From contig NIVC01000712.1 in assembly GCA_002269645.1 (NCBI GenBank), positions 62,001 to 126,000 of the forward strand: a DNA stretch of 64,000 nt, written 5' to 3'. The DNA comes from Macrostomum lignano. Its lineage: Eukaryota. This document shows, piece after piece, positions 1 to 64,000 of this stretch (positions within the stretch are counted from its first letter, which is position 1; each line of letters starts with the position of its first letter). A model generated the notes under the pieces. It was not told the origin of the DNA, did not search any database, and saw only the letters and a list, made by a program, of their open reading frames with translations. The position numbers were made by a program, and so were the translations under genes.

Positions 1-820
1 CCCGCTTTCTATTCAATTGAGAATCGAGATAAACCCAGCACAAGCCGAGGCTTCGTTTTATTTAATTTGCTTTTTCTAAACATAGCTAGCTCACTACTTT
101 CAGTTCTCGGCACAAACTAACTGCGTCACAGATGCCCAAGACTTTTCTTTCTTTTTAACGTAAGACAAACTTTGAGACAAAATCGATGCATTATCATCAA
201 TGGCAGTTCAGCAAGCATAAATTTGAGTCATATATCCGCATAACAACTGCAGAGGCTTTTATGTCAATTAATGAGGGTTGTGTTGTGTTGTGTCATAAGC
301 TTGCTGACAACTGCAGGGATCGATTTCATAAAAAAGCTACAAGTGACAAGTCGACAAATGACAAGTGTCAAGCGTCAACGATTTTGGTTTCATAAACTCA
401 TTTTTGTGTCTATGGTTGAACCACCGTTTGAAATCGATCCAGCCTTTAAACTGGAGTCTGAAGGACGGACTGAAGACCTGGACGAAGGTGGTGCCGTTCG
501 ACCAATTTCTACAGAAGTTGTTGCCGACTATATCTGATAAGAACGAGCCGATCAAGCGGAAACCCCACGGCGTCGCCTGATGTGCTAATGTGGGGCCTGT
601 GCGACGATGTGACGCGCGGCACAGTGATTTTAATGCCGCAGATCATGAGACAAATCAGGCAGTTGATCCCAAGTTTGGAGGCCAGAGCAGGAGATCGTAT
701 AACCTTCGTCCACGTGGCCATGATAAACTATCGTATCATATCTAGGTCTGTGCGTTTGATAGTTAAATACAAAATATCAGAGCTGGCTCACTGAGAACTT
801 TATTGTTCGTGTTATCTAAG

Positions 821-1123
821 AAATAATAATAATTGATTACACCCGCCCCAATGGGCAGATGTGCAACCGACAGCTCAGCCGCAGCTATTGCGCGGCGCAT
901 CTGAAGGCTGCGTACGGCTGTTCAGTCCAAGGACTGGGGGGTCGCCACACACACCCTCAATTACCCCAGCTAATGCTGGCACCCATTTTACAGCTGGGTG
1001 AACTGAAGCAATACAGAGCTAAGTGTCTTGCTCAAAGACACAAATTGTTCCGAGAAGGATCGGGAATCGAACCACCGACTTTCAAGTCGTAAGTCCGACG
1101 CTCAACCGCTAGGCTACAACCCC
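821..1123 (-). mobile_element. tRNA-derived SINE with CORE/MIR-like central domain
   Basis: The minus strand starts ggggttgTAGCCTAGCGGttgagcg...GGTTCGATTCCcg (A and B boxes). It continues with gtgtctttgagcaagacactt...cttcagttcacccagctgtaaaatggg, resembling the MIR/CORE consensus (recalled), and ends in an (ATT)n tail. Possible 10-bp TSD gtgttatcta at 809-818 and 1135-1144. A second copy lies at 15368-15552. Confidence 0.75.
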
Positions 1124-4100
1124 TACTAATGCTAGTGTTATCTAGCACTTGTCAAGTCTTGCTCTCGGCTCTTACATCCGACCGGAAATAATTGTTCTTT
1201 AAATGCGTCAAATAGCACATAAAAAATGAATTGGGGGGAATCCCAAAATAACTGTCGAAACGACACGAAATTTGTGAGAATCGACAATTGGTGGCACATG
1301 TGACACAATTAAGAATCAAATTTTTAATTGTGCACTGCTGTGCCACAACTGTGCCACAACTGTGCCAGTTGTCTCAGCTATTTTTGAGTGCTTATAATTG
1401 TGCACAACTGTGCCATAAATGTACCATTTGGCACCATACGAGTAAATGTGCAGCTAGAAGCAGTTAAACTAGCGCGTACTGTGCCATTTGGCGTAAATTC
1501 TCCAGACGAGTGAATTTGCAGTTTAAAGCAGTTGAACTAAGCGCATAATATGCTATCTGATGCTGTTATAGTTGACCCGTTAGTCAACTACGAGTTATGA
1601 AGTGTATGAAGTAGCTAAGATTTGCGAGAGGTCCTTCTCATGTTTAAATGAGGGAAGACAAATTGAAAAGAGTTGTTAATGTAAATTAAACTTTAAAATA
1701 ATGTTGAGCGCGAACATAAACAGATTAAAACAGTTGGAAAAAGGGATGTTGCATAAATACGTATATATTTAATGGGAAGTAGCAAATAGGACAAAAAACA
1801 TGTATAAAACAGGAAAAAGGGGAGGCTGCGGAATTAAAAAATGCATACTAGAAGTTAACGGAAAGAAACATAACCGACAGCGGACATTGGACAGGAAACA
1901 AAAAACAACGTAATTAAAAAGCGCGGTGCATGAAAATTGTGGTGCCAGCCAAAGAGTTTACACTTCTAATACATTTAAAACTAAAACATGCAATGTAACA
2001 AATTAACTACTGAGTCGACTACACGTGGCACAGGATTTTAATGTAACAACATGTATACATCTGATGTATTAATTTAAAAAGCACAAACAAACAACTAGAT
2101 AAAAAACAAGCAATTAGTGAAACCAACTCCAATACCTCTGTTCCCCTATACTTTTCTAGTTAGACAACAAGTCTGATTCCTGGTGCTATTGTAATTTACG
2201 AGTCTGGAACTAACTATAGTAATGTAGTTGGTTACTTTATGTGGGAAAGAGCATATTTCCAGGGGAAAACAAAACCAGAAACATGAGGGAGACAGACCAA
2301 GCTACACGGGTCCCGCATCTGCCAAACAAGTTTAGTTTTGCTAGATGCAACAGCAGATATCCGCGCTCAGTCCTCGCGAGTGCATTAGCCGCCTCCGACT
2401 GCACAGTGTCAGTGACATTGGCAGCCGCACCTTGACGAAGTTTCTTTACAGGCAAACGTCCGGATTGCTTTTCACGCCGACTGACGGTGATGGAGCATCG
2501 GACGTAGGCCTTTTCAATCGCTTTCATTGGTTGGGATGTCGATTCCAGCCAGGTAGCAGGCGTGGCCGACCAGGCTCAGTAGAGCGACCGCTCAACGACG
2601 TTACCAAAATCTCGTCGTCGCTGAAGCACCCCCGCACCATCTCGCGGAGAAGTGCATTGAGGTTGGCCGGAGTCGTTGGTTCTTGATATATCCTTACTGG
2701 CCATGACCCTGGTCCGAGCGACGTTGGACGTAAAGGCGAAACCGATTGGCTGCAGAGGTGTTTTTTAAGGATTGAAGAGCGTTTGAGAGTAACAATAGGA
2801 TATTTGCGCGATCATAAATGAAGGACTATTAATTTCTTACCGTAGTATAATTTCTTTCCATTGTCGTCGACCAGCATGTTGTCAACTGTGACGGCAGGGT
2901 CCACGAGCTGATCTAGATGGACGGCGAGATGCTGCGTGATCTGCTGCTTTAGTTCTTTTGTAATGGCGTCAATCAAACGCGGTTGCGCCATTTTCGAGCG
3001 TCTGAGCAGATCATGCCGCAAGTTGGGAGTGAAAACCTGCCGGTCATCTGCCAAAATCGAAGCTACTGACGTCGCAGCCTCAGTGCAAGTTGCACCGGGT
3101 GTGCGTCAAACAGTTTTGTTAGGTAATTAGCAATAAAAAAGGTTATTTGAGCCAAGTGTGCCAAGAAGGACAAAGACATATAACTGTGCCAAATGTCATA
3201 GCTGTGGCACAACTGGTACAATTGTAGCAAGTGTGCCAAGTGTGCCAGTCTGTTTTAATAACCAATTAGCTATAAAAAGGATATTCGTGCCAAGTGTGCC
3301 AAGAAGGACAGTCCAAGACAGTTATATAACTGTGTCAAATAGTATAGCTGTGGCACAACTGGTACACTTGTAGTAAGTGCGCCAAGTGTGCCAAATGGTT
3401 TCCAAGGGGAATTAGCTATAAAAAGGTTATTTGTGCCAGGTGTGCCAAATAGGACATACAAAGACATTTACAAACTGTGCCAAATGGCATAGCTACGGCA
3501 CAATTGGTACAATTGTATCAAGTGTGCCAAATATGACATACAAAGACATTTATAACTCTGTCAAAGGGCATATTTGTGGCACAACTGGCACACTTACTGT
3601 TTTTGAAAGGACAAATATTTTCGGTCGGGCAACTACTAATAGTAATAGTAAAATAGCTAAAAAAGTAAAACCCCAGACTCAAGAGTCAATATTAGACTCC
3701 GTTTTCATTTTTTTGCGGCTGCGCAAATAGCGTTGCGACACAGGTAGGCAGACAGGCAGGCATATCGAGATGGGGGATTGGGCTGGTGCTTTGTCAAGCG
3801 TTAACGGCATTATCGATATATTTTGTAATTTATAATTAATATGCATACATAAAAATCTTGCGGATAGTGTAGTAGACATGAAATAGTTATGATAGTAATA
3901 ACAACAGTAGCATAAAATTATGCCAATCATAATCAGCTAAGCAACACTTATTAAGCCTGTCAGTTATTAATGCTTATATAAAGGCTAAAGCTAGGGGGAG
4001 AGCTCAAAGGATATTGCATAGTTATGGGCTAATCAACTGGTAATAACTGCCAGAAAACTGGCTCGACTTTCGGAACTCCCGAAAAAAAACAGTTCTTAAA

Positions 4101-4540
4101 TGTTGAGAGAAAAACGCAGACTGTAAACCAGCGACTAGAAAAATAAAAGCAAAAAGATTTCAACTGCTTTTGTGCTGTAATTAAACTTAAAAAATTAAAT
4201 ACAAAAATTCAAGTACAGACTGTGCAACGCTTACTACTTACTTATTATTATAGCGGAGGTAATTACGAATATTATTGCACTACAAATATAGATTAGTATA
4301 AAAGGGCTGGGCAGCTGGTAAAAAGGTTGCTTAACAAACCAAAATGTTATCATGGAGAAGCGATGTATTAATAAATTGCACTTTATAACCGGGGTCGAGA
4401 AGCCAAAAGCCAATGAATAAATTTCTAAATTTACGAGTTGTATACCACTGGACAACAGCTGCTTAATAATGCACGAAAAATGGGTTTATTAATAAATTGA
4501 ACAAGTACAGGTTGTTTACTTTAATTGCGCCAGGCTAGTT

Positions 4541-5478
4541 AAATAAATTTCTGTAGTCTATGTATGGCCAGGCCTAAGTGGGGAATATATACATTTCTGT
4601 AGTCTTTGGCCAGGCCCAAGTGGGAAATAAATACATTTCTGTAGTCTATGGCCAGGCCGAAGCGGGGAATAAATACATTTCTGTAGTCTTTGGCCAGGCC
4701 TAAGTGGGGAATAAATACGTTTCTGTAGTCTATGGCCAGGCCGAAGTGGGAAATAAATACATTTCTGTAGTCTATGGCCAGACCCAAGTGGGGAATAAAT
4801 ACATTTCTGTAGTCTATGGCCAGACCCAAGTGGGGAATAAATACATTTCTGTAGTCTATGGCCAGGCCCAAGTGGGGAATAAATACGTTTCTGTAGTCTA
4901 TGGCCAGGCCGAAGTGGGAAATAAATACATTTCTGTAGTCTATGGCCAGACCCAAGTGGGGAATAAATACATTTCTGTAGTCTATGGCCAGGCCCAAGTG
5001 GGGAATAAATAAATTTCTGTAGTCTATGGCCAGGCCGAAGTGGGGAATAAATACATTTCTGTAGTCTATGGCCAGGCCTAAGTGGGGAATAAATACATTT
5101 CTGTAGTCTATGGCCAGGCCGAAGCGGGGAATAAATACATTTCTGTAGTCTATGGCCAGGCCTAAGTGGGAAATAAATACATTTCTGTAGTCTATGGCCA
5201 GGCCGAAGCGGGGAATAAATACATTTCTGTAGTCTTTGGCCAGGCCTAAGTGGGGAATAAATACATTTCTGTAGTCTATGGCCAGGCCGAAGTGGGAAAT
5301 AAATACATTTCTGTAGTCTATGGCCAGACCCAAGTGGGGAATAAATACATTTCTGTAGTCTATGGCCAGGCCCAAGTGGGGAATAAATAAATTTCTGTAG
5401 TCTATGGCCAGGCCGAAGTGGGGAATAAATACATTTCTGTAGTCTATGGCCAGGCCCAAGTGGGGAATAAATATAAAT
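4541..5478. repeat. 42-bp minisatellite, ~22 copies
   Basis: Unit gaataaatacatttctgtagtctatggccaggcccaagtggg; the 14-aa periodicity in the ORF track confirms the unit length. Confidence 0.95.
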
Positions 5479-6081
5479 ATAATTCTCCACATTCTAGTAG
5501 ACTAGTTTTGTAAGCTACTAAAAAAGCTATAATTGCATATTAAATAGTAAATTTTTGTTTAACTTAACGGTTCAAACAGTTGATAATAAAGATTATATAA
5601 ATTGATTATAGCATATTAGAATGGCTGACGAACTTATAGACTGTGATGACTGACTAGCCATAGGAAAAAGTAACGCAAAAACGGCTAGATTTTTTGTTTT
5701 CAAAAACTAAGAAAAAAGCAAATGGTTTATGAGACAGCTGTGATTTAATTAAAAACGCACACACAGCAATAAATTTATGATGCACACACATGGTAACTAA
5801 GCAAGCTGCAGAGGAACACAACAAAAGACACAAAAAGCAAACGAAAAGCAAGGCATAATTACAATACGCAGTTCAATTGTTATTATTATATATATTAGTA
5901 AACAGTTCTTATAAAACAAAGATGTTGTAGCAACTTCAATCAACTCCCATATTGCAACAATTTCAATCACAGGACAATATTATTATTATTATTATTATTC
6001 TTAAAGGGATTAATTCTGATATAATAACAAACACTAAGCTTGAAACGATGGAAGTGCAAGATACGAGCTGTTCCCAGTCAC

Positions 6082-9000
6082 TCAAATATCGCTCTCGTGA
6101 TGCTTATTGCCCTTCTTCCTATTGTCTATGGTTGACATGCTGAAATCGTTCACATTGTCGTCAAGAATTTTGTCCTCCTTGCTGAAGCCCGTCTGCTGGT
6201 AGATGATGTCATTTAGTAGCTAAAATGAAAAACAATGCGACAATAAAACCAAGGTCAGTTTCTTCAGTTGTGACACTTGCGGATGAAGAAAATAGAAATG
6301 ATTGTTTTGTTCTGTAGAGTCTATGGCTGAACTCTCCTTTCTAGCTTTGATCTGCTGTCTATGGCCAGAACTTTCATTTCTAGCTTTGATCTGCTGTCTA
6401 TGGCCAGAACTTTCATTTCTAGCTTTGATCTGCTGTCTATGGCCAGAACTTTCATTTCCAGCTTTGATCTTCTGTCTATGGCCAGAACTTTCATTTCTAG
6501 CTTTGATCTGCTGTCTATGGCCAGAACTCTCCTTTCTAGCTTTGATCTGCTGTCTATGGCCAGAACTTCCTTTCTAGCTTTGATCTGCTGTCTATGGCCA
6601 GAGCTCCCCTTTCTAGCTTTGATCTGCTGTCTATGGCCAGAACTTCCTTTCTAGCTTTGATCTGCTGTCTATGGCCAGAGCTCCCCTTTCTAGCTTTGAT
6701 CTGCTGTCTATGGCCAGAACTTCCTTTCTAGCTTTGATCTGCTGTCTATGGCCAGAACTTTCATTTCCAGCTTTGAACTGCTGTCTATGGCCAGAACTTT
6801 CATTTCTAGCTTCGATATGCTGTCTATGGCCAGAACTTTCATTTCTAGCTTCGATATGCTGTCTATGGCCAGAACAGACGGATTTGACGCTTAATCTTAG
6901 AATTTGATAGCAACAAACAGATAGTAGGCTGACGAGGCTGTTAAAAATGACTATAAAAAGCGAGTGACCAAACAAATCTAGATCATAAAAAGCTATTAAT
7001 ACTACTTACATCGTCATCTTCGCCCTCCTCGGATACGATTAGATTGCGTCTAGCGGCAGCTTTCGACTCGGTCTTGCGCACTGATGGCATTGGAGCTCCA
7101 TTTAGCTGGTGGAGGTTGTCGATTTGGTGGCATTGATTAAATAAGCTTGGATCTATTAATAGTAGCACTTTCTATATGTCAGTATCTTTCGATCCATCTC
7201 ACCCCTGTATCTCAGAGTCTATTTCTCACCCCCTGTATCTCAGAGTCTATATCTCACCCCTGTGTCTCAGAGTCTATATCTCACCCCTGTGTCTCAGAGT
7301 CTATATCTCACCCCTGTGTCTCAGAGTCTATATCTCACCCCTGTGTCTCAGAGTCTATATCTCACCCCTGTGTCTCAGAGTCTATATCTCACCCCTGTGT
7401 CTCAGAGTCTACATCTCACCCCTGTGTCTCAGAGTCTATATCTCACCCCTGTGTCTCAGAGTCTATATCTCACCCCTGTGTCTCAGAGTCTATATCTCAC
7501 CCCTGTGTCTCAGAGTCTATATCTCACCCCTGTTTCTCAGAGTCTATATCTCACCCCTGTTTCTCAGAGTCTATATCTCACCCCTGTATCTCAGAGTCTA
7601 TATCTCACCCCTGTGTCTCAGAGTCTATATCTCACCCCTGTGTCTCAGAGTCTATATTTCACCCCTGTTTCTCAGAGTCTATATCTCACCCCTGTTTCTC
7701 AGAGTCTATATCTCACCCCTGTGTCTCAGAGTCTATATCTCACCCCTGTGTCTCAGAGTCTACATCTCACCCCTGTGTCTCAGAGTCTATATCTCACCCC
7801 TGTATCTCAGAGTCTATATCTCACCCCTGTGTCTCAGAGTCTACATCTCACCCCTGTGTCTCAGAGTCTATATTTCACCCCTGTTTCTCAGAGTCTATAT
7901 CTCACCCCTGTTTCTCAGAGTCTATATCTCACCCCTGTGTCTCAGAGTCTATATCTCACCCCTGTGTCTCAGAGTCTATATCTCACCCCTGTGTCTCAGA
8001 GTCTATATCTCACCCCTGTGTCTCAGAGTCTATATCTCACCCCTGTGTCTCAGAGTCTATATCTCACCCCTGTGTCTCAGAGTCTATATCTCACCCCTGT
8101 GTCTCAGAGTCTATATCTCACCCCTGTGTCTCAGAGTCTATATCTCACCCCTGTGTCTCAGAGTCTATATCTCACCCCTGTGTCTCAGAGTCTATATCTC
8201 ACCCCTGTGTCTCAGAGTCTATATCTCACCCCTGTGTCTCAGAGTCTATATCTCACCCCTGTTTCTCAGAGTCTATATCTCACCCCTGTTTCTCAGAGTC
8301 TATATCTCACCCCTGTGTCTCAGAGTCTATATCTCACCCCTGTGTCTCAGAGTCTATATCTCACCCTTGTGTCTCAGAGTCTATATCTCACCCCTGTTTC
8401 TCAGAGTCTATATCTCACCCCTGTATCTCAGAGTCTATATCTCACCCCTGTGTCTCAGAGTCTACATTTCACCCCTGTGTCTCAGAGTCTATATTTCACC
8501 CCTGTTTCTCAGAGTCTATATCTCACCCCTGTTTCTCAGAGTCTATATCTCACCCCTGTGTCTCAGAGTCTATATCTCACCCCTGTGTCTCAGAGTCTAT
8601 ATCTCACCCCTGTGTCTCAGAGTCTATATCTCACCCCTGTGTCTCAGAGTCTATATCTCACCCCTGTGTCTCAGAGTCTATATCTCACCCCTGTGTCTCA
8701 GAGTCTATATCTCACCCCTGTGTCTCAGAGTCTATATCTCACCCCTGTGTCTCAGAGTCTATATCTCACCCCTGTTTCTCAGAGTCTATATCTCACCCCT
8801 GTGTCTCAGAGTCTATATCTCACCCCTGTGTCTCAGAGTCTATATCTCACCCCTGTGTCTCAGAGTCTATATCTCACCCCTGTTTCTCAGAGTCTATATC
8901 TCACCCCTGTGTCTCAGAGTCTATATCTCACCCCTGTGTCTCAGAGTCTATATCTCACCCCTGTGTCTCAGAGTCTATATCTCACCCCTGTTTCTCAGAG

Positions 9001-12000
9001 TCTATATCTCACCCCTGTGTCTCAGAGTCTATATCTCACCCCTGTGTCTCAGAGTCTATATCTCACCCCTGTGTCTCAGAGTCTATATCTCACCCCTGTG
9101 TCTCAGAGTCTATATCTCACCCCTGTGTCTCAGAGTCTATATCTCACCCCTGTGTCTCAGAGTCTATATCTCACCCCTGTGTCTCAGAGTCTATATCTCA
9201 CCCCTGTGTCTCAGAGTCTATATCTCACCCCTGTGTCTCAGAGTCCATATCTCACCCCTGTGTCTCAGAGTCTATATCTCACCCCTGTGTCTCAGAGTCT
9301 ATATCTCACCCCTGTGTCTCAGAGTCTATATCTCACCCCTGTGTCTCAGAGTCTATATCTCACCCCTGTGTCTCAGAGTCTATATCTCACCCCTGTGTCT
9401 CAGAGTCTATATCTCACCCCTGTGTCTCAGAGTCTATATCTCACCCCTGTGTCTCAGAGTCTATATCTCACCCCTGTGTCTCAGAGTCTATATCTCACCC
9501 CTGTGTCTCAGAGTCTATATCTCACCCCTGTTTCTCAGAGTCTATATCTCACCCCTGTTTCTCAGAGTCTATATCTCACCCCTGTATCTCAGAGTCTATA
9601 TCTCACCCCTGTGTCTCAGAGTCTACATCTCACCCCTGTGTCTCAGAGTCTACATCTCACCCCTGTGTCTCAGAGTCTATATCTCACCCCTGTTTCTCAG
9701 AGTCTATATCTCACCCCTGTGTCTCAGAGTCTATATCTCACCCCTGTGTCTCAGAGTCTATATCTCACCCCTGTGTCTCAGAGTCTATATCTCACCCCTG
9801 TGTCTCAGAGTCTATATCTCACCCCTGTGTCTCAGAGTCTATATCTCACCCCTGTGTCTCAGAGTCTATATCTCACCCCTGTGTCTCAGAGTCTATATCT
9901 CACCCCTGTGTCTCAGAGTCTATATCTCACCCCTGTGTCTCAGAGTCTATATCTCACCCCTGTGTCTCAGAGTCTATATCTCACCCCTGTGTCTCAGAGT
10001 CTATATCTCACCCCTGTGTCTCAGAGTCTATATCTCACCCCTGTGTCTCAGAGTCTATATCTCACCCCTGTGTCTCAGAGTCTATATCTCACCCCTGTTT
10101 CTCAGAGTCTATATCTCACCCCTGTTTCTCAGAGTCTATATCTCACCCCTGTGTCTCAGAGTCTATATCTCACCCCTGTGTCTCAGAGTCTATATCTCAC
10201 CCTTGTGTCTCAGAGTCTATATCTCACCCCTGTTTCTCAGAGTCTATATCTCACCCCTGTATCTCAGAGTCTATATCTCACCCCTGTGTCTCAGAGTCTA
10301 CATCTCACCCCTGTGTCTCAGAGTCTATATTTCACCCCTGTTTCTCAGAGTCTATATCTCACCCCTGTTTCTCAGAGTCTATATCTCACCCCTGTGTCTC
10401 AGAGTCTATATCTCACCCCTGTGTCTCAGAGTCTATATCTCACCCCTGTGTCTCAGAGTCTATATCTCACCCCTGTGTCTCAGAGTCTATATCTCACCCC
10501 TGTGTCTCAGAGTCTATATCTCACCCCTGTGTCTCAGAGTCTATATCTCACCCCTGTGTCTCAGAGTCTATATCTCACCCCTGTGTCTCAGAGTCTATAT
10601 CTCACCCCTGTGTCTCAGAGTCTATATCTCACCCCTGTTTCTCAGAGTCTATATCTCACCCCTGTGTCTCAGAGTCTATATCTCACCCCTGTGTCTCAGA
10701 GTCTATATCTCACCCCTGTTTCTCAGAGTCTATATCTCACCCCTGTGTCTCAGAGTCTATATCTCACCCCTGTGTCTCAGAGTCTATATCTCACCCCTGT
10801 GTCTCAGAGTCTATATCTCACCCCTGTGTCTCAGAGTCTATATCTCACCCCTGTGTCTCAGAGTCTATATCTCACCCCTGTGTCTCAGAGTCTATATCTC
10901 ACCCCTGTGTCTCAGAGTCTATATCTCACCCCTGTGTCTCAGAGTCTATATCTCACCCCTGTGTCTCAGAGCCTATATCTCACCCCTGTGTCTCAGAGTC
11001 TATATCTCACCCCTGTGTCTCAGAGTCTATATCTCACCCCTGTGTCTCAGAGTCTATATCTCACCCCTGTGTCTCAGAGCCTATATCTCACCCCTGTTTC
11101 TCAGAGTCTATATCTCACCCCTGTGTCTCAGAGTCTATATCTCACCCCTGTGTCTCAGAGTTTATATCTGACCCTGAGTCTCCCAGTATCTCAGGGGTCT
11201 CCCTGTATCATTCCCCCTCAACCCCCATGGCCCAGTCCTGCATCGCTCACAGATTTCTCTCGCCGCTCAGTCCCGGCAGCGCCAGCGGGCTCAATCTCGT
11301 CACTTGGATGCTCATCATAGCATGGCGGTCCGTGCGATCCGTGAGTCTCCACCACTTTGCTAGTGACAACCTGGCGCACCTGTTTCCGCTTGACAATCCG
11401 TTTAGTGACCTTGTTGCCATGCTCATCCGTGTAGGTTTCCACCTCTTCGACTGGGTCGCCGACTTGTTCGCTCTGTTAAATACAAATTTAGAAAGATGAA
11501 AGTCTGTGACTACTTATAGTAGGCAAAATGCTAAATATGTTAAAACACGAAGGCTACTAACATTAATAAAATGATAGGACAGAACTACAGGTCGACATAT
11601 AGGTACAAAATTAATATAAACAGGCTATACAAATGATTACATATAAACAATAAAAGAAAATATAAACAAAGCCATGCACAAAAAACTGCAAAACGCAAGA
11701 AATCGCTTAAGATTCATTTTATAATCGATTAAAACGGCAGACGACCACACAGGAAGGTTGTAAGCCAGGGATCGGCAATTTCCGGCCCGCGAAGCCTCTC
11801 TATCCGGCTCTCGGGTCCTTCGATCAACTTCGCAATAGCAATTCAGTCAGCTTAAGGTTTGTGTCTCTTTTCGCCTCCTCCTCTTTTCTCTTTTTCTCAT
11901 AATATGAGATATTCGACATATCGGCACTTCGCTTAACACATCTCTGCATTACTGCATCATTTTCTCTCCTCCCTCTGTCTTTTCTCCTCTTTCCCTTCTC

Positions 12001-15000
12001 CCCTATCTCCTCTCTTCTCCTTCCTCTCTCCCGTCTTTTCTCTTTTCCTTCTGTCTTCTCTCCTCTTTCCCTTTTTCTCCGCTTTCCTCTCTCCCCTCTT
12101 CTCTCCTCTCTTCTTTTTCCTCTCTCCCGTCTTTTCTCTTTTCCTTCTGTCTTCTCTCCTCTCTCCCTTTTTCTCCGCTTTCCTCTCTCCCCTCTTCTCT
12201 CCTCTCTTCTTTTTCCTCTCTCCCGTCTTTTCTCTTTTCCTTCTGTCTTCTCTCCTCTCTCCCTTTTTCTCCGCTTTCCTCTCTCCCCTCTTCTCTCCTC
12301 CCCCTGTCTTCTCTCCTCTCTTCTTTTTCCTCTCTCCCCTCTCCTCTCGCTTCTCCCTCCCCTATTATCTCCTCATATCCTCCATCTTTTCTCTCATCCT
12401 ACCTGCGTATCGCTTGCGCCCACCCCTCTCTCCTCTTATCTACTATTCCCTCTCCTTATCAGTCTAATCTGGCCCGCGGCCATGAGCTGGATTCTTTATT
12501 ATCTAGCCATTGGCTTAAGGTAAAAAAGTTTGCAGACCCACTTGCTATAAACAATGATACGTGCATCAAGCAAGGTAAACTACAGGAGGGTAATAGAGGT
12601 ACAATTAGTAGGCTAGGAAGCTAATAAACCGGCTCTAATCCAGATACGCAAGCAGCTAGCAAAGGATTACTTGAGTGACAAAGGTTCGCTCTTTCGGATC
12701 GCCCTGGAAATGATGATGATGCTTCGGATAGCCCTGATGCTCGCAGCCTCCTCCGTCGCCTGCGGCACCGGCCTCAGCCATCTCCATCATGGCCATGGGC
12801 TTGGAGATATTGTCATCGGAGTAGTCCGCAGGCTTTTATTGGAAAAAAATAAGTACGCATTGAACTTTTCAAGTGATAAAATTTTATTAGGGGACATTTG
12901 AAGGTCACGGATACAAACAAGACAATGTACTATTGATCAGACACAGTCGCTACAAACTCTCACCTCCGTTCGGTGCTCGTGAACGGCAGTTCCACCACCG
13001 CCGCCATTGTAGCCGCCGTGCAATTGGCCGGCGTGAATCTGCTGCTTGTTCTCACGGATGACGTCATATTTGTGATCAACAGACGGCAGGTTGGAGTTCT
13101 GCGTTTCGTGATTGGTTGAGATTATTTTAGAGACAAGTGATGCGAAGAATTTCAACAATTATATATTGCAGTTACAGCTTATCACCACCCAGCTTACCCT
13201 CTTCGTGAGGCTTTCCTGAAGCATTCTAGGATCAACGTAGGTAAATCCTTTGGACTTGCGCTGCAATGCAATTTGTGACGGGTGATCATTAGGGATCTGT
13301 GTAGATTGCTTTGGGATCTGTGTAGATTGCTTAGGGATCTGTGTATATTGCTTTGGGATCTGTGTAGATTGCTTAGGGATCTGTGTAGATTGCTTAGGGA
13401 TCTGTGTAGATTGCTTAGGGATCTGTGTAGGGGACCACTAAAAAGGGATCTGTGGGGATCACTAATAAGGGATCTGTGGGGATCACTAAAAAGGGATCTG
13501 TGGGGATCACTAACAAGGGATCTGTGGGGATCACTAATAAGGGATCTGTGGGGATCACTAACAAGGGATCTGTGGGGATCACTAATAAGGGATCTGTGGG
13601 GATCACTAACAAGGGATCTGTGGGGATCACTAATAAGGGATCTGTGGGGACCACTAACAAGGGATCTGTGGGGACCACTAAAAAGGGATCTGTGGGGATC
13701 TTAAAAGATCTGATGGGGATTTTTATGATCCCAACCAGTTTTTTAGGATTGACTTCAATTTTGAAGGGATTTTTGGGAACTATTATAGATAGGAATAATT
13801 TCAAGATTTAGGGCTAAGTTTAAAGAATGATACACAATAGAAATCAGCACTCACGTCCATAACTCCGGTCTTTCCGCTTCGCCGTACGGAATCCTCGCTA
13901 GCCAGACACACTGGAGTCCACTCGTCGCCAGGAGGATATTTGAAGGGCGTCTGGCCGAGATTGACAAACAGAGTCTGGTCCCGCATGCTCACTGTGGGAT
14001 AGAATGCCTCCTGGCTGAGCACTTGGCTGGGCAGCTGGTAGGCGGGGCCCATCAGGGCGCTGTTGCGAGCGAACTGCATCTGGCCGTGGTCCAGATCTAA
14101 GAAGCAGCCAACAACGTCGCCTTTGCCAAACGGTTCGCCATAGCTGTCAATCTCGTCTGAGTGCATCTTTTTGCCTTGATTGCCGGCCAGCCCGAAGCCG
14201 TCGGGATCGGCGCCGTAGCCCCAGCCGGCGGCGTCTCGGCCGATGTCCAGGCCGCCCGACTCGGTGGTCCAGCCGGCTCTGGACAGGCCGCGGGCCTCCT
14301 GCGGCTCCACCTCGTAGTAGAACCGGCCGCCAGCCCGACCGCGGAGACCTTTGTTGGCGCGGACGCCCTGGTTGGTGTTGACGGTTGGATGACTGATTTA
14401 TGCTTGATTGATGACTGGTTGATGACGATTGACAAGAGGTTGATGATGGTTGATGATGGCTGATGATGATTGATGATGATTGTTGATGGTCAATGATGAT
14501 TGATGATAGCTAATGGTGTTTGGTGATGATTGATGACGGTTGATAATAGATTTACAGTGAGAGCTGATAGATAACTGATTGCTAGTTGACTATAGATGCC
14601 GGCTGATGCAAATGCACAACAGTTGCAACTCCCGCGCCCACCTGCCAGCCGAAGCCCAGCTGACTCTGCGCAGAGGCACCGTCGGGTCCCAGCGTCAGTC
14701 CGGGGCCGCTGGTGTCGTGCTGATTCAGCCGCCAGGCGCGCGGATTCTCGGCCTGTTGATTGGCCGGCGCCAAACCGACGGGCCGCCAGACGCCGGCCGG
14801 CCGGTACAGCAGCGGCCTGGCCGGATCGTCGCCGAAGTTCCAGTGGGCGGCGGCGCCGGGGGCGAGGCAGGCGGCCGGGTAGAACACCTCACGGCGCATG
14901 TCGTGCGGCAATTCGTAGGCGAGGCCCAACTCTTTGCCATTGACTGAGTACAGCACAGAGCCGCCGTCTAAGTCGACGAAAACTCCGACAACGTCGCCGC

Positions 15001-18000
15001 TGGCTAGACGATCGCCGTAGGCCTCGGCGACGCCGCGGTTGTACTTTTCGCCGTTGGCCCCGTAGCCGAAACCGTGGGCGTCGTCGCCTAGGCGCAGACT
15101 GGCGGAGCTGGTCGACCAGCCAACTCTGGCTGGCACAGGCTGATCGCCGGCAGGTGTTGCCATGGTAACCGTGGCTTCGTAGTACCACTGGCCGCCGTTG
15201 CAAACTCCGCGATCGGTACGGCAGCCCTGGGATAGGAATGCGTCATTGTTGATAAATGCAGTTTTTAATACCATTGACTCTATCAAATTAAAGTACACGT
15301 GTGACTAAAGTACAAATGTGCCAGTTCTAGAGTACAGATGTATTAGTTTAAATAGTTTTTTATTACAGGGTCGCCACACACACCCTCAATTACCCTAGCT
15401 AAAACCTGATACCCATTTTGCAGCTGGGTGAACTGAAGCAATGCAGAGTTACGAGTAAGTGTCTTGCTTAAGGACACGAGTTGTTCCAAGTAGGTTGATA
15501 ATCGAATCCCCGACTTTTCAGTGGTAAGCCCGACACTAAACTACTAGGCTGAAATCCCTCAAAACACACACTAGTACACATGTACTAGTTCAAAAAGTAC
15601 ACATGTACTAGTTCAAAAAGTACACATGCACTAGTTCAAAAAGTACACATGTACTAGTTCAAAAAGTACACATGCACTAATTCAAAAAGTACACATGTAC
15701 TTGTTCAAAAAGTACACATGTACTAGTTCAAAAAGTACACATGTACTAGTTCAAAAAGTACACATGTACTAGTTCAAAAAGTACACATGTACTAGCTCAA
15801 AAAGCACATTTAAATAGTGCACACAGCAGAGCTTATAGCTGATGGAAAATTAAAGCAGCTCACCTGCCAATCAGGCGCCCCGACGGGACAGGCGCCAACT
15901 GATCGGCCAGAGTCCAGACTGGCTGACAGCATTGGCTCAGCGTCGGCCGGAGACATGTGCCAACGGGACGGCCGTTCAACCACCAGCTCAGGTCGACGGT
16001 CCATCTGATCGCGTTGCTGCTGCTGCTGCATTTGCATCTGTTGCTGGCGCCACAAGGTGACGTCGCTAATAGTGCCGTCCCCGGCGCCGCCGTAGATGTT
16101 GCCGCGAGATCCGTTGGCAGCGGCGGCTCGCAGCTCGCGATTGTAGGCGTCCTCTGAGGAATTTGAATTCAATGTTACAAGGATTTGCAATTTGGAATGA
16201 AATTGAAGCCTGCAGCATTGAGACTTAATTTTGAAGGATTTTATACCTGAGAAGGGTTTTGGATTAGGGATTTGGGGAGGATTATGGATAAGAAAATTAT
16301 GGAGTTGAATAGGATTAGGGACTTGAGGAGGATTAGGGATTTGAGAACTAGGGATTTTAAAAGGATTGGGGATCCCGTGTGGCCATCTGATCAGGTTTTT
16401 CGCCCGGTAGGCGATCGGGATTTTTGCCCGGTTTGTAATACATTTTTTTCTATCTAAAAACCCGAAAATCCTCGGGAAAGTGGTCTCGAAAACGGACGAA
16501 GACGGCAGTTTCGTCTGGTTGTTCGTCAGGAATTTCGTAGAGGACATCAGGTATTTTCTCGGGTTTCTCTTCGGCTACTCAAACTGATGAGTACCCTGAA
16601 TAAAACCCGACAAATGACCGGATGAAAGTGCAATAGCAGAACCCGGCAAATAACCGGGGCAAAATCAGACTAAAACCTAACGAAAGCGACACGACGACCC
16701 AACCGGACGAATATCTGGAGCAAAATCAGACTAAAACCTAACGAAAGCGACACGACGACCCAACCGGACGAATATCTGGAGCAAAATCAGACTAAAACCT
16801 AACGAAAGCGACACGACGACCCAACCGGACGAATATCTGGAGCAAAATCAGACTAAAACCTAACGAAAGCGACACGACGACCCAACCGGACGAATATCTG
16901 GAGCAAAATCAGACTAAAACCTAACGAAAGCGACACGACGACCCAACCGGACGAATATCTGGAGCAAAATCAGACTAAAACCTAACGAAAGCGACACGAC
17001 GACCCAACCGGACGAATATCTGGAGCAAAATCAGACTAAAACCTAACAAAAGCGACACGACGACCCAACCGGACGAATATCTGGAGCAAAATCAGACTAA
17101 AACCTAACAAAAGCGACACGACGACCCAACCGGACGAATACCCGGAGCAAAATCAGACTAAAACCTAACGAAAGCGACACGACGACCCAACCGGACGAAT
17201 ATCCGGAGCAAAATCAGACTAAAACCTAACGAAAGCGACACGACGACCCAACCGGACGAATATCTGGAGCAAAATCAGACTAAAACCTAACGAAAGCGAC
17301 ACGACGACCCAACCGGACGAATATCTGGAGCAAAATCAGACTAAAACCTAACAAAAGCGACACGACGACCCAACCGGACGAATACCCGGAGCAAAATCAG
17401 ACTAAAACCTAACGAAAGCGACACGACGACCCAACCGGACGAATATCTGGAGCAAAATCAGACTAAAACCTAACGAAAGCGACACGACGACCCAACCGGA
17501 CGAATATCTGGAGCAAAATCAGACTAAAACCTAACGAAAGCGACACGACGACCCAACCGGACGAATATCTGGAGCAAAATCAGACTAAAACCTAACGAAA
17601 GCGACACGACGACCCAACCGGACGAATATCTGGAGCAAAATCAGACTAAAACCTAACGAAAGCGACACGACGACCCAACCGGACGAATATCTGGAGCAAA
17701 ATCAGACTAAAACCTAACGAAAGCGACACGACGACCCAACCGGACGAATATCTGGAGCAAAATCAGACTAAAACCTAACAAAAGCGACACGACGACCCAA
17801 CCGGACGAATATCTGGAGCAAAATCAGACTAAAACCTAACGAAAGCGACACGACGACCCAACCGGACGAATATCTGGAGCAAAATCAGACTAAAACCTAA
17901 CGAAAGCGACACGACGACCCAACCGGACGAATATCTGGAGCAAAATCAGACTAAAACCTAACGAAAGCGACACGACGACCCAACCGGACGAATACCCGGA

Positions 18001-21000
18001 GCAAAATCAGACTAAAACCTAACAAAAGCGACACGACGACCCAACCGGACGAATATCTGGAGCAAAATCAGACTAAAACCTAACGAAAGCGACACGACGA
18101 TCAAACCGGACGAAAAACCCTGCATCCCTATCAAATTGTGTCTACTCTCGGAAATATGTAGTGCCGACTTAGTAAAACATCTACAGTGCGCTTCTGTCAA
18201 CGGATACCGTGAAGAGTGAAGAAGTAAGACAATTGTCAGTGTTAATACAAAATATGTAACGTTCCATCTTGCAATTCATCAAACTGTTCCAAATCACCTA
18301 CAAGATCAATATACTCCTCTGTTTTTTTATTCCAAAGATGTTGTAGAATACAGTCAGTAGGCGCATAGTCGCTAGTCATCTAGGCGCATAAATGCGGGAA
18401 TTTAAAATCACTTCTGACTGGCCAAAAGTATGTTGGAATCCCACAGTAGCATGCAGCCTTCAGAAATGTGTGCGATGACAGCATTAAAATGACATATTTT
18501 TATTCTCAGTTTACGTGAACTACGCTCGTAATGTAACATACGAAGACGCTCATATGGTATATATAAAGATGAGCGGAAAAAATACTGCAAGAGAACAAAA
18601 CAGGAGCACATTACAGGACATGCAATTACAAGAAAATCTTCATGTCAATTGTCAATTATACACTGTGTCTCCCATACCATTTTCAACCCAATCCTGAATT
18701 AAAGGCTTTCATCAGCTCTTTTCTCCGGCTCTTGTCCGGTCGAAGAACCAGAGAAAGAACCGGGCAAAATTCCAGGCGGAATTGTTATTTCATCCGCTTT
18801 TACTCCGGATTTGCCTGCGTTACTAAACTGGTTCCAAACCTGGCGAAGGACCGGGTAAAAAACCAGAGCACTCGTACGGTTTTTCCTCCGGAATTTCGCC
18901 TGGTTTAGAAAGGCAGAGAAAAACCGGATAAATTCGCCTGGTTTATGTTCTTCGCCTGGAAATGGGGCAAAAAACATAAGCAAGCCAGAGCAAAACCGGG
19001 CGAAAAACCTGATCGGATGGCCACACGGGATTTAAAGACTACGGATTTAAATAGGATTAGGGATTTGAGGAAGATTAGGGATTTGAGGACGACTAGGGAT
19101 TTGAATAGGATTAAGGATTTGAGGAGGAGGATTAGGGATTTAAAGACTACGGATTTGAATAGGATTAGGGATCTGGGGAGGACTAGGGATTTAAAAAGGA
19201 TTACGGATTCGAAGATAATTAGAGATTTGAAGTCAACTACAGAATTATACTGAAGTATAAGGACAGTCAGAGAAATTGAGATTCAATACCAAGGATTTTG
19301 AATTTGAAGGATTTTGGATTTGAAGGGGCTCAGGGTTCGGGATTCTTAACTGGGATTCGAATTGCATAATATTTGAATCACACCTTTCTGTCTGAAGCTC
19401 TTGCGCATATCGCTAGTAACGGGCATCTCCTGATAGTTGCCGTAGGTCTGATCGTTGAGCTGGTCGCGAGTCGGCCCAGTGTAATTCCATTTGTTCTTGA
19501 ATGTGCCAGGAATCAGCGGCTTGGACGGCTTCTCCGGCGATTTGAGTCTGCGCGGGTTGAGCCATAGTAACGGATTAGGCGAGCTTTAGATTGTGCAGAG
19601 ATGAATACGGTAGGGAATTAACAATGACTATAGGGAGAGGCCGATGGGACGGCTCAGAGGGAAATAACAGCTTGGATAATCCAGGCATTAATCCAGTAGA
19701 TATTATTGATTATCTAAGGGTTAATCCAGTAGGGATTATCGATAAAGGATTATTGATTATTGAAGAATTAACCAGTAGAGATTATCTATAATCCAAGATT
19801 ATTGATTATCTAAGGATTAATCCGGTAGAGATTATCGATAATCCAACGATTATTGATTATCTAAGGATTAATTCAGTAGAGATGATCTATATTTAAGGAT
19901 TATTGATTATTCAATAAAGATTATTGATTATCCAGTAAAGATTACCGATAATCCAAGGATTATTGATTATTGAAGGATTAATCCAGTAGAGATTATCTAT
20001 AATCCAAGGATTATTGCTAGTCTAAGGATTAATCCAGTAAAGATTATTGATAATCCGGAAGCGAACGTCAATAATCCAAGGATTAACTAAGCAAGGATTA
20101 GCCATAATCCAGGGATAAGCACTTCGGGGATGAAAAAAAGTCTTGAACTTCAAGCAAAGCAAAGCGTTAAACCAAAGCTCTCAAAGTTATTCCTCACCGG
20201 AAGAAGCCGTGATGCTCAACCACAGCCCGCCACAACCGCTTGGCCAGCTTAGCCGAGGCGCACTTGAACTCAACCACAGTCTCAGCTTTCGAGTCGCGCT
20301 CCGACTCAGTCCTGATGCCAATCTTGAGCGTATTCCGCTTATAGGACACTTTGAGAATCTTTGGCCAAGAGTAGCGACCAATCCGCAGGCTGTTGCGGTA
20401 CACCAGCACGCCCGAATGATACACGCCAACAAAGACCTCCTCGCCCATGCTGTCCTTGGCCTCGTGCATGTCCAATCCGTACATAGCCAGCTTCTTGGCA
20501 TTCTGCAAGAAATGCATATCGGCCTCCTCGGGCGTCATGCCCTGGTGAGTTTTGTGCAACTCGCTGACTCGTTCCATGAGTTCGCGATGACTGCGGAATT
20601 CCTCCGGACAGAATGGACAGTCCTGCAGGTACAGCAGGCTGGTCATCTTCTCGTCGCTTGGCTCAAAATCGCCGATCTCGGATTGGACAACGTAGCTGCC
20701 CAAGATGATGTAGGTGATGAAGGAGCAGGGCAAGGCGTCGGCCATGAGATTCTGGCGAATCTGGAGAGCCATGTAGTAGCGGGTGAGATTCTCGCGGAGA
20801 TTCTCCGGATCGGGCGGATAGAACTTCACCATGAAGTCCAGCTTCCATTCGTTCTCTGCGGATTTTTAGGGGGGGGGTGGGTGTCGAGCTGCCTGTTTTG
20901 CTGCGGTTAATTAAAGTGCTCTTTGTACTCTAATTTCCCTTTTCTACATCAGAAGCGTCCAGAGTGACAGTGGCGTGACAATCACGTGACGGTATCGTGG

Positions 21001-24000
21001 CAATCACGTGACGGTATCGTGACAATCACGTGACAGTATCGTGGCAATCACGTGACAGTATCGTGGCAATCACGTGACGGTATTGTGACAATCACGTGAC
21101 GGCATTGTGACAATCACGTGACGGTGTCGTGACAGTCACGTGACAATTATGTGACAGTATCGTGACAATCACGTGACAATATCGTGACAATCACGTGACA
21201 GTATCGTGGCAATCACGTGACGGTATCGTGGCAATCACGTGACGGTATCGTGACAATCACGTGACAGTATCGTGGCAATCACGTGACAGTATCGTGGCAA
21301 TCACGTGACGGTATTGTGACAATCACGTGACGGTATTGTGACAATCACGTGACAGTGTCGTGACAATCAAGTGACAGTGTCGTCGTAATCACGTGACAGT
21401 ATCGTGACAATTATGTGACAGTATCGTGACAATCACGTGACAATCACGTGACAGTATCGTGACAATCACGTGACAGTATTGCGACAAAAAACACGTGATG
21501 GGAGTCAGGATACAAGCTATTTTTACACAATCACTTGACAGACACAAACAACCTGGAAAATTGTATTTTATAGGAAATACGGTACTCTAAGATAACGAAA
21601 AATATGTTGATAATGCCATAACTATTGATAGAACGGATTTCCAGGCACGCCAAGGAAACTCTCAATAGTAAATACCAAGCAACAGTACTGAGATAAAAGT
21701 ACAGCGCTAGGTTCTATAGTATTAGCGGGCAGGCAGACAGACAGACAGATCCCAGACAGGGAGATCGGGGGAGAAATGTACAGAGCAGAGAAGAGGGATA
21801 GAAAAGATCAATGTGGGTTTGGTGGCTCAGCGCGCATCGCATCTGACAGTCCACTCACACTGCTCAAACTTCTTATATAAAAATGTGAGCAATAGGAAAT
21901 ACTGTTAGTACGTATGCATCATAATCATTTTTTCTAAAATCTAAATCCCTAAGGGAGATTCCGCTAGGCGCAGAATTGAACCCACCTACCCGACTAAGCC
22001 TTCTACTTAAACTGAGTGTTCCCCAAAAATGGCAGCCTTAAAAATATCCCTCTTGCATCTGGGGGAGTGAGGGAAACAGAAGGGCTGGGGGATGGGAGGG
22101 GAGACGCGTTAAGGCAGCTCTCTGACTCAGCCAGTGGTGGTTGAGATGTGCAGAGAAACGTAGAATGCTGTCGATGATTGTGCAGGCAAACCCAATTCAT
22201 CTCCTCATCTGACTGTCCCGACAGACTCCGATAATGCCTTAAACATAGCAATAGTGATCCTCAAGTGTGACCATGATGTGACCGTCAATTTGACTTGCGA
22301 AAGATGAAAATACTGTCATTGTGACCCTTGTGTGTTATTCCAGTCACATTTGACGGTCACATTTGAGGGCCACATGAGCGACCATTTGTTTGGCGGTCAC
22401 ATTTGAGGGCCACATGAGTGACCATTTGTTTGACGGTCACATCGCAGGGTCACATGAGTGAACATTTGTTTGACGGTCACATTTGAGGGCCACATGAGTG
22501 ACCATTTGTTTGACGGTCACATCGCAGGGTCACATGAGTGACCATTTGTTTGACGGTCACATTTGAGGGCCACATGAGTGACCATTTGTTTGACGGTCAC
22601 ATCGCAGGGTCACATGAGTGACCATTTGTTTGACGGTCACATTTGAGGGCCACATGAGTGACCATTTGTTTGACGGTCACATTTGAGGGCCACATGAGTG
22701 ACCATTTGTTTGACGGTCACATCGCAGGGTCACATGAGTGACCATTTGTTTGACGGTCACATTTGAGGGCCACATGAGTGACCATTTGTTTGACGGTCAC
22801 ATCGCAGGGTCACATGAGTGACCATTTGTTTGACGGTCACATTTGAGGGCCACATGAGTGACCATTTGTTTGACGGTCACATTTGAGGGCCACATGAGTG
22901 ACCATTTGTTTGACGGTCACATAAGCGACCGTTAATTTGACGGTTACATCCAAGCGTCACAATAGAGGGTCACATGCAATTTGCTTTGTTTTAACTGTCA
23001 TCAAAACGGTCACATAGTCAAAATGTGACCGGTCCCAGTTTTATACAGGACAGAAAGCCGAAAACAGTGAAAGCGAAAGTCGAAATGAGGTCGAATGGGA
23101 AGATGCAAAAGCCCCCCTTCCCCTAATTCCTATAGAACGCCAGACGGGCCTGTTAAGATCTCTTAACAACCCCCTCTAGTTGATGGCTACCAGAGTCGGG
23201 CAGGCAGACAGGCAGGCCGCATGTGTCAGGGTGTGTGTGTGTGTGGAGTGGAGCCGATTGGAGAGGAGGGTAGGGTAAGGGTGTAGAAAATAGCTGCACA
23301 TATTGTGAAGGGGAGAGAAAAGGGAGTATACATACATACATATATATCCCTTATAATATATAAGCCATAGTCCGCCCAGCAGAACCTACAGACTGGCTAC
23401 AAGATCTGCTGACTGCCAATGCACAAAACATTCCTTTTAACAAATTGCAACAAATGCTTTTTCTAGTCTGCAGTAGTATATTCTAACCACAACTGTATTC
23501 ATCATATATATATAAGCCATATATATCGTACAGTAAAAATAGATTTACACATCTTAGTATAGGCGATGAATAGATACTAACACGGGTCTAACCTTTGCTA
23601 AAAAAGATATATTTACTTCCTAAAATTAGCATCTAGTCAGCAGACTCCATGCGTACATTATATAGATTACTAAAACAAAAATACGAACTAGCTCAGCTTT
23701 CAGGACTGCTGTGATTTATTATTAGAGACAGAGAGCTATGTGCATCTATGGCGCAATTTAAGCGACATTGTCAATACAACCAGTAAGAGGCAGTAATTCC
23801 ACGGACTCCCCTGAGCAGGCACACACTCACACAGTGGTGTACAGCGGCTGTAACTTTATTTATCGTTAGGCATGTACACTTGCCTTAGAGGGTTGGCTCT
23901 TAAAGGCGCAAATAAACAAATAAACAAACAGCAAACACTTACTGCCAATCTGCTTGCCAAGTTTCTTCTCGCCGTTAAGCCAGTACTGTAATAAAAATAA

Positions 24001-34438: not shown

Positions 34439-35439
34439 GCATAGGCCCTAGAACATATTTGGGACTATGAATGGGTCATGCGCCTTGGTTTAGGATTAAA
34501 AACAAAAAATTATAGGGCCTATACCTACCTAGGTTTAGGCCTAATATATTAGGATTTTTTTATTTTAGTCAAAACAAATAAAAAAACATTAGCATACCAT
34601 TTTAATTAGTTGTAGGCCCTAGGCAGCGTAGCTGCTGAGTTAAATATTAACTGTCAATACAACAAAAATGTTCTGCCTAATTGAAGCAAATAGATTGAAT
34701 TTTTTGAAGAATTATTTTCTAGAGCGCACTAATTTGTAGGTGGTTTCTTATGCAAAGATTTTAAAGAGCTGAATTAAGTCTGGGCTTTAGTGTGGTGGCC
34801 TTTTTGTTTTGGCTTCAAGTCACCTGAGCTGCAGCTGGAGGGTGAAGGGAATAAATTTAATTTTAAAGCAAAAATGGAACACAACAATAGATAATAGAAA
34901 ACGACAAGACGCTCTCCAAACTTAATACTAGCCTAATTCAAAATAATTAAGCCGTTAGGCCCACAGTAGCGCCTGACACAGTTGTTCTTAACCCCCTAAA
35001 TTTTTTCGTTCTCTAGATGCCTTACTGACTGACTGGGTGACTAATTTCTTTATTTTCTAAGTAATTTAATTTACAATTCTATACAGATTAAAAAATATAT
35101 TCTAAATTTACGGAAGGTTAAACTTATTCATTTATTAAACGTTTTATTAGACAATTTAATTTTAAATAGGGTCAGAAAAATTCGAATTTTGTTTAATTAA
35201 ATCTCGTGTTTACGCTCCCACGATTGCCCTTTAAATCCGCCAAGCCTATATGCATGAATAACTTAATTAAAGCACATTAGTTTCAAATGCGATTCCGAAT
35301 ATAAAATACTCCTTGAATCTTCATGATTTTATCATGTTTTTTGCATACGCTTTCAAACAACGAGGACTGCCCTGTTCTGGCCCAAGGACCACTAGAATTA
35401 CTGTACTTCTGCAGCTGTTTCATGTATCTTACAACAGAA

Positions 35440-36395
35440 ACAACAACAACAACAACAACAAAGTACGTAGCTCCGCATTCAAGGTCACAGTCGAAGCAGG
35501 GCGCGTCAGATGGTGTGCCGGTAGACCCTGAGAGTCCGCCTCGTTGGCAGCGTCGGCTGTGCCCCAGCGTCTAATATATAAGAGCTGGCGGGCCACGTAT
35601 CGAAGGGTTTGAGGCTGACCCCGCTTGAACGGGCCCTGCAAGGTGAGCAGCAGAACGTTCTGAACGGGTTGGGGGCAGTATAGCTTTCGATTGGCCCGGC
35701 CCGGTTTACGTGGCCCCAGTTCAAGTCGCCGCCGGCGCAGGATGATGGACGCGTCCGGTTTTTACTAGCTAGGCTGCAGCTTGGTCCGATCGTACAGGGG
35801 TCTCGGTCCCGACGCTCTCGTCAGCTCGAAAGGCCGCACGGAGCAGCGCCCTGAGTGCGCCGAGTCTAACTTCCGCTCCAGCGTAGCCGTCAGCGTCCAC
35901 GTCGAGCGGCGTTGTAAATTAGCAGGACCGTTTCTGACCACAGCCTTCCACAGCCGAGCCCTCTGGCGGTTGGGCAGCGCTTCGGACTGGAGGACGGCCC
36001 GGATCGAACGGAAAGCCGCTCAAGCAAGTCTTCTGCGCCGCTGGAGGTCTTCTTCCATGTGGGGTACCAGACCCAGCACGTGCGATCGAGCTACGTCGGC
36101 CGGCACAGTCAGCACCTCGGTCGCGTCTTCACAACCAGACCGATGCTCGATGCCACCTCGACCAGCCTGCCGATCGGGCGCTCGGCGTCTTCAACGGACG
36201 AGGACAGGAGGGCGAGGTCGTCGGCGTAGCTATAAGCACGCTCAGGCGCTTTTCGCTGTGGCGGCAACCGATGCTTCTGCGCAATAGGAAGCCGTCGTTA
36301 GCCGAGTTGAGTGCGGTCCGAAGCACTCAGTCCATCAGCAGCACGAAAAGAAACGGCGCTAGCGTGTCACCCTGCAGAACTCCTGATGAAGCGTT
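35440..36395 (-). mobile_element. 5'-truncated, degenerate non-LTR retrotransposon (RTE-like RT)
   Basis: Minus-strand translation gives SSGVLQGDTLAPFLFVLLMD*VLR and, after a frameshift, YADDLALLSSS. Stops and frameshifts are present, with a (TTG)n 3' tail at 35440-35461. Confidence 0.85.
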
Positions 36396-37424
36396 AAAAT
36401 GCTGGCAAAGAAGTCGCGCAATTCATTTCTGCGCTCCTCCGGTCGCCGGCCAGGTTCAGCGCCAGATCCAGCTCTTTGCGCGTGCCTGCCTTTCGTACAC
36501 TCGTAAAATATTGCAAGTTTTTAGGCTCGCTTGCATGTTTTAACGTGTATTTAGCAATTTTTGCCTTCAAAAAAGCTTTCTGTTCATTATAATATTTTTT
36601 TTATTTTGACTGCACTAAATATTGCACATAGCCAGTTGCAGCTCTACTCCTACATGTCTATGTGTACATACATTTATAATAAAGTACAGCAGGCATAATT
36701 TTGCGTGATTTTTAAAAAGAACAAAATTTCGAACAACCCGCCGAAAAAATATTGCAAAATTAACTGATCCAGAGTATGCCATTTAAATCAAGCTTGATAA
36801 TGCTGCAAAAAGCGGGCCTTCAAATAAATTGGCAATACATTGATCGTGTTTGCTACAAGGTATACAATAGTGATACATATACAACAGTAATTTTAGCGGG
36901 TTAGCAAATTGTATATTACATATTAGTATTACATATTTATTGAACTACATGCTCGTACATATGGATTTAACCAAAAAAAACAATCAAAACCATATTTAGG
37001 CCTGTAACAGTATATACATGTATGCATATACATTGTAATGGGCCGTTTGTCGAACTAGTTCTGCTATTTAGGTAGCTCATACCTTCAAAAGAGTAGTCTC
37101 AGATCGGTCAACACAAAACATTGAAAGTACTTTAGTAAAGACCTAGCAGAGCTACAGAAAGGCCTTGACAATGTGTTAGTTAAACTTGAGATTCCATCAG
37201 ATGCGTACCTAATAGATGAGATCAGAGGAAACTCCCCTATCCGCCAACTGCTTCAAGCCGATCTCTCGGATTTTGACAACAACATATCGTTGATACATGT
37301 ACATGTAAGTGCAGGTTGCTTCGAATTGTTTGCACGCACAAACTTTATTTAGAAAGGGGTCGCGACTCAAAAAGGAGATGTATTTGATGTCTTGGTTAGA
37401 TCCCAATCTTCCTGCTGTCGATCT

Positions 37425-37592
37425 TTGTGGGCGTTCCTGTCTCTTGGTGGGCACCACTGTCTCTTGGTTGGCGCTCCTGTCTCTTGGTGGGCGCCCCTGT
37501 CTCTTGGTTAGCGCCCCTGTCTCTTGGTAGGTGCCCCGTCTCTTGGTTGGCGCTCCTGTCTCTTGGTTGGCGCTCCTGTCTCTTGGTGGGCC
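37425..37592. repeat. Degenerate ~20-22-bp tandem repeat
   Basis: gcgctcctgtctcttggt(t/g)g variants. Confidence 0.8.
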
Positions 37593-38566
37593 ACAACTCT
37601 AAAAGGTGCCAAATATTTTGTCTTGTTTGGGCTCTCAATCTCCCTGTCTCCTGATGGACGGGCGCCGCTGTCCCTGTCTCCCAGGCTAGTTGATGTCACG
37701 TCCAAAAGAGTTGGCACGAGTTGAGCTCATGTTATTCGTCGAGTTGTTTAAATATTAACTTATTATTGTCGGAATCAAATTTCGACAATATCGGTAGGGC
37801 GGAATCAAACTCGGTGACTTTAATTAGATACCTTCAATTTAGTTTCAGCTTCACTAGAAATCCAAAACGCAATCAGGTGTTTTTTTCGAATTCCAGAATC
37901 ACAATGCAGTTTTATAACCGATTCAAGTTCCGGATATATTGTTCTTGTTCTAGTTTCTGGAACAGTCTATATGAGAAGCCTCAATGCAGGGAGTCTTAAA
38001 TTGCTTCCATCTAATGAATATTATTAGTAATAAATTTCCAAACTTTCGTGAACTTGCTTAGTATCGGAGTACATTAAAATTTGGAATATCCAAATGAATT
38101 TACAGTAGCATCAAATCTGTCCCGAATCGAAATAGCTTGCAAAACTAGAATTGGGCCTGGAGAAGTAGTTTAAAAGTGCATGAAAGGAAAGGACACTAAA
38201 TAAATTTAGCTTCATACTGCTACCAAATAAGTCACTAGATAAGTGTTCTGATCCTGCGGGTCCCTTTGTAGTCTGTTGCACGCTTTGTCGGCAAATTTGT
38301 CGGCAACTTCTTTACGAAGTCGGCACTAAACAGCGGAAGAAATCCGGTGCAGAATTATGAACCAGACAAAGCGATAAATCTTCAAATTTAAAAGTCTAGC
38401 CATTTTCGATTTGAAATTCAGAATGCTCAATAAAACTAAAATTAGACACAAACTTTCGTCAACACGCGTTAGAAGAGGAGCATTAGCAAAGCGTATTTAA
38501 AGGACTAATGATAGTTGCGACAAACACATTGATATACGGATAAAGATTGTTTTGATAATTGTCAAG

Positions 38567-41500
38567 ATGAAGATTGTCAGCCTAGCCTTTCTCGTACACC
38601 TGTTCATCCTAGGGCATTTGCATCGACCGGTTAGGTCTCAGCAGGACACCGACCTGCAGCTTCAGTCTGGCCAATTCCAACGGCTGCTCATCTTCGTGGA
38701 GGATCGGCGAGGTGTTCAGAAGACTGCCAGTGAGCTACTTCGGCTGATTAAGGAGATAAAGGTCCGTTGGGACTAGGCTTTACGGGAGGAATTGTTGTGA
38801 TGTCAAGACTTACAGGGGGAATGGCTGAGATGTGAAGGCTGCATGGGGTCAGAAGCTACATGTAGTTTATTGAAAAAATATTATTATATTTCTTGTTGTG
38901 CCCCAAAGTGGGGGGAGGCGCTGATTGCTAGTATATTTACTTATATTTGCTAGAATCTACTTATTGTTACTGATATTGGTAGGCTATACAAGCTCGTAGT
39001 TACAAATTATTGAAATTATTGAATACTGATTCGTGAATTAACGAATCAGAATTACATTTTGTCGGTTTGAGTAGCACCTAATAAGATTTAACATTTAGCA
39101 AGCACAGGTCTAATTCTTCAGCGCAAATTTACAACGAAAGCTAGATTTTATTCATTTGAAATACAAAATGCACCAGCGATAACCAGTTTTACGCATAAAC
39201 TACACCAAAATCTAGTGTGGAATACACAGTCAACCAATATGGATCGCCAGCAACTGGACGAAAGTTTTGCGGTTTCATGAAAAAGTAAAGAAGCACTACC
39301 AATGTGAATCATTGAGTATGTCGCTGAACTTCGCGTTTCAACAGTTTAGCAATTAGTTGTCGATAAATTTATCACTGTCGTCCTTGTATTAATGAAAATC
39401 AAATTTAATTTCCAGAGACACAACCGCCTAGCCAAATAAAACTGACCCTATTTTTGCAAATTTACTTACCAGGTCGGTTTTAATGCGGCTTCCAGGCTGC
39501 TGCAGAACCTGACCGCTGCCGTTGGCCGCCCGATGAGGCTCGGCAGCGCCAGCGTCCTGGTGTCGGCCAGGCTCGGCCGCGAGCTTCGAACCGCCGGACT
39601 GCGCGTCGGAGACGCCCGGTGGCAGCGCCGGAATCGAGCCGACTTCGTTGTCACCCACGACGTCGACGCCGATACCGAGGGCTCGGTCGCCATGGAGATC
39701 GGATGCGGCAAGCCCGGCAAGAAAGTCGTCATGCAGGATGCGAGCTTCACGAATGACTCAAACAGCATTGGTTTGTGCTCAGTTGGTAATTGGTACTCAG
39801 CCAGAGCCCTAATATTCGCACACAATCAACTGACCGAGTCCAGTGTGGAACCCCAATTGCAGTGCACCGCAAGGTCGCTCTGTTCTTCTCGCAGTATCGC
39901 TGGGGTCTGCTGAACGAGCAGCCGGTCGGCAGTCCGATCGAGACGGGTCCCGACGGAGAGCTGCGAGTCTCCGCCTGCTCCGCTGAGCTCAGGGTCCGAC
40001 TGGCCGCCGCGGACGGCAGCTCGACGTGCGAGTTCGACGTGAACTCGCGTCGAACGTCTCGAGGCTGCGCGCCGAAGCTGAGCGAGTCGCAGCCGGACGG
40101 TCCGCTTGCGTCGTTCATGTTCGCTCCGTTCCACCGAGCCGTGAACCGCTTCTGCGATGCAAGGTCGAAGGAGCCTCAGCTGCAGCACAACGGCATGGTG
40201 GACAGTCTGATGAACAGGCAGTGCGACGGGCTGAGCGCAGCTGAAGTGCTGCGGAATCACCGAGACTTCTGGGGAACTCCAGACGGTACTCGGCCAGCGC
40301 CGGGCGACATAAGTTTCGACATCGTCGCTGAGAAGTCCAACAGACGCGTAGTTGTCGTCATGGACACCTCTGGTAGCATGAGTGTGAGTTTGGCTTTTTT
40401 ACAAATACCTTCTTGACTGCAATAGTTGAATTATTTTGTAAGGTTATTTGAAATCCTGAAATTATTTCACTATAGGGACTCAGAATTGCAATGATGATCA
40501 GCGCTGTAAACCAGTTTCTACTGGAAATAATCGAAGACGGTTCCGAATGCGCTTTGATCAGCTTTACAAACAGACATTCGGTTCTGTCAAATTTTGTAAG
40601 CATTCAGTCAAGAAGAGACCGAGAACGCCTGTCGAGTCTTGTGTCGAGTCTCCATGCTAACGGAGGAACGTGCATTGGAGGGGCCGTTTCCGCAGCAGCT
40701 TCCGTAATTCACAAAGCTGTTAATGTCAGGATTTGTATTGAATTTGTATTAAGCACGCAGACTTTGTATTTTAGATGCTTGGCTATCACGGTCCGGCTTC
40801 TGCATCTGCTACAGGTCAGATAATTCTTCTCTCTGATGGCGTAGAAGGCTGTCCCGGACGGCTTAACAGCATGATTAGCTTTCTGGCTCATAGCAGCCTT
40901 GAGGTGGTGTCCATTCGCTACGGTGACAAAGCCGATTCGCGAATGGACCGATTGGCGGAGGTTACTGGCGGCCAGAAGTTCTTCGGTGGCACGTCAATCG
41001 CTGACAGCAGCGGCCTACGACTGGCGCTGGGCGCGACGACAACCGCGATCGACGAGTCAAAGAGGACATTGACGGTGGGCTTGAATAGATAATTGCTTTT
41101 CATAATTTGTAAATGCACAAAAGTGACTGTGATTTTTAGTTTTTCTAAAATTTTTCTACAGCTCACCTCAGAAGAGATCGGCAGTAGATTCGTGCGTCGA
41201 AGGTTTAACGTCGACGAGTCAGTCAGACGCGACCTGGTGTTCCGAGTGACAGTGCCATCAAACACAGGCGCTGTGACGCAGCTTCGGCTGCTGCTGAATG
41301 CGCCGTCGGGTCGTGAGTTCGGCTACAGAAACCGCTCCGACATCTACGAAGCAAATGCAGCGATTGGGACCGTTGCAATCCGGGTACCGGACAGCCAAAT
41401 TCAGGTAAACAAATTAATTTTCATTGCTATTCGCTATTTGATTTTTTTACTCCATTCAGTAACTATTCCGCAAGCAGAAAGGTATTTGGATACTGCGAGA

Positions 41501-42798
41501 TGAAGCCAGCGAAAGCCAACCAGAAAGTCACCCGTCGACGAGAGCTGGAGGCTCCATCGTTGTCACGGGACGGTCGTCTGAGGATTCCGTTGAAGCTCCC
41601 GTAGTCCTAACGGCTGAAGTGCATCCGAGCATCGTTCAAAGAATTTCTGAGGAAACCAAAATTGCCGTCTTTGCTCAGCTACTCAGAGGTCACACGCCTG
41701 TAAGGGGCGGAAGGCTGTACGCCTCAGTGCGGTCAGATTCCAATTTGGTAGCTTCCTTCGATCTCATGGACAACGGTGCTGGTAAGCTTGGGCTTCATTC
41801 AAATAAAATAATTCACACAAGCGTTGCAAAAAAGAAAGATACATTTAATGCATAATTATTCAATACAGGGGCCGATCTGAAGGCCGGAGACGGCACGTAT
41901 TCCGCCTACCTGCCTGTCGCTGAACTAAATGAGCCTCGAGACTTCTCTGTCTCAGTGAAGTCACTCTCCCCAGTGAGCCGCGTCACATCCGCTGGCAAGG
42001 TGACAGTTCGCTATCGGAATCCAAGCTTCAACAGGCAGCTGGTCCCACCGCCGAAGGTCATTGACTTCCGAGTGACGGTGAATACGCTGAACAACTCAGC
42101 TGTTCTCATGTGGACTGCAGTAGAAGATCCGACAGTGAAGAATGCATGTAAGTTCTTTTTTAAAGTAGTAGCTGAAGCAGTATGTTTAATAACAATTCTA
42201 ACTTTTAAGACACCGCATCAACGCCCGAATTTCAGCCGCAAAGTACGAGATCCGGTACTCCAGCTCTCGCGAGCAGCTCATCAAAAACTTCTCAACTTGC
42301 CCGATTCTGACGGTTCTGTCCGAAGGTCTCGGAGCTCCGGGCTCGACTGTGCAGCTGAACGCGTTTCATCAGCTCGCAGGCCGCGGCGCCGTCTTTGTCG
42401 CTGTCTCGGGCGTCTCCGCGCTCAACATCAGCGGGCCGCAGTCGAATCTGATCGGCGTCGACCTGACTCCGCCCTCGGTGACGCAGCTGACGCACATCGG
42501 ACTGCTGCCTGTCGGAGACGGGATGGACGCGACGGAGCCTCCGTCTAGACTGAGCGTTCCAGGCCTGATTGTCGGCGTGACAGCCTCGGTGGCAGCTGCA
42601 GCCGGTCTGGCCTACCTGTCGATGGTGCTGCACCGCGGAGCGAGCTGGGCTCAACCAGCTTTGCTGACTAAAGCAGCCGACACCGGCACTAAGAAGCAAG
42701 GCGAGGCACCAAAGTCGCAGAGTTCCAACAGTGTCTCTGCTGTTCGCTATGCCGACGAGTTATTCGACGGTTCCACTTTGCCCACCCCGGCAATTTGA
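38567..42798 (+). CDS. CLCA: CLCA-like protein A (signal peptide, CLCA_N lacking HExxH, VWA, beta-domains, FN3, TM), ~976 aa
   Basis: Exons 38567-38761, 39473-39770, 39863-40383, 40476-40703, 40775-41074, 41162-41404, 41478-41781, 41869-42147, 42236-42798; GT-AG, phases consistent, 2931 nt. Motifs: GCGKPG, YRWGL, FMF, FCD..H, C.GLSA.EVL..H.DF, VVVVMDTSGSM, GGTCIG, IILLSDG, MDNGAGADLKAGDGTYSAY, PPKVIDF, LMWTA, YEIRYS, C-terminal hydrophobic helix. Confidence 0.9.
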
Positions 42799-42824
42799 AC
42801 GAGTGGGGACGAGAATCGGAAGGC

Positions 42825-42830
42825 AATAAA
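42825..42830 (+). promoter_or_regulatory. Putative polyadenylation signal of CLCA-like A
   Basis: AATAAA 27 nt after the stop codon. Confidence 0.5.
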
Positions 42831-43340
42831 AAGTTCGCTATGCATCTGTTGCAGTGGCGAGGAGAATTGTCTTTGTTTTTTTACAAAATTCTATACGTTC
42901 GTTGGTATCCTTCTTACCAACTCTAATGAAACTAAGGAACTATGGATTGAGAGTTCATATAAAAGACACTTCTTTTTATAGGATTACAGGGGCATTAAGT
43001 TTAATAAAAGTTTTATATTCAGTTTGAAGTCGTATTAACTAAGCTGGAATGTTTGTTCGAAATGTTGCAGCAAAGTGTAAACAACTATACGAGCTATAAT
43101 AAACTAAAAAATCGACTACATTATTGAGTATTTATTCAGGCTTTTCTGCAATCACTTATTCCGAAAGCTTTTTTACTATTTTCATTTTTTAATCAGTCTG
43201 TAACTCAAGACATTTATAATTTCAATAAAAAAATCGATAATGTGCTTCGACTCTGTAGCACATTATTTACTTCTTGAAGTTGATCAGTAAATTATATGAG
43301 CATAAATTTCTGTTTGGAAATATTTCACGTTGTTTCACTA

Positions 43341-43922
<582 letters not shown>

Positions 43923-44125
43923 TGCTCCCACTCATTATAGCATCTACTGATTTTGGTGATACAGGAAGCGCGGCCACAGTTATCAACTAATAGCTTACTT
44001 GGGCGATGGAGTTTACTTCTTACTAAGTTGTTGGCGAATGATAATGACAACTGCTAACTAATTTAGGAAAGTTCATTTGTTTAGACAAGCAGCAAATAAG
44101 GATAAACTACCTATTTTTAGAAGAA

Positions 44126-45806
44126 ACTAGCAATCTTCGCCCCCCGATGGGGGGCGCAAAAATGACGCCAAGTGGTTTTTATTTTGGCCAATGAGTAATC
44201 ACCTTACTTATTATTCAAAATCCATTAATCAAAACTTACTTTTTCTCATTTTTGGCAAAAATAAATTGCCATGAATCAAAACCTTCACCAGCCAAAGTTT
44301 CCTTCATCAGCCCAAAACCCTTTCTCATTCAGCAAATAGTACTTATCCTTTCAAGCACAAACTCTTAGGGCATATCGTCATTGGCCTGGGCATATTCTGG
44401 TCCGCAGCAGGAGCTCAATATGCCATAAGCCTTGATAACATCTCAATAATTTCCCCAGTAAGCCTTGACATCTCAGCAATTCCTCTCAGTAAGCCTTGAC
44501 ATCTCAGCAATTCCCCCCAGTAAGCCTTGAAATCTCAGTAACTCCCCAGTAAGTCTCGAATCTCAGTTATTCTTCCAGTAAGTCTTGAAGTCTAAGCAAT
44601 TTCCCCAGTAAGCCTTGACATCTCAGCAATTCATCCAAGAAAGCCTTGAAATCTCAGCAATTCCCCCAGTAAGCCTTGAAGTCTCAGTAATTCCCCAGTA
44701 AGTCTCGAATCTCAGTAATTCCTCCAGTAAGTCTTGACTTCTCACAATTCCCCCAGTAGGCCTTGACAACTCAGCAATTCCCCAGTAAGCCTTCACATCT
44801 CAGCAATTCCCCCAGTAAGCCTTGACAACTCAGCAATTCCCACAGTAAACCTTGAAATCTCAGAAATTCCCCCAGTAAGCCTTGAAGTCTCAGCAATTCC
44901 CCCAGTAGGCCTTGACAACTCACCAATTCCCCCAGTAGGCCTTGACAACTCAGCAATTCATCCAATAAAGCCTTGAAATCTCAGCAATTTCCTGAGTAAG
45001 CCTTGAAATCTCAGAAATTCCCCCAGTAAGCCTTGAAGTCTCAGAAATTTCCCCAGTAAGCCTCGACATCGCAGCAATTACCCCATTAAGCCTTGACATC
45101 TCAGAAATCCCCCCAGTAAGCCTTGACATTGCAGCAATTAAACTCGAGCCTTGGCATCTACGCAATTCTCCCAGTCCAGTAAGCCTCGAGATTGCAGCAA
45201 TTCCCCCAGTAAGCCTTGACAACTCAGCAATTCATCCAAGAAAGCCTTGAAATCTCAGCAATTTCCTGAGTAAGCCTTGAAATCTCAGAAATTCCCCCAG
45301 TAAGCCTTGACAACTCAGCAATTCCCCCAGTAAACCTTGAAATCTCAGAAATTCCCCCAGTAAGCCTTGAAGTCTCAGTAATTCCCCCAGTAAACCTTGA
45401 AATCTCAGAAATTCCCCCAGTAAGCCTTGAAGTCTCAGCAATTCTCCCAGTAGGCCTTGACAACTCAGCAATTCCCCCAGTAAACCTTGAAATCTCAGAA
45501 ATTCCCCCAGTAAGCCTTGAAGTCTCAGCAATTCTCCCAGTAAGCCTTGACAACTCAGCAATTCCCCAGTAAACCTTGAAATCTCAGAAATTCCCCTAGT
45601 AAGCCTTGACAACTCAGCAATTCCTCCCAGTTAGCCTTTGGCTGGTGAAGGTTTTGATTCATGGCAATTTATTTTTGCCAAAAATGAGAAAAAGTAAGTT
45701 TTGATTAATGGATTTTGAATAATAAGTAAGGTTATTACTCATTGGCCAAAATAAAAACCACTTGGCGTCATTCTTGCGTCCCCCAACGGGGGCTTAAATT
45801 GCTAGT
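44126..45806. mobile_element. Non-autonomous element with ~170-bp inverted repeats and hairpin+CTAG ends, carrying a 30-bp array
   Basis: 44126-44297 and 45636-45806 are reverse complements, nearly identical internally. There is a GC hairpin ~10 nt from each CTAG end and no TSD. Confidence 0.75.
44455..45630. repeat. ~30-bp degenerate minisatellite inside the inverted-repeat element
   Basis: Unit ~ccccagtaagccttgaaatctcagcaattc; 10-aa periodicity in the ORF track. Confidence 0.9.
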
Positions 45807-46351
45807 AGTTGCTTTTAATCAAAAAATGTTCGATTAGTCCAGGCACAAGCTAAAAATAAATGAAAATTAATTTAATATATTTTTATCTCCCACGTGCATA
45901 CTCTGAAGCTTGCGAATAATTTAATTATTTATAGCTCGTAGCATCAGCTCAAGAAGTTAAAGTTTAGTCTATGGCCATAGACGTATTATTATTTTTCGAG
46001 CTCTCACTGCGAGAAAAATACACTAATTAGATAGGGAAAATACAGTTTTTTGAATATTTAAGACCTTTAGAATTGAAGCAGATAAAAGAAATGTTAACCA
46101 TACAATCCTTGGTTGAGTTGCAACTTTTTGGTGAAAACGCAATCAAAATTGGTCAAGAATTGCAGTCTGTAGAGCGTTTTACACGGACAGACAGACATAG
46201 ATTAGAGATTTAGTATATAAGACGATGGGGGACATCTGGATAGAATCTCTGTTTTCTACAAGTAACAAAAAGACAGCCAAAAATCCTTCAAAAAGACAAC
46301 AGACAAACTGCTCAAATGAAGTGCATTGCAAAAAGAAATCATCCCAAGACT

Positions 46352-47092
46352 GCAAGCATCCCCCAGATAGCAAGCATCCCCTAGATAGCAAGCATCCCCT
46401 AGATAGCAAGCATCCCCCAGATAGCAAGCATCCCCTAGATAGCAAGCATCCCCCAGATAGCAAGCATCCCCCAGATAGCAAGCATCCCCCAGATTGCAAG
46501 CATCCCCCAGATAGCAAGCATCCCCAAGATAGCAAGCATCCCTCAGATAGCAAGCATCCCCCAGATAGCAAGCATCCCCCAGATAGCAAGCATCCCCCAG
46601 ATAGCAAGCATCCCCAGATAGCAAGCATCCCCCAGATAGCAAGCATCCCCCAGATAGCAAGCATCCCCCAGATAGCAAGCATCGTCCAGATAGCAAGCAT
46701 CCCCCAGATAGCAAGCATCCCCCAGATAGCAAGCATCCCCCAGATAGCAAGCATCCCCCAGATAGCAAGCATCCCCCAGATAGCAAGCATCCCCCAGATA
46801 GCAAGCATCCCCCAGATAGCAAGCATCCCCCAGATAGCAAGCATCCCCAAGATAGCAAGCATCCCCAAGATAGCAAGCATCCCCCAGATAGCAAGCATCC
46901 CCCAGATAGCAAGCATCCCCAGATAGCAAGCATCCCCCAGATAGCAAGCATCCCCAGATAGCAAGCATCCCCAGATAGCAAGCATCCCCCAGATAGCAAG
47001 CATCCCCCAGATAGCAAGCATCCCCCAGATAGCAAGCATCCCCCAGATAGCAAGCATCCCCAAGATAGATAGCATCCCCAAATAGCAAGCAT
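46352..47092. repeat. 17-18-bp minisatellite, ~41 copies; reverse complement of the GATGCTTGCTAT family
   Basis: Unit gatagcaagcatccccca. Confidence 0.95.
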
Positions 47093-47199
47093 CCACCAGA
47101 CAATAAGTAGCTAGTGCGACAATTTCCTTAGCATTATAGCGGCTCCTTTAAAATTCGCTTATTTTTACGTTTGAAATTGTGTATCTTTTATGTTTAACA

Positions 47200-48812
47200 G
47201 GGTGGCTCTTTTATGTTCTACGCTCGTACATGTTAACTCTTTTATGTTTGATACGGTGGCTTTTCAATGTCTGACATAGTGGCTCTTCTATGTTTGACAT
47301 GGGGGCTCTTCTATGTTTGACATGGGGGCTCTTCTATGTTTGACATGGGGCTCTTCTATGTTTGACAAAGTGGCTTTTTAATGTTTAACATGGTGGCTCT
47401 TTAATGTTCGAAATGGTGGCTCTTTAATGTTCAAAAAGGTGGCTCTTTTATGTTTGACATGGTGGCTCTTTAATGTTTGACATGGTGGCTCTTTAATGTT
47501 AGACAAAGTAGCTCTTTAATGTTTGACATGATGGCTCTTTAATGATAGACATGGTGGCTCTTTAATTTTTGACATGGTGGCTCTTTAATGTTGGACATGG
47601 TGGCTCTTTAATGTTAGACATGGTGGCTCTTTAATGTTCGACATAAAGTCACTTATATGTTTGACATGATGGCTCTTTTATGTTTAACATGGTGGCTCTT
47701 TAATGTTTGACATGGTAGCTCTTTTATGTTCGACATGGTGGCTCTTTAATGTTCGACATGGTGGCTCTTTTATGTTCGACATGGTGTCGCTTTAATGTTT
47801 GACATGGAGTTACGTATATGTTTTACATGGTGGCTCTTAAATGTTTGACATGGTGGCTCTTCAATGTTTGACATGGTGTCTCTTTAACGTTTGACATGGA
47901 GTCATGTATATGTTTGACATGGTGGCTCTTTAATGTTAGACATGGTGGCTCTTTTATGTTTTGCATGGTGGCTCTTTAATGTTAGACATGGTGGCTCTTT
48001 TATGTTTTGCATGGTGGCTCTTTTATGTTCGACATGGTGTCTCTTCAATGCTTGACATGGAGTCACGTATATGTTTGACATGGAGTCATGTATATGTTTG
48101 ACCTGGTGGCTCTTTAATGTTTTATATGGTGGCACTTTCATGTTTGACCTGGTGGCTCTTTAATGTTTGACATGGTGGCTTTTTAATATTTGACATGGTG
48201 GCACTTTCATGTTTGACCTGGTGGGTCTTTAATGTTTGACATGGTACCTCTTTTATGTTCGACATGGTGGCTCTTTAATGTTTTACATGGTGGCTCTTTA
48301 ATGTTTGACATGGTGACTCTTTTATGTTCTACATGGTGGCTCTTTTATGTTCGACATGGTGGCTCTTTAATGTTCTTAATGGTGTCTGTTTTATGTTTGA
48401 CATGGCGGCTCTTTAATGTTTGACATGGTGGCTTTTTAATGTTTGACATGGTGGCTTTTTAATGTTCGACATGGTGGCTCTTTTAGGTTTGAAATGGTGG
48501 CTCTTAAATGTTTGACATTGTGGCTCTTTAATGTTCGACATGGTGGCTCTTTAATGTTTGACATGGTAACTCTTTTATGTTTGATATGGTGGCTCTTTTA
48601 TGTTCGACATGGTGGCTCTTTAATGTTCGACATGGTGGCTCTTTTAGGTTTGAAATGGTGGCTCTTTAATGTTTGACATTGTGGCTCTTTAATGTTTGAA
48701 ATGGTGGCTCTTTAATGTTCGACATGGTGGCTCTTATAGGTTTGAAATGGTGGCTCTTTAATGTTTGACATTGTGGCTCTTTAATGTTTGAAATGGTGGC
48801 TCTTTAATGTTT
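47200..48812. repeat. 23-bp degenerate minisatellite, ~70 copies
   Basis: Unit ttgacatggtggctctttaatgt. Confidence 0.93.
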
Positions 48813-49623
48813 AGAATTTTGTGTTTTTAAGGTGTTTTAATAAAAAAAACATTTTTCACTACTAAGATTCGAACCAAGGTCGCTACATTAGCATTCCAGT
48901 CTGTTTGCATCCGGCTATCTCTTTTCAATCGGAGAACTTGAATTGTGGCCCTTATAATAAATTCTTATAGCAAGTCGGTTAGAGTAAAAAGTTATGACAT
49001 AATCAATTTCTCAGTCAGCCAGTATCAGTCTAAATTCAAGTTAGCAATATGGTTACGCAATTTCAATGAAGTCTTGTGTGCGTTTCTGTGGCACTGTTTT
49101 CAACTTGTTGTGATGCAATCTTTATCACAATCGTAATTCAGCCAGTCAGTTTTTTCTCTAGCATTCTTACAATGCATTTCAGGTCGAAAGAGCTGCTTGA
49201 CCTTTGCAAAAAAGCATGTTTTTCGAATATTTAATCCCTTTAACATTGAGCAATTTCTTAGCCAAGATGCATGTACCGTCCCAGGAAAATTTCTGATCGA
49301 ATGGTGCAAGTTTGAAGAAAATCGGTTGAGCCATTTTTTCTGATATCTATCGCATAGCTAGTTAGTTACAGACATTTCATTTTTAGTATATAGGACTACA
49401 GGTTTCAAAGCTGAAACTGACTATTGCAACTCTGGCTATAATCATAACGTTACCAAAGGGAAATAGCGATGTAATGTAAACTATCGACATGCATAAATAA
49501 AAAGTACGAGTATAATTGCGGTTTCAATATGATTTCCAGTTTTAGAAATCAATTATTAGTCCAACTAACGAAATATTCTGTAAGCTGTTTTGCTGCTACA
49601 GAGAACGATTGTTACTGACCAGG

Positions 49624-52600
49624 ATGCAGGTGAGCACGCTGTTAGTGCTACTGATTGCTGCTCTGGAGCTGTCCGAAGCTCATCAGGATACCGAGCTGCA
49701 TCTGCGGTCAAACCAGTTCCACCGGCTGCTAATCCACGTAGAAGACCATCGAACTGGCCAGCCGCCTGTCAGTCAATCGTATCATCTGATTGAGCAGATC
49801 GAGGTAAGAATCAATGTCTTATAATAAGAAGTTCATGCACAAATGTAATTTTAGGATAAGTCACAGGTGCTCAATCAATCCACAGAAAGGATTTAAGGAC
49901 GCCTCCAGGCTGCTGCAGAACCTGACCGCTGCCGTTGGCCGCCCGGTGAGGCTCGGCAGCGCCAGCGTCCTGGTGTCGGCCAGGCTCGGCCGCGAGCTTC
50001 GAACCACCGGACTGCCGGTCGGAAACGCCCGGTGGCAGCGCCGGAACCGAGCCGACTTCGTTGTCACCCACGACGTCGACGCCGATACCGAGGGCTCGGT
50101 CGCCATAGAGACCGGATGCGGCAAGCCCGGCAAGAAAGTCGTCATGCAGGATGCGAGCTTCACGAATGACTCAAACAGCATTGGTGAGTGCTCAGCTGCT
50201 AATTCGTATTGAGTCAGAGCCCTACTAGTCTCACACAATCAACTGACCGAGTCCAGTGTGGAACCCCAATTGCAGTGCACCGCAAGGTCGCTCTGTTCTT
50301 CTCGCAGTACCGCTGGGGTCTGCTGAGCGAGCAGCCGGTCGACAGTCCGATCGAGACGGGTCCCGACGGAGAGCTGCGAGTCTCCGCCTGCTCCGCTGAG
50401 CTCAGGGTCCGACTGGCCGCCGCGGACGGCAGCTCGACGTGCGAGTTCGACGTGAACTCGCGTCGAACGTCTCGAGGCTGCGCGCCGAAGCTGAGCGAGT
50501 CGCAGCCGGACGGTCCGCTTGCGTCGTTCATGTTCGCTCCGTTCCACCGAGCCGTGAACCGCTTCTGCGATGCAAGGTCGAAGGAGCCTCAGCTGCAGCA
50601 CAACGGCATGGTGGACAGTCTGATGAACAGGCAGTGCGACGGTCTGAGCGCAGCTGAAGTGCTGCGGAATCACCGAGACTTCTGGGGAACTCCAGAGGGT
50701 ACTCAGCCAGCACCTGGCGACATAAGTTTCGACGTCGTCGCTGAGAAGTCCAACAGACGCGTAGTTGTCGTCATGGACGTGTCGGGCAGCATGAGTGTGA
50801 GTGACTTTAGCTTCGAGAACTAAATTCCTTGTGGCGAGTGTGCTGAGTATGAGGACCCTAAGCTAATGTGCAACCAATTGTTAGATCTAGGAGCTATCGG
50901 CATCTCAACAATGGACTAGTGCCATTCAAATTTTCGGCTTGGATTTTTAATCGCACTGACTGAAATTACATGTATTGTAATAATTCATTTCTTTAAATCA
51001 TTAGGGAAATCGGTTGACTATGATGAAGAGTGCAGTCAGCCAGTTCCTTATGGAGATTCTTGAAGATGGCTCCGAATGCGCTTTGATCAGCTTCAAGAGA
51101 CAGCATCAATTGCTTTCCGGATTCACGATAATTCGGTCCAGGGAAAACAGAGAGAATCTGTCCAGACTGGTTGAAGCATTGAATGCGTCAGGAAGCACCT
51201 GCATTGCTGGAGCTGTCTCTGCAGCTGCCTCTGTGAGTACTAAAGATATAGTATACGATCGTATGCGTACGTAAATGTACGTATATATTTCCTAGGCCTT
51301 ACACCAAGAAACTATTTTTATCCAATGAGCAAGGCTCTGAAAGCTTGTCTTGGCTACATAAACATTATCTGCAGCTAAAATGTTTCAGTTCATGGACTTT
51401 TTAGTAATTAGAGAATAATTTGATCGCGTTTTGCAGCTCCTTGGCTATAATAATTCGGTCGGGCTATCTGCAACAACCAACGGACAAATCATACTTCTTT
51501 CTGACGGTGAGGAAGGCTGCAATGGGAGAGGAGGTCTGAACGGCCTCATCAACTCTATGTCCGATTCGAGCATTCAAGTGGTCTCCATTCGCTACGGAGA
51601 CGCCGCTGAAACGCTAATGGACAGGCTGGCCGACGTGACAGGCGGTCAAAAGTTTTTCCAAAGCACAAACATCTTTGATGCCAGCGGACTGCGACTGGCC
51701 CTGGGCGGGACAATCATGGAGCTGGAGGAGTCCAAGAGGTCGCTGACGGTGAGCTGTGCTGAAATACTGTTTGAACTCTGTTGATTGATAGTTTATCTAT
51801 ATGCTGACGATATGGATTGCTTCTGAATTGATTCTCTCAAATTGCAAAAGCGTACTACGAAGTCTTCACCACACCTTGACCGTATTTGTAATCCTTTTGG
51901 CAGCTGATTTCCGAAGTTATCGAAGGCCGCTTGACGCGTCGCAGGTTCTACGTTGACCACTCGGTGCGGCGAGACCTCGTGTTCCGGGTGTCTGCACCGG
52001 CCAATCTTCGTAGAATGCAGCAGCTTCGACTGGTGCTGACGTCTCCGTCAGGAGCGAACTTCAGCTATCGAAGTCCTTCAAGTACATATGAAATCAATGC
52101 TAAGCTCGGAACCATTGCGATCAGGGTTCCTGACTTGTACATTGAGGTAAGCCGAATCCAGCTGTTGCTGATGCCCATTTCGTGAAGTTTATAAAGTAGC
52201 GCAATTGCCACTCATATGGACACTTCAGAACGGTACGTGGACACTAAGAAACGAAAACTACTTGTCGAATGTCGGATTTGTCAGCAAAGATGGCGGCTCC
52301 ATCGCTGTGACTGGGAGAGCAGCTGACAATGCCACTGAAGCCCCCGTTGTTCTCACCGCTGAGGTCAGTCCGAGAAAAGTGGACAAAATCTTTGTTAACA
52401 CCACAATTGTCGTGTTCGCTCGTCTGTTGAGAGGTCATTCGCCTGTGACAGCTGGGAAATTGTTTGCCACTGTGAGATCCGATGAAAAACTGGTTGCCAC
52501 TGTTGATTTGAGGGACAATGGAGCTGGTAAGGGAGTAAAGCATAAGAAAACACAATTGAATTGTACTTTGCTGCTTTGAAGCAAAAAAAATTAGACAACG

Positions 52601-53554
52601 GATTCTTGCGCAATTTAGGAGCCGATCTGAAGATCAGAGACGGCACATACTCCGCCTACCTGCCCATCGATAAACTCAACGAAGCTCGCGACTTCTCCGT
52701 CTCGGTGACGTCACTGTCGCCTGTGAGTCGCGTCGCACCTGCTGGCAAAGTCACAGTTGCTCAGGTGAATGCAGGATTCAACAGGCAGCAAGTGCCACCG
52801 GCTAAGGTGATCGACCTGAGAGTGACAGTGAATGCGATGGACCAAACAGCCATGTTAATTTGGACGGCGATGGAAGATCCGGTCCGACCTAATACTTGTG
52901 AGCCGCGTCTTGCTCTGGTTGGAAATATATCAATGTAAAGTTTGTAATTCAGCGAATTTTCTCCCATTTTTGGTATCCCTGCTTATTCCAGCTGTGAGCT
53001 ATCAACTAAGATACTCAAAATCGCGTATTCAGTTGATTGACAACTTTTCAAAGTGCACAAAACTGAGCTTTGTGTCCAGTGGTCTGACCGGCCCGGGCTC
53101 CACAATCGAGATGAACATCTTCTCTCTGCTGTCAGATAAAGGCGCCGTGTTTCTCGCCGTCGCCGGCGTCTCATCCGCCCGAGTCGTCGGACAGCAGTCT
53201 AACATCGTCGGCGTTGACGTGACGCCACCATCAGCTTTGGAGCTGAGTAGGCTGGAAAAGCTCGGTTTGAATGTCGACGGCATTTACCTGCCGACCCGTA
53301 CAGCTGACTTCTCCGCCGTAGTGGCGGGAGTGTGCGCCTCAGTGGCGGCTGTGAGTAGTCTCGTTACTCTGTCGCTGGTGCTGCAGAGACGGCTGGGCCC
53401 GATGGCGTTGTTTGCCTCGGCTGGAGCAGATGCAGGTCAAGCAGTGGGCCAGATGACCCTCAGCCGTGCGGCGGCGATGCCTCAGCAGGTGTGTGCGGAC
53501 GAGAGTGACTTTACTAATGATGTCTACGACGCTGTCGCCTTTGTGAACGGCTAA
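49624..53554 (+). CDS. CLCA: CLCA-like protein B, tandem paralog of A, ~973 aa
   Basis: Exons 49624-49803, 49886-50183, 50276-50796, 51005-51232, 51437-51748, 51904-52146, 52229-52526, 52619-52897, 52992-53554. Same intron positions and phases as A; 2922 nt. Signal peptide MQVSTLLVLLIAALELSEA, MIDAS DVSGS, TM AVVAGVCASVAAVSSLVTLSLVL. Confidence 0.9.
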
Positions 53555-54659
53555 AAGGAAAGCTCTAAAAAGAAGAAGTCGTCCTCATTAAGAGTTTGTC
53601 GTTGAATGTGTTTTGTTGAACAATATTTGAAATTGAAATTGGCTGTTTTCGGAAATTAAGAGCTGAAGAAAGGAGAATTTTCAAGATATATATTTTTTAA
53701 GCCACGACATTTTTGTGAAGTTTGATTGGAATAACTAGTTTGAATTCATTACAGACTTACTGCAATAAATTAAAATATTTAACCATACTACTGTTGCTCT
53801 CAAGGCTATGCTAATCTGCTTAACGAGCATACTCGTGTATTAGGTCTATTAGCCTTGTTCCGCACTGTGTCGGAAAGTCAATAATTATATACTAGAACAT
53901 ATAAATTTATTTATTTATTTAAAGCCAAATTTTCTGATACTCATGCCCGTAATTCACAGATCAATGTTTTCACATTACATCGGATAACGACGTGATACGT
54001 CGGCCGTACATGCAGCGGTGTAATGTAAAAGTATCGTGTTTTGTCAGCGACATCGATAGGCGTCGGATTGTTTTTCGGATATCCAGTCGGCATACTAGTA
54101 TTTAATAACAATAGCATGCATGCCATCCGTTTTAATAAGCTGCAACTTCTTACCTTATTGGGTATGTTTATACTGTATCGTCTATTATCTAGCTATAGTT
54201 ATACTCCAGAGTATTATATGATTACTGTAATTTAATAAATCTAACAGTCTTTTCCGTTAATAAATGTCAATTTATTCAGGATATAAGAAGAAAAATGATC
54301 AGTGAATCAAATGCGCTTAAGAATAGCGCAAGGTATCCGTTTTACTTTCTTTACAATGCAGATATTGACGCCTCTTTTGGTTTGACGAGATAAATTAGTA
54401 GCTTTGTAACTTTCAGCACTATTAATAGCATCACTACTCAACTATAACTTTATGTCTACGGTCATTCTGTAGTAAAAGACGTAAATTAGACGCCCATGGA
54501 AATATTTTGATCGAGTTAGGTAGATTATTTTTACTCATAATTTTAGGGACTATGTAGTGTAAAATAGCGCGCTATATCTTTCTATTCCACATGTGAATGA
54601 ACCAGCTCCAATAACTCAATGCACGCCAGTCTAGAACAGTTCTAGAACAGTTCTAGGAG

Positions 54660-57600
54660 ATGGCCGACTCACTGAAACGCTGGTGGCAAAGGCGACTCTG
54701 CATCAAGAAGGCCAGACGGCACAACCTGCAGGACGCGAGGAAGAGGCCGAGTCTCCAACGACAGCGAAATTGCAGTCTAAAATGTCAGCAACAAGCTGAA
54801 GCAGTCGGCAACAGTGACGCGGCATGCAGGGATGCTGCGTCTGTGCCAATCGCAGCAATGGAAAGCGGCGGCGCCGAAACGGAGCCGCAGCCTCCGCCTC
54901 CTCCGCCGCAGCCACCGCCGTTGCAGCCGCAGCACCTCCAGATGAGTCGCACCACTTTTACATCGGTGCTGCCGCGGGTGGCCAGCCGGCTGCACACAAT
55001 TCACGAAGAGGAGGACGGCGGCAGTCGGAGCGCCTCCAACGCGTTCGGCTGGGCCAGCAGTCAAGAGGAGGCGACCGCGAACGACTATTGTCCGTCGGAC
55101 GACTTGGACTCGCGAGCCATCTTCGATTCCGACCAGTCCGATCTGGACCGAGAGTTGATTGAGTGCAGAAATCAAACAAGAAACAACGCTAAGCTTGAGT
55201 CCGATGATGCAGATCCAGCAGGGCAACTGAAGGCCGAAGCGCCCGCCGCTGTGGCTATGCCTGCGGTAGCTGAGAACTTTGATGACGATGCAGCCGAGGC
55301 TATAGATGCTGCGACTATTTCGGAAGCGTTCACAACAGCCATGACTCGAACAGGAACCGCCACCACCACCTGCACCACGCCGTCACCGTCCATCGCTAGG
55401 CAGAACTCGCCGCTGCCTGAACGATCCTGTATTCAGAGCATGCGATGTCGGCGAAACAATCACCACGGGCATGGCAGAACTTCGAGGCCCAACTGTGGAT
55501 GGCCCAACGTCCGGCTCGAGAAGGTGACAATCCAGCCGCATTCAACAGCTTCTTGTGGCCGTCGTAGCAGCTGCCTCGAGACCCGCCGCAAGTCTGGCCA
55601 GGGCAAGTGCGGCGAGTTCAATTTCGACAAGGCGGAAGAGGACTACAGCGGTAATCGTCTGCGAAATCCGATCCGAGGGCCGTTGGCATCCCCGGAGCAG
55701 TCAAGTGAGGCCGTCTTTGGCATCGCCTGCGCCCTCCAAACCTCGGACTTGGAGTCGTCATTTCCCAGCTCATCTTCTGAGAAGACCAACAGCAGTTTGC
55801 AGAAAATTAGTGGCAGCAAAGCCGCCAAAAATTTTACGAATTTGTCCAATGTCTACGGACAGCCGACCGCGGGTTTGGCTGCCAATGCGGCCGAGTCGGT
55901 AGCCGCTGGCAAACGGCAGTCGTCTCGCATCACTCGAATTTGGCTGGACGTGAAAAGTTCAAGCAGCGACAGAACTGAGGAGCAGAACGGAAAAGCAAGG
56001 GAGAGTCGACAAAAAACAAAGAAGGAAGAGACAATAGAAGAGGAACCGGAAACAGAGCCGGAAACGGAGCCAGAGACGGAGCCAGAAGTAGAGAAGGAGC
56101 ATGAAGAACCGGAAGAGCATGAAGAACCGGAAGAGCAAAAAAACCCTTCGCCACCACCGCAGAATGTTGAGCGGAGAAATTCTTCCGAAAAGAAAATCAA
56201 AGTAAAGCGAGAGCCTCGAAGCAGCCATCATAGTCAGCAGGAAGACTCGGGTGACGACGAACAGGTCTTTGTTTACGAAGCCACGGTGGCATTGGATACC
56301 CCGGCTAACGTCGACAATGCTGAGAAGCCAGCTAAGGAAATCAACAGCTCGGTAAGTTGTAAGTCGGTCTGTAAAAAGTTTATAGTTACCGCTGTAGATA
56401 GTTTGATCTCTAAAATCTTTGAGTTGGTCTTTATTGGTTGATTTGCACCTGTGCTGAATTCTCAACAACCCAGCGAGCAGGTGGTGACAAGCTGGACACC
56501 CAGCCAGAGAAACCGCCGGACTGTGCCGGCTGTTTCGGCTCTTTTGAGAACGGGCGACAACCGCGTTGCAACTGCTGCTGCCCGTCTGTACGCTGCTGTT
56601 GCCGCCATGACAACCATATGATGGGGAGGCTGCCGGATGCCGCGTCATCTGGCTGCGGCGGATGTCATCAGCGCTGCTCGTGCTGCTGCTGCCACAACTG
56701 CAGCACTCGGTCGCCGATAGGCTCCGCCTGTGTCTCTAGCCACAGGTGTTGTAACAACCGCAGCCAGCATCAACGAGGTCATAGGACCATCGGCTGCTCC
56801 GGTGCCTACGGTGGCTGCTGTTGCGGCTGCTGCAACCCGGGCTACCAGCCTCCAATGCGCTACATCAATCCGCACTCGATGGCGCAGTACGACCTGGCCG
56901 AGCCGTGGATTTGGCAGCCGCCCGTGTCGCCAGAGGAGCACCGACAACAGCTTGTCAACGTATCGGAGGGACAAGCAAAAAAGACAATAGCTGAAGCTGA
57001 AAGTCTATTAAAATCGGCTTCCAGGCAGCCTGCGCAAGAATGCGATGTAGACAAGTATGAAAAGGTTTACATGGTTCTTTGTGATAGGAGAGTGTAAATG
57101 ACGCCTTGCCAGACTCTCTACATTTGCTAGACGGTCTAGCTGTTTTCCCTTTCAATCTTTCACTAGATCTCGCAATCCAGCCGTGCGCCCCAGAAAACCC
57201 ACCACCCCAATAGCACACAAACCAGCCGTGCGTCCCAAAAAACCCACCACCCCAATAGCACGCAATCCAGCCGTGCGTCTCAAAAAACCCACCACCCCAA
57301 TAGCACGCAATCCAGCCGTGCGTCCCAAAAAACCCACCACCCCAATAGCACGCAATCCAGCCGTGCGTCCCAAAAAACCCACCACCCCAATAGCACGCAA
57401 TCCAGCCGTGCGTCCCAAAAAACCCACCACCCCAATAGCACGCAATCCAGCCGTGCGTCCCAAAAAACCCACCACCCCAATAGCACGCAATCCAGCCGTG
57501 CGTCCCAAAAAACCCACCACCCCAATAGCACGCAATCCAGCCGTGCGTCCCATAAAACCCACCACCCCAATAGCACACAAACCAGCCGCGCACACCTCAT

Positions 57601-58255
57601 AAAACCCACCACCCCAATAGCACGCAATCCAGCCGTGCGTCCCATAAAACCCACCACCCCAATAGCACACAAACCAGCCGCGCACACCTCATAAAACCCA
57701 CCACCCCAATAGCACGCAATCCAGCCGTGCGCCCCAAAAAACCAACCAACCCCAATCGAACACAATCAAACCAGTGCCTAAAAAGATGCACTATTAGAGC
57801 AAATCTGCAGCACAACGCAGTCTTTTTGTACCCACAATTTTTACAGAACTGACATTCAACAACAAGCTGCGTCACTACAGGATGGAGAGCAGCGGCTCGA
57901 GCAGCCAGCAAAGCATCCTGCCTCTACTAGCAACGTTGCAAACTGGCCCAGGCGGTCGCCAGATCCAAACAGCTGGATGACGGACCGCAACTCTCAACTG
58001 ACCAACCTGGCTTTACTAACTAGCAGCGGCGACTTTCGCGGTCATCGTCGGCAAGATCAAAAATTGTTCTCACCGTCGTCCGGTTTTCGATCCTCGTCGA
58101 CGTCCTCGTCTGACTGCTCGTCAGCTCGGGTGACTATCCAGTCGTCTAGAGACGGCGGCGTCGAACACGCAACCGACGCTAGCGGACGCTATCGGATCTC
58201 GTCCTCGTCTAGCGTTGATGTAGCCGTGAACTTTATTAAAGGACGCCGGCGTTGA
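54660..58255 (+). CDS. Unknown low-complexity protein with a Cys-rich segment (~893 aa, 3 exons)
   Basis: Exon 1 is 54660-56351 (TCG|GTAAGT), exon 2 is 56474-57054 (cag|CGA ... AA|GTATGA) and exon 3 is 57847-58255 (tttacag|A), with phases 0 and 2 consistent. GC-rich with a long open frame and no recognisable domain. The exon 3 link is less certain; the alternative stop is at 57097. Confidence 0.7.
57176..57745. repeat. 45-bp minisatellite, ~13 copies
   Basis: Unit gccgtgcgtcccaaaaaacccaccaccccaatagcacgcaatcca. Confidence 0.95.
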
Positions 58256-59870
58256 TGGGCACTACTTAAACATTGGGCGGGTCACTTTCCCATCCCCATC
58301 ATCGCCTTCGATTTAGCGACCGCTGGAATAGCAGCTGCTATGAGAATAGGCGCATAAGCTTTTTACTTATAATCATTTTTGCCCGAGCATTTTTGATCTC
58401 TGGAATAGTAATTCATAGCTAACAATAAGTGATTCGCGGGGCTGTTGCTAACTGGTCTTGAATTTTGGTGAAGTTTTGCTTCGTCCTGTTTAATTTTTTT
58501 CACCTTCTCATTACAGAAATTTTCATTCCCAACCGTTGACTTCAGCGTATTTTATTTCCATTTTTTTGCTTTGTTTATTTTTACTTTTCTCTGCGAAGCG
58601 AAACCGTCCAGTGCCGGCAGCTCTGGGACTTCCCTCTACCCTATAAATAAAAATTCGAAGTGGGGCGCCGTATTAACAAAAATGAATGCGAGGCAAAGAG
58701 AGAACAATGTCATTGCACATATTTTTACACCTTATACGGCGCTAAAACAAAACTCTGACTTAACAGGATAAACGAAGGTTGAAGGTGTCATTTGAAGGTA
58801 CCTTCTTTGTAGAGGATAAGCATATATGTACTTATAATTATATTATAATTTAAATAAGACACATCTCAACTTTATATACTTTTATATTAAACCTGAATTT
58901 TTTGACATTACCTTTGTCCTAAAACTTCTATTTTTCATCGATTATTTTGATGGAAATCATTTCAAAGCTCCGACGAAAGAAATTGAAATATCACCAAACA
59001 AACTCACATGTAAAGTTATGCGCAATAAATTCGTCAACTAAATATTCAAACTCCAAAGTTATAGCTTTATAGTTCAGAATTCAAATGTACTCGTATATTA
59101 TTTTATACTATTTTGTACGCATTTCGAAACCTTTAAATCCAGATAATTATACGATTAATATATCATATAGTACTACTTAAACGCGATTAGTCAGTAGTAT
59201 ACCTCGAAGGTAGAAGAAAACAGGTTTACAATTGGTGGGAAGTTATAAAAGATTGGTTGAAACTATTAACTATTGGAGAAAAGTTGTCTTTTTGTAGTGC
59301 GTATGGGAGTGTACCGCAACTCTGTGGCTGCACACGGGCCTGTAGCTAGCTACAATGAGTTGTAGTAGTGCAAGTGTGATCCAAGGAAACGATATGTTCG
59401 AAAGCAGAAAGGCACAAACTGAAAAACACGACATTAATCTGGTTGCCGTGTTAAAATATTTTGATCAATTAGTCCTGGTTTAATGACTAATAGTTCAAGG
59501 CAGGAAAAAATCGAATAGCCAATTTTCGTCTTGCTATATATATATATATATCTCCTACTAGAAGAAGCCAGAAATTTGTTTGGCTCAATTTAAACAAAGA
59601 GTCGATCGCATTGTCTGGAGGAGAAGCATATTAAGATTCAGCATTCAGTGTTCATACGAAAGTAACTATTGATATTTTAATAACAAATATAGTGGGTTGG
59701 CAATCGATCAGCTATTTGTTTTTGTCCTTACATCCAGCATAATTTTGTTATAATTCCAAAAAGAAGCCAACGTAATTTTGGCGGCAATTCAAAACCGAAA
59801 AATATTTAATCATATAGCATAGGTAGAATTGCCAAGCAAAATTTAGGTCAAGTAAATTCATAGAGAAAAT

Positions 59871-59876
59871 TTTATT
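59871..59876 (-). promoter_or_regulatory. Putative polyadenylation signal of RIB43A
   Basis: AATAAA on the minus strand ~33 nt after the stop. Confidence 0.5.
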
Positions 59877-59908
59877 AAACTGCCGCATCGGCTTCTTAGG
59901 TCAACGGT

Positions 59909-62900
59909 TCAACGACTGCTGGTGTTGAACTGCATGAAGTACGCTGCCGTGGGCGGGTTGGTGTACAACTCTTTTTCCAGGAACTCTTTGTGCGCCTTCT
60001 GCTCCCTGGCTAGGCGGAGATTCTCCTCGGCCTGTTTGCGCTGCAGATCGCGGTTGACTCGTTCAACTTCGCGCTCGATGAGCACCCCGGTGCGGGCCTG
60101 CGTAAGGAGGAGTCGGGAGCGAAATGTTCTGGCCAAGCCTCAAGGCACAGTGCGGCGGTGGGTACTCGATAATCAGAAGTTTTACAGTAAATTTCTTAAA
60201 CATCTAAGACTGGGTAAAATTTAAGATTCATAAGAGCCTGACCCTAGCGTTGAAGAGTTTGGTTTTTAGTAGGAATTCGAAGATATAATAGTGAGGTTTG
60301 CTCGTTGTACTCCTCATGCTGGCACAGCCCCAGAAAACCGAGGTCCTACACGTCGGCATCGCAAACGCCCCTGCTCTGATCCTCCCTAGCGGCGACTCCA
60401 TTGCAGAGTGCCGGGACTTCCGCTCCCTCGCCTCTTTTGTCGCCTCTCCACATGAAATTCATCATTGCGGATCGGCGTGAACAAGCCTGGAGGCCGCTGA
60501 CCAGCTCAAACTCCGCATCTTTCGAGCTGCGGTCGAGCCCATCTTCCTCTACGCCTTGAGGCTGTGCCCATCACTGCAAGCCGCCGGGAAGAAGTCTTAA
60601 ATGCGGCCTTCAGAGCTCTGCTGCGCTTCTCGCTCAACATGCGCTACCCATCAAATCGCGCTCTGATTTGAGACAACGAAGACAGAGACTCCTCGGACTC
60701 GTGCTCAGGAGGCACGTGCCCATGAACCTCATTGATACTTTTACTGACGATTTGCGCGTCCTGTACCCGACTCCTAGCGAGGCCATGCGCCTTCCCTCCT
60801 CGGTTTTCCGCGAAACGCTTGTGCGTTAGGGCTTTTTTAGTCCTCTGCGTCGCTGCTTCTACTACTACTATGCTGACTTAAATGCCGACAATCTATTAAC
60901 AATTTGATTTCGGCAAACATAAAATGATTAGTGATTCGCACCTGCAGCGCCCGCTGGCGATCCCACTCGTCCTTCTCCCGTTTCTCGGCCTCCCGCTTGC
61001 GCCGTTGCTCTTCAGCTTGCAGCGCCTGAATGCGGCGAACCTCCTCCTGCTGCTCGGGCGTCATGCCCTTCCAGCGGTCCGGCACGACTCGGTGAGACCC
61101 GAAGGCGCTCTGGGCCACCGCCGGATTCTCCGTCAGCATGTCGCTGAAGATTGCGTTCGACACCTCGGTGGCGTTGTCGTCCTGCTCCTGAATGTGTTGG
61201 CCAGGATGAGTAGATTGCAGATAGAAGAAGATAATTACATTTAATTAAAGAACCCACCACCCCAATAAAACAATACAGTCATGCGCTTCATAAAAACCAC
61301 CACCCCAATAATACAACAGCCCAAGCTGTGAGCCCCATAGAACCCACCACCCCAATAATAGAACAGCCCAAGCTGTGCGCCCCATAAAATCCACTACCCC
61401 AATAATACAACAGCCCAAGCTGTGCGCCCCATAGAACCCACCACCCCAATAATAGAACAGCCCAAGCTGTGCGCCCCATAGAACCCACCACCCCAATAAT
61501 AGAACAGCCCAAGCTGTGGGCCCCATAAAATCCACTACCCCAATAATACAACAGCCCAAGCTGTGCGCCCCATAGAACCCACCACCCCAATAATACACAG
61601 CCCAAGCTGTGCGCCCCATAGAACCCACCACCCCAATAATAGAACAGCCCAAGCTGTGCGCCCCATAAAACCCACTACCCCAATAATACAACAGCCCAAG
61701 CTGTGCGCCCCATAGAACCCACCACCCCAATAATAGAACAGCCCAAGCTGTGCGCCCCATAGAACCCACCACCCCAATAATAGAACAGCCCAAGCTGTGC
61801 GCCCCATAAAACCCACTACCCCAATAATACAACAGCCCAAGCTGTGCGCCCCATAGAACCCACCACCCCAATAATACACAGCCCAAGCTGTGTGCCCCAT
61901 AGAACCTACCACCCCAATAATAGAACAGCCCAAGCTGTGTGCCCCATAGAACCCACCACCCCAATAATACAACAGCCCAAGCTGTGCGCCCCATAGAACC
62001 CACCACCCCAATAATACAACAGCCCAAGCTGTGCGCCCCGTAGAACCCACCACCCACACATCCCAGCTTTGGGCCCAATAAAACCCACCAACCCAACAAC
62101 ACCCAGTCCAACAACTAAGCCAATGCAAACCAAAGTTCTCTTAAGCGCCGCTCACCTGCTGCCGCCGCAAGCGGGCCCTCTCCTCGGCCTCCCTGGCCAG
62201 GGCATTGTTATAATCGGCCGTGGCCATGTTGATGGCCCGACGGCAGGCCTCTTCAGCCTGGGCCAGCTCGCAGGCGCGCTGGTCCAGCTCGCGCCGTTTC
62301 AAATCGTAGAGCCGGTCGGCCTCTTTCTGGCCCCACTTGGCGGCGTCCTTCTCGCGCTGCTGCTGAAGCGACCACTCGCGCAGCTGCTCCTCTTGGAGTC
62401 GACGACGAGCCTTGGCGTTGAGATCCTCGCCGTCGAACTTCTGCAACGAGCTGATGGTGCACCGCGGATCGTCGTCATGCACCCTGGCCGGCTTGTCCTT
62501 CTTCAGCGCCTCCGGGTCGTACAGGTCCCACTCGCGCCGGGCCTCCGGCTGCTGGTGCAGGGAACGAAACTCGTTCTCGTACATGTTTAGGGCGCGTTTG
62601 TCCGCCTGCTGGCGGGTTTCCATCAGAGTGGCGATTTTGTCGTAGCGAACCGCGTCCTGGGCGAAGGCCTCCTCGCGTTCGCGCTCGCGCTGCTCGTGCT
62701 GCTTTTTCTCGTCAACCTGCTGCTCGAGGCCTTGGACATCGATCTGGGCAGGAGAAGTACAATGTAAATATTGCAAAGAAATCTTTTACACCGAGATACA
62801 TATTTTCATATGCTTAAACAATTTATAGCCAGATGTTGTAGGACTATGTATAGCAAAAATTTTATATAGCATATATTTGATTAAAATTTGCCAGAAGTAT

Positions 62901-63737
62901 TCAATGTTATAAATTAGCAAAAACAAACTCCATTTTAAATTAAAAATAATTATCATTTGATAGGTATAAATTTTATGTCATTGCCTAGACAGTGACCATT
63001 CTGAAGACGTTTTGAAAGTCTAATGATATTATTATACATATATATATGCAGATATAAAAAAGCAGGAAACTTTTTCATGTTCTTAGAGATTTTATCTTAA
63101 AGTATAGTCTTTATCTGTAATCATAAAAAAATTATGAATAAATGCAAAAAATGCAAAGGTTTTGCATTTTCAGTTTAAAAAATATTTAATAGGTAAACGA
63201 CTAATTCTTTTTTAAGGCATAAGTTTAAAGACTTTTCTGATAGCCACTAGATTTATACCTTACATTTTAGGTATTTCATTTGTATTGTAGAATTTCAATT
63301 CTTAGTTGGAATTTAATTCAGCTTTAAAGCAAATGTCAACTTTTGTATTCGTATCTCCAGTCAGATTCACGTTCTTCGATATTTGTTTGGATTTTCGGAT
63401 AACATAATAGTGTACCAACCAATGTACAATTTATAATATCTAAACATAAACAGACTATCAAGAATCAAGACAATAGTTTTTAGCCACCTACACATATTTA
63501 TAATATTATATTCAATTTGATATGATGATGATAATTAAATTTAGCATGAATAATTAGATTTAATACTTTAGTCTTAGATACAACTATTTCGAATTGTGGC
63601 ATGACACCGAGTTGACTTACTCCAATCTGCCTAACTTTGGCATTGAAAATTCGGCCCTGACGCTGCTGTTCCCGATTGCGACGCCGCTCAATCGCAGCAG
63701 CCTCCTTGCGATCAAGAGGGGTGTCGAGCTTGTACAT
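59909..63737 (-). CDS. RIB43A: RIB43A-like axonemal microtubule inner protein (RIBC1/RIBC2 family), 379 aa
   Basis: Exons 63737-63621, 62743-62156, 61187-60942, 60097-59909; all phase 0, GT-AG, 1140 nt. Motifs RIFNAKVRQIGID, REWDLYDPEALKKDKPARVHDDDPR, SSLQKFDGEDL, DMLTENP, VPDRWKGM and C-terminal PTAAYFMQFNTSSR. Confidence 0.95.
60325..60830 (+). mobile_element. Degenerate RTE-like LINE fragment (post-RT region) in RIB43A intron 3, antisense to the gene
   Basis: Translates in shifting frames to KTEVLHVG...ECRDFRSLASF and LKLRIFRAAVEPIFLYA...LNAAFRALLRFSL, typical of the region C-terminal to the RT core. Confidence 0.6.
61250..62060. repeat. 47-bp minisatellite, ~17 copies (RIB43A intron 2)
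   Basis: Unit cagcccaagctgtgcgccccatagaacccaccaccccaataatagaa. Confidence 0.95.
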
Positions 63738-64000
63738 ATCTTATCCTTAGTATTCCCGTATAAATAAAGTTGGCAAGTTGCCTGATTAAGATATCCAGTC
63801 AAGGTTAGAAATGTATAATTTGTACGAGGACTAGAGAGTTTAAAATGTCACAACTACCGTCAGTAACTATGACGCCAAAGTATAACAAAACGTACTAAAA
63901 TTTTTCTTTGTTAAAAAAATAAAAAAGTATAGTAGTATTAATTCTTAGAATAGGTAACTTTGCGTTGCTACAAGTTTGATGTTTAGTAGAGAAATAATTC

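Follow-up and report, generated by a model that had tools for sequence, protein, structure and literature searches.

Introduction

On the minus strand of a 64,000-nucleotide stretch of Macrostomum lignano DNA (the window; positions 62,001 to 126,000 of contig NIVC01000712.1), exons encoding a FERM domain are followed by exons encoding two SPRY domains that resemble the one in the helicase DDX1. This raises the question of whether these exons belong to a single gene and, if so, how a FERM protein of the 4.1 type came to carry a SPRY pair. The locus is one real, transcribed protein-coding gene, namely BOX15_Mlig018785g1 itself or a copy nearly identical to it. Taking all results together, we are largely confident that this is a 4.1-branch FERM gene with a DDX1-type SPRY pair, that its design dates from an early flatworm, that its product would have a docking role at the cell cortex, and that it is not a DDX1 gene.

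Gene structure and reading frame

Fourteen exons joined at canonical GT-AG sites (27574..6085, minus strand) make up a single open reading frame, about 1,140 aa long. In the product FERM_N, FERM_M and FERM_C come first, followed by a degenerate segment resembling FA and by two SPRY domains in tandem; the tail retains a weak remnant of the 4.1 C-terminal domain (CTD). In the following list vertical bars mark exon borders.

Exon 1, 27176..27574, minus strand: N-terminal low-complexity region and start of FERM_N (...KLRPCQVVMLDGSVHSFDVD); splice acceptor ctcag| at 27575/27574, in-frame ATG at 27553
Exon 2, 24384..24488, minus strand: FERM_N (TNAKAQELFDETCITLGLHEKEYFGLCYRDSNNIF)
Exon 3, 23943..23985, minus strand: 43-nt FERM_N micro-exon (YWLNGEKKLGKQIG), from a splice-site and phase scan
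Exon 4, 20198..20855, minus strand: FERM_M and FERM_C, ending in ...VVEHHGFF and CG|gtgagg
Exon 5, 19384..19547, minus strand: degenerate FA-like segment (RLKSPEKPSKPLIPGTFKNKWNYTGPTRDQ...); cag|A...G|gtgtga
Exon 6, 15864..16153, minus strand: Gln-rich linker and N-terminal strands of SPRY1 (RWHMSPADAEP...PDWQ), with a stretch aligned to residues 20-50 of DDX1 chain 4xw3; cag|AG...TGGCAG|gtgagc
Exon 7, 14642..15226, minus strand: SPRY1 core (GCRTDRGV...), inter-SPRY linker and N-terminal strands of SPRY2 (AWRLNQHD...GFGWQ); cag|GGCTGCCGT...TGGCAG|gtgggc
Exon 8, 13855..14367, minus strand: SPRY2 core (GVRANKGL...TGVMD); cag|GGCGTCCGC...ATGGAC|gtgagt
Exon 9, 13198..13260, minus strand: first tail exon, with the short motif RKSKGFTYVDPRMLQESLTKR, kept in Schistosoma and Echinostoma as RKVKGWSYIDPS[IV]LEP
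Exon 10, 12964..13098, minus strand: tail (NSNLPSVDHKYDVIRENKQQ...)
Exon 11, 12671..12832, minus strand: 162-nt in-frame cassette exon (PADYSDDNISKP...), found in UniProt model P0004 and not in GenBank model P0097
Exon 12, 11251..11472, minus strand: tail (SEQVGDPVEEVETYTDEHGNKVTKRIVKRKQVRQVVTSKVVETH...)
Exon 13, 7010..7105, minus strand: ...RRNLIVSEEGEDDD; the CTD-like remnant begins here
Exon 14, 6082..6219, minus strand: LLNDIIYQQTGFSKEDKIL...HESDI and the TGA stop codon (6084-6082); CTD-like remnant

From the FERM exon to the tail the splice phases are 1, 2, 1, 0, 0 and 0, giving a single frame without a stop codon. An initial annotation of the window had joined the FERM, FA-like and SPRY exons and the tail in one frame by these phases; all four junctions that it named (exons 5 to 9) are correct, and the peptides that it quoted (RWHMSPAD, AWRLNQHD, WQGCRTDRGV, WQGVRANKGL and VNGKELGLAYELPHDM) are all present in the translation. 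The exons within the range that it gave for the gene (13855-20855) were right, but the gene runs from 27574 to 6085, with three more 5' and six more 3' exons. Pfam matches were obtained for two SPRY domains (E=3e-38), FERM_C (3e-21), FERM_M (7e-21) and FERM_N and are far beyond chance, whereas DEAD and Helicase_C domains were absent along the whole protein. The introns of the gene are packed with long tandem arrays.

The window exons were compared with the M. lignano GenBank model BOX15_Mlig018785g1 (P0097, 1137 aa, FERM+SPRY), to which they are 98.5-100% identical, counting alignments where BLAST stayed within the exon ends. Exon 1 shows 98.5% identity to residues 2-136 and exon 3 is 100% identical to residues 170-183; inclusion of exon 3 completes the Pfam match to FERM_N (positions 1-62 of 64). 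The first Met of P0097 has no codon at the corresponding position of exon 1; since the last three letters of the spliced leader in M. lignano are ATG, the start codon of the gene is probably supplied by the leader.

Transcript support and the unity of the gene

Transcript support for the locus comes from the deposited annotation and from relatives. The GenBank annotation of M. lignano was derived from RNA-seq assemblies, which were split wherever trans-splicing or poly(A) sites occurred (PMC5730564). In a related Macrostomum, two independent 3.5 kb RNA-type contigs have an intron-free coding sequence for P0098 (1088 aa, FERM+SPRY+SPRY); on the intron-free contigs L002 and L003 the fused protein is present in full and is flanked by untranslated regions. 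A 3,975-bp contig carries a Dicrocoelium member of the cluster (1105 aa). In Schistosoma japonicum, exons for FERM_M, FERM_C and the FA-like segment are located directly upstream, on the same strand, of a model labeled 'DDX1' (P0002, 600 aa), into which they splice in frame, with a phase-2 junction (FFR|L) as in M. lignano. The P0002 label is mistaken; a complete canonical DDX1 gene lies 48 Mb away on the same chromosome. The RNA-seq-based model P0097, the intron-free contigs and the Schistosoma exon order thus bear out the claim that the SPRY exons are part of the FERM gene and not a nested gene.

Several models of the SPRY pair lack a FERM domain (P0002; P0003, 410 aa, which begins with Met; P0001; P0217), and SPRY-only isoforms, arising from an internal promoter or a trans-splice site, are therefore possible. 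These models would also suit two separate products, in which the SPRY-SPRY-tail exons form mainly an mRNA of their own (by an internal promoter or by spliced-leader trans-splicing at the acceptor of exon 6) and the fusion is a minor read-through or precursor; M. lignano does have operons, and about 7% of its assembled transcripts are multi-protein precursor mRNAs (PMC5730564). We regard this as quite improbable, given that a pipeline cutting at trans-splice sites still left FERM and SPRY joined in P0097 and P0099, that L002 and L003 hold the entire fusion between untranslated ends, and that the splice phases match at five of five junctions. Moreover, the annotated start Met of P0002 lies within the open FA-like exon, which is spliced in frame to FERM_C and whose frame reads through this Met, and the S. 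japonicum assembly has an apparent 1-nt frameshift just where the FERM part is missing; as models, P0001, P0004 and P0005 are incomplete or contain frameshifts. A chimera, in which assembly or annotation misjoined a DDX1 fragment to a 4.1 gene, would be suggested by the many repeats and the redundancy of M. lignano assemblies (PMC5730564), by the tandem arrays filling the introns at this locus and by the name 'DDX1' on several orthologues in databases. It is effectively refuted by the identical exon order in the window, an independent GenBank assembly, the RNA contigs and at least eight other flatworm genera, by the lack of any DEAD or Helicase_C domain, and by the canonical DDX1 gene that S. 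japonicum retains elsewhere.

Relation to the protein 4.1 family

The best non-flatworm matches of the FERM region are band 4.1 and 4.1-like proteins (45-51% identity), in agreement with the 4.1 type first assigned to it. In the protein 4.1 family (EPB41, EPB41L1-3, Drosophila coracle) the order is FERM, FA, a variable middle and a C-terminal region. The flatworm protein resembles it in its three-lobed FERM domain, in a segment directly following FERM that aligns to FA, and in a short motif at the extreme C-terminus that can be aligned with the DHD-ALAEAI-T-MNPD core conserved in the 4.1 CTD. It differs from the family in that two SPRY domains occupy the middle region, where vertebrate 4.1 proteins have a spectrin-actin-binding domain, and in that the invariant FA motif RYSGRTQ is changed to (K/R)(W/Y)xYxx across the flatworm proteins. 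Pfam SAB was not detected in the protein, and Pfam FA (PF08736) and 4_1_CTD matched no flatworm member even at E<=10. The exon originally called FA is thus without a Pfam match, but profile-profile comparison (hhalign) supports an FA-like assignment of exon 5 against the FA regions of 4.1 proteins (P=2.7e-5, probability 74%, 51 columns). The exon 14 remnant aligned to the CTDs of 4.1 proteins over 22 columns (P=1.7e-4). The first picture of the gene needs amending here: the 4.1 C-terminus was not simply lost, a weak CTD-like remnant being found further downstream. Judged by its sequence, the protein is a member of the 4.1 branch, an assignment based on the FERM domain and these two weak profile matches. 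A 4.1-like FERM-FA head joined to further domains is also seen in PTPN3/PTPN4 (FERM-PDZ-phosphatase), and PTPN3 (P0148) was among the FERM matches.

Relation of the SPRY pair to DDX1

Both SPRY copies are DDX1-type by sequence, profile and predicted fold, as had been proposed from DDX1 strings (KWQMNPYD, WHGCRATKGL and KNGKDLGLAFEIPPHM), all of which were found in PDB chain 4xw3 in the HMMER alignment. This chain, the DDX1 SPRY structure of Kellner & Meinhart 2015 (PMC4555926), was retrieved from the PDB by HMMER with E=1.2e-33 for SPRY2 and 2.6e-29 for SPRY1 (next family: 1e-13), and was the best match of the predicted structure (TM-score 0.77-0.79, normalized to the 4xw3 chain). A DDX1-SPRY profile gave 100-190 bits with every flatworm SPRY copy, compared with 13-91 bits for profiles of hnRNPU-like, RyR-like or protist SPRYs. 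Both copies show 34-42% identity to the DDX1 SPRY, and the alignment also takes in strands that precede the core of the Pfam SPRY domain on its N-terminal side (W-x-M/L-N/S-P-x-D ... W-Q/H-G-C/V-R). DDX1 differs in having a single SPRY within RecA-like domain 1, whereas the flatworm protein has tandem SPRYs, a FERM domain and no helicase domain; it is not a DDX1. Several SPRYs per chain also occur in ryanodine receptors and in protist proteins that combine SPRY with a kinase or with EF-hands. These rank second in both structure and sequence, but here the similarity is 27-91 bits, as against 100-190 bits for the DDX1 profile, and these proteins lack FERM and have unrelated architectures.

The further claim that the SPRY module was taken from DDX1 was not upheld by a neighbor-joining tree, in which the flatworm SPRYs fall next to the DDX1 group and not within it, with weak support (bootstrap 21-55%). 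The flatworm clade is sister to a group of DDX1, hnRNPU-like and other proteins; it does not fall within the DDX1 sequences of metazoans or of flatworms. It is conceivable, if somewhat doubtful, that the pair came from a source other than the DDX1 gene, either another gene with a DDX1-like SPRY, now lost or unsampled, or the ancestor of DDX1 and hnRNPU-type SPRYs. Such an origin would agree with this topology, with the roughly equal distances among SPRY1, SPRY2 and the DDX1 SPRY (32-42% identity), with related SPRYs in many protist proteins of other architectures, and with the placement of introns: a WQ|G phase-0 intron shared by both M. lignano SPRYs and S. japonicum SPRY1 has no counterpart in the S. 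japonicum DDX1 gene, whose introns lie at other positions. Against it, DDX1 is the nearest family on every score by a wide margin, the similarity extends to the strands before the Pfam core, the tree is weakly supported, and long flatworm branches tend to be drawn to the base of a tree.

Distribution among flatworms

When the SPRY pair was used for an exhaustive HMMER search, all proteins above 200 bits came from flatworms, and FERM and SPRY occurred together in no relative outside the flatworms among the matches listed. Orthologues with FERM and two SPRYs were found in trematodes, cestodes and monogeneans: Dicrocoelium, Echinostoma, Cichlidogyrus, Mesocestoides (two paralogues) and Schistocephalus, with a partial model (FERM_C and two SPRYs) in Clonorchis. 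With Macrostomum included, the design spans free-living as well as parasitic flatworms. Several lineages have two to three paralogues of the gene. In databases these proteins are labeled 'FERM domain-containing protein', 'B30.2/SPRY domain-containing protein' or, wrongly, 'DDX1'. The literature search found no paper describing the FERM-SPRY-SPRY design, but public protein databases already contain the architecture, from at least nine species. The design is restricted to one lineage, as had been suggested, but this lineage comprises the sampled flatworms (Macrostomorpha, trematodes, cestodes and monogeneans) and does not reflect a local event. Because the design is common to these groups, the combination of FERM, FA-like segment, two SPRYs and diverged C-terminus originated a single time, in an early flatworm, and has persisted from then on.

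Proposed role

The DDX1 SPRY is dispensable for assembly of the tRNA ligase complex, and its partners and function are unknown (PMC8668186); no function can therefore be transferred from it to the flatworm pair. Recruitment of DDX1-SPRY partners or RNPs by this pair, as first suggested, would be hypothetical. By analogy with other 4.1 proteins, the FERM lobes would hold the protein at the cell cortex by binding phosphoinositides and the cytoplasmic tails of membrane proteins, while the SPRY pair may offer two rigid docking surfaces for putative protein partners. Shared as it is by these flatworm groups, the design is an old invention and not a local oddity. The protein would be a cortical scaffold in which the SPRY pair, docking putative partners, may replace or supplement the linking role that the central and C-terminal regions have in other animals.

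Gene structure

The exons proposed in the initial annotation were checked by reading the minus strand of 12800-21500 and translating them; all boundaries are canonical AG|exon|GT, the splice phases join into the single frame that had been claimed, with no stop codon, and every peptide quoted there was found in the translation. Pfam detects FERM_N, FERM_M and FERM_C in the translated exons, and matches SPRY (PF00622) over two stretches (E=3e-38). The interval originally flagged is a small part of the gene, which has further exons both upstream and downstream: a micro-exon completes FERM_N when it is added, and six additional downstream exons run to a TGA stop at 6084-6082. The predicted length from the 14-exon model is about 1,140 aa.

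Exons checked and exons found upstream (window positions)
27574-27176, minus, exon 1, upstream of the flagged interval
24488-24384, minus, exon 2, upstream of the flagged interval
23985-23943, minus, micro-exon of 43 nt
20855-20198, minus, ends CG|gtgagg
19547-19384, minus, canonical AG|exon|GT
16153-15864, minus, canonical AG|exon|GT
15226-14642, minus, canonical AG|exon|GT
14367-13855, minus, canonical AG|exon|GT
13260-13198, minus, canonical AG|exon|GT

A 162-nt in-frame exon at 12671-12832 (minus; PADYSDDNISKPMAMMEMAEAG...) occurs in the UniProt model P0004 but not in the GenBank model P0097, and is probably a cassette exon subject to alternative splicing. The motif encoded just after SPRY2 (13198-13260, minus; RKSKGFTYVDPRMLQESL) is kept in Schistosoma and Echinostoma (RKVKGWSYIDPS[IV]LEP), and was also located at residues ~524-545 of the S. 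japonicum model P0002 and in the C-terminal region of protein P0220; it is a possible linear motif for interaction or regulation.

Nearly every intron of the gene carries a long, highly regular tandem array, with units of 21-61 bp in up to 148 copies and up to 4 kb; at 7196-11182, for instance, 148 copies of a 27-bp unit follow one another. These array-rich introns fit the reported 15% of the M. lignano genome made up of simple and tandem repeats.

Tandem arrays at the gene (window positions)
6319-6875, 7196-11182, 13430-13700, 15573-15808, 16659-18114, within introns
19702-20056, 20964-21475, 22349-22922, 25209-26006, 26372-27017, within introns
4540-5473, immediately 3' of the stop codon, outside introns

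Transcript support

The full model, used as query, retrieved P0097 (M. lignano BOX15_Mlig018785g1, 1137 aa, FERM_N/M/C + SPRY). Its exons show 98.5-100% identity to the window, counted where BLAST stayed within the exon ends, and the window therefore holds BOX15_Mlig018785g1 or a near-identical copy; the sole piece of the window model missing from P0097 is the cassette exon (12832-12671). From its BOX15 locus-tag prefix, which does not occur in the text of the annotation paper, we take P0097 to belong to the RNA-seq-based GenBank submission. The GenBank annotation of M. lignano was built from RNA-seq and transcriptome assemblies by a pipeline that splits them at sites of trans-splicing and polyadenylation (PMC5730564).

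The N-terminus of P0097 reads M-DDTDHGG, and the window has an acceptor, ctcag|GATGAC, at 27575/27574 (minus), without an ATG there. As the spliced leader of M. lignano ends in ATG (PMC8629364), this unencoded Met suggests that the mRNA is trans-spliced and that the start codon of the gene is probably supplied by the leader.

Regarding the related Macrostomum, its 1088-aa protein P0098 is closer to the M. lignano paralogue P0099 (81% identity) than to the window protein (56%). The reading frame of P0098 is uninterrupted on two 3.5-kb RNA-type contigs from different sequencing runs, with UTRs at each end, and FERM and both SPRY domains are thus joined in one Macrostomum mRNA. The spliced leader was looked for at the 5' end of one of these contigs (L002) and was absent.

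Relation to the protein 4.1 family

The window protein matches FERM_N (2.9e-18), FERM_M (4.7e-21) and FERM_C (9.9e-22) of Pfam, and its three-lobed FERM is closest to that of 4.1 proteins. The best non-flatworm matches listed are band 4.1, 4.1-like 1-3 and coracle-type proteins, with 45-51% identity over the FERM region. These listed relatives carry Pfam FA in all cases and 4_1_CTD in most. Neither Pfam FA (PF08736), in the window protein and four orthologues, nor Pfam 4_1_CTD (PF05902), in five family members, gave a match even at E<=10. Because the Pfam models were silent, both regions were compared by profile-profile alignment (hhalign), where support is weak. The flatworm segment after FFR matched the FA regions of 4.1 proteins weakly over 51 columns (P=2.7e-5, probability 74%), and the invariant RYSGRT motif of the 4.1 FA is not kept in the flatworm proteins. 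The flatworm C-termini matched the 4.1 CTDs, again weakly, over 22 columns (P=1.7e-4, probability 49%), with eeD-aLN-aI-etT-ls in the flatworms against DHD-aLaeAI-T-mNPD in 4.1; the extreme C-terminus (such as EDEALNKAIHETTKLDSD in cestodes and EDDDLLNDIIYQQTGFS in the window) can be aligned with the CTD core, DHDKALAEAI-T-MNPD.

The spectrin-actin-binding domain (Pfam PF04382) gave no match in the window protein. It is also missing from the invertebrate 4.1 proteins among the matches listed, and PF04382 therefore marks vertebrate 4.1 proteins and not the whole family. Given the 4.1-type FERM and the FA-like and CTD-like alignments, the protein can be read as a diverged member of the 4.1 family whose variable middle region has received the SPRY pair.

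Distribution among flatworms

In a first search with the SPRY pair as query, the flatworm double-SPRY proteins ranked top, followed, among the matches listed, by true DDX1 helicases only; when 1.84 billion representative proteins were scanned exhaustively with HMMER, all matches above 200 bits were flatworm proteins. The FERM and double-SPRY design is common to Macrostomorpha and three parasitic classes (Neodermata). The database name 'DDX1' or 'DEAD box helicase 1' stands on three of the flatworm proteins listed here.

Flatworm proteins with the same design (Pfam)
Dicrocoelium dendriticum, trematode, FERM + two SPRYs
Echinostoma caproni, trematode, FERM + two SPRYs
Clonorchis sinensis, trematode, FERM_C + two SPRYs, partial model
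Cichlidogyrus casuarinus, monogenean, FERM + two SPRYs
Mesocestoides corti, cestode, two paralogues, FERM + two SPRYs
Schistocephalus solidus, cestode, FERM + two SPRYs

At least three paralogues are present in M. lignano (P0097, P0099, P0001/P0005). For the parasitic flatworms, a neighbour-joining tree points, with weak support, to two groups of paralogues. Long multi-SPRY proteins from outside the flatworms (P0230, P0233, P0250, P0261, P0284, P0320, P0349) were considered as relatives and rejected; they have no FERM and are kinase-, EF-hand-, E2/F-box- or La-domain proteins.

The Schistosoma japonicum model named 'DDX1' (P0002, 600 aa) contains the SPRY pair alone. Its locus (CM038289.1, 12.13-12.20 Mb) holds the following exons.

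FERM-related exons at the S. japonicum locus (positions in the locus)
2957-3046, same strand as P0002 and upstream of it, FERM_M exon
about 8037-8290, same strand as P0002 and upstream of it, FERM_C exon with an apparent 1-nt frameshift
9917-10105, FA-like exon, after the FERM_M and FERM_C exons

The FA-like exon has the FFR|L phase-2 junction found in M. lignano, and its frame reads through the annotated Met of P0002. The apparent frameshift, at about 8170-8185, probably accounts for the internal start Met of the public model, its missing FERM and its name, 'DDX1'.

Relation of the SPRY pair to DDX1

That both SPRY domains are DDX1-type, nearer to DDX1 than to other SPRY families, is well supported. 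The best solved-structure match is 4xw3, a chain of the DDX1 SPRY (SPRY2, E=1.2e-33; SPRY1, E=2.6e-29), the next being RyR, Ash2L and RanBP9/10 at 1e-13 or weaker; the alignments to the DDX1 chain begin at residue 20, taking in strands N-terminal to the Pfam SPRY core. In pairwise BLAST, SPRY1 and SPRY2 reach 34-42% identity and 89-142 bits against DDX1 SPRYs, whereas with RyR and Ash2L the scores stay at 46-67 bits; the identity between SPRY1 and SPRY2 is 32-40%. Every flatworm SPRY copy scores 100-190 bits against the DDX1-SPRY profile, compared with 13-68 bits for hnRNPU-like, 25-91 for protist multi-SPRY and 27-77 for RyR-like profiles, bit scores to be read with the differing depth of the profiles in mind. 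An AlphaFold2 model of the SPRY pair (pLDDT 69.9, pTM 0.60) has 4xw3 as its best PDB match in Foldseek (TM-score 0.77-0.79 normalised to the 4xw3 chain, E=1e-14).

The initial annotation had the SPRY module taken from DDX1, which is plausible but unproven. A neighbour-joining tree of 85 SPRY domains (100 bootstraps) places the SPRY1 and SPRY2 clades as sisters (support 26, 55 and 21), and one acquisition followed by tandem duplication, predating the split of the flatworm groups, fits. The same tree puts the flatworm SPRYs beside the DDX1 group and outside it, with deep-node bootstraps of 0-55%, and therefore carries no claim of descent from DDX1. Origin by tandem duplication beside DDX1 was rejected, since S. 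japonicum keeps a separate canonical DDX1 gene on the same chromosome, 48 Mb away. Intron positions were uninformative as a test of exon capture from DDX1 at the DNA level: both M. lignano SPRYs and S. japonicum SPRY1 have a WQ|G phase-0 intron, the intron of S. japonicum SPRY2 lies 6 codons further downstream, and the nearest intron of the S. japonicum DDX1 gene is at NEG|RYYYE, phase 1.

True DDX1 proteins have a DEAD+SPRY+Helicase_C composition in which RecA-like domain 1 contains the SPRY as an insert, whereas the window protein has no helicase core; Pfam finds DEAD and Helicase_C neither in it nor in the flatworm orthologues. DDX1 identity was accordingly rejected for P0002, P0219 and P0221, whose names are mislabels, the helicase core being absent.

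Other open reading frames

At 39790-40416 and 50209-50823 (plus), about 10 kb apart, stand near-identical open frames (…VHRKVALFFSQYRWGLL…VVVVMD[TV]SGSMS…), which look like a tandem-duplicated gene whose start may be von Willebrand A-like. The 211-aa open frame at 62141-62776 (minus; …EWDLYDPEALKKDKPARVHDDDPRCTISSLQKFDGEDL…) has many charged residues, is probably coiled-coil and may resemble RIB43A-type ciliary proteins. A 593-aa ATG-initiated ORF at 54660-56441 (plus) is of low complexity and Ser/Glu/Pro-rich.

Functional and taxonomic implications

The domain composition is transcribed as a single mRNA and long conserved; Macrostomum and Schistosoma SPRY2 share 49% identity, with many core residues invariant. 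By analogy with the 4.1 family, the FERM lobes would act at the cortex, binding lipids and membrane-protein tails, and each SPRY would serve as a protein-docking module, as expected from SPRY biology (PMC4555926). No function is known for the DDX1 SPRY, without which the tRNA ligase complex can still be assembled (PMC8668186), so that no function can be transferred from it to the flatworm SPRYs. The recruitment of RNPs proposed in the initial annotation is a conjecture for which no support emerged. It is a speculative and rather improbable proposal that the tandem DDX1-type SPRY is the main output end of the flatworm 4.1 protein, replacing spectrin-actin or CTD-type links, and would tether flatworm-specific partners, which might include RNA-processing or RNP components that elsewhere meet this SPRY only on DDX1, to the cortex of epidermis, tegument or junctions. 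If true, this would be a rewiring of the membrane skeleton common to flatworms and present in all major parasitic flatworm groups.

The gene itself is not new, its sequences being publicly available and its exact exon structure present in one GenBank model; FERM with the SPRY pair is an uncharacterised architecture, misnamed in several genomes, and a full-text literature search found no paper describing a FERM-SPRY architecture. In several parasite genomes the gene is labelled 'ATP-dependent RNA helicase DDX1' or is split (S. japonicum), and such labels can mislead orthology tables and work on the real DDX1.

The architecture is a clear-cut innovation, common to these flatworm groups, in a cytoskeletal adaptor that is otherwise conserved, but domain shuffling is common. 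The 4.1 relatives listed, from cnidarians to vertebrates, keep the FERM-FA head and the CTD, and the flatworm double-SPRY insertion is a clear lineage marker. The DDX1-type SPRY now stands in a second, non-helicase context, and comparing the conserved surfaces could reveal the binding target of the DDX1 SPRY. The stable insertion suggests that flatworms, among them flukes, tapeworms and monogeneans, link the membrane skeleton to something different.

What the first reader, a model, noticed from the sequence alone, without database searches (positions are those of the whole stretch)
38567..53554. Tandem CLCA-like pseudoproteases: zinc motif and self-cleavage loop both lost, MIDAS intact
Seen: at the position of the CLCA motif FVHEWAHLRWGVFDE both genes read VALFFSQYRWGLL(N/S)E, so HExxH has become LFFSQ. 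Between DGTYSAY and the FN3 domain they read FSVSV(K/T)SLSPVSRV(T/A)(S/P)AGKVTV. From recall, mammalian CLCA1 has about 50 extra residues here (...ALYIPGW...) that contain the autoproteolytic site. The VWA MIDAS (DTSGS/DVSGS, T in GTCI, D in LLSDG), signal peptide and TM helix are retained and both ORFs are intact. Established: CLCAs are self-cleaving metalloproteases whose VWA domain engages TMEM16A and which act in mucus. Inference: a coherent shift to an uncleaved, membrane-tethered, non-catalytic adhesion or receptor-like protein, potentially an undescribed CLCA subfamily.
Basis: partly seen in the sequence, partly recalled or inferred. Interest (0 to 1): 0.75.

Follow-up and report, generated by a model that had tools for sequence, protein, structure and literature searches.

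The report
Flatworm CLCA genes without protease parts
Two neighbouring genes of the flatworm Macrostomum lignano encode membrane-anchored relatives of the CLCA mucus and ion-channel proteins. They have lost both the zinc protease site and the loop that site normally cuts, but keep the metal-dependent binding domain, so they are a lineage-specific example of an already known kind of "dead" CLCA.

Summary
The window is Macrostomum lignano contig NIVC01000712.1. It holds two tandem, intact, 9-exon CLCA-family genes.

- **Gene A** (38567-42798, 976 aa) equals GenBank PAA78007.1, which is an RNA-derived model.
- **Gene B** (49624-53554, 973 aa) is unannotated and has no expression evidence.

Changes, in human CLCA1 numbering:

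- **Lost:** all catalytic residues are replaced (H156L, E157F, H160Q, D167N/S, Y169Q). The 48-residue beta6-beta7 loop (G680-C727), which carries the self-cleavage site, is absent within a continuous exon.
- **Kept:** the second (structural) zinc site, two disulfides, the Met-turn, the full MIDAS, the Ca2+ site of the inhibitory domain, the FnIII-like domain, the signal peptide and a TM helix.

The genes are under purifying selection (omega 0.22 outside a gene-conversion tract that homogenises exons 2-3). They belong to a Macrostomum expansion of at least six such paralogue groups. At least one M. lignano paralogue with an intact HExxH also exists.

CLCAs with substituted active sites have been known since Lenart et al. 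2013, so the kind is not new. What is distinctive is the complete loss of the loop: 19 other substituted-site CLCAs sampled keep it.

The likely function is an uncleaved, membrane-tethered, MIDAS-dependent binding protein. This is inferred, not shown.

The parts
38567..42798 (+). Gene A, full CDS span (976 aa; = BOX15_Mlig005346g1, PAA78007.1). Approximate domains in aa: signal 1-24, protease-like MH domain 25-305, VWA 320-500, BSR 505-600, inhibitory-domain homologue 615-750, FnIII-like 755-880, TM 899-921, tail 922-976.
   Evidence: Splice model. 100% identity to P0282 over 976 aa. Pfam. AlphaFold pLDDT 86.7.
38567..38761 (+). Gene A exon 1 (signal peptide, start of MH domain)
   Evidence: donor GTCCGT
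39473..39770 (+). Gene A exon 2 (MH domain, includes C125 equivalent GCGKPG)
   Evidence: acceptor TTACCAG, donor GTTTGT
39863..40383 (+). Gene A exon 3 (ex-active-site helix, Zn2 site, Met-turn, start of VWA with DTSGS)
40476..40703 (+). Gene A exon 4 (VWA, MIDAS Thr in GGTCIGG)
40775..41074 (+). Gene A exon 5 (VWA, MIDAS Asp in LLSDG)
41162..41404 (+). Gene A exon 6 (BSR domain)
41478..41781 (+). Gene A exon 7 (linker and first part of the inhibitory-domain homologue)
41869..42147 (+). Gene A exon 8 (Ca2+ site DNGAGAD..DG, beta6/beta7 junction without loop, start of FnIII-like)
42236..42798 (+). Gene A exon 9 (FnIII-like, TM helix, cytoplasmic tail, stop)
39874..39921 (+). Gene A ex-active-site motif VALFFSQYRWGLLNEQ (H156L, E157F, H160Q, D167N, E168 kept, Y169Q)
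41958..41975 (+). Gene A KSL|SPV: the point where the 48-residue beta6-beta7 self-cleavage and inhibitory loop is missing. The DNA is continuous and lies inside exon 8.
40363..40377 (+). Gene A MIDAS DxSxS (DTSGS)
42562..42630 (+). Gene A predicted TM helix GLIVGVTASVAAAAGLAYLSMVL
   Evidence: Hydropathy. AlphaFold helix 908-933 of P0282.
49624..53554 (+). Gene B, full CDS span (973 aa). Unannotated in GCA_002269645.1; same domain order as A.
49624..49803 (+). Gene B exon 1
   Evidence: donor GTAAGA
49886..50183 (+). Gene B exon 2
50276..50796 (+). Gene B exon 3
51005..51232 (+). Gene B exon 4
51437..51748 (+). Gene B exon 5
51904..52146 (+). Gene B exon 6
52229..52526 (+). Gene B exon 7
52619..52897 (+). 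Gene B exon 8
52992..53554 (+). Gene B exon 9
50287..50334 (+). Gene B ex-active-site motif VALFFSQYRWGLLSEQ (D167S)
52708..52725 (+). Gene B TSL|SPV: loop-deletion point
50776..50790 (+). Gene B MIDAS DVSGS
53315..53383 (+). Gene B predicted TM helix AVVAGVCASVAAVSSLVTLSLVL
39491..40365 (+). Gene-conversion tract in A. Its partner in B is about 49904-50778. It covers exon 2, intron 2 and exon 3, about 96% nucleotide identity against about 68% elsewhere.

Best explanation
Genes A and B are tandem paralogues from a Macrostomum-lineage expansion of CLCA-family proteins that have stopped being proteases.

Shown from sequence:
- The catalytic zinc site is gone: both His ligands, the general-base Glu, the Asp ligand and the neighbouring Tyr are replaced.
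- The 48-residue loop of the inhibitory domain is cleanly deleted. In human CLCA1 this loop sits in the active-site cleft and is the self-cleavage substrate.
- The parts that hold the protease-like domain together are kept: the second zinc site E168/C187/C250/H255, two disulfides and the Met-turn.
- Also kept are a complete VWA MIDAS, the Ca2+ site of the inhibitory domain, the FnIII-like domain, a signal peptide and a single C-terminal TM helix.
- Both genes are under purifying selection.

Inferred:
- With neither enzyme nor substrate loop, the protein cannot self-cleave. It has no furin-type site, so it most likely reaches the cell surface as one uncut type-I membrane glycoprotein with its whole ectodomain tethered.
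- It then acts by binding rather than cutting. The MIDAS of the VWA domain engages a ligand in a metal-dependent way. Candidates are an anoctamin/TMEM16-type channel in the same membrane, or a matrix or mucus component.
- The former protease domain serves as a conserved scaffold or second binding face. Its ex-active-site helix is the most conserved stretch among the paralogues.
- The loop was probably lost because its only job was to serve the protease.
For: - **Family membership.** Pfam CLCA above the gathering score plus VWA. VWA homologous to human CLCA1 6pyo at 1.6e-11. The modelled VWA superposes on it with TM 0.86-0.89 and rmsd 2.1-2.6 A.
- **Residue table.** Against gibbon CLCA1, which carries human numbering: H156L, E157F, H160Q, D167N/S and Y169Q. 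Retained are E168, C187, C250, H255, C125, C267, C210, C223, M238, MIDAS D312/S314/S316/T383/D412, and Ca-site D644/D650/D655.
- **Roles of these residues.** Taken from the CLCA1 cryo-EM preprint.
- **Loop.** From DGxY to the end of beta7 there are 39-40 residues in 10 flatworm sequences. The median is 78 in 87 intact CLCAs and 75 in 19 other substituted ones.
- **No alternative site.** There is no HExxH or HxxEH in either protein or in any + frame of either locus, introns included. There is no [RK]x[RK]R in A or B.
- **Selection.** omega is 0.22 over 566 codons of exons 4-9, and 0.11 in the VWA. B is not significantly faster than A (32 vs 46 unique changes, p = 0.11).
- **Transcription.** Gene A equals an RNA-derived GenBank model.
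- **Structure model.** AlphaFold model of A has pLDDT 86.7 and pTM 0.84. The ex-active-site helix and the TM helix are both predicted.
- **Conservation.** The ex-active-site window has 10 of 15 invariant columns among five paralogue groups, against a 15% background. This is the highest in the protein.
- **Precedent and partners.** MIDAS-dependent action of CLCA1 and CLCA4 VWA on TMEM16A/B is published. M. lignano has anoctamin homologues.
Against: - No experiment shows absence of cleavage, surface localisation or any ligand.
- Other proteases or sheddases could still cut the ectodomain.
- Gene B lacks any transcript evidence. No gene is called at its place in the RNA-based annotation, and its protein is not in the 15-billion-sequence collection.
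- The AlphaFold alignment is dominated by canonical CLCAs, so the model leans towards the family fold. Coordinates could not be inspected.
- The fold search with a protease-domain-only model of a paralogue gave only weak matches (best E = 0.006). Still, 38 of the top 50 are metzincin catalytic domains, and the non-catalytic ADAM22 is first.
- In human CLCA1 and CLCA2 self-cleavage is needed for activity. An uncleaved protein might therefore be inactive in the channel-regulating sense and do something else.
Confidence: 0.72

Rival explanations
1. One or both genes are decaying duplicates (unprocessed pseudogenes), and the lost motif and loop are simply decay.
For: Gene B is not annotated in the RNA-seq-derived GenBank annotation and has no matching protein in public collections. 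B has slightly more lineage-specific changes than A (46 vs 32). The M. lignano genome is highly redundant.
Against: - Both reading frames are open through 9 exons, with canonical GT-AG at all 16 introns.
- omega is 0.22 outside the conversion tract and 0.11 in the VWA.
- The rate difference is not significant (p = 0.11).
- The same substitutions and the same loop deletion are shared by paralogues only 25-45% identical. The loss is therefore old and has been maintained.
- Gene A is RNA-supported.
Confidence: 0.07
2. The proteins are still cut into two fragments, or shed from the membrane, by another protease (a convertase, a sheddase, or the HExxH-bearing CLCA paralogue acting in trans). They would then act as soluble mucus or matrix proteins like CLCA1.
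For: - A catalytic-type paralogue exists in M. lignano (P0138, HEFAH..NEY).
- Other substituted-site CLCAs often carry furin-like motifs in the retained loop (7 of 19 vs 7 of 87).
- Some M. lignano paralogues have multibasic motifs in the BSR-ID linker.
- There is a low-confidence juxtamembrane stretch (P0282 893-907).
Against: A and B have no [RK]x[RK]R motif anywhere. The loop that is the substrate in all studied CLCAs is absent. The BSR-ID linker of A and B carries no basic cluster.
Confidence: 0.15
3. The proteins keep hydrolytic activity through a different metal site, for example the retained E168/C187/C250/H255 site, or through residues recruited elsewhere.
For: The second zinc site is fully conserved, and the ex-active-site helix is under strong constraint.
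Against: In CLCA1 that site is described as structural, tightly bound and distant from the substrate cleft. No HExxH or HxxEH exists anywhere. The general base and all three catalytic ligands are replaced by L, F, Q and N/S, which cannot bind zinc or activate water.
Confidence: 0.04
4. The missing motif and loop are artefacts of a wrong gene model (a skipped exon or a wrong frame).
For: The finding was read from raw frames. Exon 2 to exon 3 needs a 92-nt intron that changes frame.
Against: The model equals an RNA-derived GenBank CDS residue for residue. The motif lies in the middle of exon 3, and the loop-deletion point lies in the middle of exon 8 in continuous DNA. No HExxH is encoded in any + frame of the loci. 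Five independent paralogue models show the same features.
Confidence: 0.02

Closest known systems
Mammalian CLCA1 / CLCA4 (self-cleaving 'CLCAsin' metzincins, regulators of TMEM16A/B)
   Same: Homologous over the whole ectodomain, with the same domain order MH-VWA-BSR-ID-FnIII. Also shared are a complete MIDAS, the second zinc site, the C125-C267 and C210-C223 disulfides, the Met-turn and the ID Ca2+ site.
   Different: There are no catalytic residues, no beta6-beta7 cleavage and inhibitory loop, and no C200-C205 disulfide. The flatworm proteins are membrane-anchored, whereas CLCA1 is secreted. Identity is only about 23%.
Mammalian CLCA2 (type-I transmembrane CLCA, cleaved at about residue 708)
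   Same: A type-I membrane topology with a single C-terminal TM helix and a short tail.
   Different: CLCA2 keeps HExxH and is cut, releasing a diffusible ectodomain. Its self-cleavage is reported as required for function (PMC10669480 abstract). The flatworm proteins have no means of self-cleavage.
CLCA homologues with substituted HExxH (Lenart et al. 2013, PMC3650047; here also sea urchin, crab, pearl oyster, Aplysia, Bulinus, gar, bowfin)
   Same: A CLCA_N domain with His/Glu/His replaced, arising independently in several lineages. The function is unknown.
   Different: All 19 other substituted-site sequences sampled keep a beta6-beta7 segment (54-127 residues, median 75), and 7 carry a furin-like motif in it. 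The Macrostomum clade has none of it (39-40 residues) and forms its own clade in the tree (100% and 86% bootstrap).
Non-catalytic ADAMs (ADAM22/23/11), which act as receptors
   Same: A metzincin-type domain that has lost the zinc site, sits in a type-I membrane protein, and is used for binding. ADAM22 was the top fold match of the protease-like domain model, though weakly (E = 0.006).
   Different: A different family (M12) with a different domain set (disintegrin, Cys-rich, EGF) and no VWA. The match is below the usual significance level.
Calcium-channel alpha2-delta subunits
   Same: An extracellular, membrane-tethered protein whose VWA domain with MIDAS regulates an ion channel. It is the next-best sequence match of the VWA domain in the PDB (E about 8e-4).
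   Different: No protease-like, BSR, ID or FnIII domains, and a different anchoring. The homology is limited to the VWA fold.

Membership tests
CLCA protein family (homology) | CLCA N-terminal domain (Pfam PF08434) above the gathering score | tested here: met
   32.6 bits (A) and 39.0 bits (B) against a cut-off of 25.6
CLCA protein family (homology) | VWA domain with complete MIDAS (DxSxS...T...D) directly after the N-terminal domain | tested here: met
   VWA_2 3e-13 and 9e-15. 6pyo 1.6e-11. D312, S314, S316, T383 and D412 all conserved.
CLCA protein family (homology) | Full domain order MH-VWA-BSR-ID-FnIII-like | tested here: met
   The profile aligns end to end with canonical CLCAs. The alignment covers all domains. 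The AlphaFold model is confident through residue about 890.
CLCAsin metzincin proteases (functional class) | Zinc-binding motif HExxHxxxGxxDEY (H156, E157, H160, D167, Y169) | tested here: not met
   LFxxQ...N/S-E-Q; no HExxH or HxxEH anywhere
CLCAsin metzincin proteases (functional class) | Beta6-beta7 extension of the inhibitory domain with the autocleavage site | tested here: not met
   Absent; 39-40 residues against a median of 78
CLCAsin metzincin proteases (functional class) | Met-turn and second zinc site (E168, C187, C250, H255) | tested here: met
   All conserved in A and B. The Met is Leu in the other paralogues.
CLCAsin metzincin proteases (functional class) | Metzincin-like fold of the N-terminal domain | tested here: inconclusive
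   The protease-domain-only model of paralogue P0007 has pLDDT 80.9. The best Foldseek E is 0.006 and none is below 0.001, but 38 of the top 50 hits are metzincin catalytic domains.
CLCAsin metzincin proteases (functional class) | Zinc-dependent self-cleavage into N- and C-terminal fragments | not testable with these tools
   Needs expression and western blot
Catalytically substituted CLCA homologues (Lenart et al. 2013) | CLCA_N domain with substitution at His, Glu or the second His of HExxH | tested here: met
   All three are substituted. The class is described in PMC3650047.
Unprocessed pseudogene | Frameshifts, stops, broken splice sites, or omega near 1 | tested here: not met
   Open frames, 16 canonical introns, omega 0.22
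Cell-surface MIDAS receptors / adhesion proteins | Membrane anchoring with the VWA outside | tested here: met
   Signal-like N-terminus and a single C-terminal hydrophobic helix followed by basic residues. This is a prediction only.
Cell-surface MIDAS receptors / adhesion proteins | Metal-dependent binding of a defined ligand | not testable with these tools
   No ligand known

The most novel reading that the evidence does not exclude
The Macrostomum clade would be a natural 'clean deletion' experiment on the CLCA scaffold. The protease site and its autoinhibitory substrate loop were removed together, while the structural zinc site and the MIDAS were kept. The family then expanded to at least six paralogue groups in tandem clusters as constitutively uncleaved, membrane-tethered MIDAS receptors. 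Its re-fixed ex-active-site helix (L-x-[FHY]-F-S-Q-[YF]-R-W-G-L) would form a new binding surface. If true, this would show two things: that the loop exists only to serve the protease, and that CLCA proteins have a protease-independent core function, possibly channel regulation in cis.
Probability: 0.3. Interest if true: 0.55.

Novelty: new variant of a known kind. Interest (0 to 1): 0.4.

Why it matters
CLCA proteins are studied for mucus disease and chloride-channel regulation. It is still debated which of their effects need the protease and which need only the VWA domain.

Inactive CLCA homologues are known from sequence surveys, but none has been studied functionally.

This clade lacks both the enzyme and its internal substrate, yet stays under selection and has multiplied. 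It sits in a flatworm with working transgenesis and RNAi. That makes it a ready-made system for asking what the non-proteolytic part of a CLCA does.

It also gives independent evolutionary support for the cryo-EM proposal that the beta6-beta7 loop is a dedicated autoinhibitor and substrate.

The matter is of moderate interest to specialists. It is not a new kind of system.

Tried and rejected
- **Representative-library search.** I used public M. lignano models instead.
- **Word-indexed homology searches.** With gene B and with a clade profile these found only M. lignano proteins. The clade's spread in other flatworms therefore remains unknown. The only non-lignano member is a transcript contig from run SRR30276804, whose species I could not determine.
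- **Expression data.** Text searches for Macrostomum plus CLCA names, and for the six Mlig gene ids, gave nothing useful. The same holds for look-ups in the supplements of two M. lignano papers.
- **PDB.** The copy holds no full-length CLCA1, so the full-length model only matched VWA domains.
- **Technical failures.** A first bootstrap run timed out and was redone with a faster distance routine. A 140-sequence alignment was too large for structure prediction and was cut to 81.
- **Rejected: selection explains the near-identity of exons 2-3.** dS there is 0.058 against about 1.5 elsewhere, and the intron between them is also similar. This is gene conversion, not constraint.
- **Rejected: an alternative acceptor in intron 2.** The first candidate acceptor (TCCAG|TGT) gives the wrong frame. 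TTGCAG|TGC is the one used by the RNA-based model.

Full report
**What the sequence is**

The window is eukaryotic, intron-bearing DNA. A 24,253-base stretch of Macrostomum lignano contig NIVC01000712.1 (assembly GCA_002269645.1, positions 90546-114798) is identical to window 28546-52798. Window position 1 is therefore record position 62001.

**Gene models**

Stop-free segments in three frames, followed by a search for frame-keeping GT-AG introns shared by both copies, gave two 9-exon genes on the + strand.

- Gene A: 38567-38761, 39473-39770, 39863-40383, 40476-40703, 40775-41074, 41162-41404, 41478-41781, 41869-42147, 42236-42798 (976 aa).
- Gene B: 49624-49803, 49886-50183, 50276-50796, 51005-51232, 51437-51748, 51904-52146, 52229-52526, 52619-52897, 52992-53554 (973 aa).

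Seven of the nine exons have the same length in both genes.

The gene A model is 100% identical over all 976 residues to GenBank PAA78007.1 (BOX15_Mlig005346g1). The GenBank annotation of this assembly was built only from a genome-guided RNA-seq transcriptome (PMC5730564). Gene A is therefore transcribed and its splicing is RNA-supported.

Two 97%-identical copies on other contigs (Mlig005054g1, Mlig018751g1) fit the known redundancy of the DV1 genome.

Gene B is different.

- No gene is called at its place in that annotation.
- Its exact protein is not in the 15-billion-sequence collection.
- The only traces are 187-aa fragments at 94% identity, and read-through tails on two older fused models.

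**Check of the observation**

All quoted strings are present, and the coordinates are the ATG of A and the stop of B.

- Pfam gives CLCA (PF08434) at 32.6 and 39.0 bits against a gathering score of 25.6, plus VWA_2 and VWA.
- The VWA domain matches the crystal structure of the human CLCA1 VWA domain (6pyo) at 1.6e-11.
- A profile of the M. lignano proteins searched against 1.84 billion representatives found 1,602 proteins. The nearest were a handful of M. lignano proteins, followed by canonical CLCAs from amphioxus onwards at 1e-64.

In a 148-sequence alignment the canonical vHEWaHLRWGvFDEY aligns without gaps to VALFFSQYRWGLL(N/S)EQ.

**Residue-level comparison**

Gibbon CLCA1 (P0270, 914 aa) carries the same residue numbers as the human protein at all 25 positions named in the CLCA1 cryo-EM preprint. 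The roles below come from that preprint.

| Feature in human CLCA1 | State in genes A and B |
|---|---|
| Catalytic zinc ligands H156, H160, D167 | L, Q, N (A) or S (B) |
| General base E157 | F |
| Y169 | Q |
| Second zinc site E168, C187, C250, H255 | conserved |
| Disulfides C125-C267 and C210-C223 | conserved |
| Met-turn M238 | conserved |
| MIDAS D312, S314, S316, T383, D412 | conserved |
| Inhibitory-domain Ca2+ ligands D644, D650, D655 | conserved |
| Beta6-beta7 extension G680-C727 | absent |

That extension lies in the active-site cleft and contains the G694|A695 self-cleavage site. In the flatworm proteins beta6 (..FSVSVKSL) runs straight into beta7 (SPVSRVTSAGKVTV). The junction lies in continuous DNA in the middle of exon 8 (41958-41975 in A, 52708-52725 in B).

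No HExxH or HxxEH is encoded in either protein, or in any + frame of either locus, introns included. The losses are therefore real and not artefacts of the model.

**How unusual this is within the family**

I counted residues from the conserved DGxY to the end of beta7.

| Group | n | Length in residues |
|---|---|---|
| CLCAs with intact HExxH | 87 | median 78; minimum 68, apart from one fragmentary model |
| Other CLCAs with substituted motifs | 19 | 54-127, median 75 |
| Flatworm-clade sequences | 10 | 39-40 |

The other substituted-site proteins come from sea urchins (Lytechinus, Diadema), crabs (Eriocheir, Scylla), a pearl oyster, Aplysia, Bulinus, gar and bowfin. Seven of those 19 carry a furin-like [RK]x[RK]R in the retained loop, against 7 of 87 intact ones.

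That CLCAs often have substituted active sites, with at least five independent losses, was published in 2013 (PMC3650047). That paper mentions no flatworms and does not discuss the loop.

So dead CLCAs are a known kind. Complete co-loss of the loop is, in this sample, peculiar to the Macrostomum clade.

**The clade**

A neighbour-joining tree (845 columns, 100 bootstraps) groups A, B, Mlig028759 (P0003), P0004 and Mlig006068 (P0155) at 100%. Mlig010915 (P0008) joins them at 86%.

Their motifs are LFxxQ, LHxxQ, LYxxQ, LYxxQ and RExxI. All of them lack the loop.

A second tandem cluster of such genes lies on contig NIVC01002494.1.

A transcript contig from run SRR30276804 (P0009, YExxQ, no loop) pairs in the tree with M. 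lignano A0A1I8FB37 (P0138). P0138 is a fragmentary model that keeps HEFAH...NEY and appears to keep a long loop. M. lignano thus has at least one catalytic-type CLCA besides the dead ones.

**Are the genes alive?**

- Over exons 4-9 (566 codons) dN/dS is 0.22, and 0.11 in the VWA domain. dS is about 1.5, so the duplication is old.
- Exon 2, intron 2 and exon 3 (about 39491-40365 in A and 49904-50778 in B) are about 96% identical, with dS 0.058. This is a gene-conversion tract that homogenises the protease-like domain of the two neighbours.
- A relative-rate test with two outgroups shows no significant acceleration of B (32 vs 46 unique changes, p = 0.11).
- Among five paralogue groups, the single most conserved 15-residue window of the whole protein is the ex-active-site helix and Gly-turn. 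It has 10 of 15 invariant columns against 15% overall, ahead of the MIDAS block at 9 of 15. This argues for a new constraint there rather than drift.

**Topology and structure**

Each protein has a hydrophobic N-terminus and one strong C-terminal hydrophobic segment followed by basic residues. Each also has 7-11 N-glycosylation sequons and no furin-type motif.

AlphaFold2 on PAA78007.1 with an 81-sequence alignment gave mean pLDDT 86.7 and pTM 0.84.

- It predicts a helix at the ex-active-site position (residues 169-185 of P0282, which are 162-178 of gene A).
- It predicts a TM helix at 908-933.
- The tail is of low confidence.

The modelled VWA domain superposes on 6pyo at TM 0.86-0.89 and rmsd 2.1-2.6 A.

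**Mechanism**

Shown: there is no catalytic site and no substrate or inhibitor loop. The scaffold is retained, the MIDAS is intact, and selection is purifying.

Inferred: the protein is not self-cleaved and stays as a single-chain type-I membrane protein. It acts through metal-dependent binding by the VWA domain, with the ex-protease domain as scaffold or second binding face.

The published precedent is that the VWA domains of CLCA1 and CLCA4 potentiate TMEM16A and TMEM16B through the MIDAS. M. lignano has several anoctamin homologues. A matrix or mucus ligand is equally possible.

The loss of the loop together with the active site fits the cryo-EM proposal that the loop is a dedicated autoinhibitor and substrate.

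**Verdict**

It is a lineage-specific variant of a known kind. It is of moderate interest, mainly as a natural separation-of-function case in a genetically tractable flatworm.

Noticed in passing
window 39491-40365 and 49904-50778: This is a gene-conversion tract between the two tandem genes. It covers exon 2, intron 2 and exon 3 (the protease-like domain). Nucleotide identity is about 96% and dS is 0.058, against about 68% identity and dS about 1.5 in the rest of the genes. One 300-bp stretch (39930-40229) has no difference at all.
   Followed up: yes
window 42800-49600: The 6.8-kb spacer between the two genes is mostly tandem arrays: (TAG)n at 43339-43921, a 30-bp unit x40 at 44438-45638, an 18-bp unit x42 at 46352-47100, and a 23-bp unit x69 at 47237-48812.
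   Followed up: partly
window 4539-5492, 7147-11499, 26319-26978, 56955-57685, 61245-62128: Further long minisatellite arrays are present, the largest about 4.3 kb. They create long spurious ORFs in several frames.
   Followed up: no
window 20194-20832 (-), 14582-15298 (-), 62141-62776 (-): These are exons of neighbouring genes. They carry FERM_M plus FERM_C (7e-22, 1.7e-20), SPRY (1.6e-20) and RIB43A (3e-67) domains.
   Followed up: partly
window 54660-56441 (+): A 593-aa open frame lies just downstream of gene B. It is low-complexity, rich in Pro, Glu and Ser, and has no Pfam match. Whether it is a gene was not examined.
   Followed up: no
L001 (NIVC01002494.1) 1-3931 and 10001-15269: This is a second tandem cluster of HExxH-less CLCA-like genes in M. 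lignano (MALYFSQFRWG and LTLHFSQYRWG). A third related gene fragment, P0021, lies on the same contig.
   Followed up: partly
proteins P0030, P0033, P0040, P0103, P0104, P0106, P0119 (not in the window): Among CLCAs of other animals with substituted active sites, 7 of 19 carry a furin-like [RK]x[RK]R motif in the retained beta6-beta7 loop, against 7 of 87 with intact HExxH. This suggests that cleavage may have been handed over to convertases in those lineages.
   Followed up: partly
proteins P0008, P0155, P0004, P0021 (M. lignano paralogues): Several paralogues have multibasic motifs (RRKR, RRFRRQ, RRIRRQ) in the linker between the BSR and inhibitory-domain homologues. Genes A and B have none there.
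   Followed up: no
protein P0138 (M. lignano A0A1I8FB37): This is a fragmentary, probably frame-shifted model of a CLCA with intact HEFAH...NEY and an apparently long beta6-beta7 segment. It is the only catalytic-type paralogue seen. Its locus could not be fetched.
   Followed up: partly
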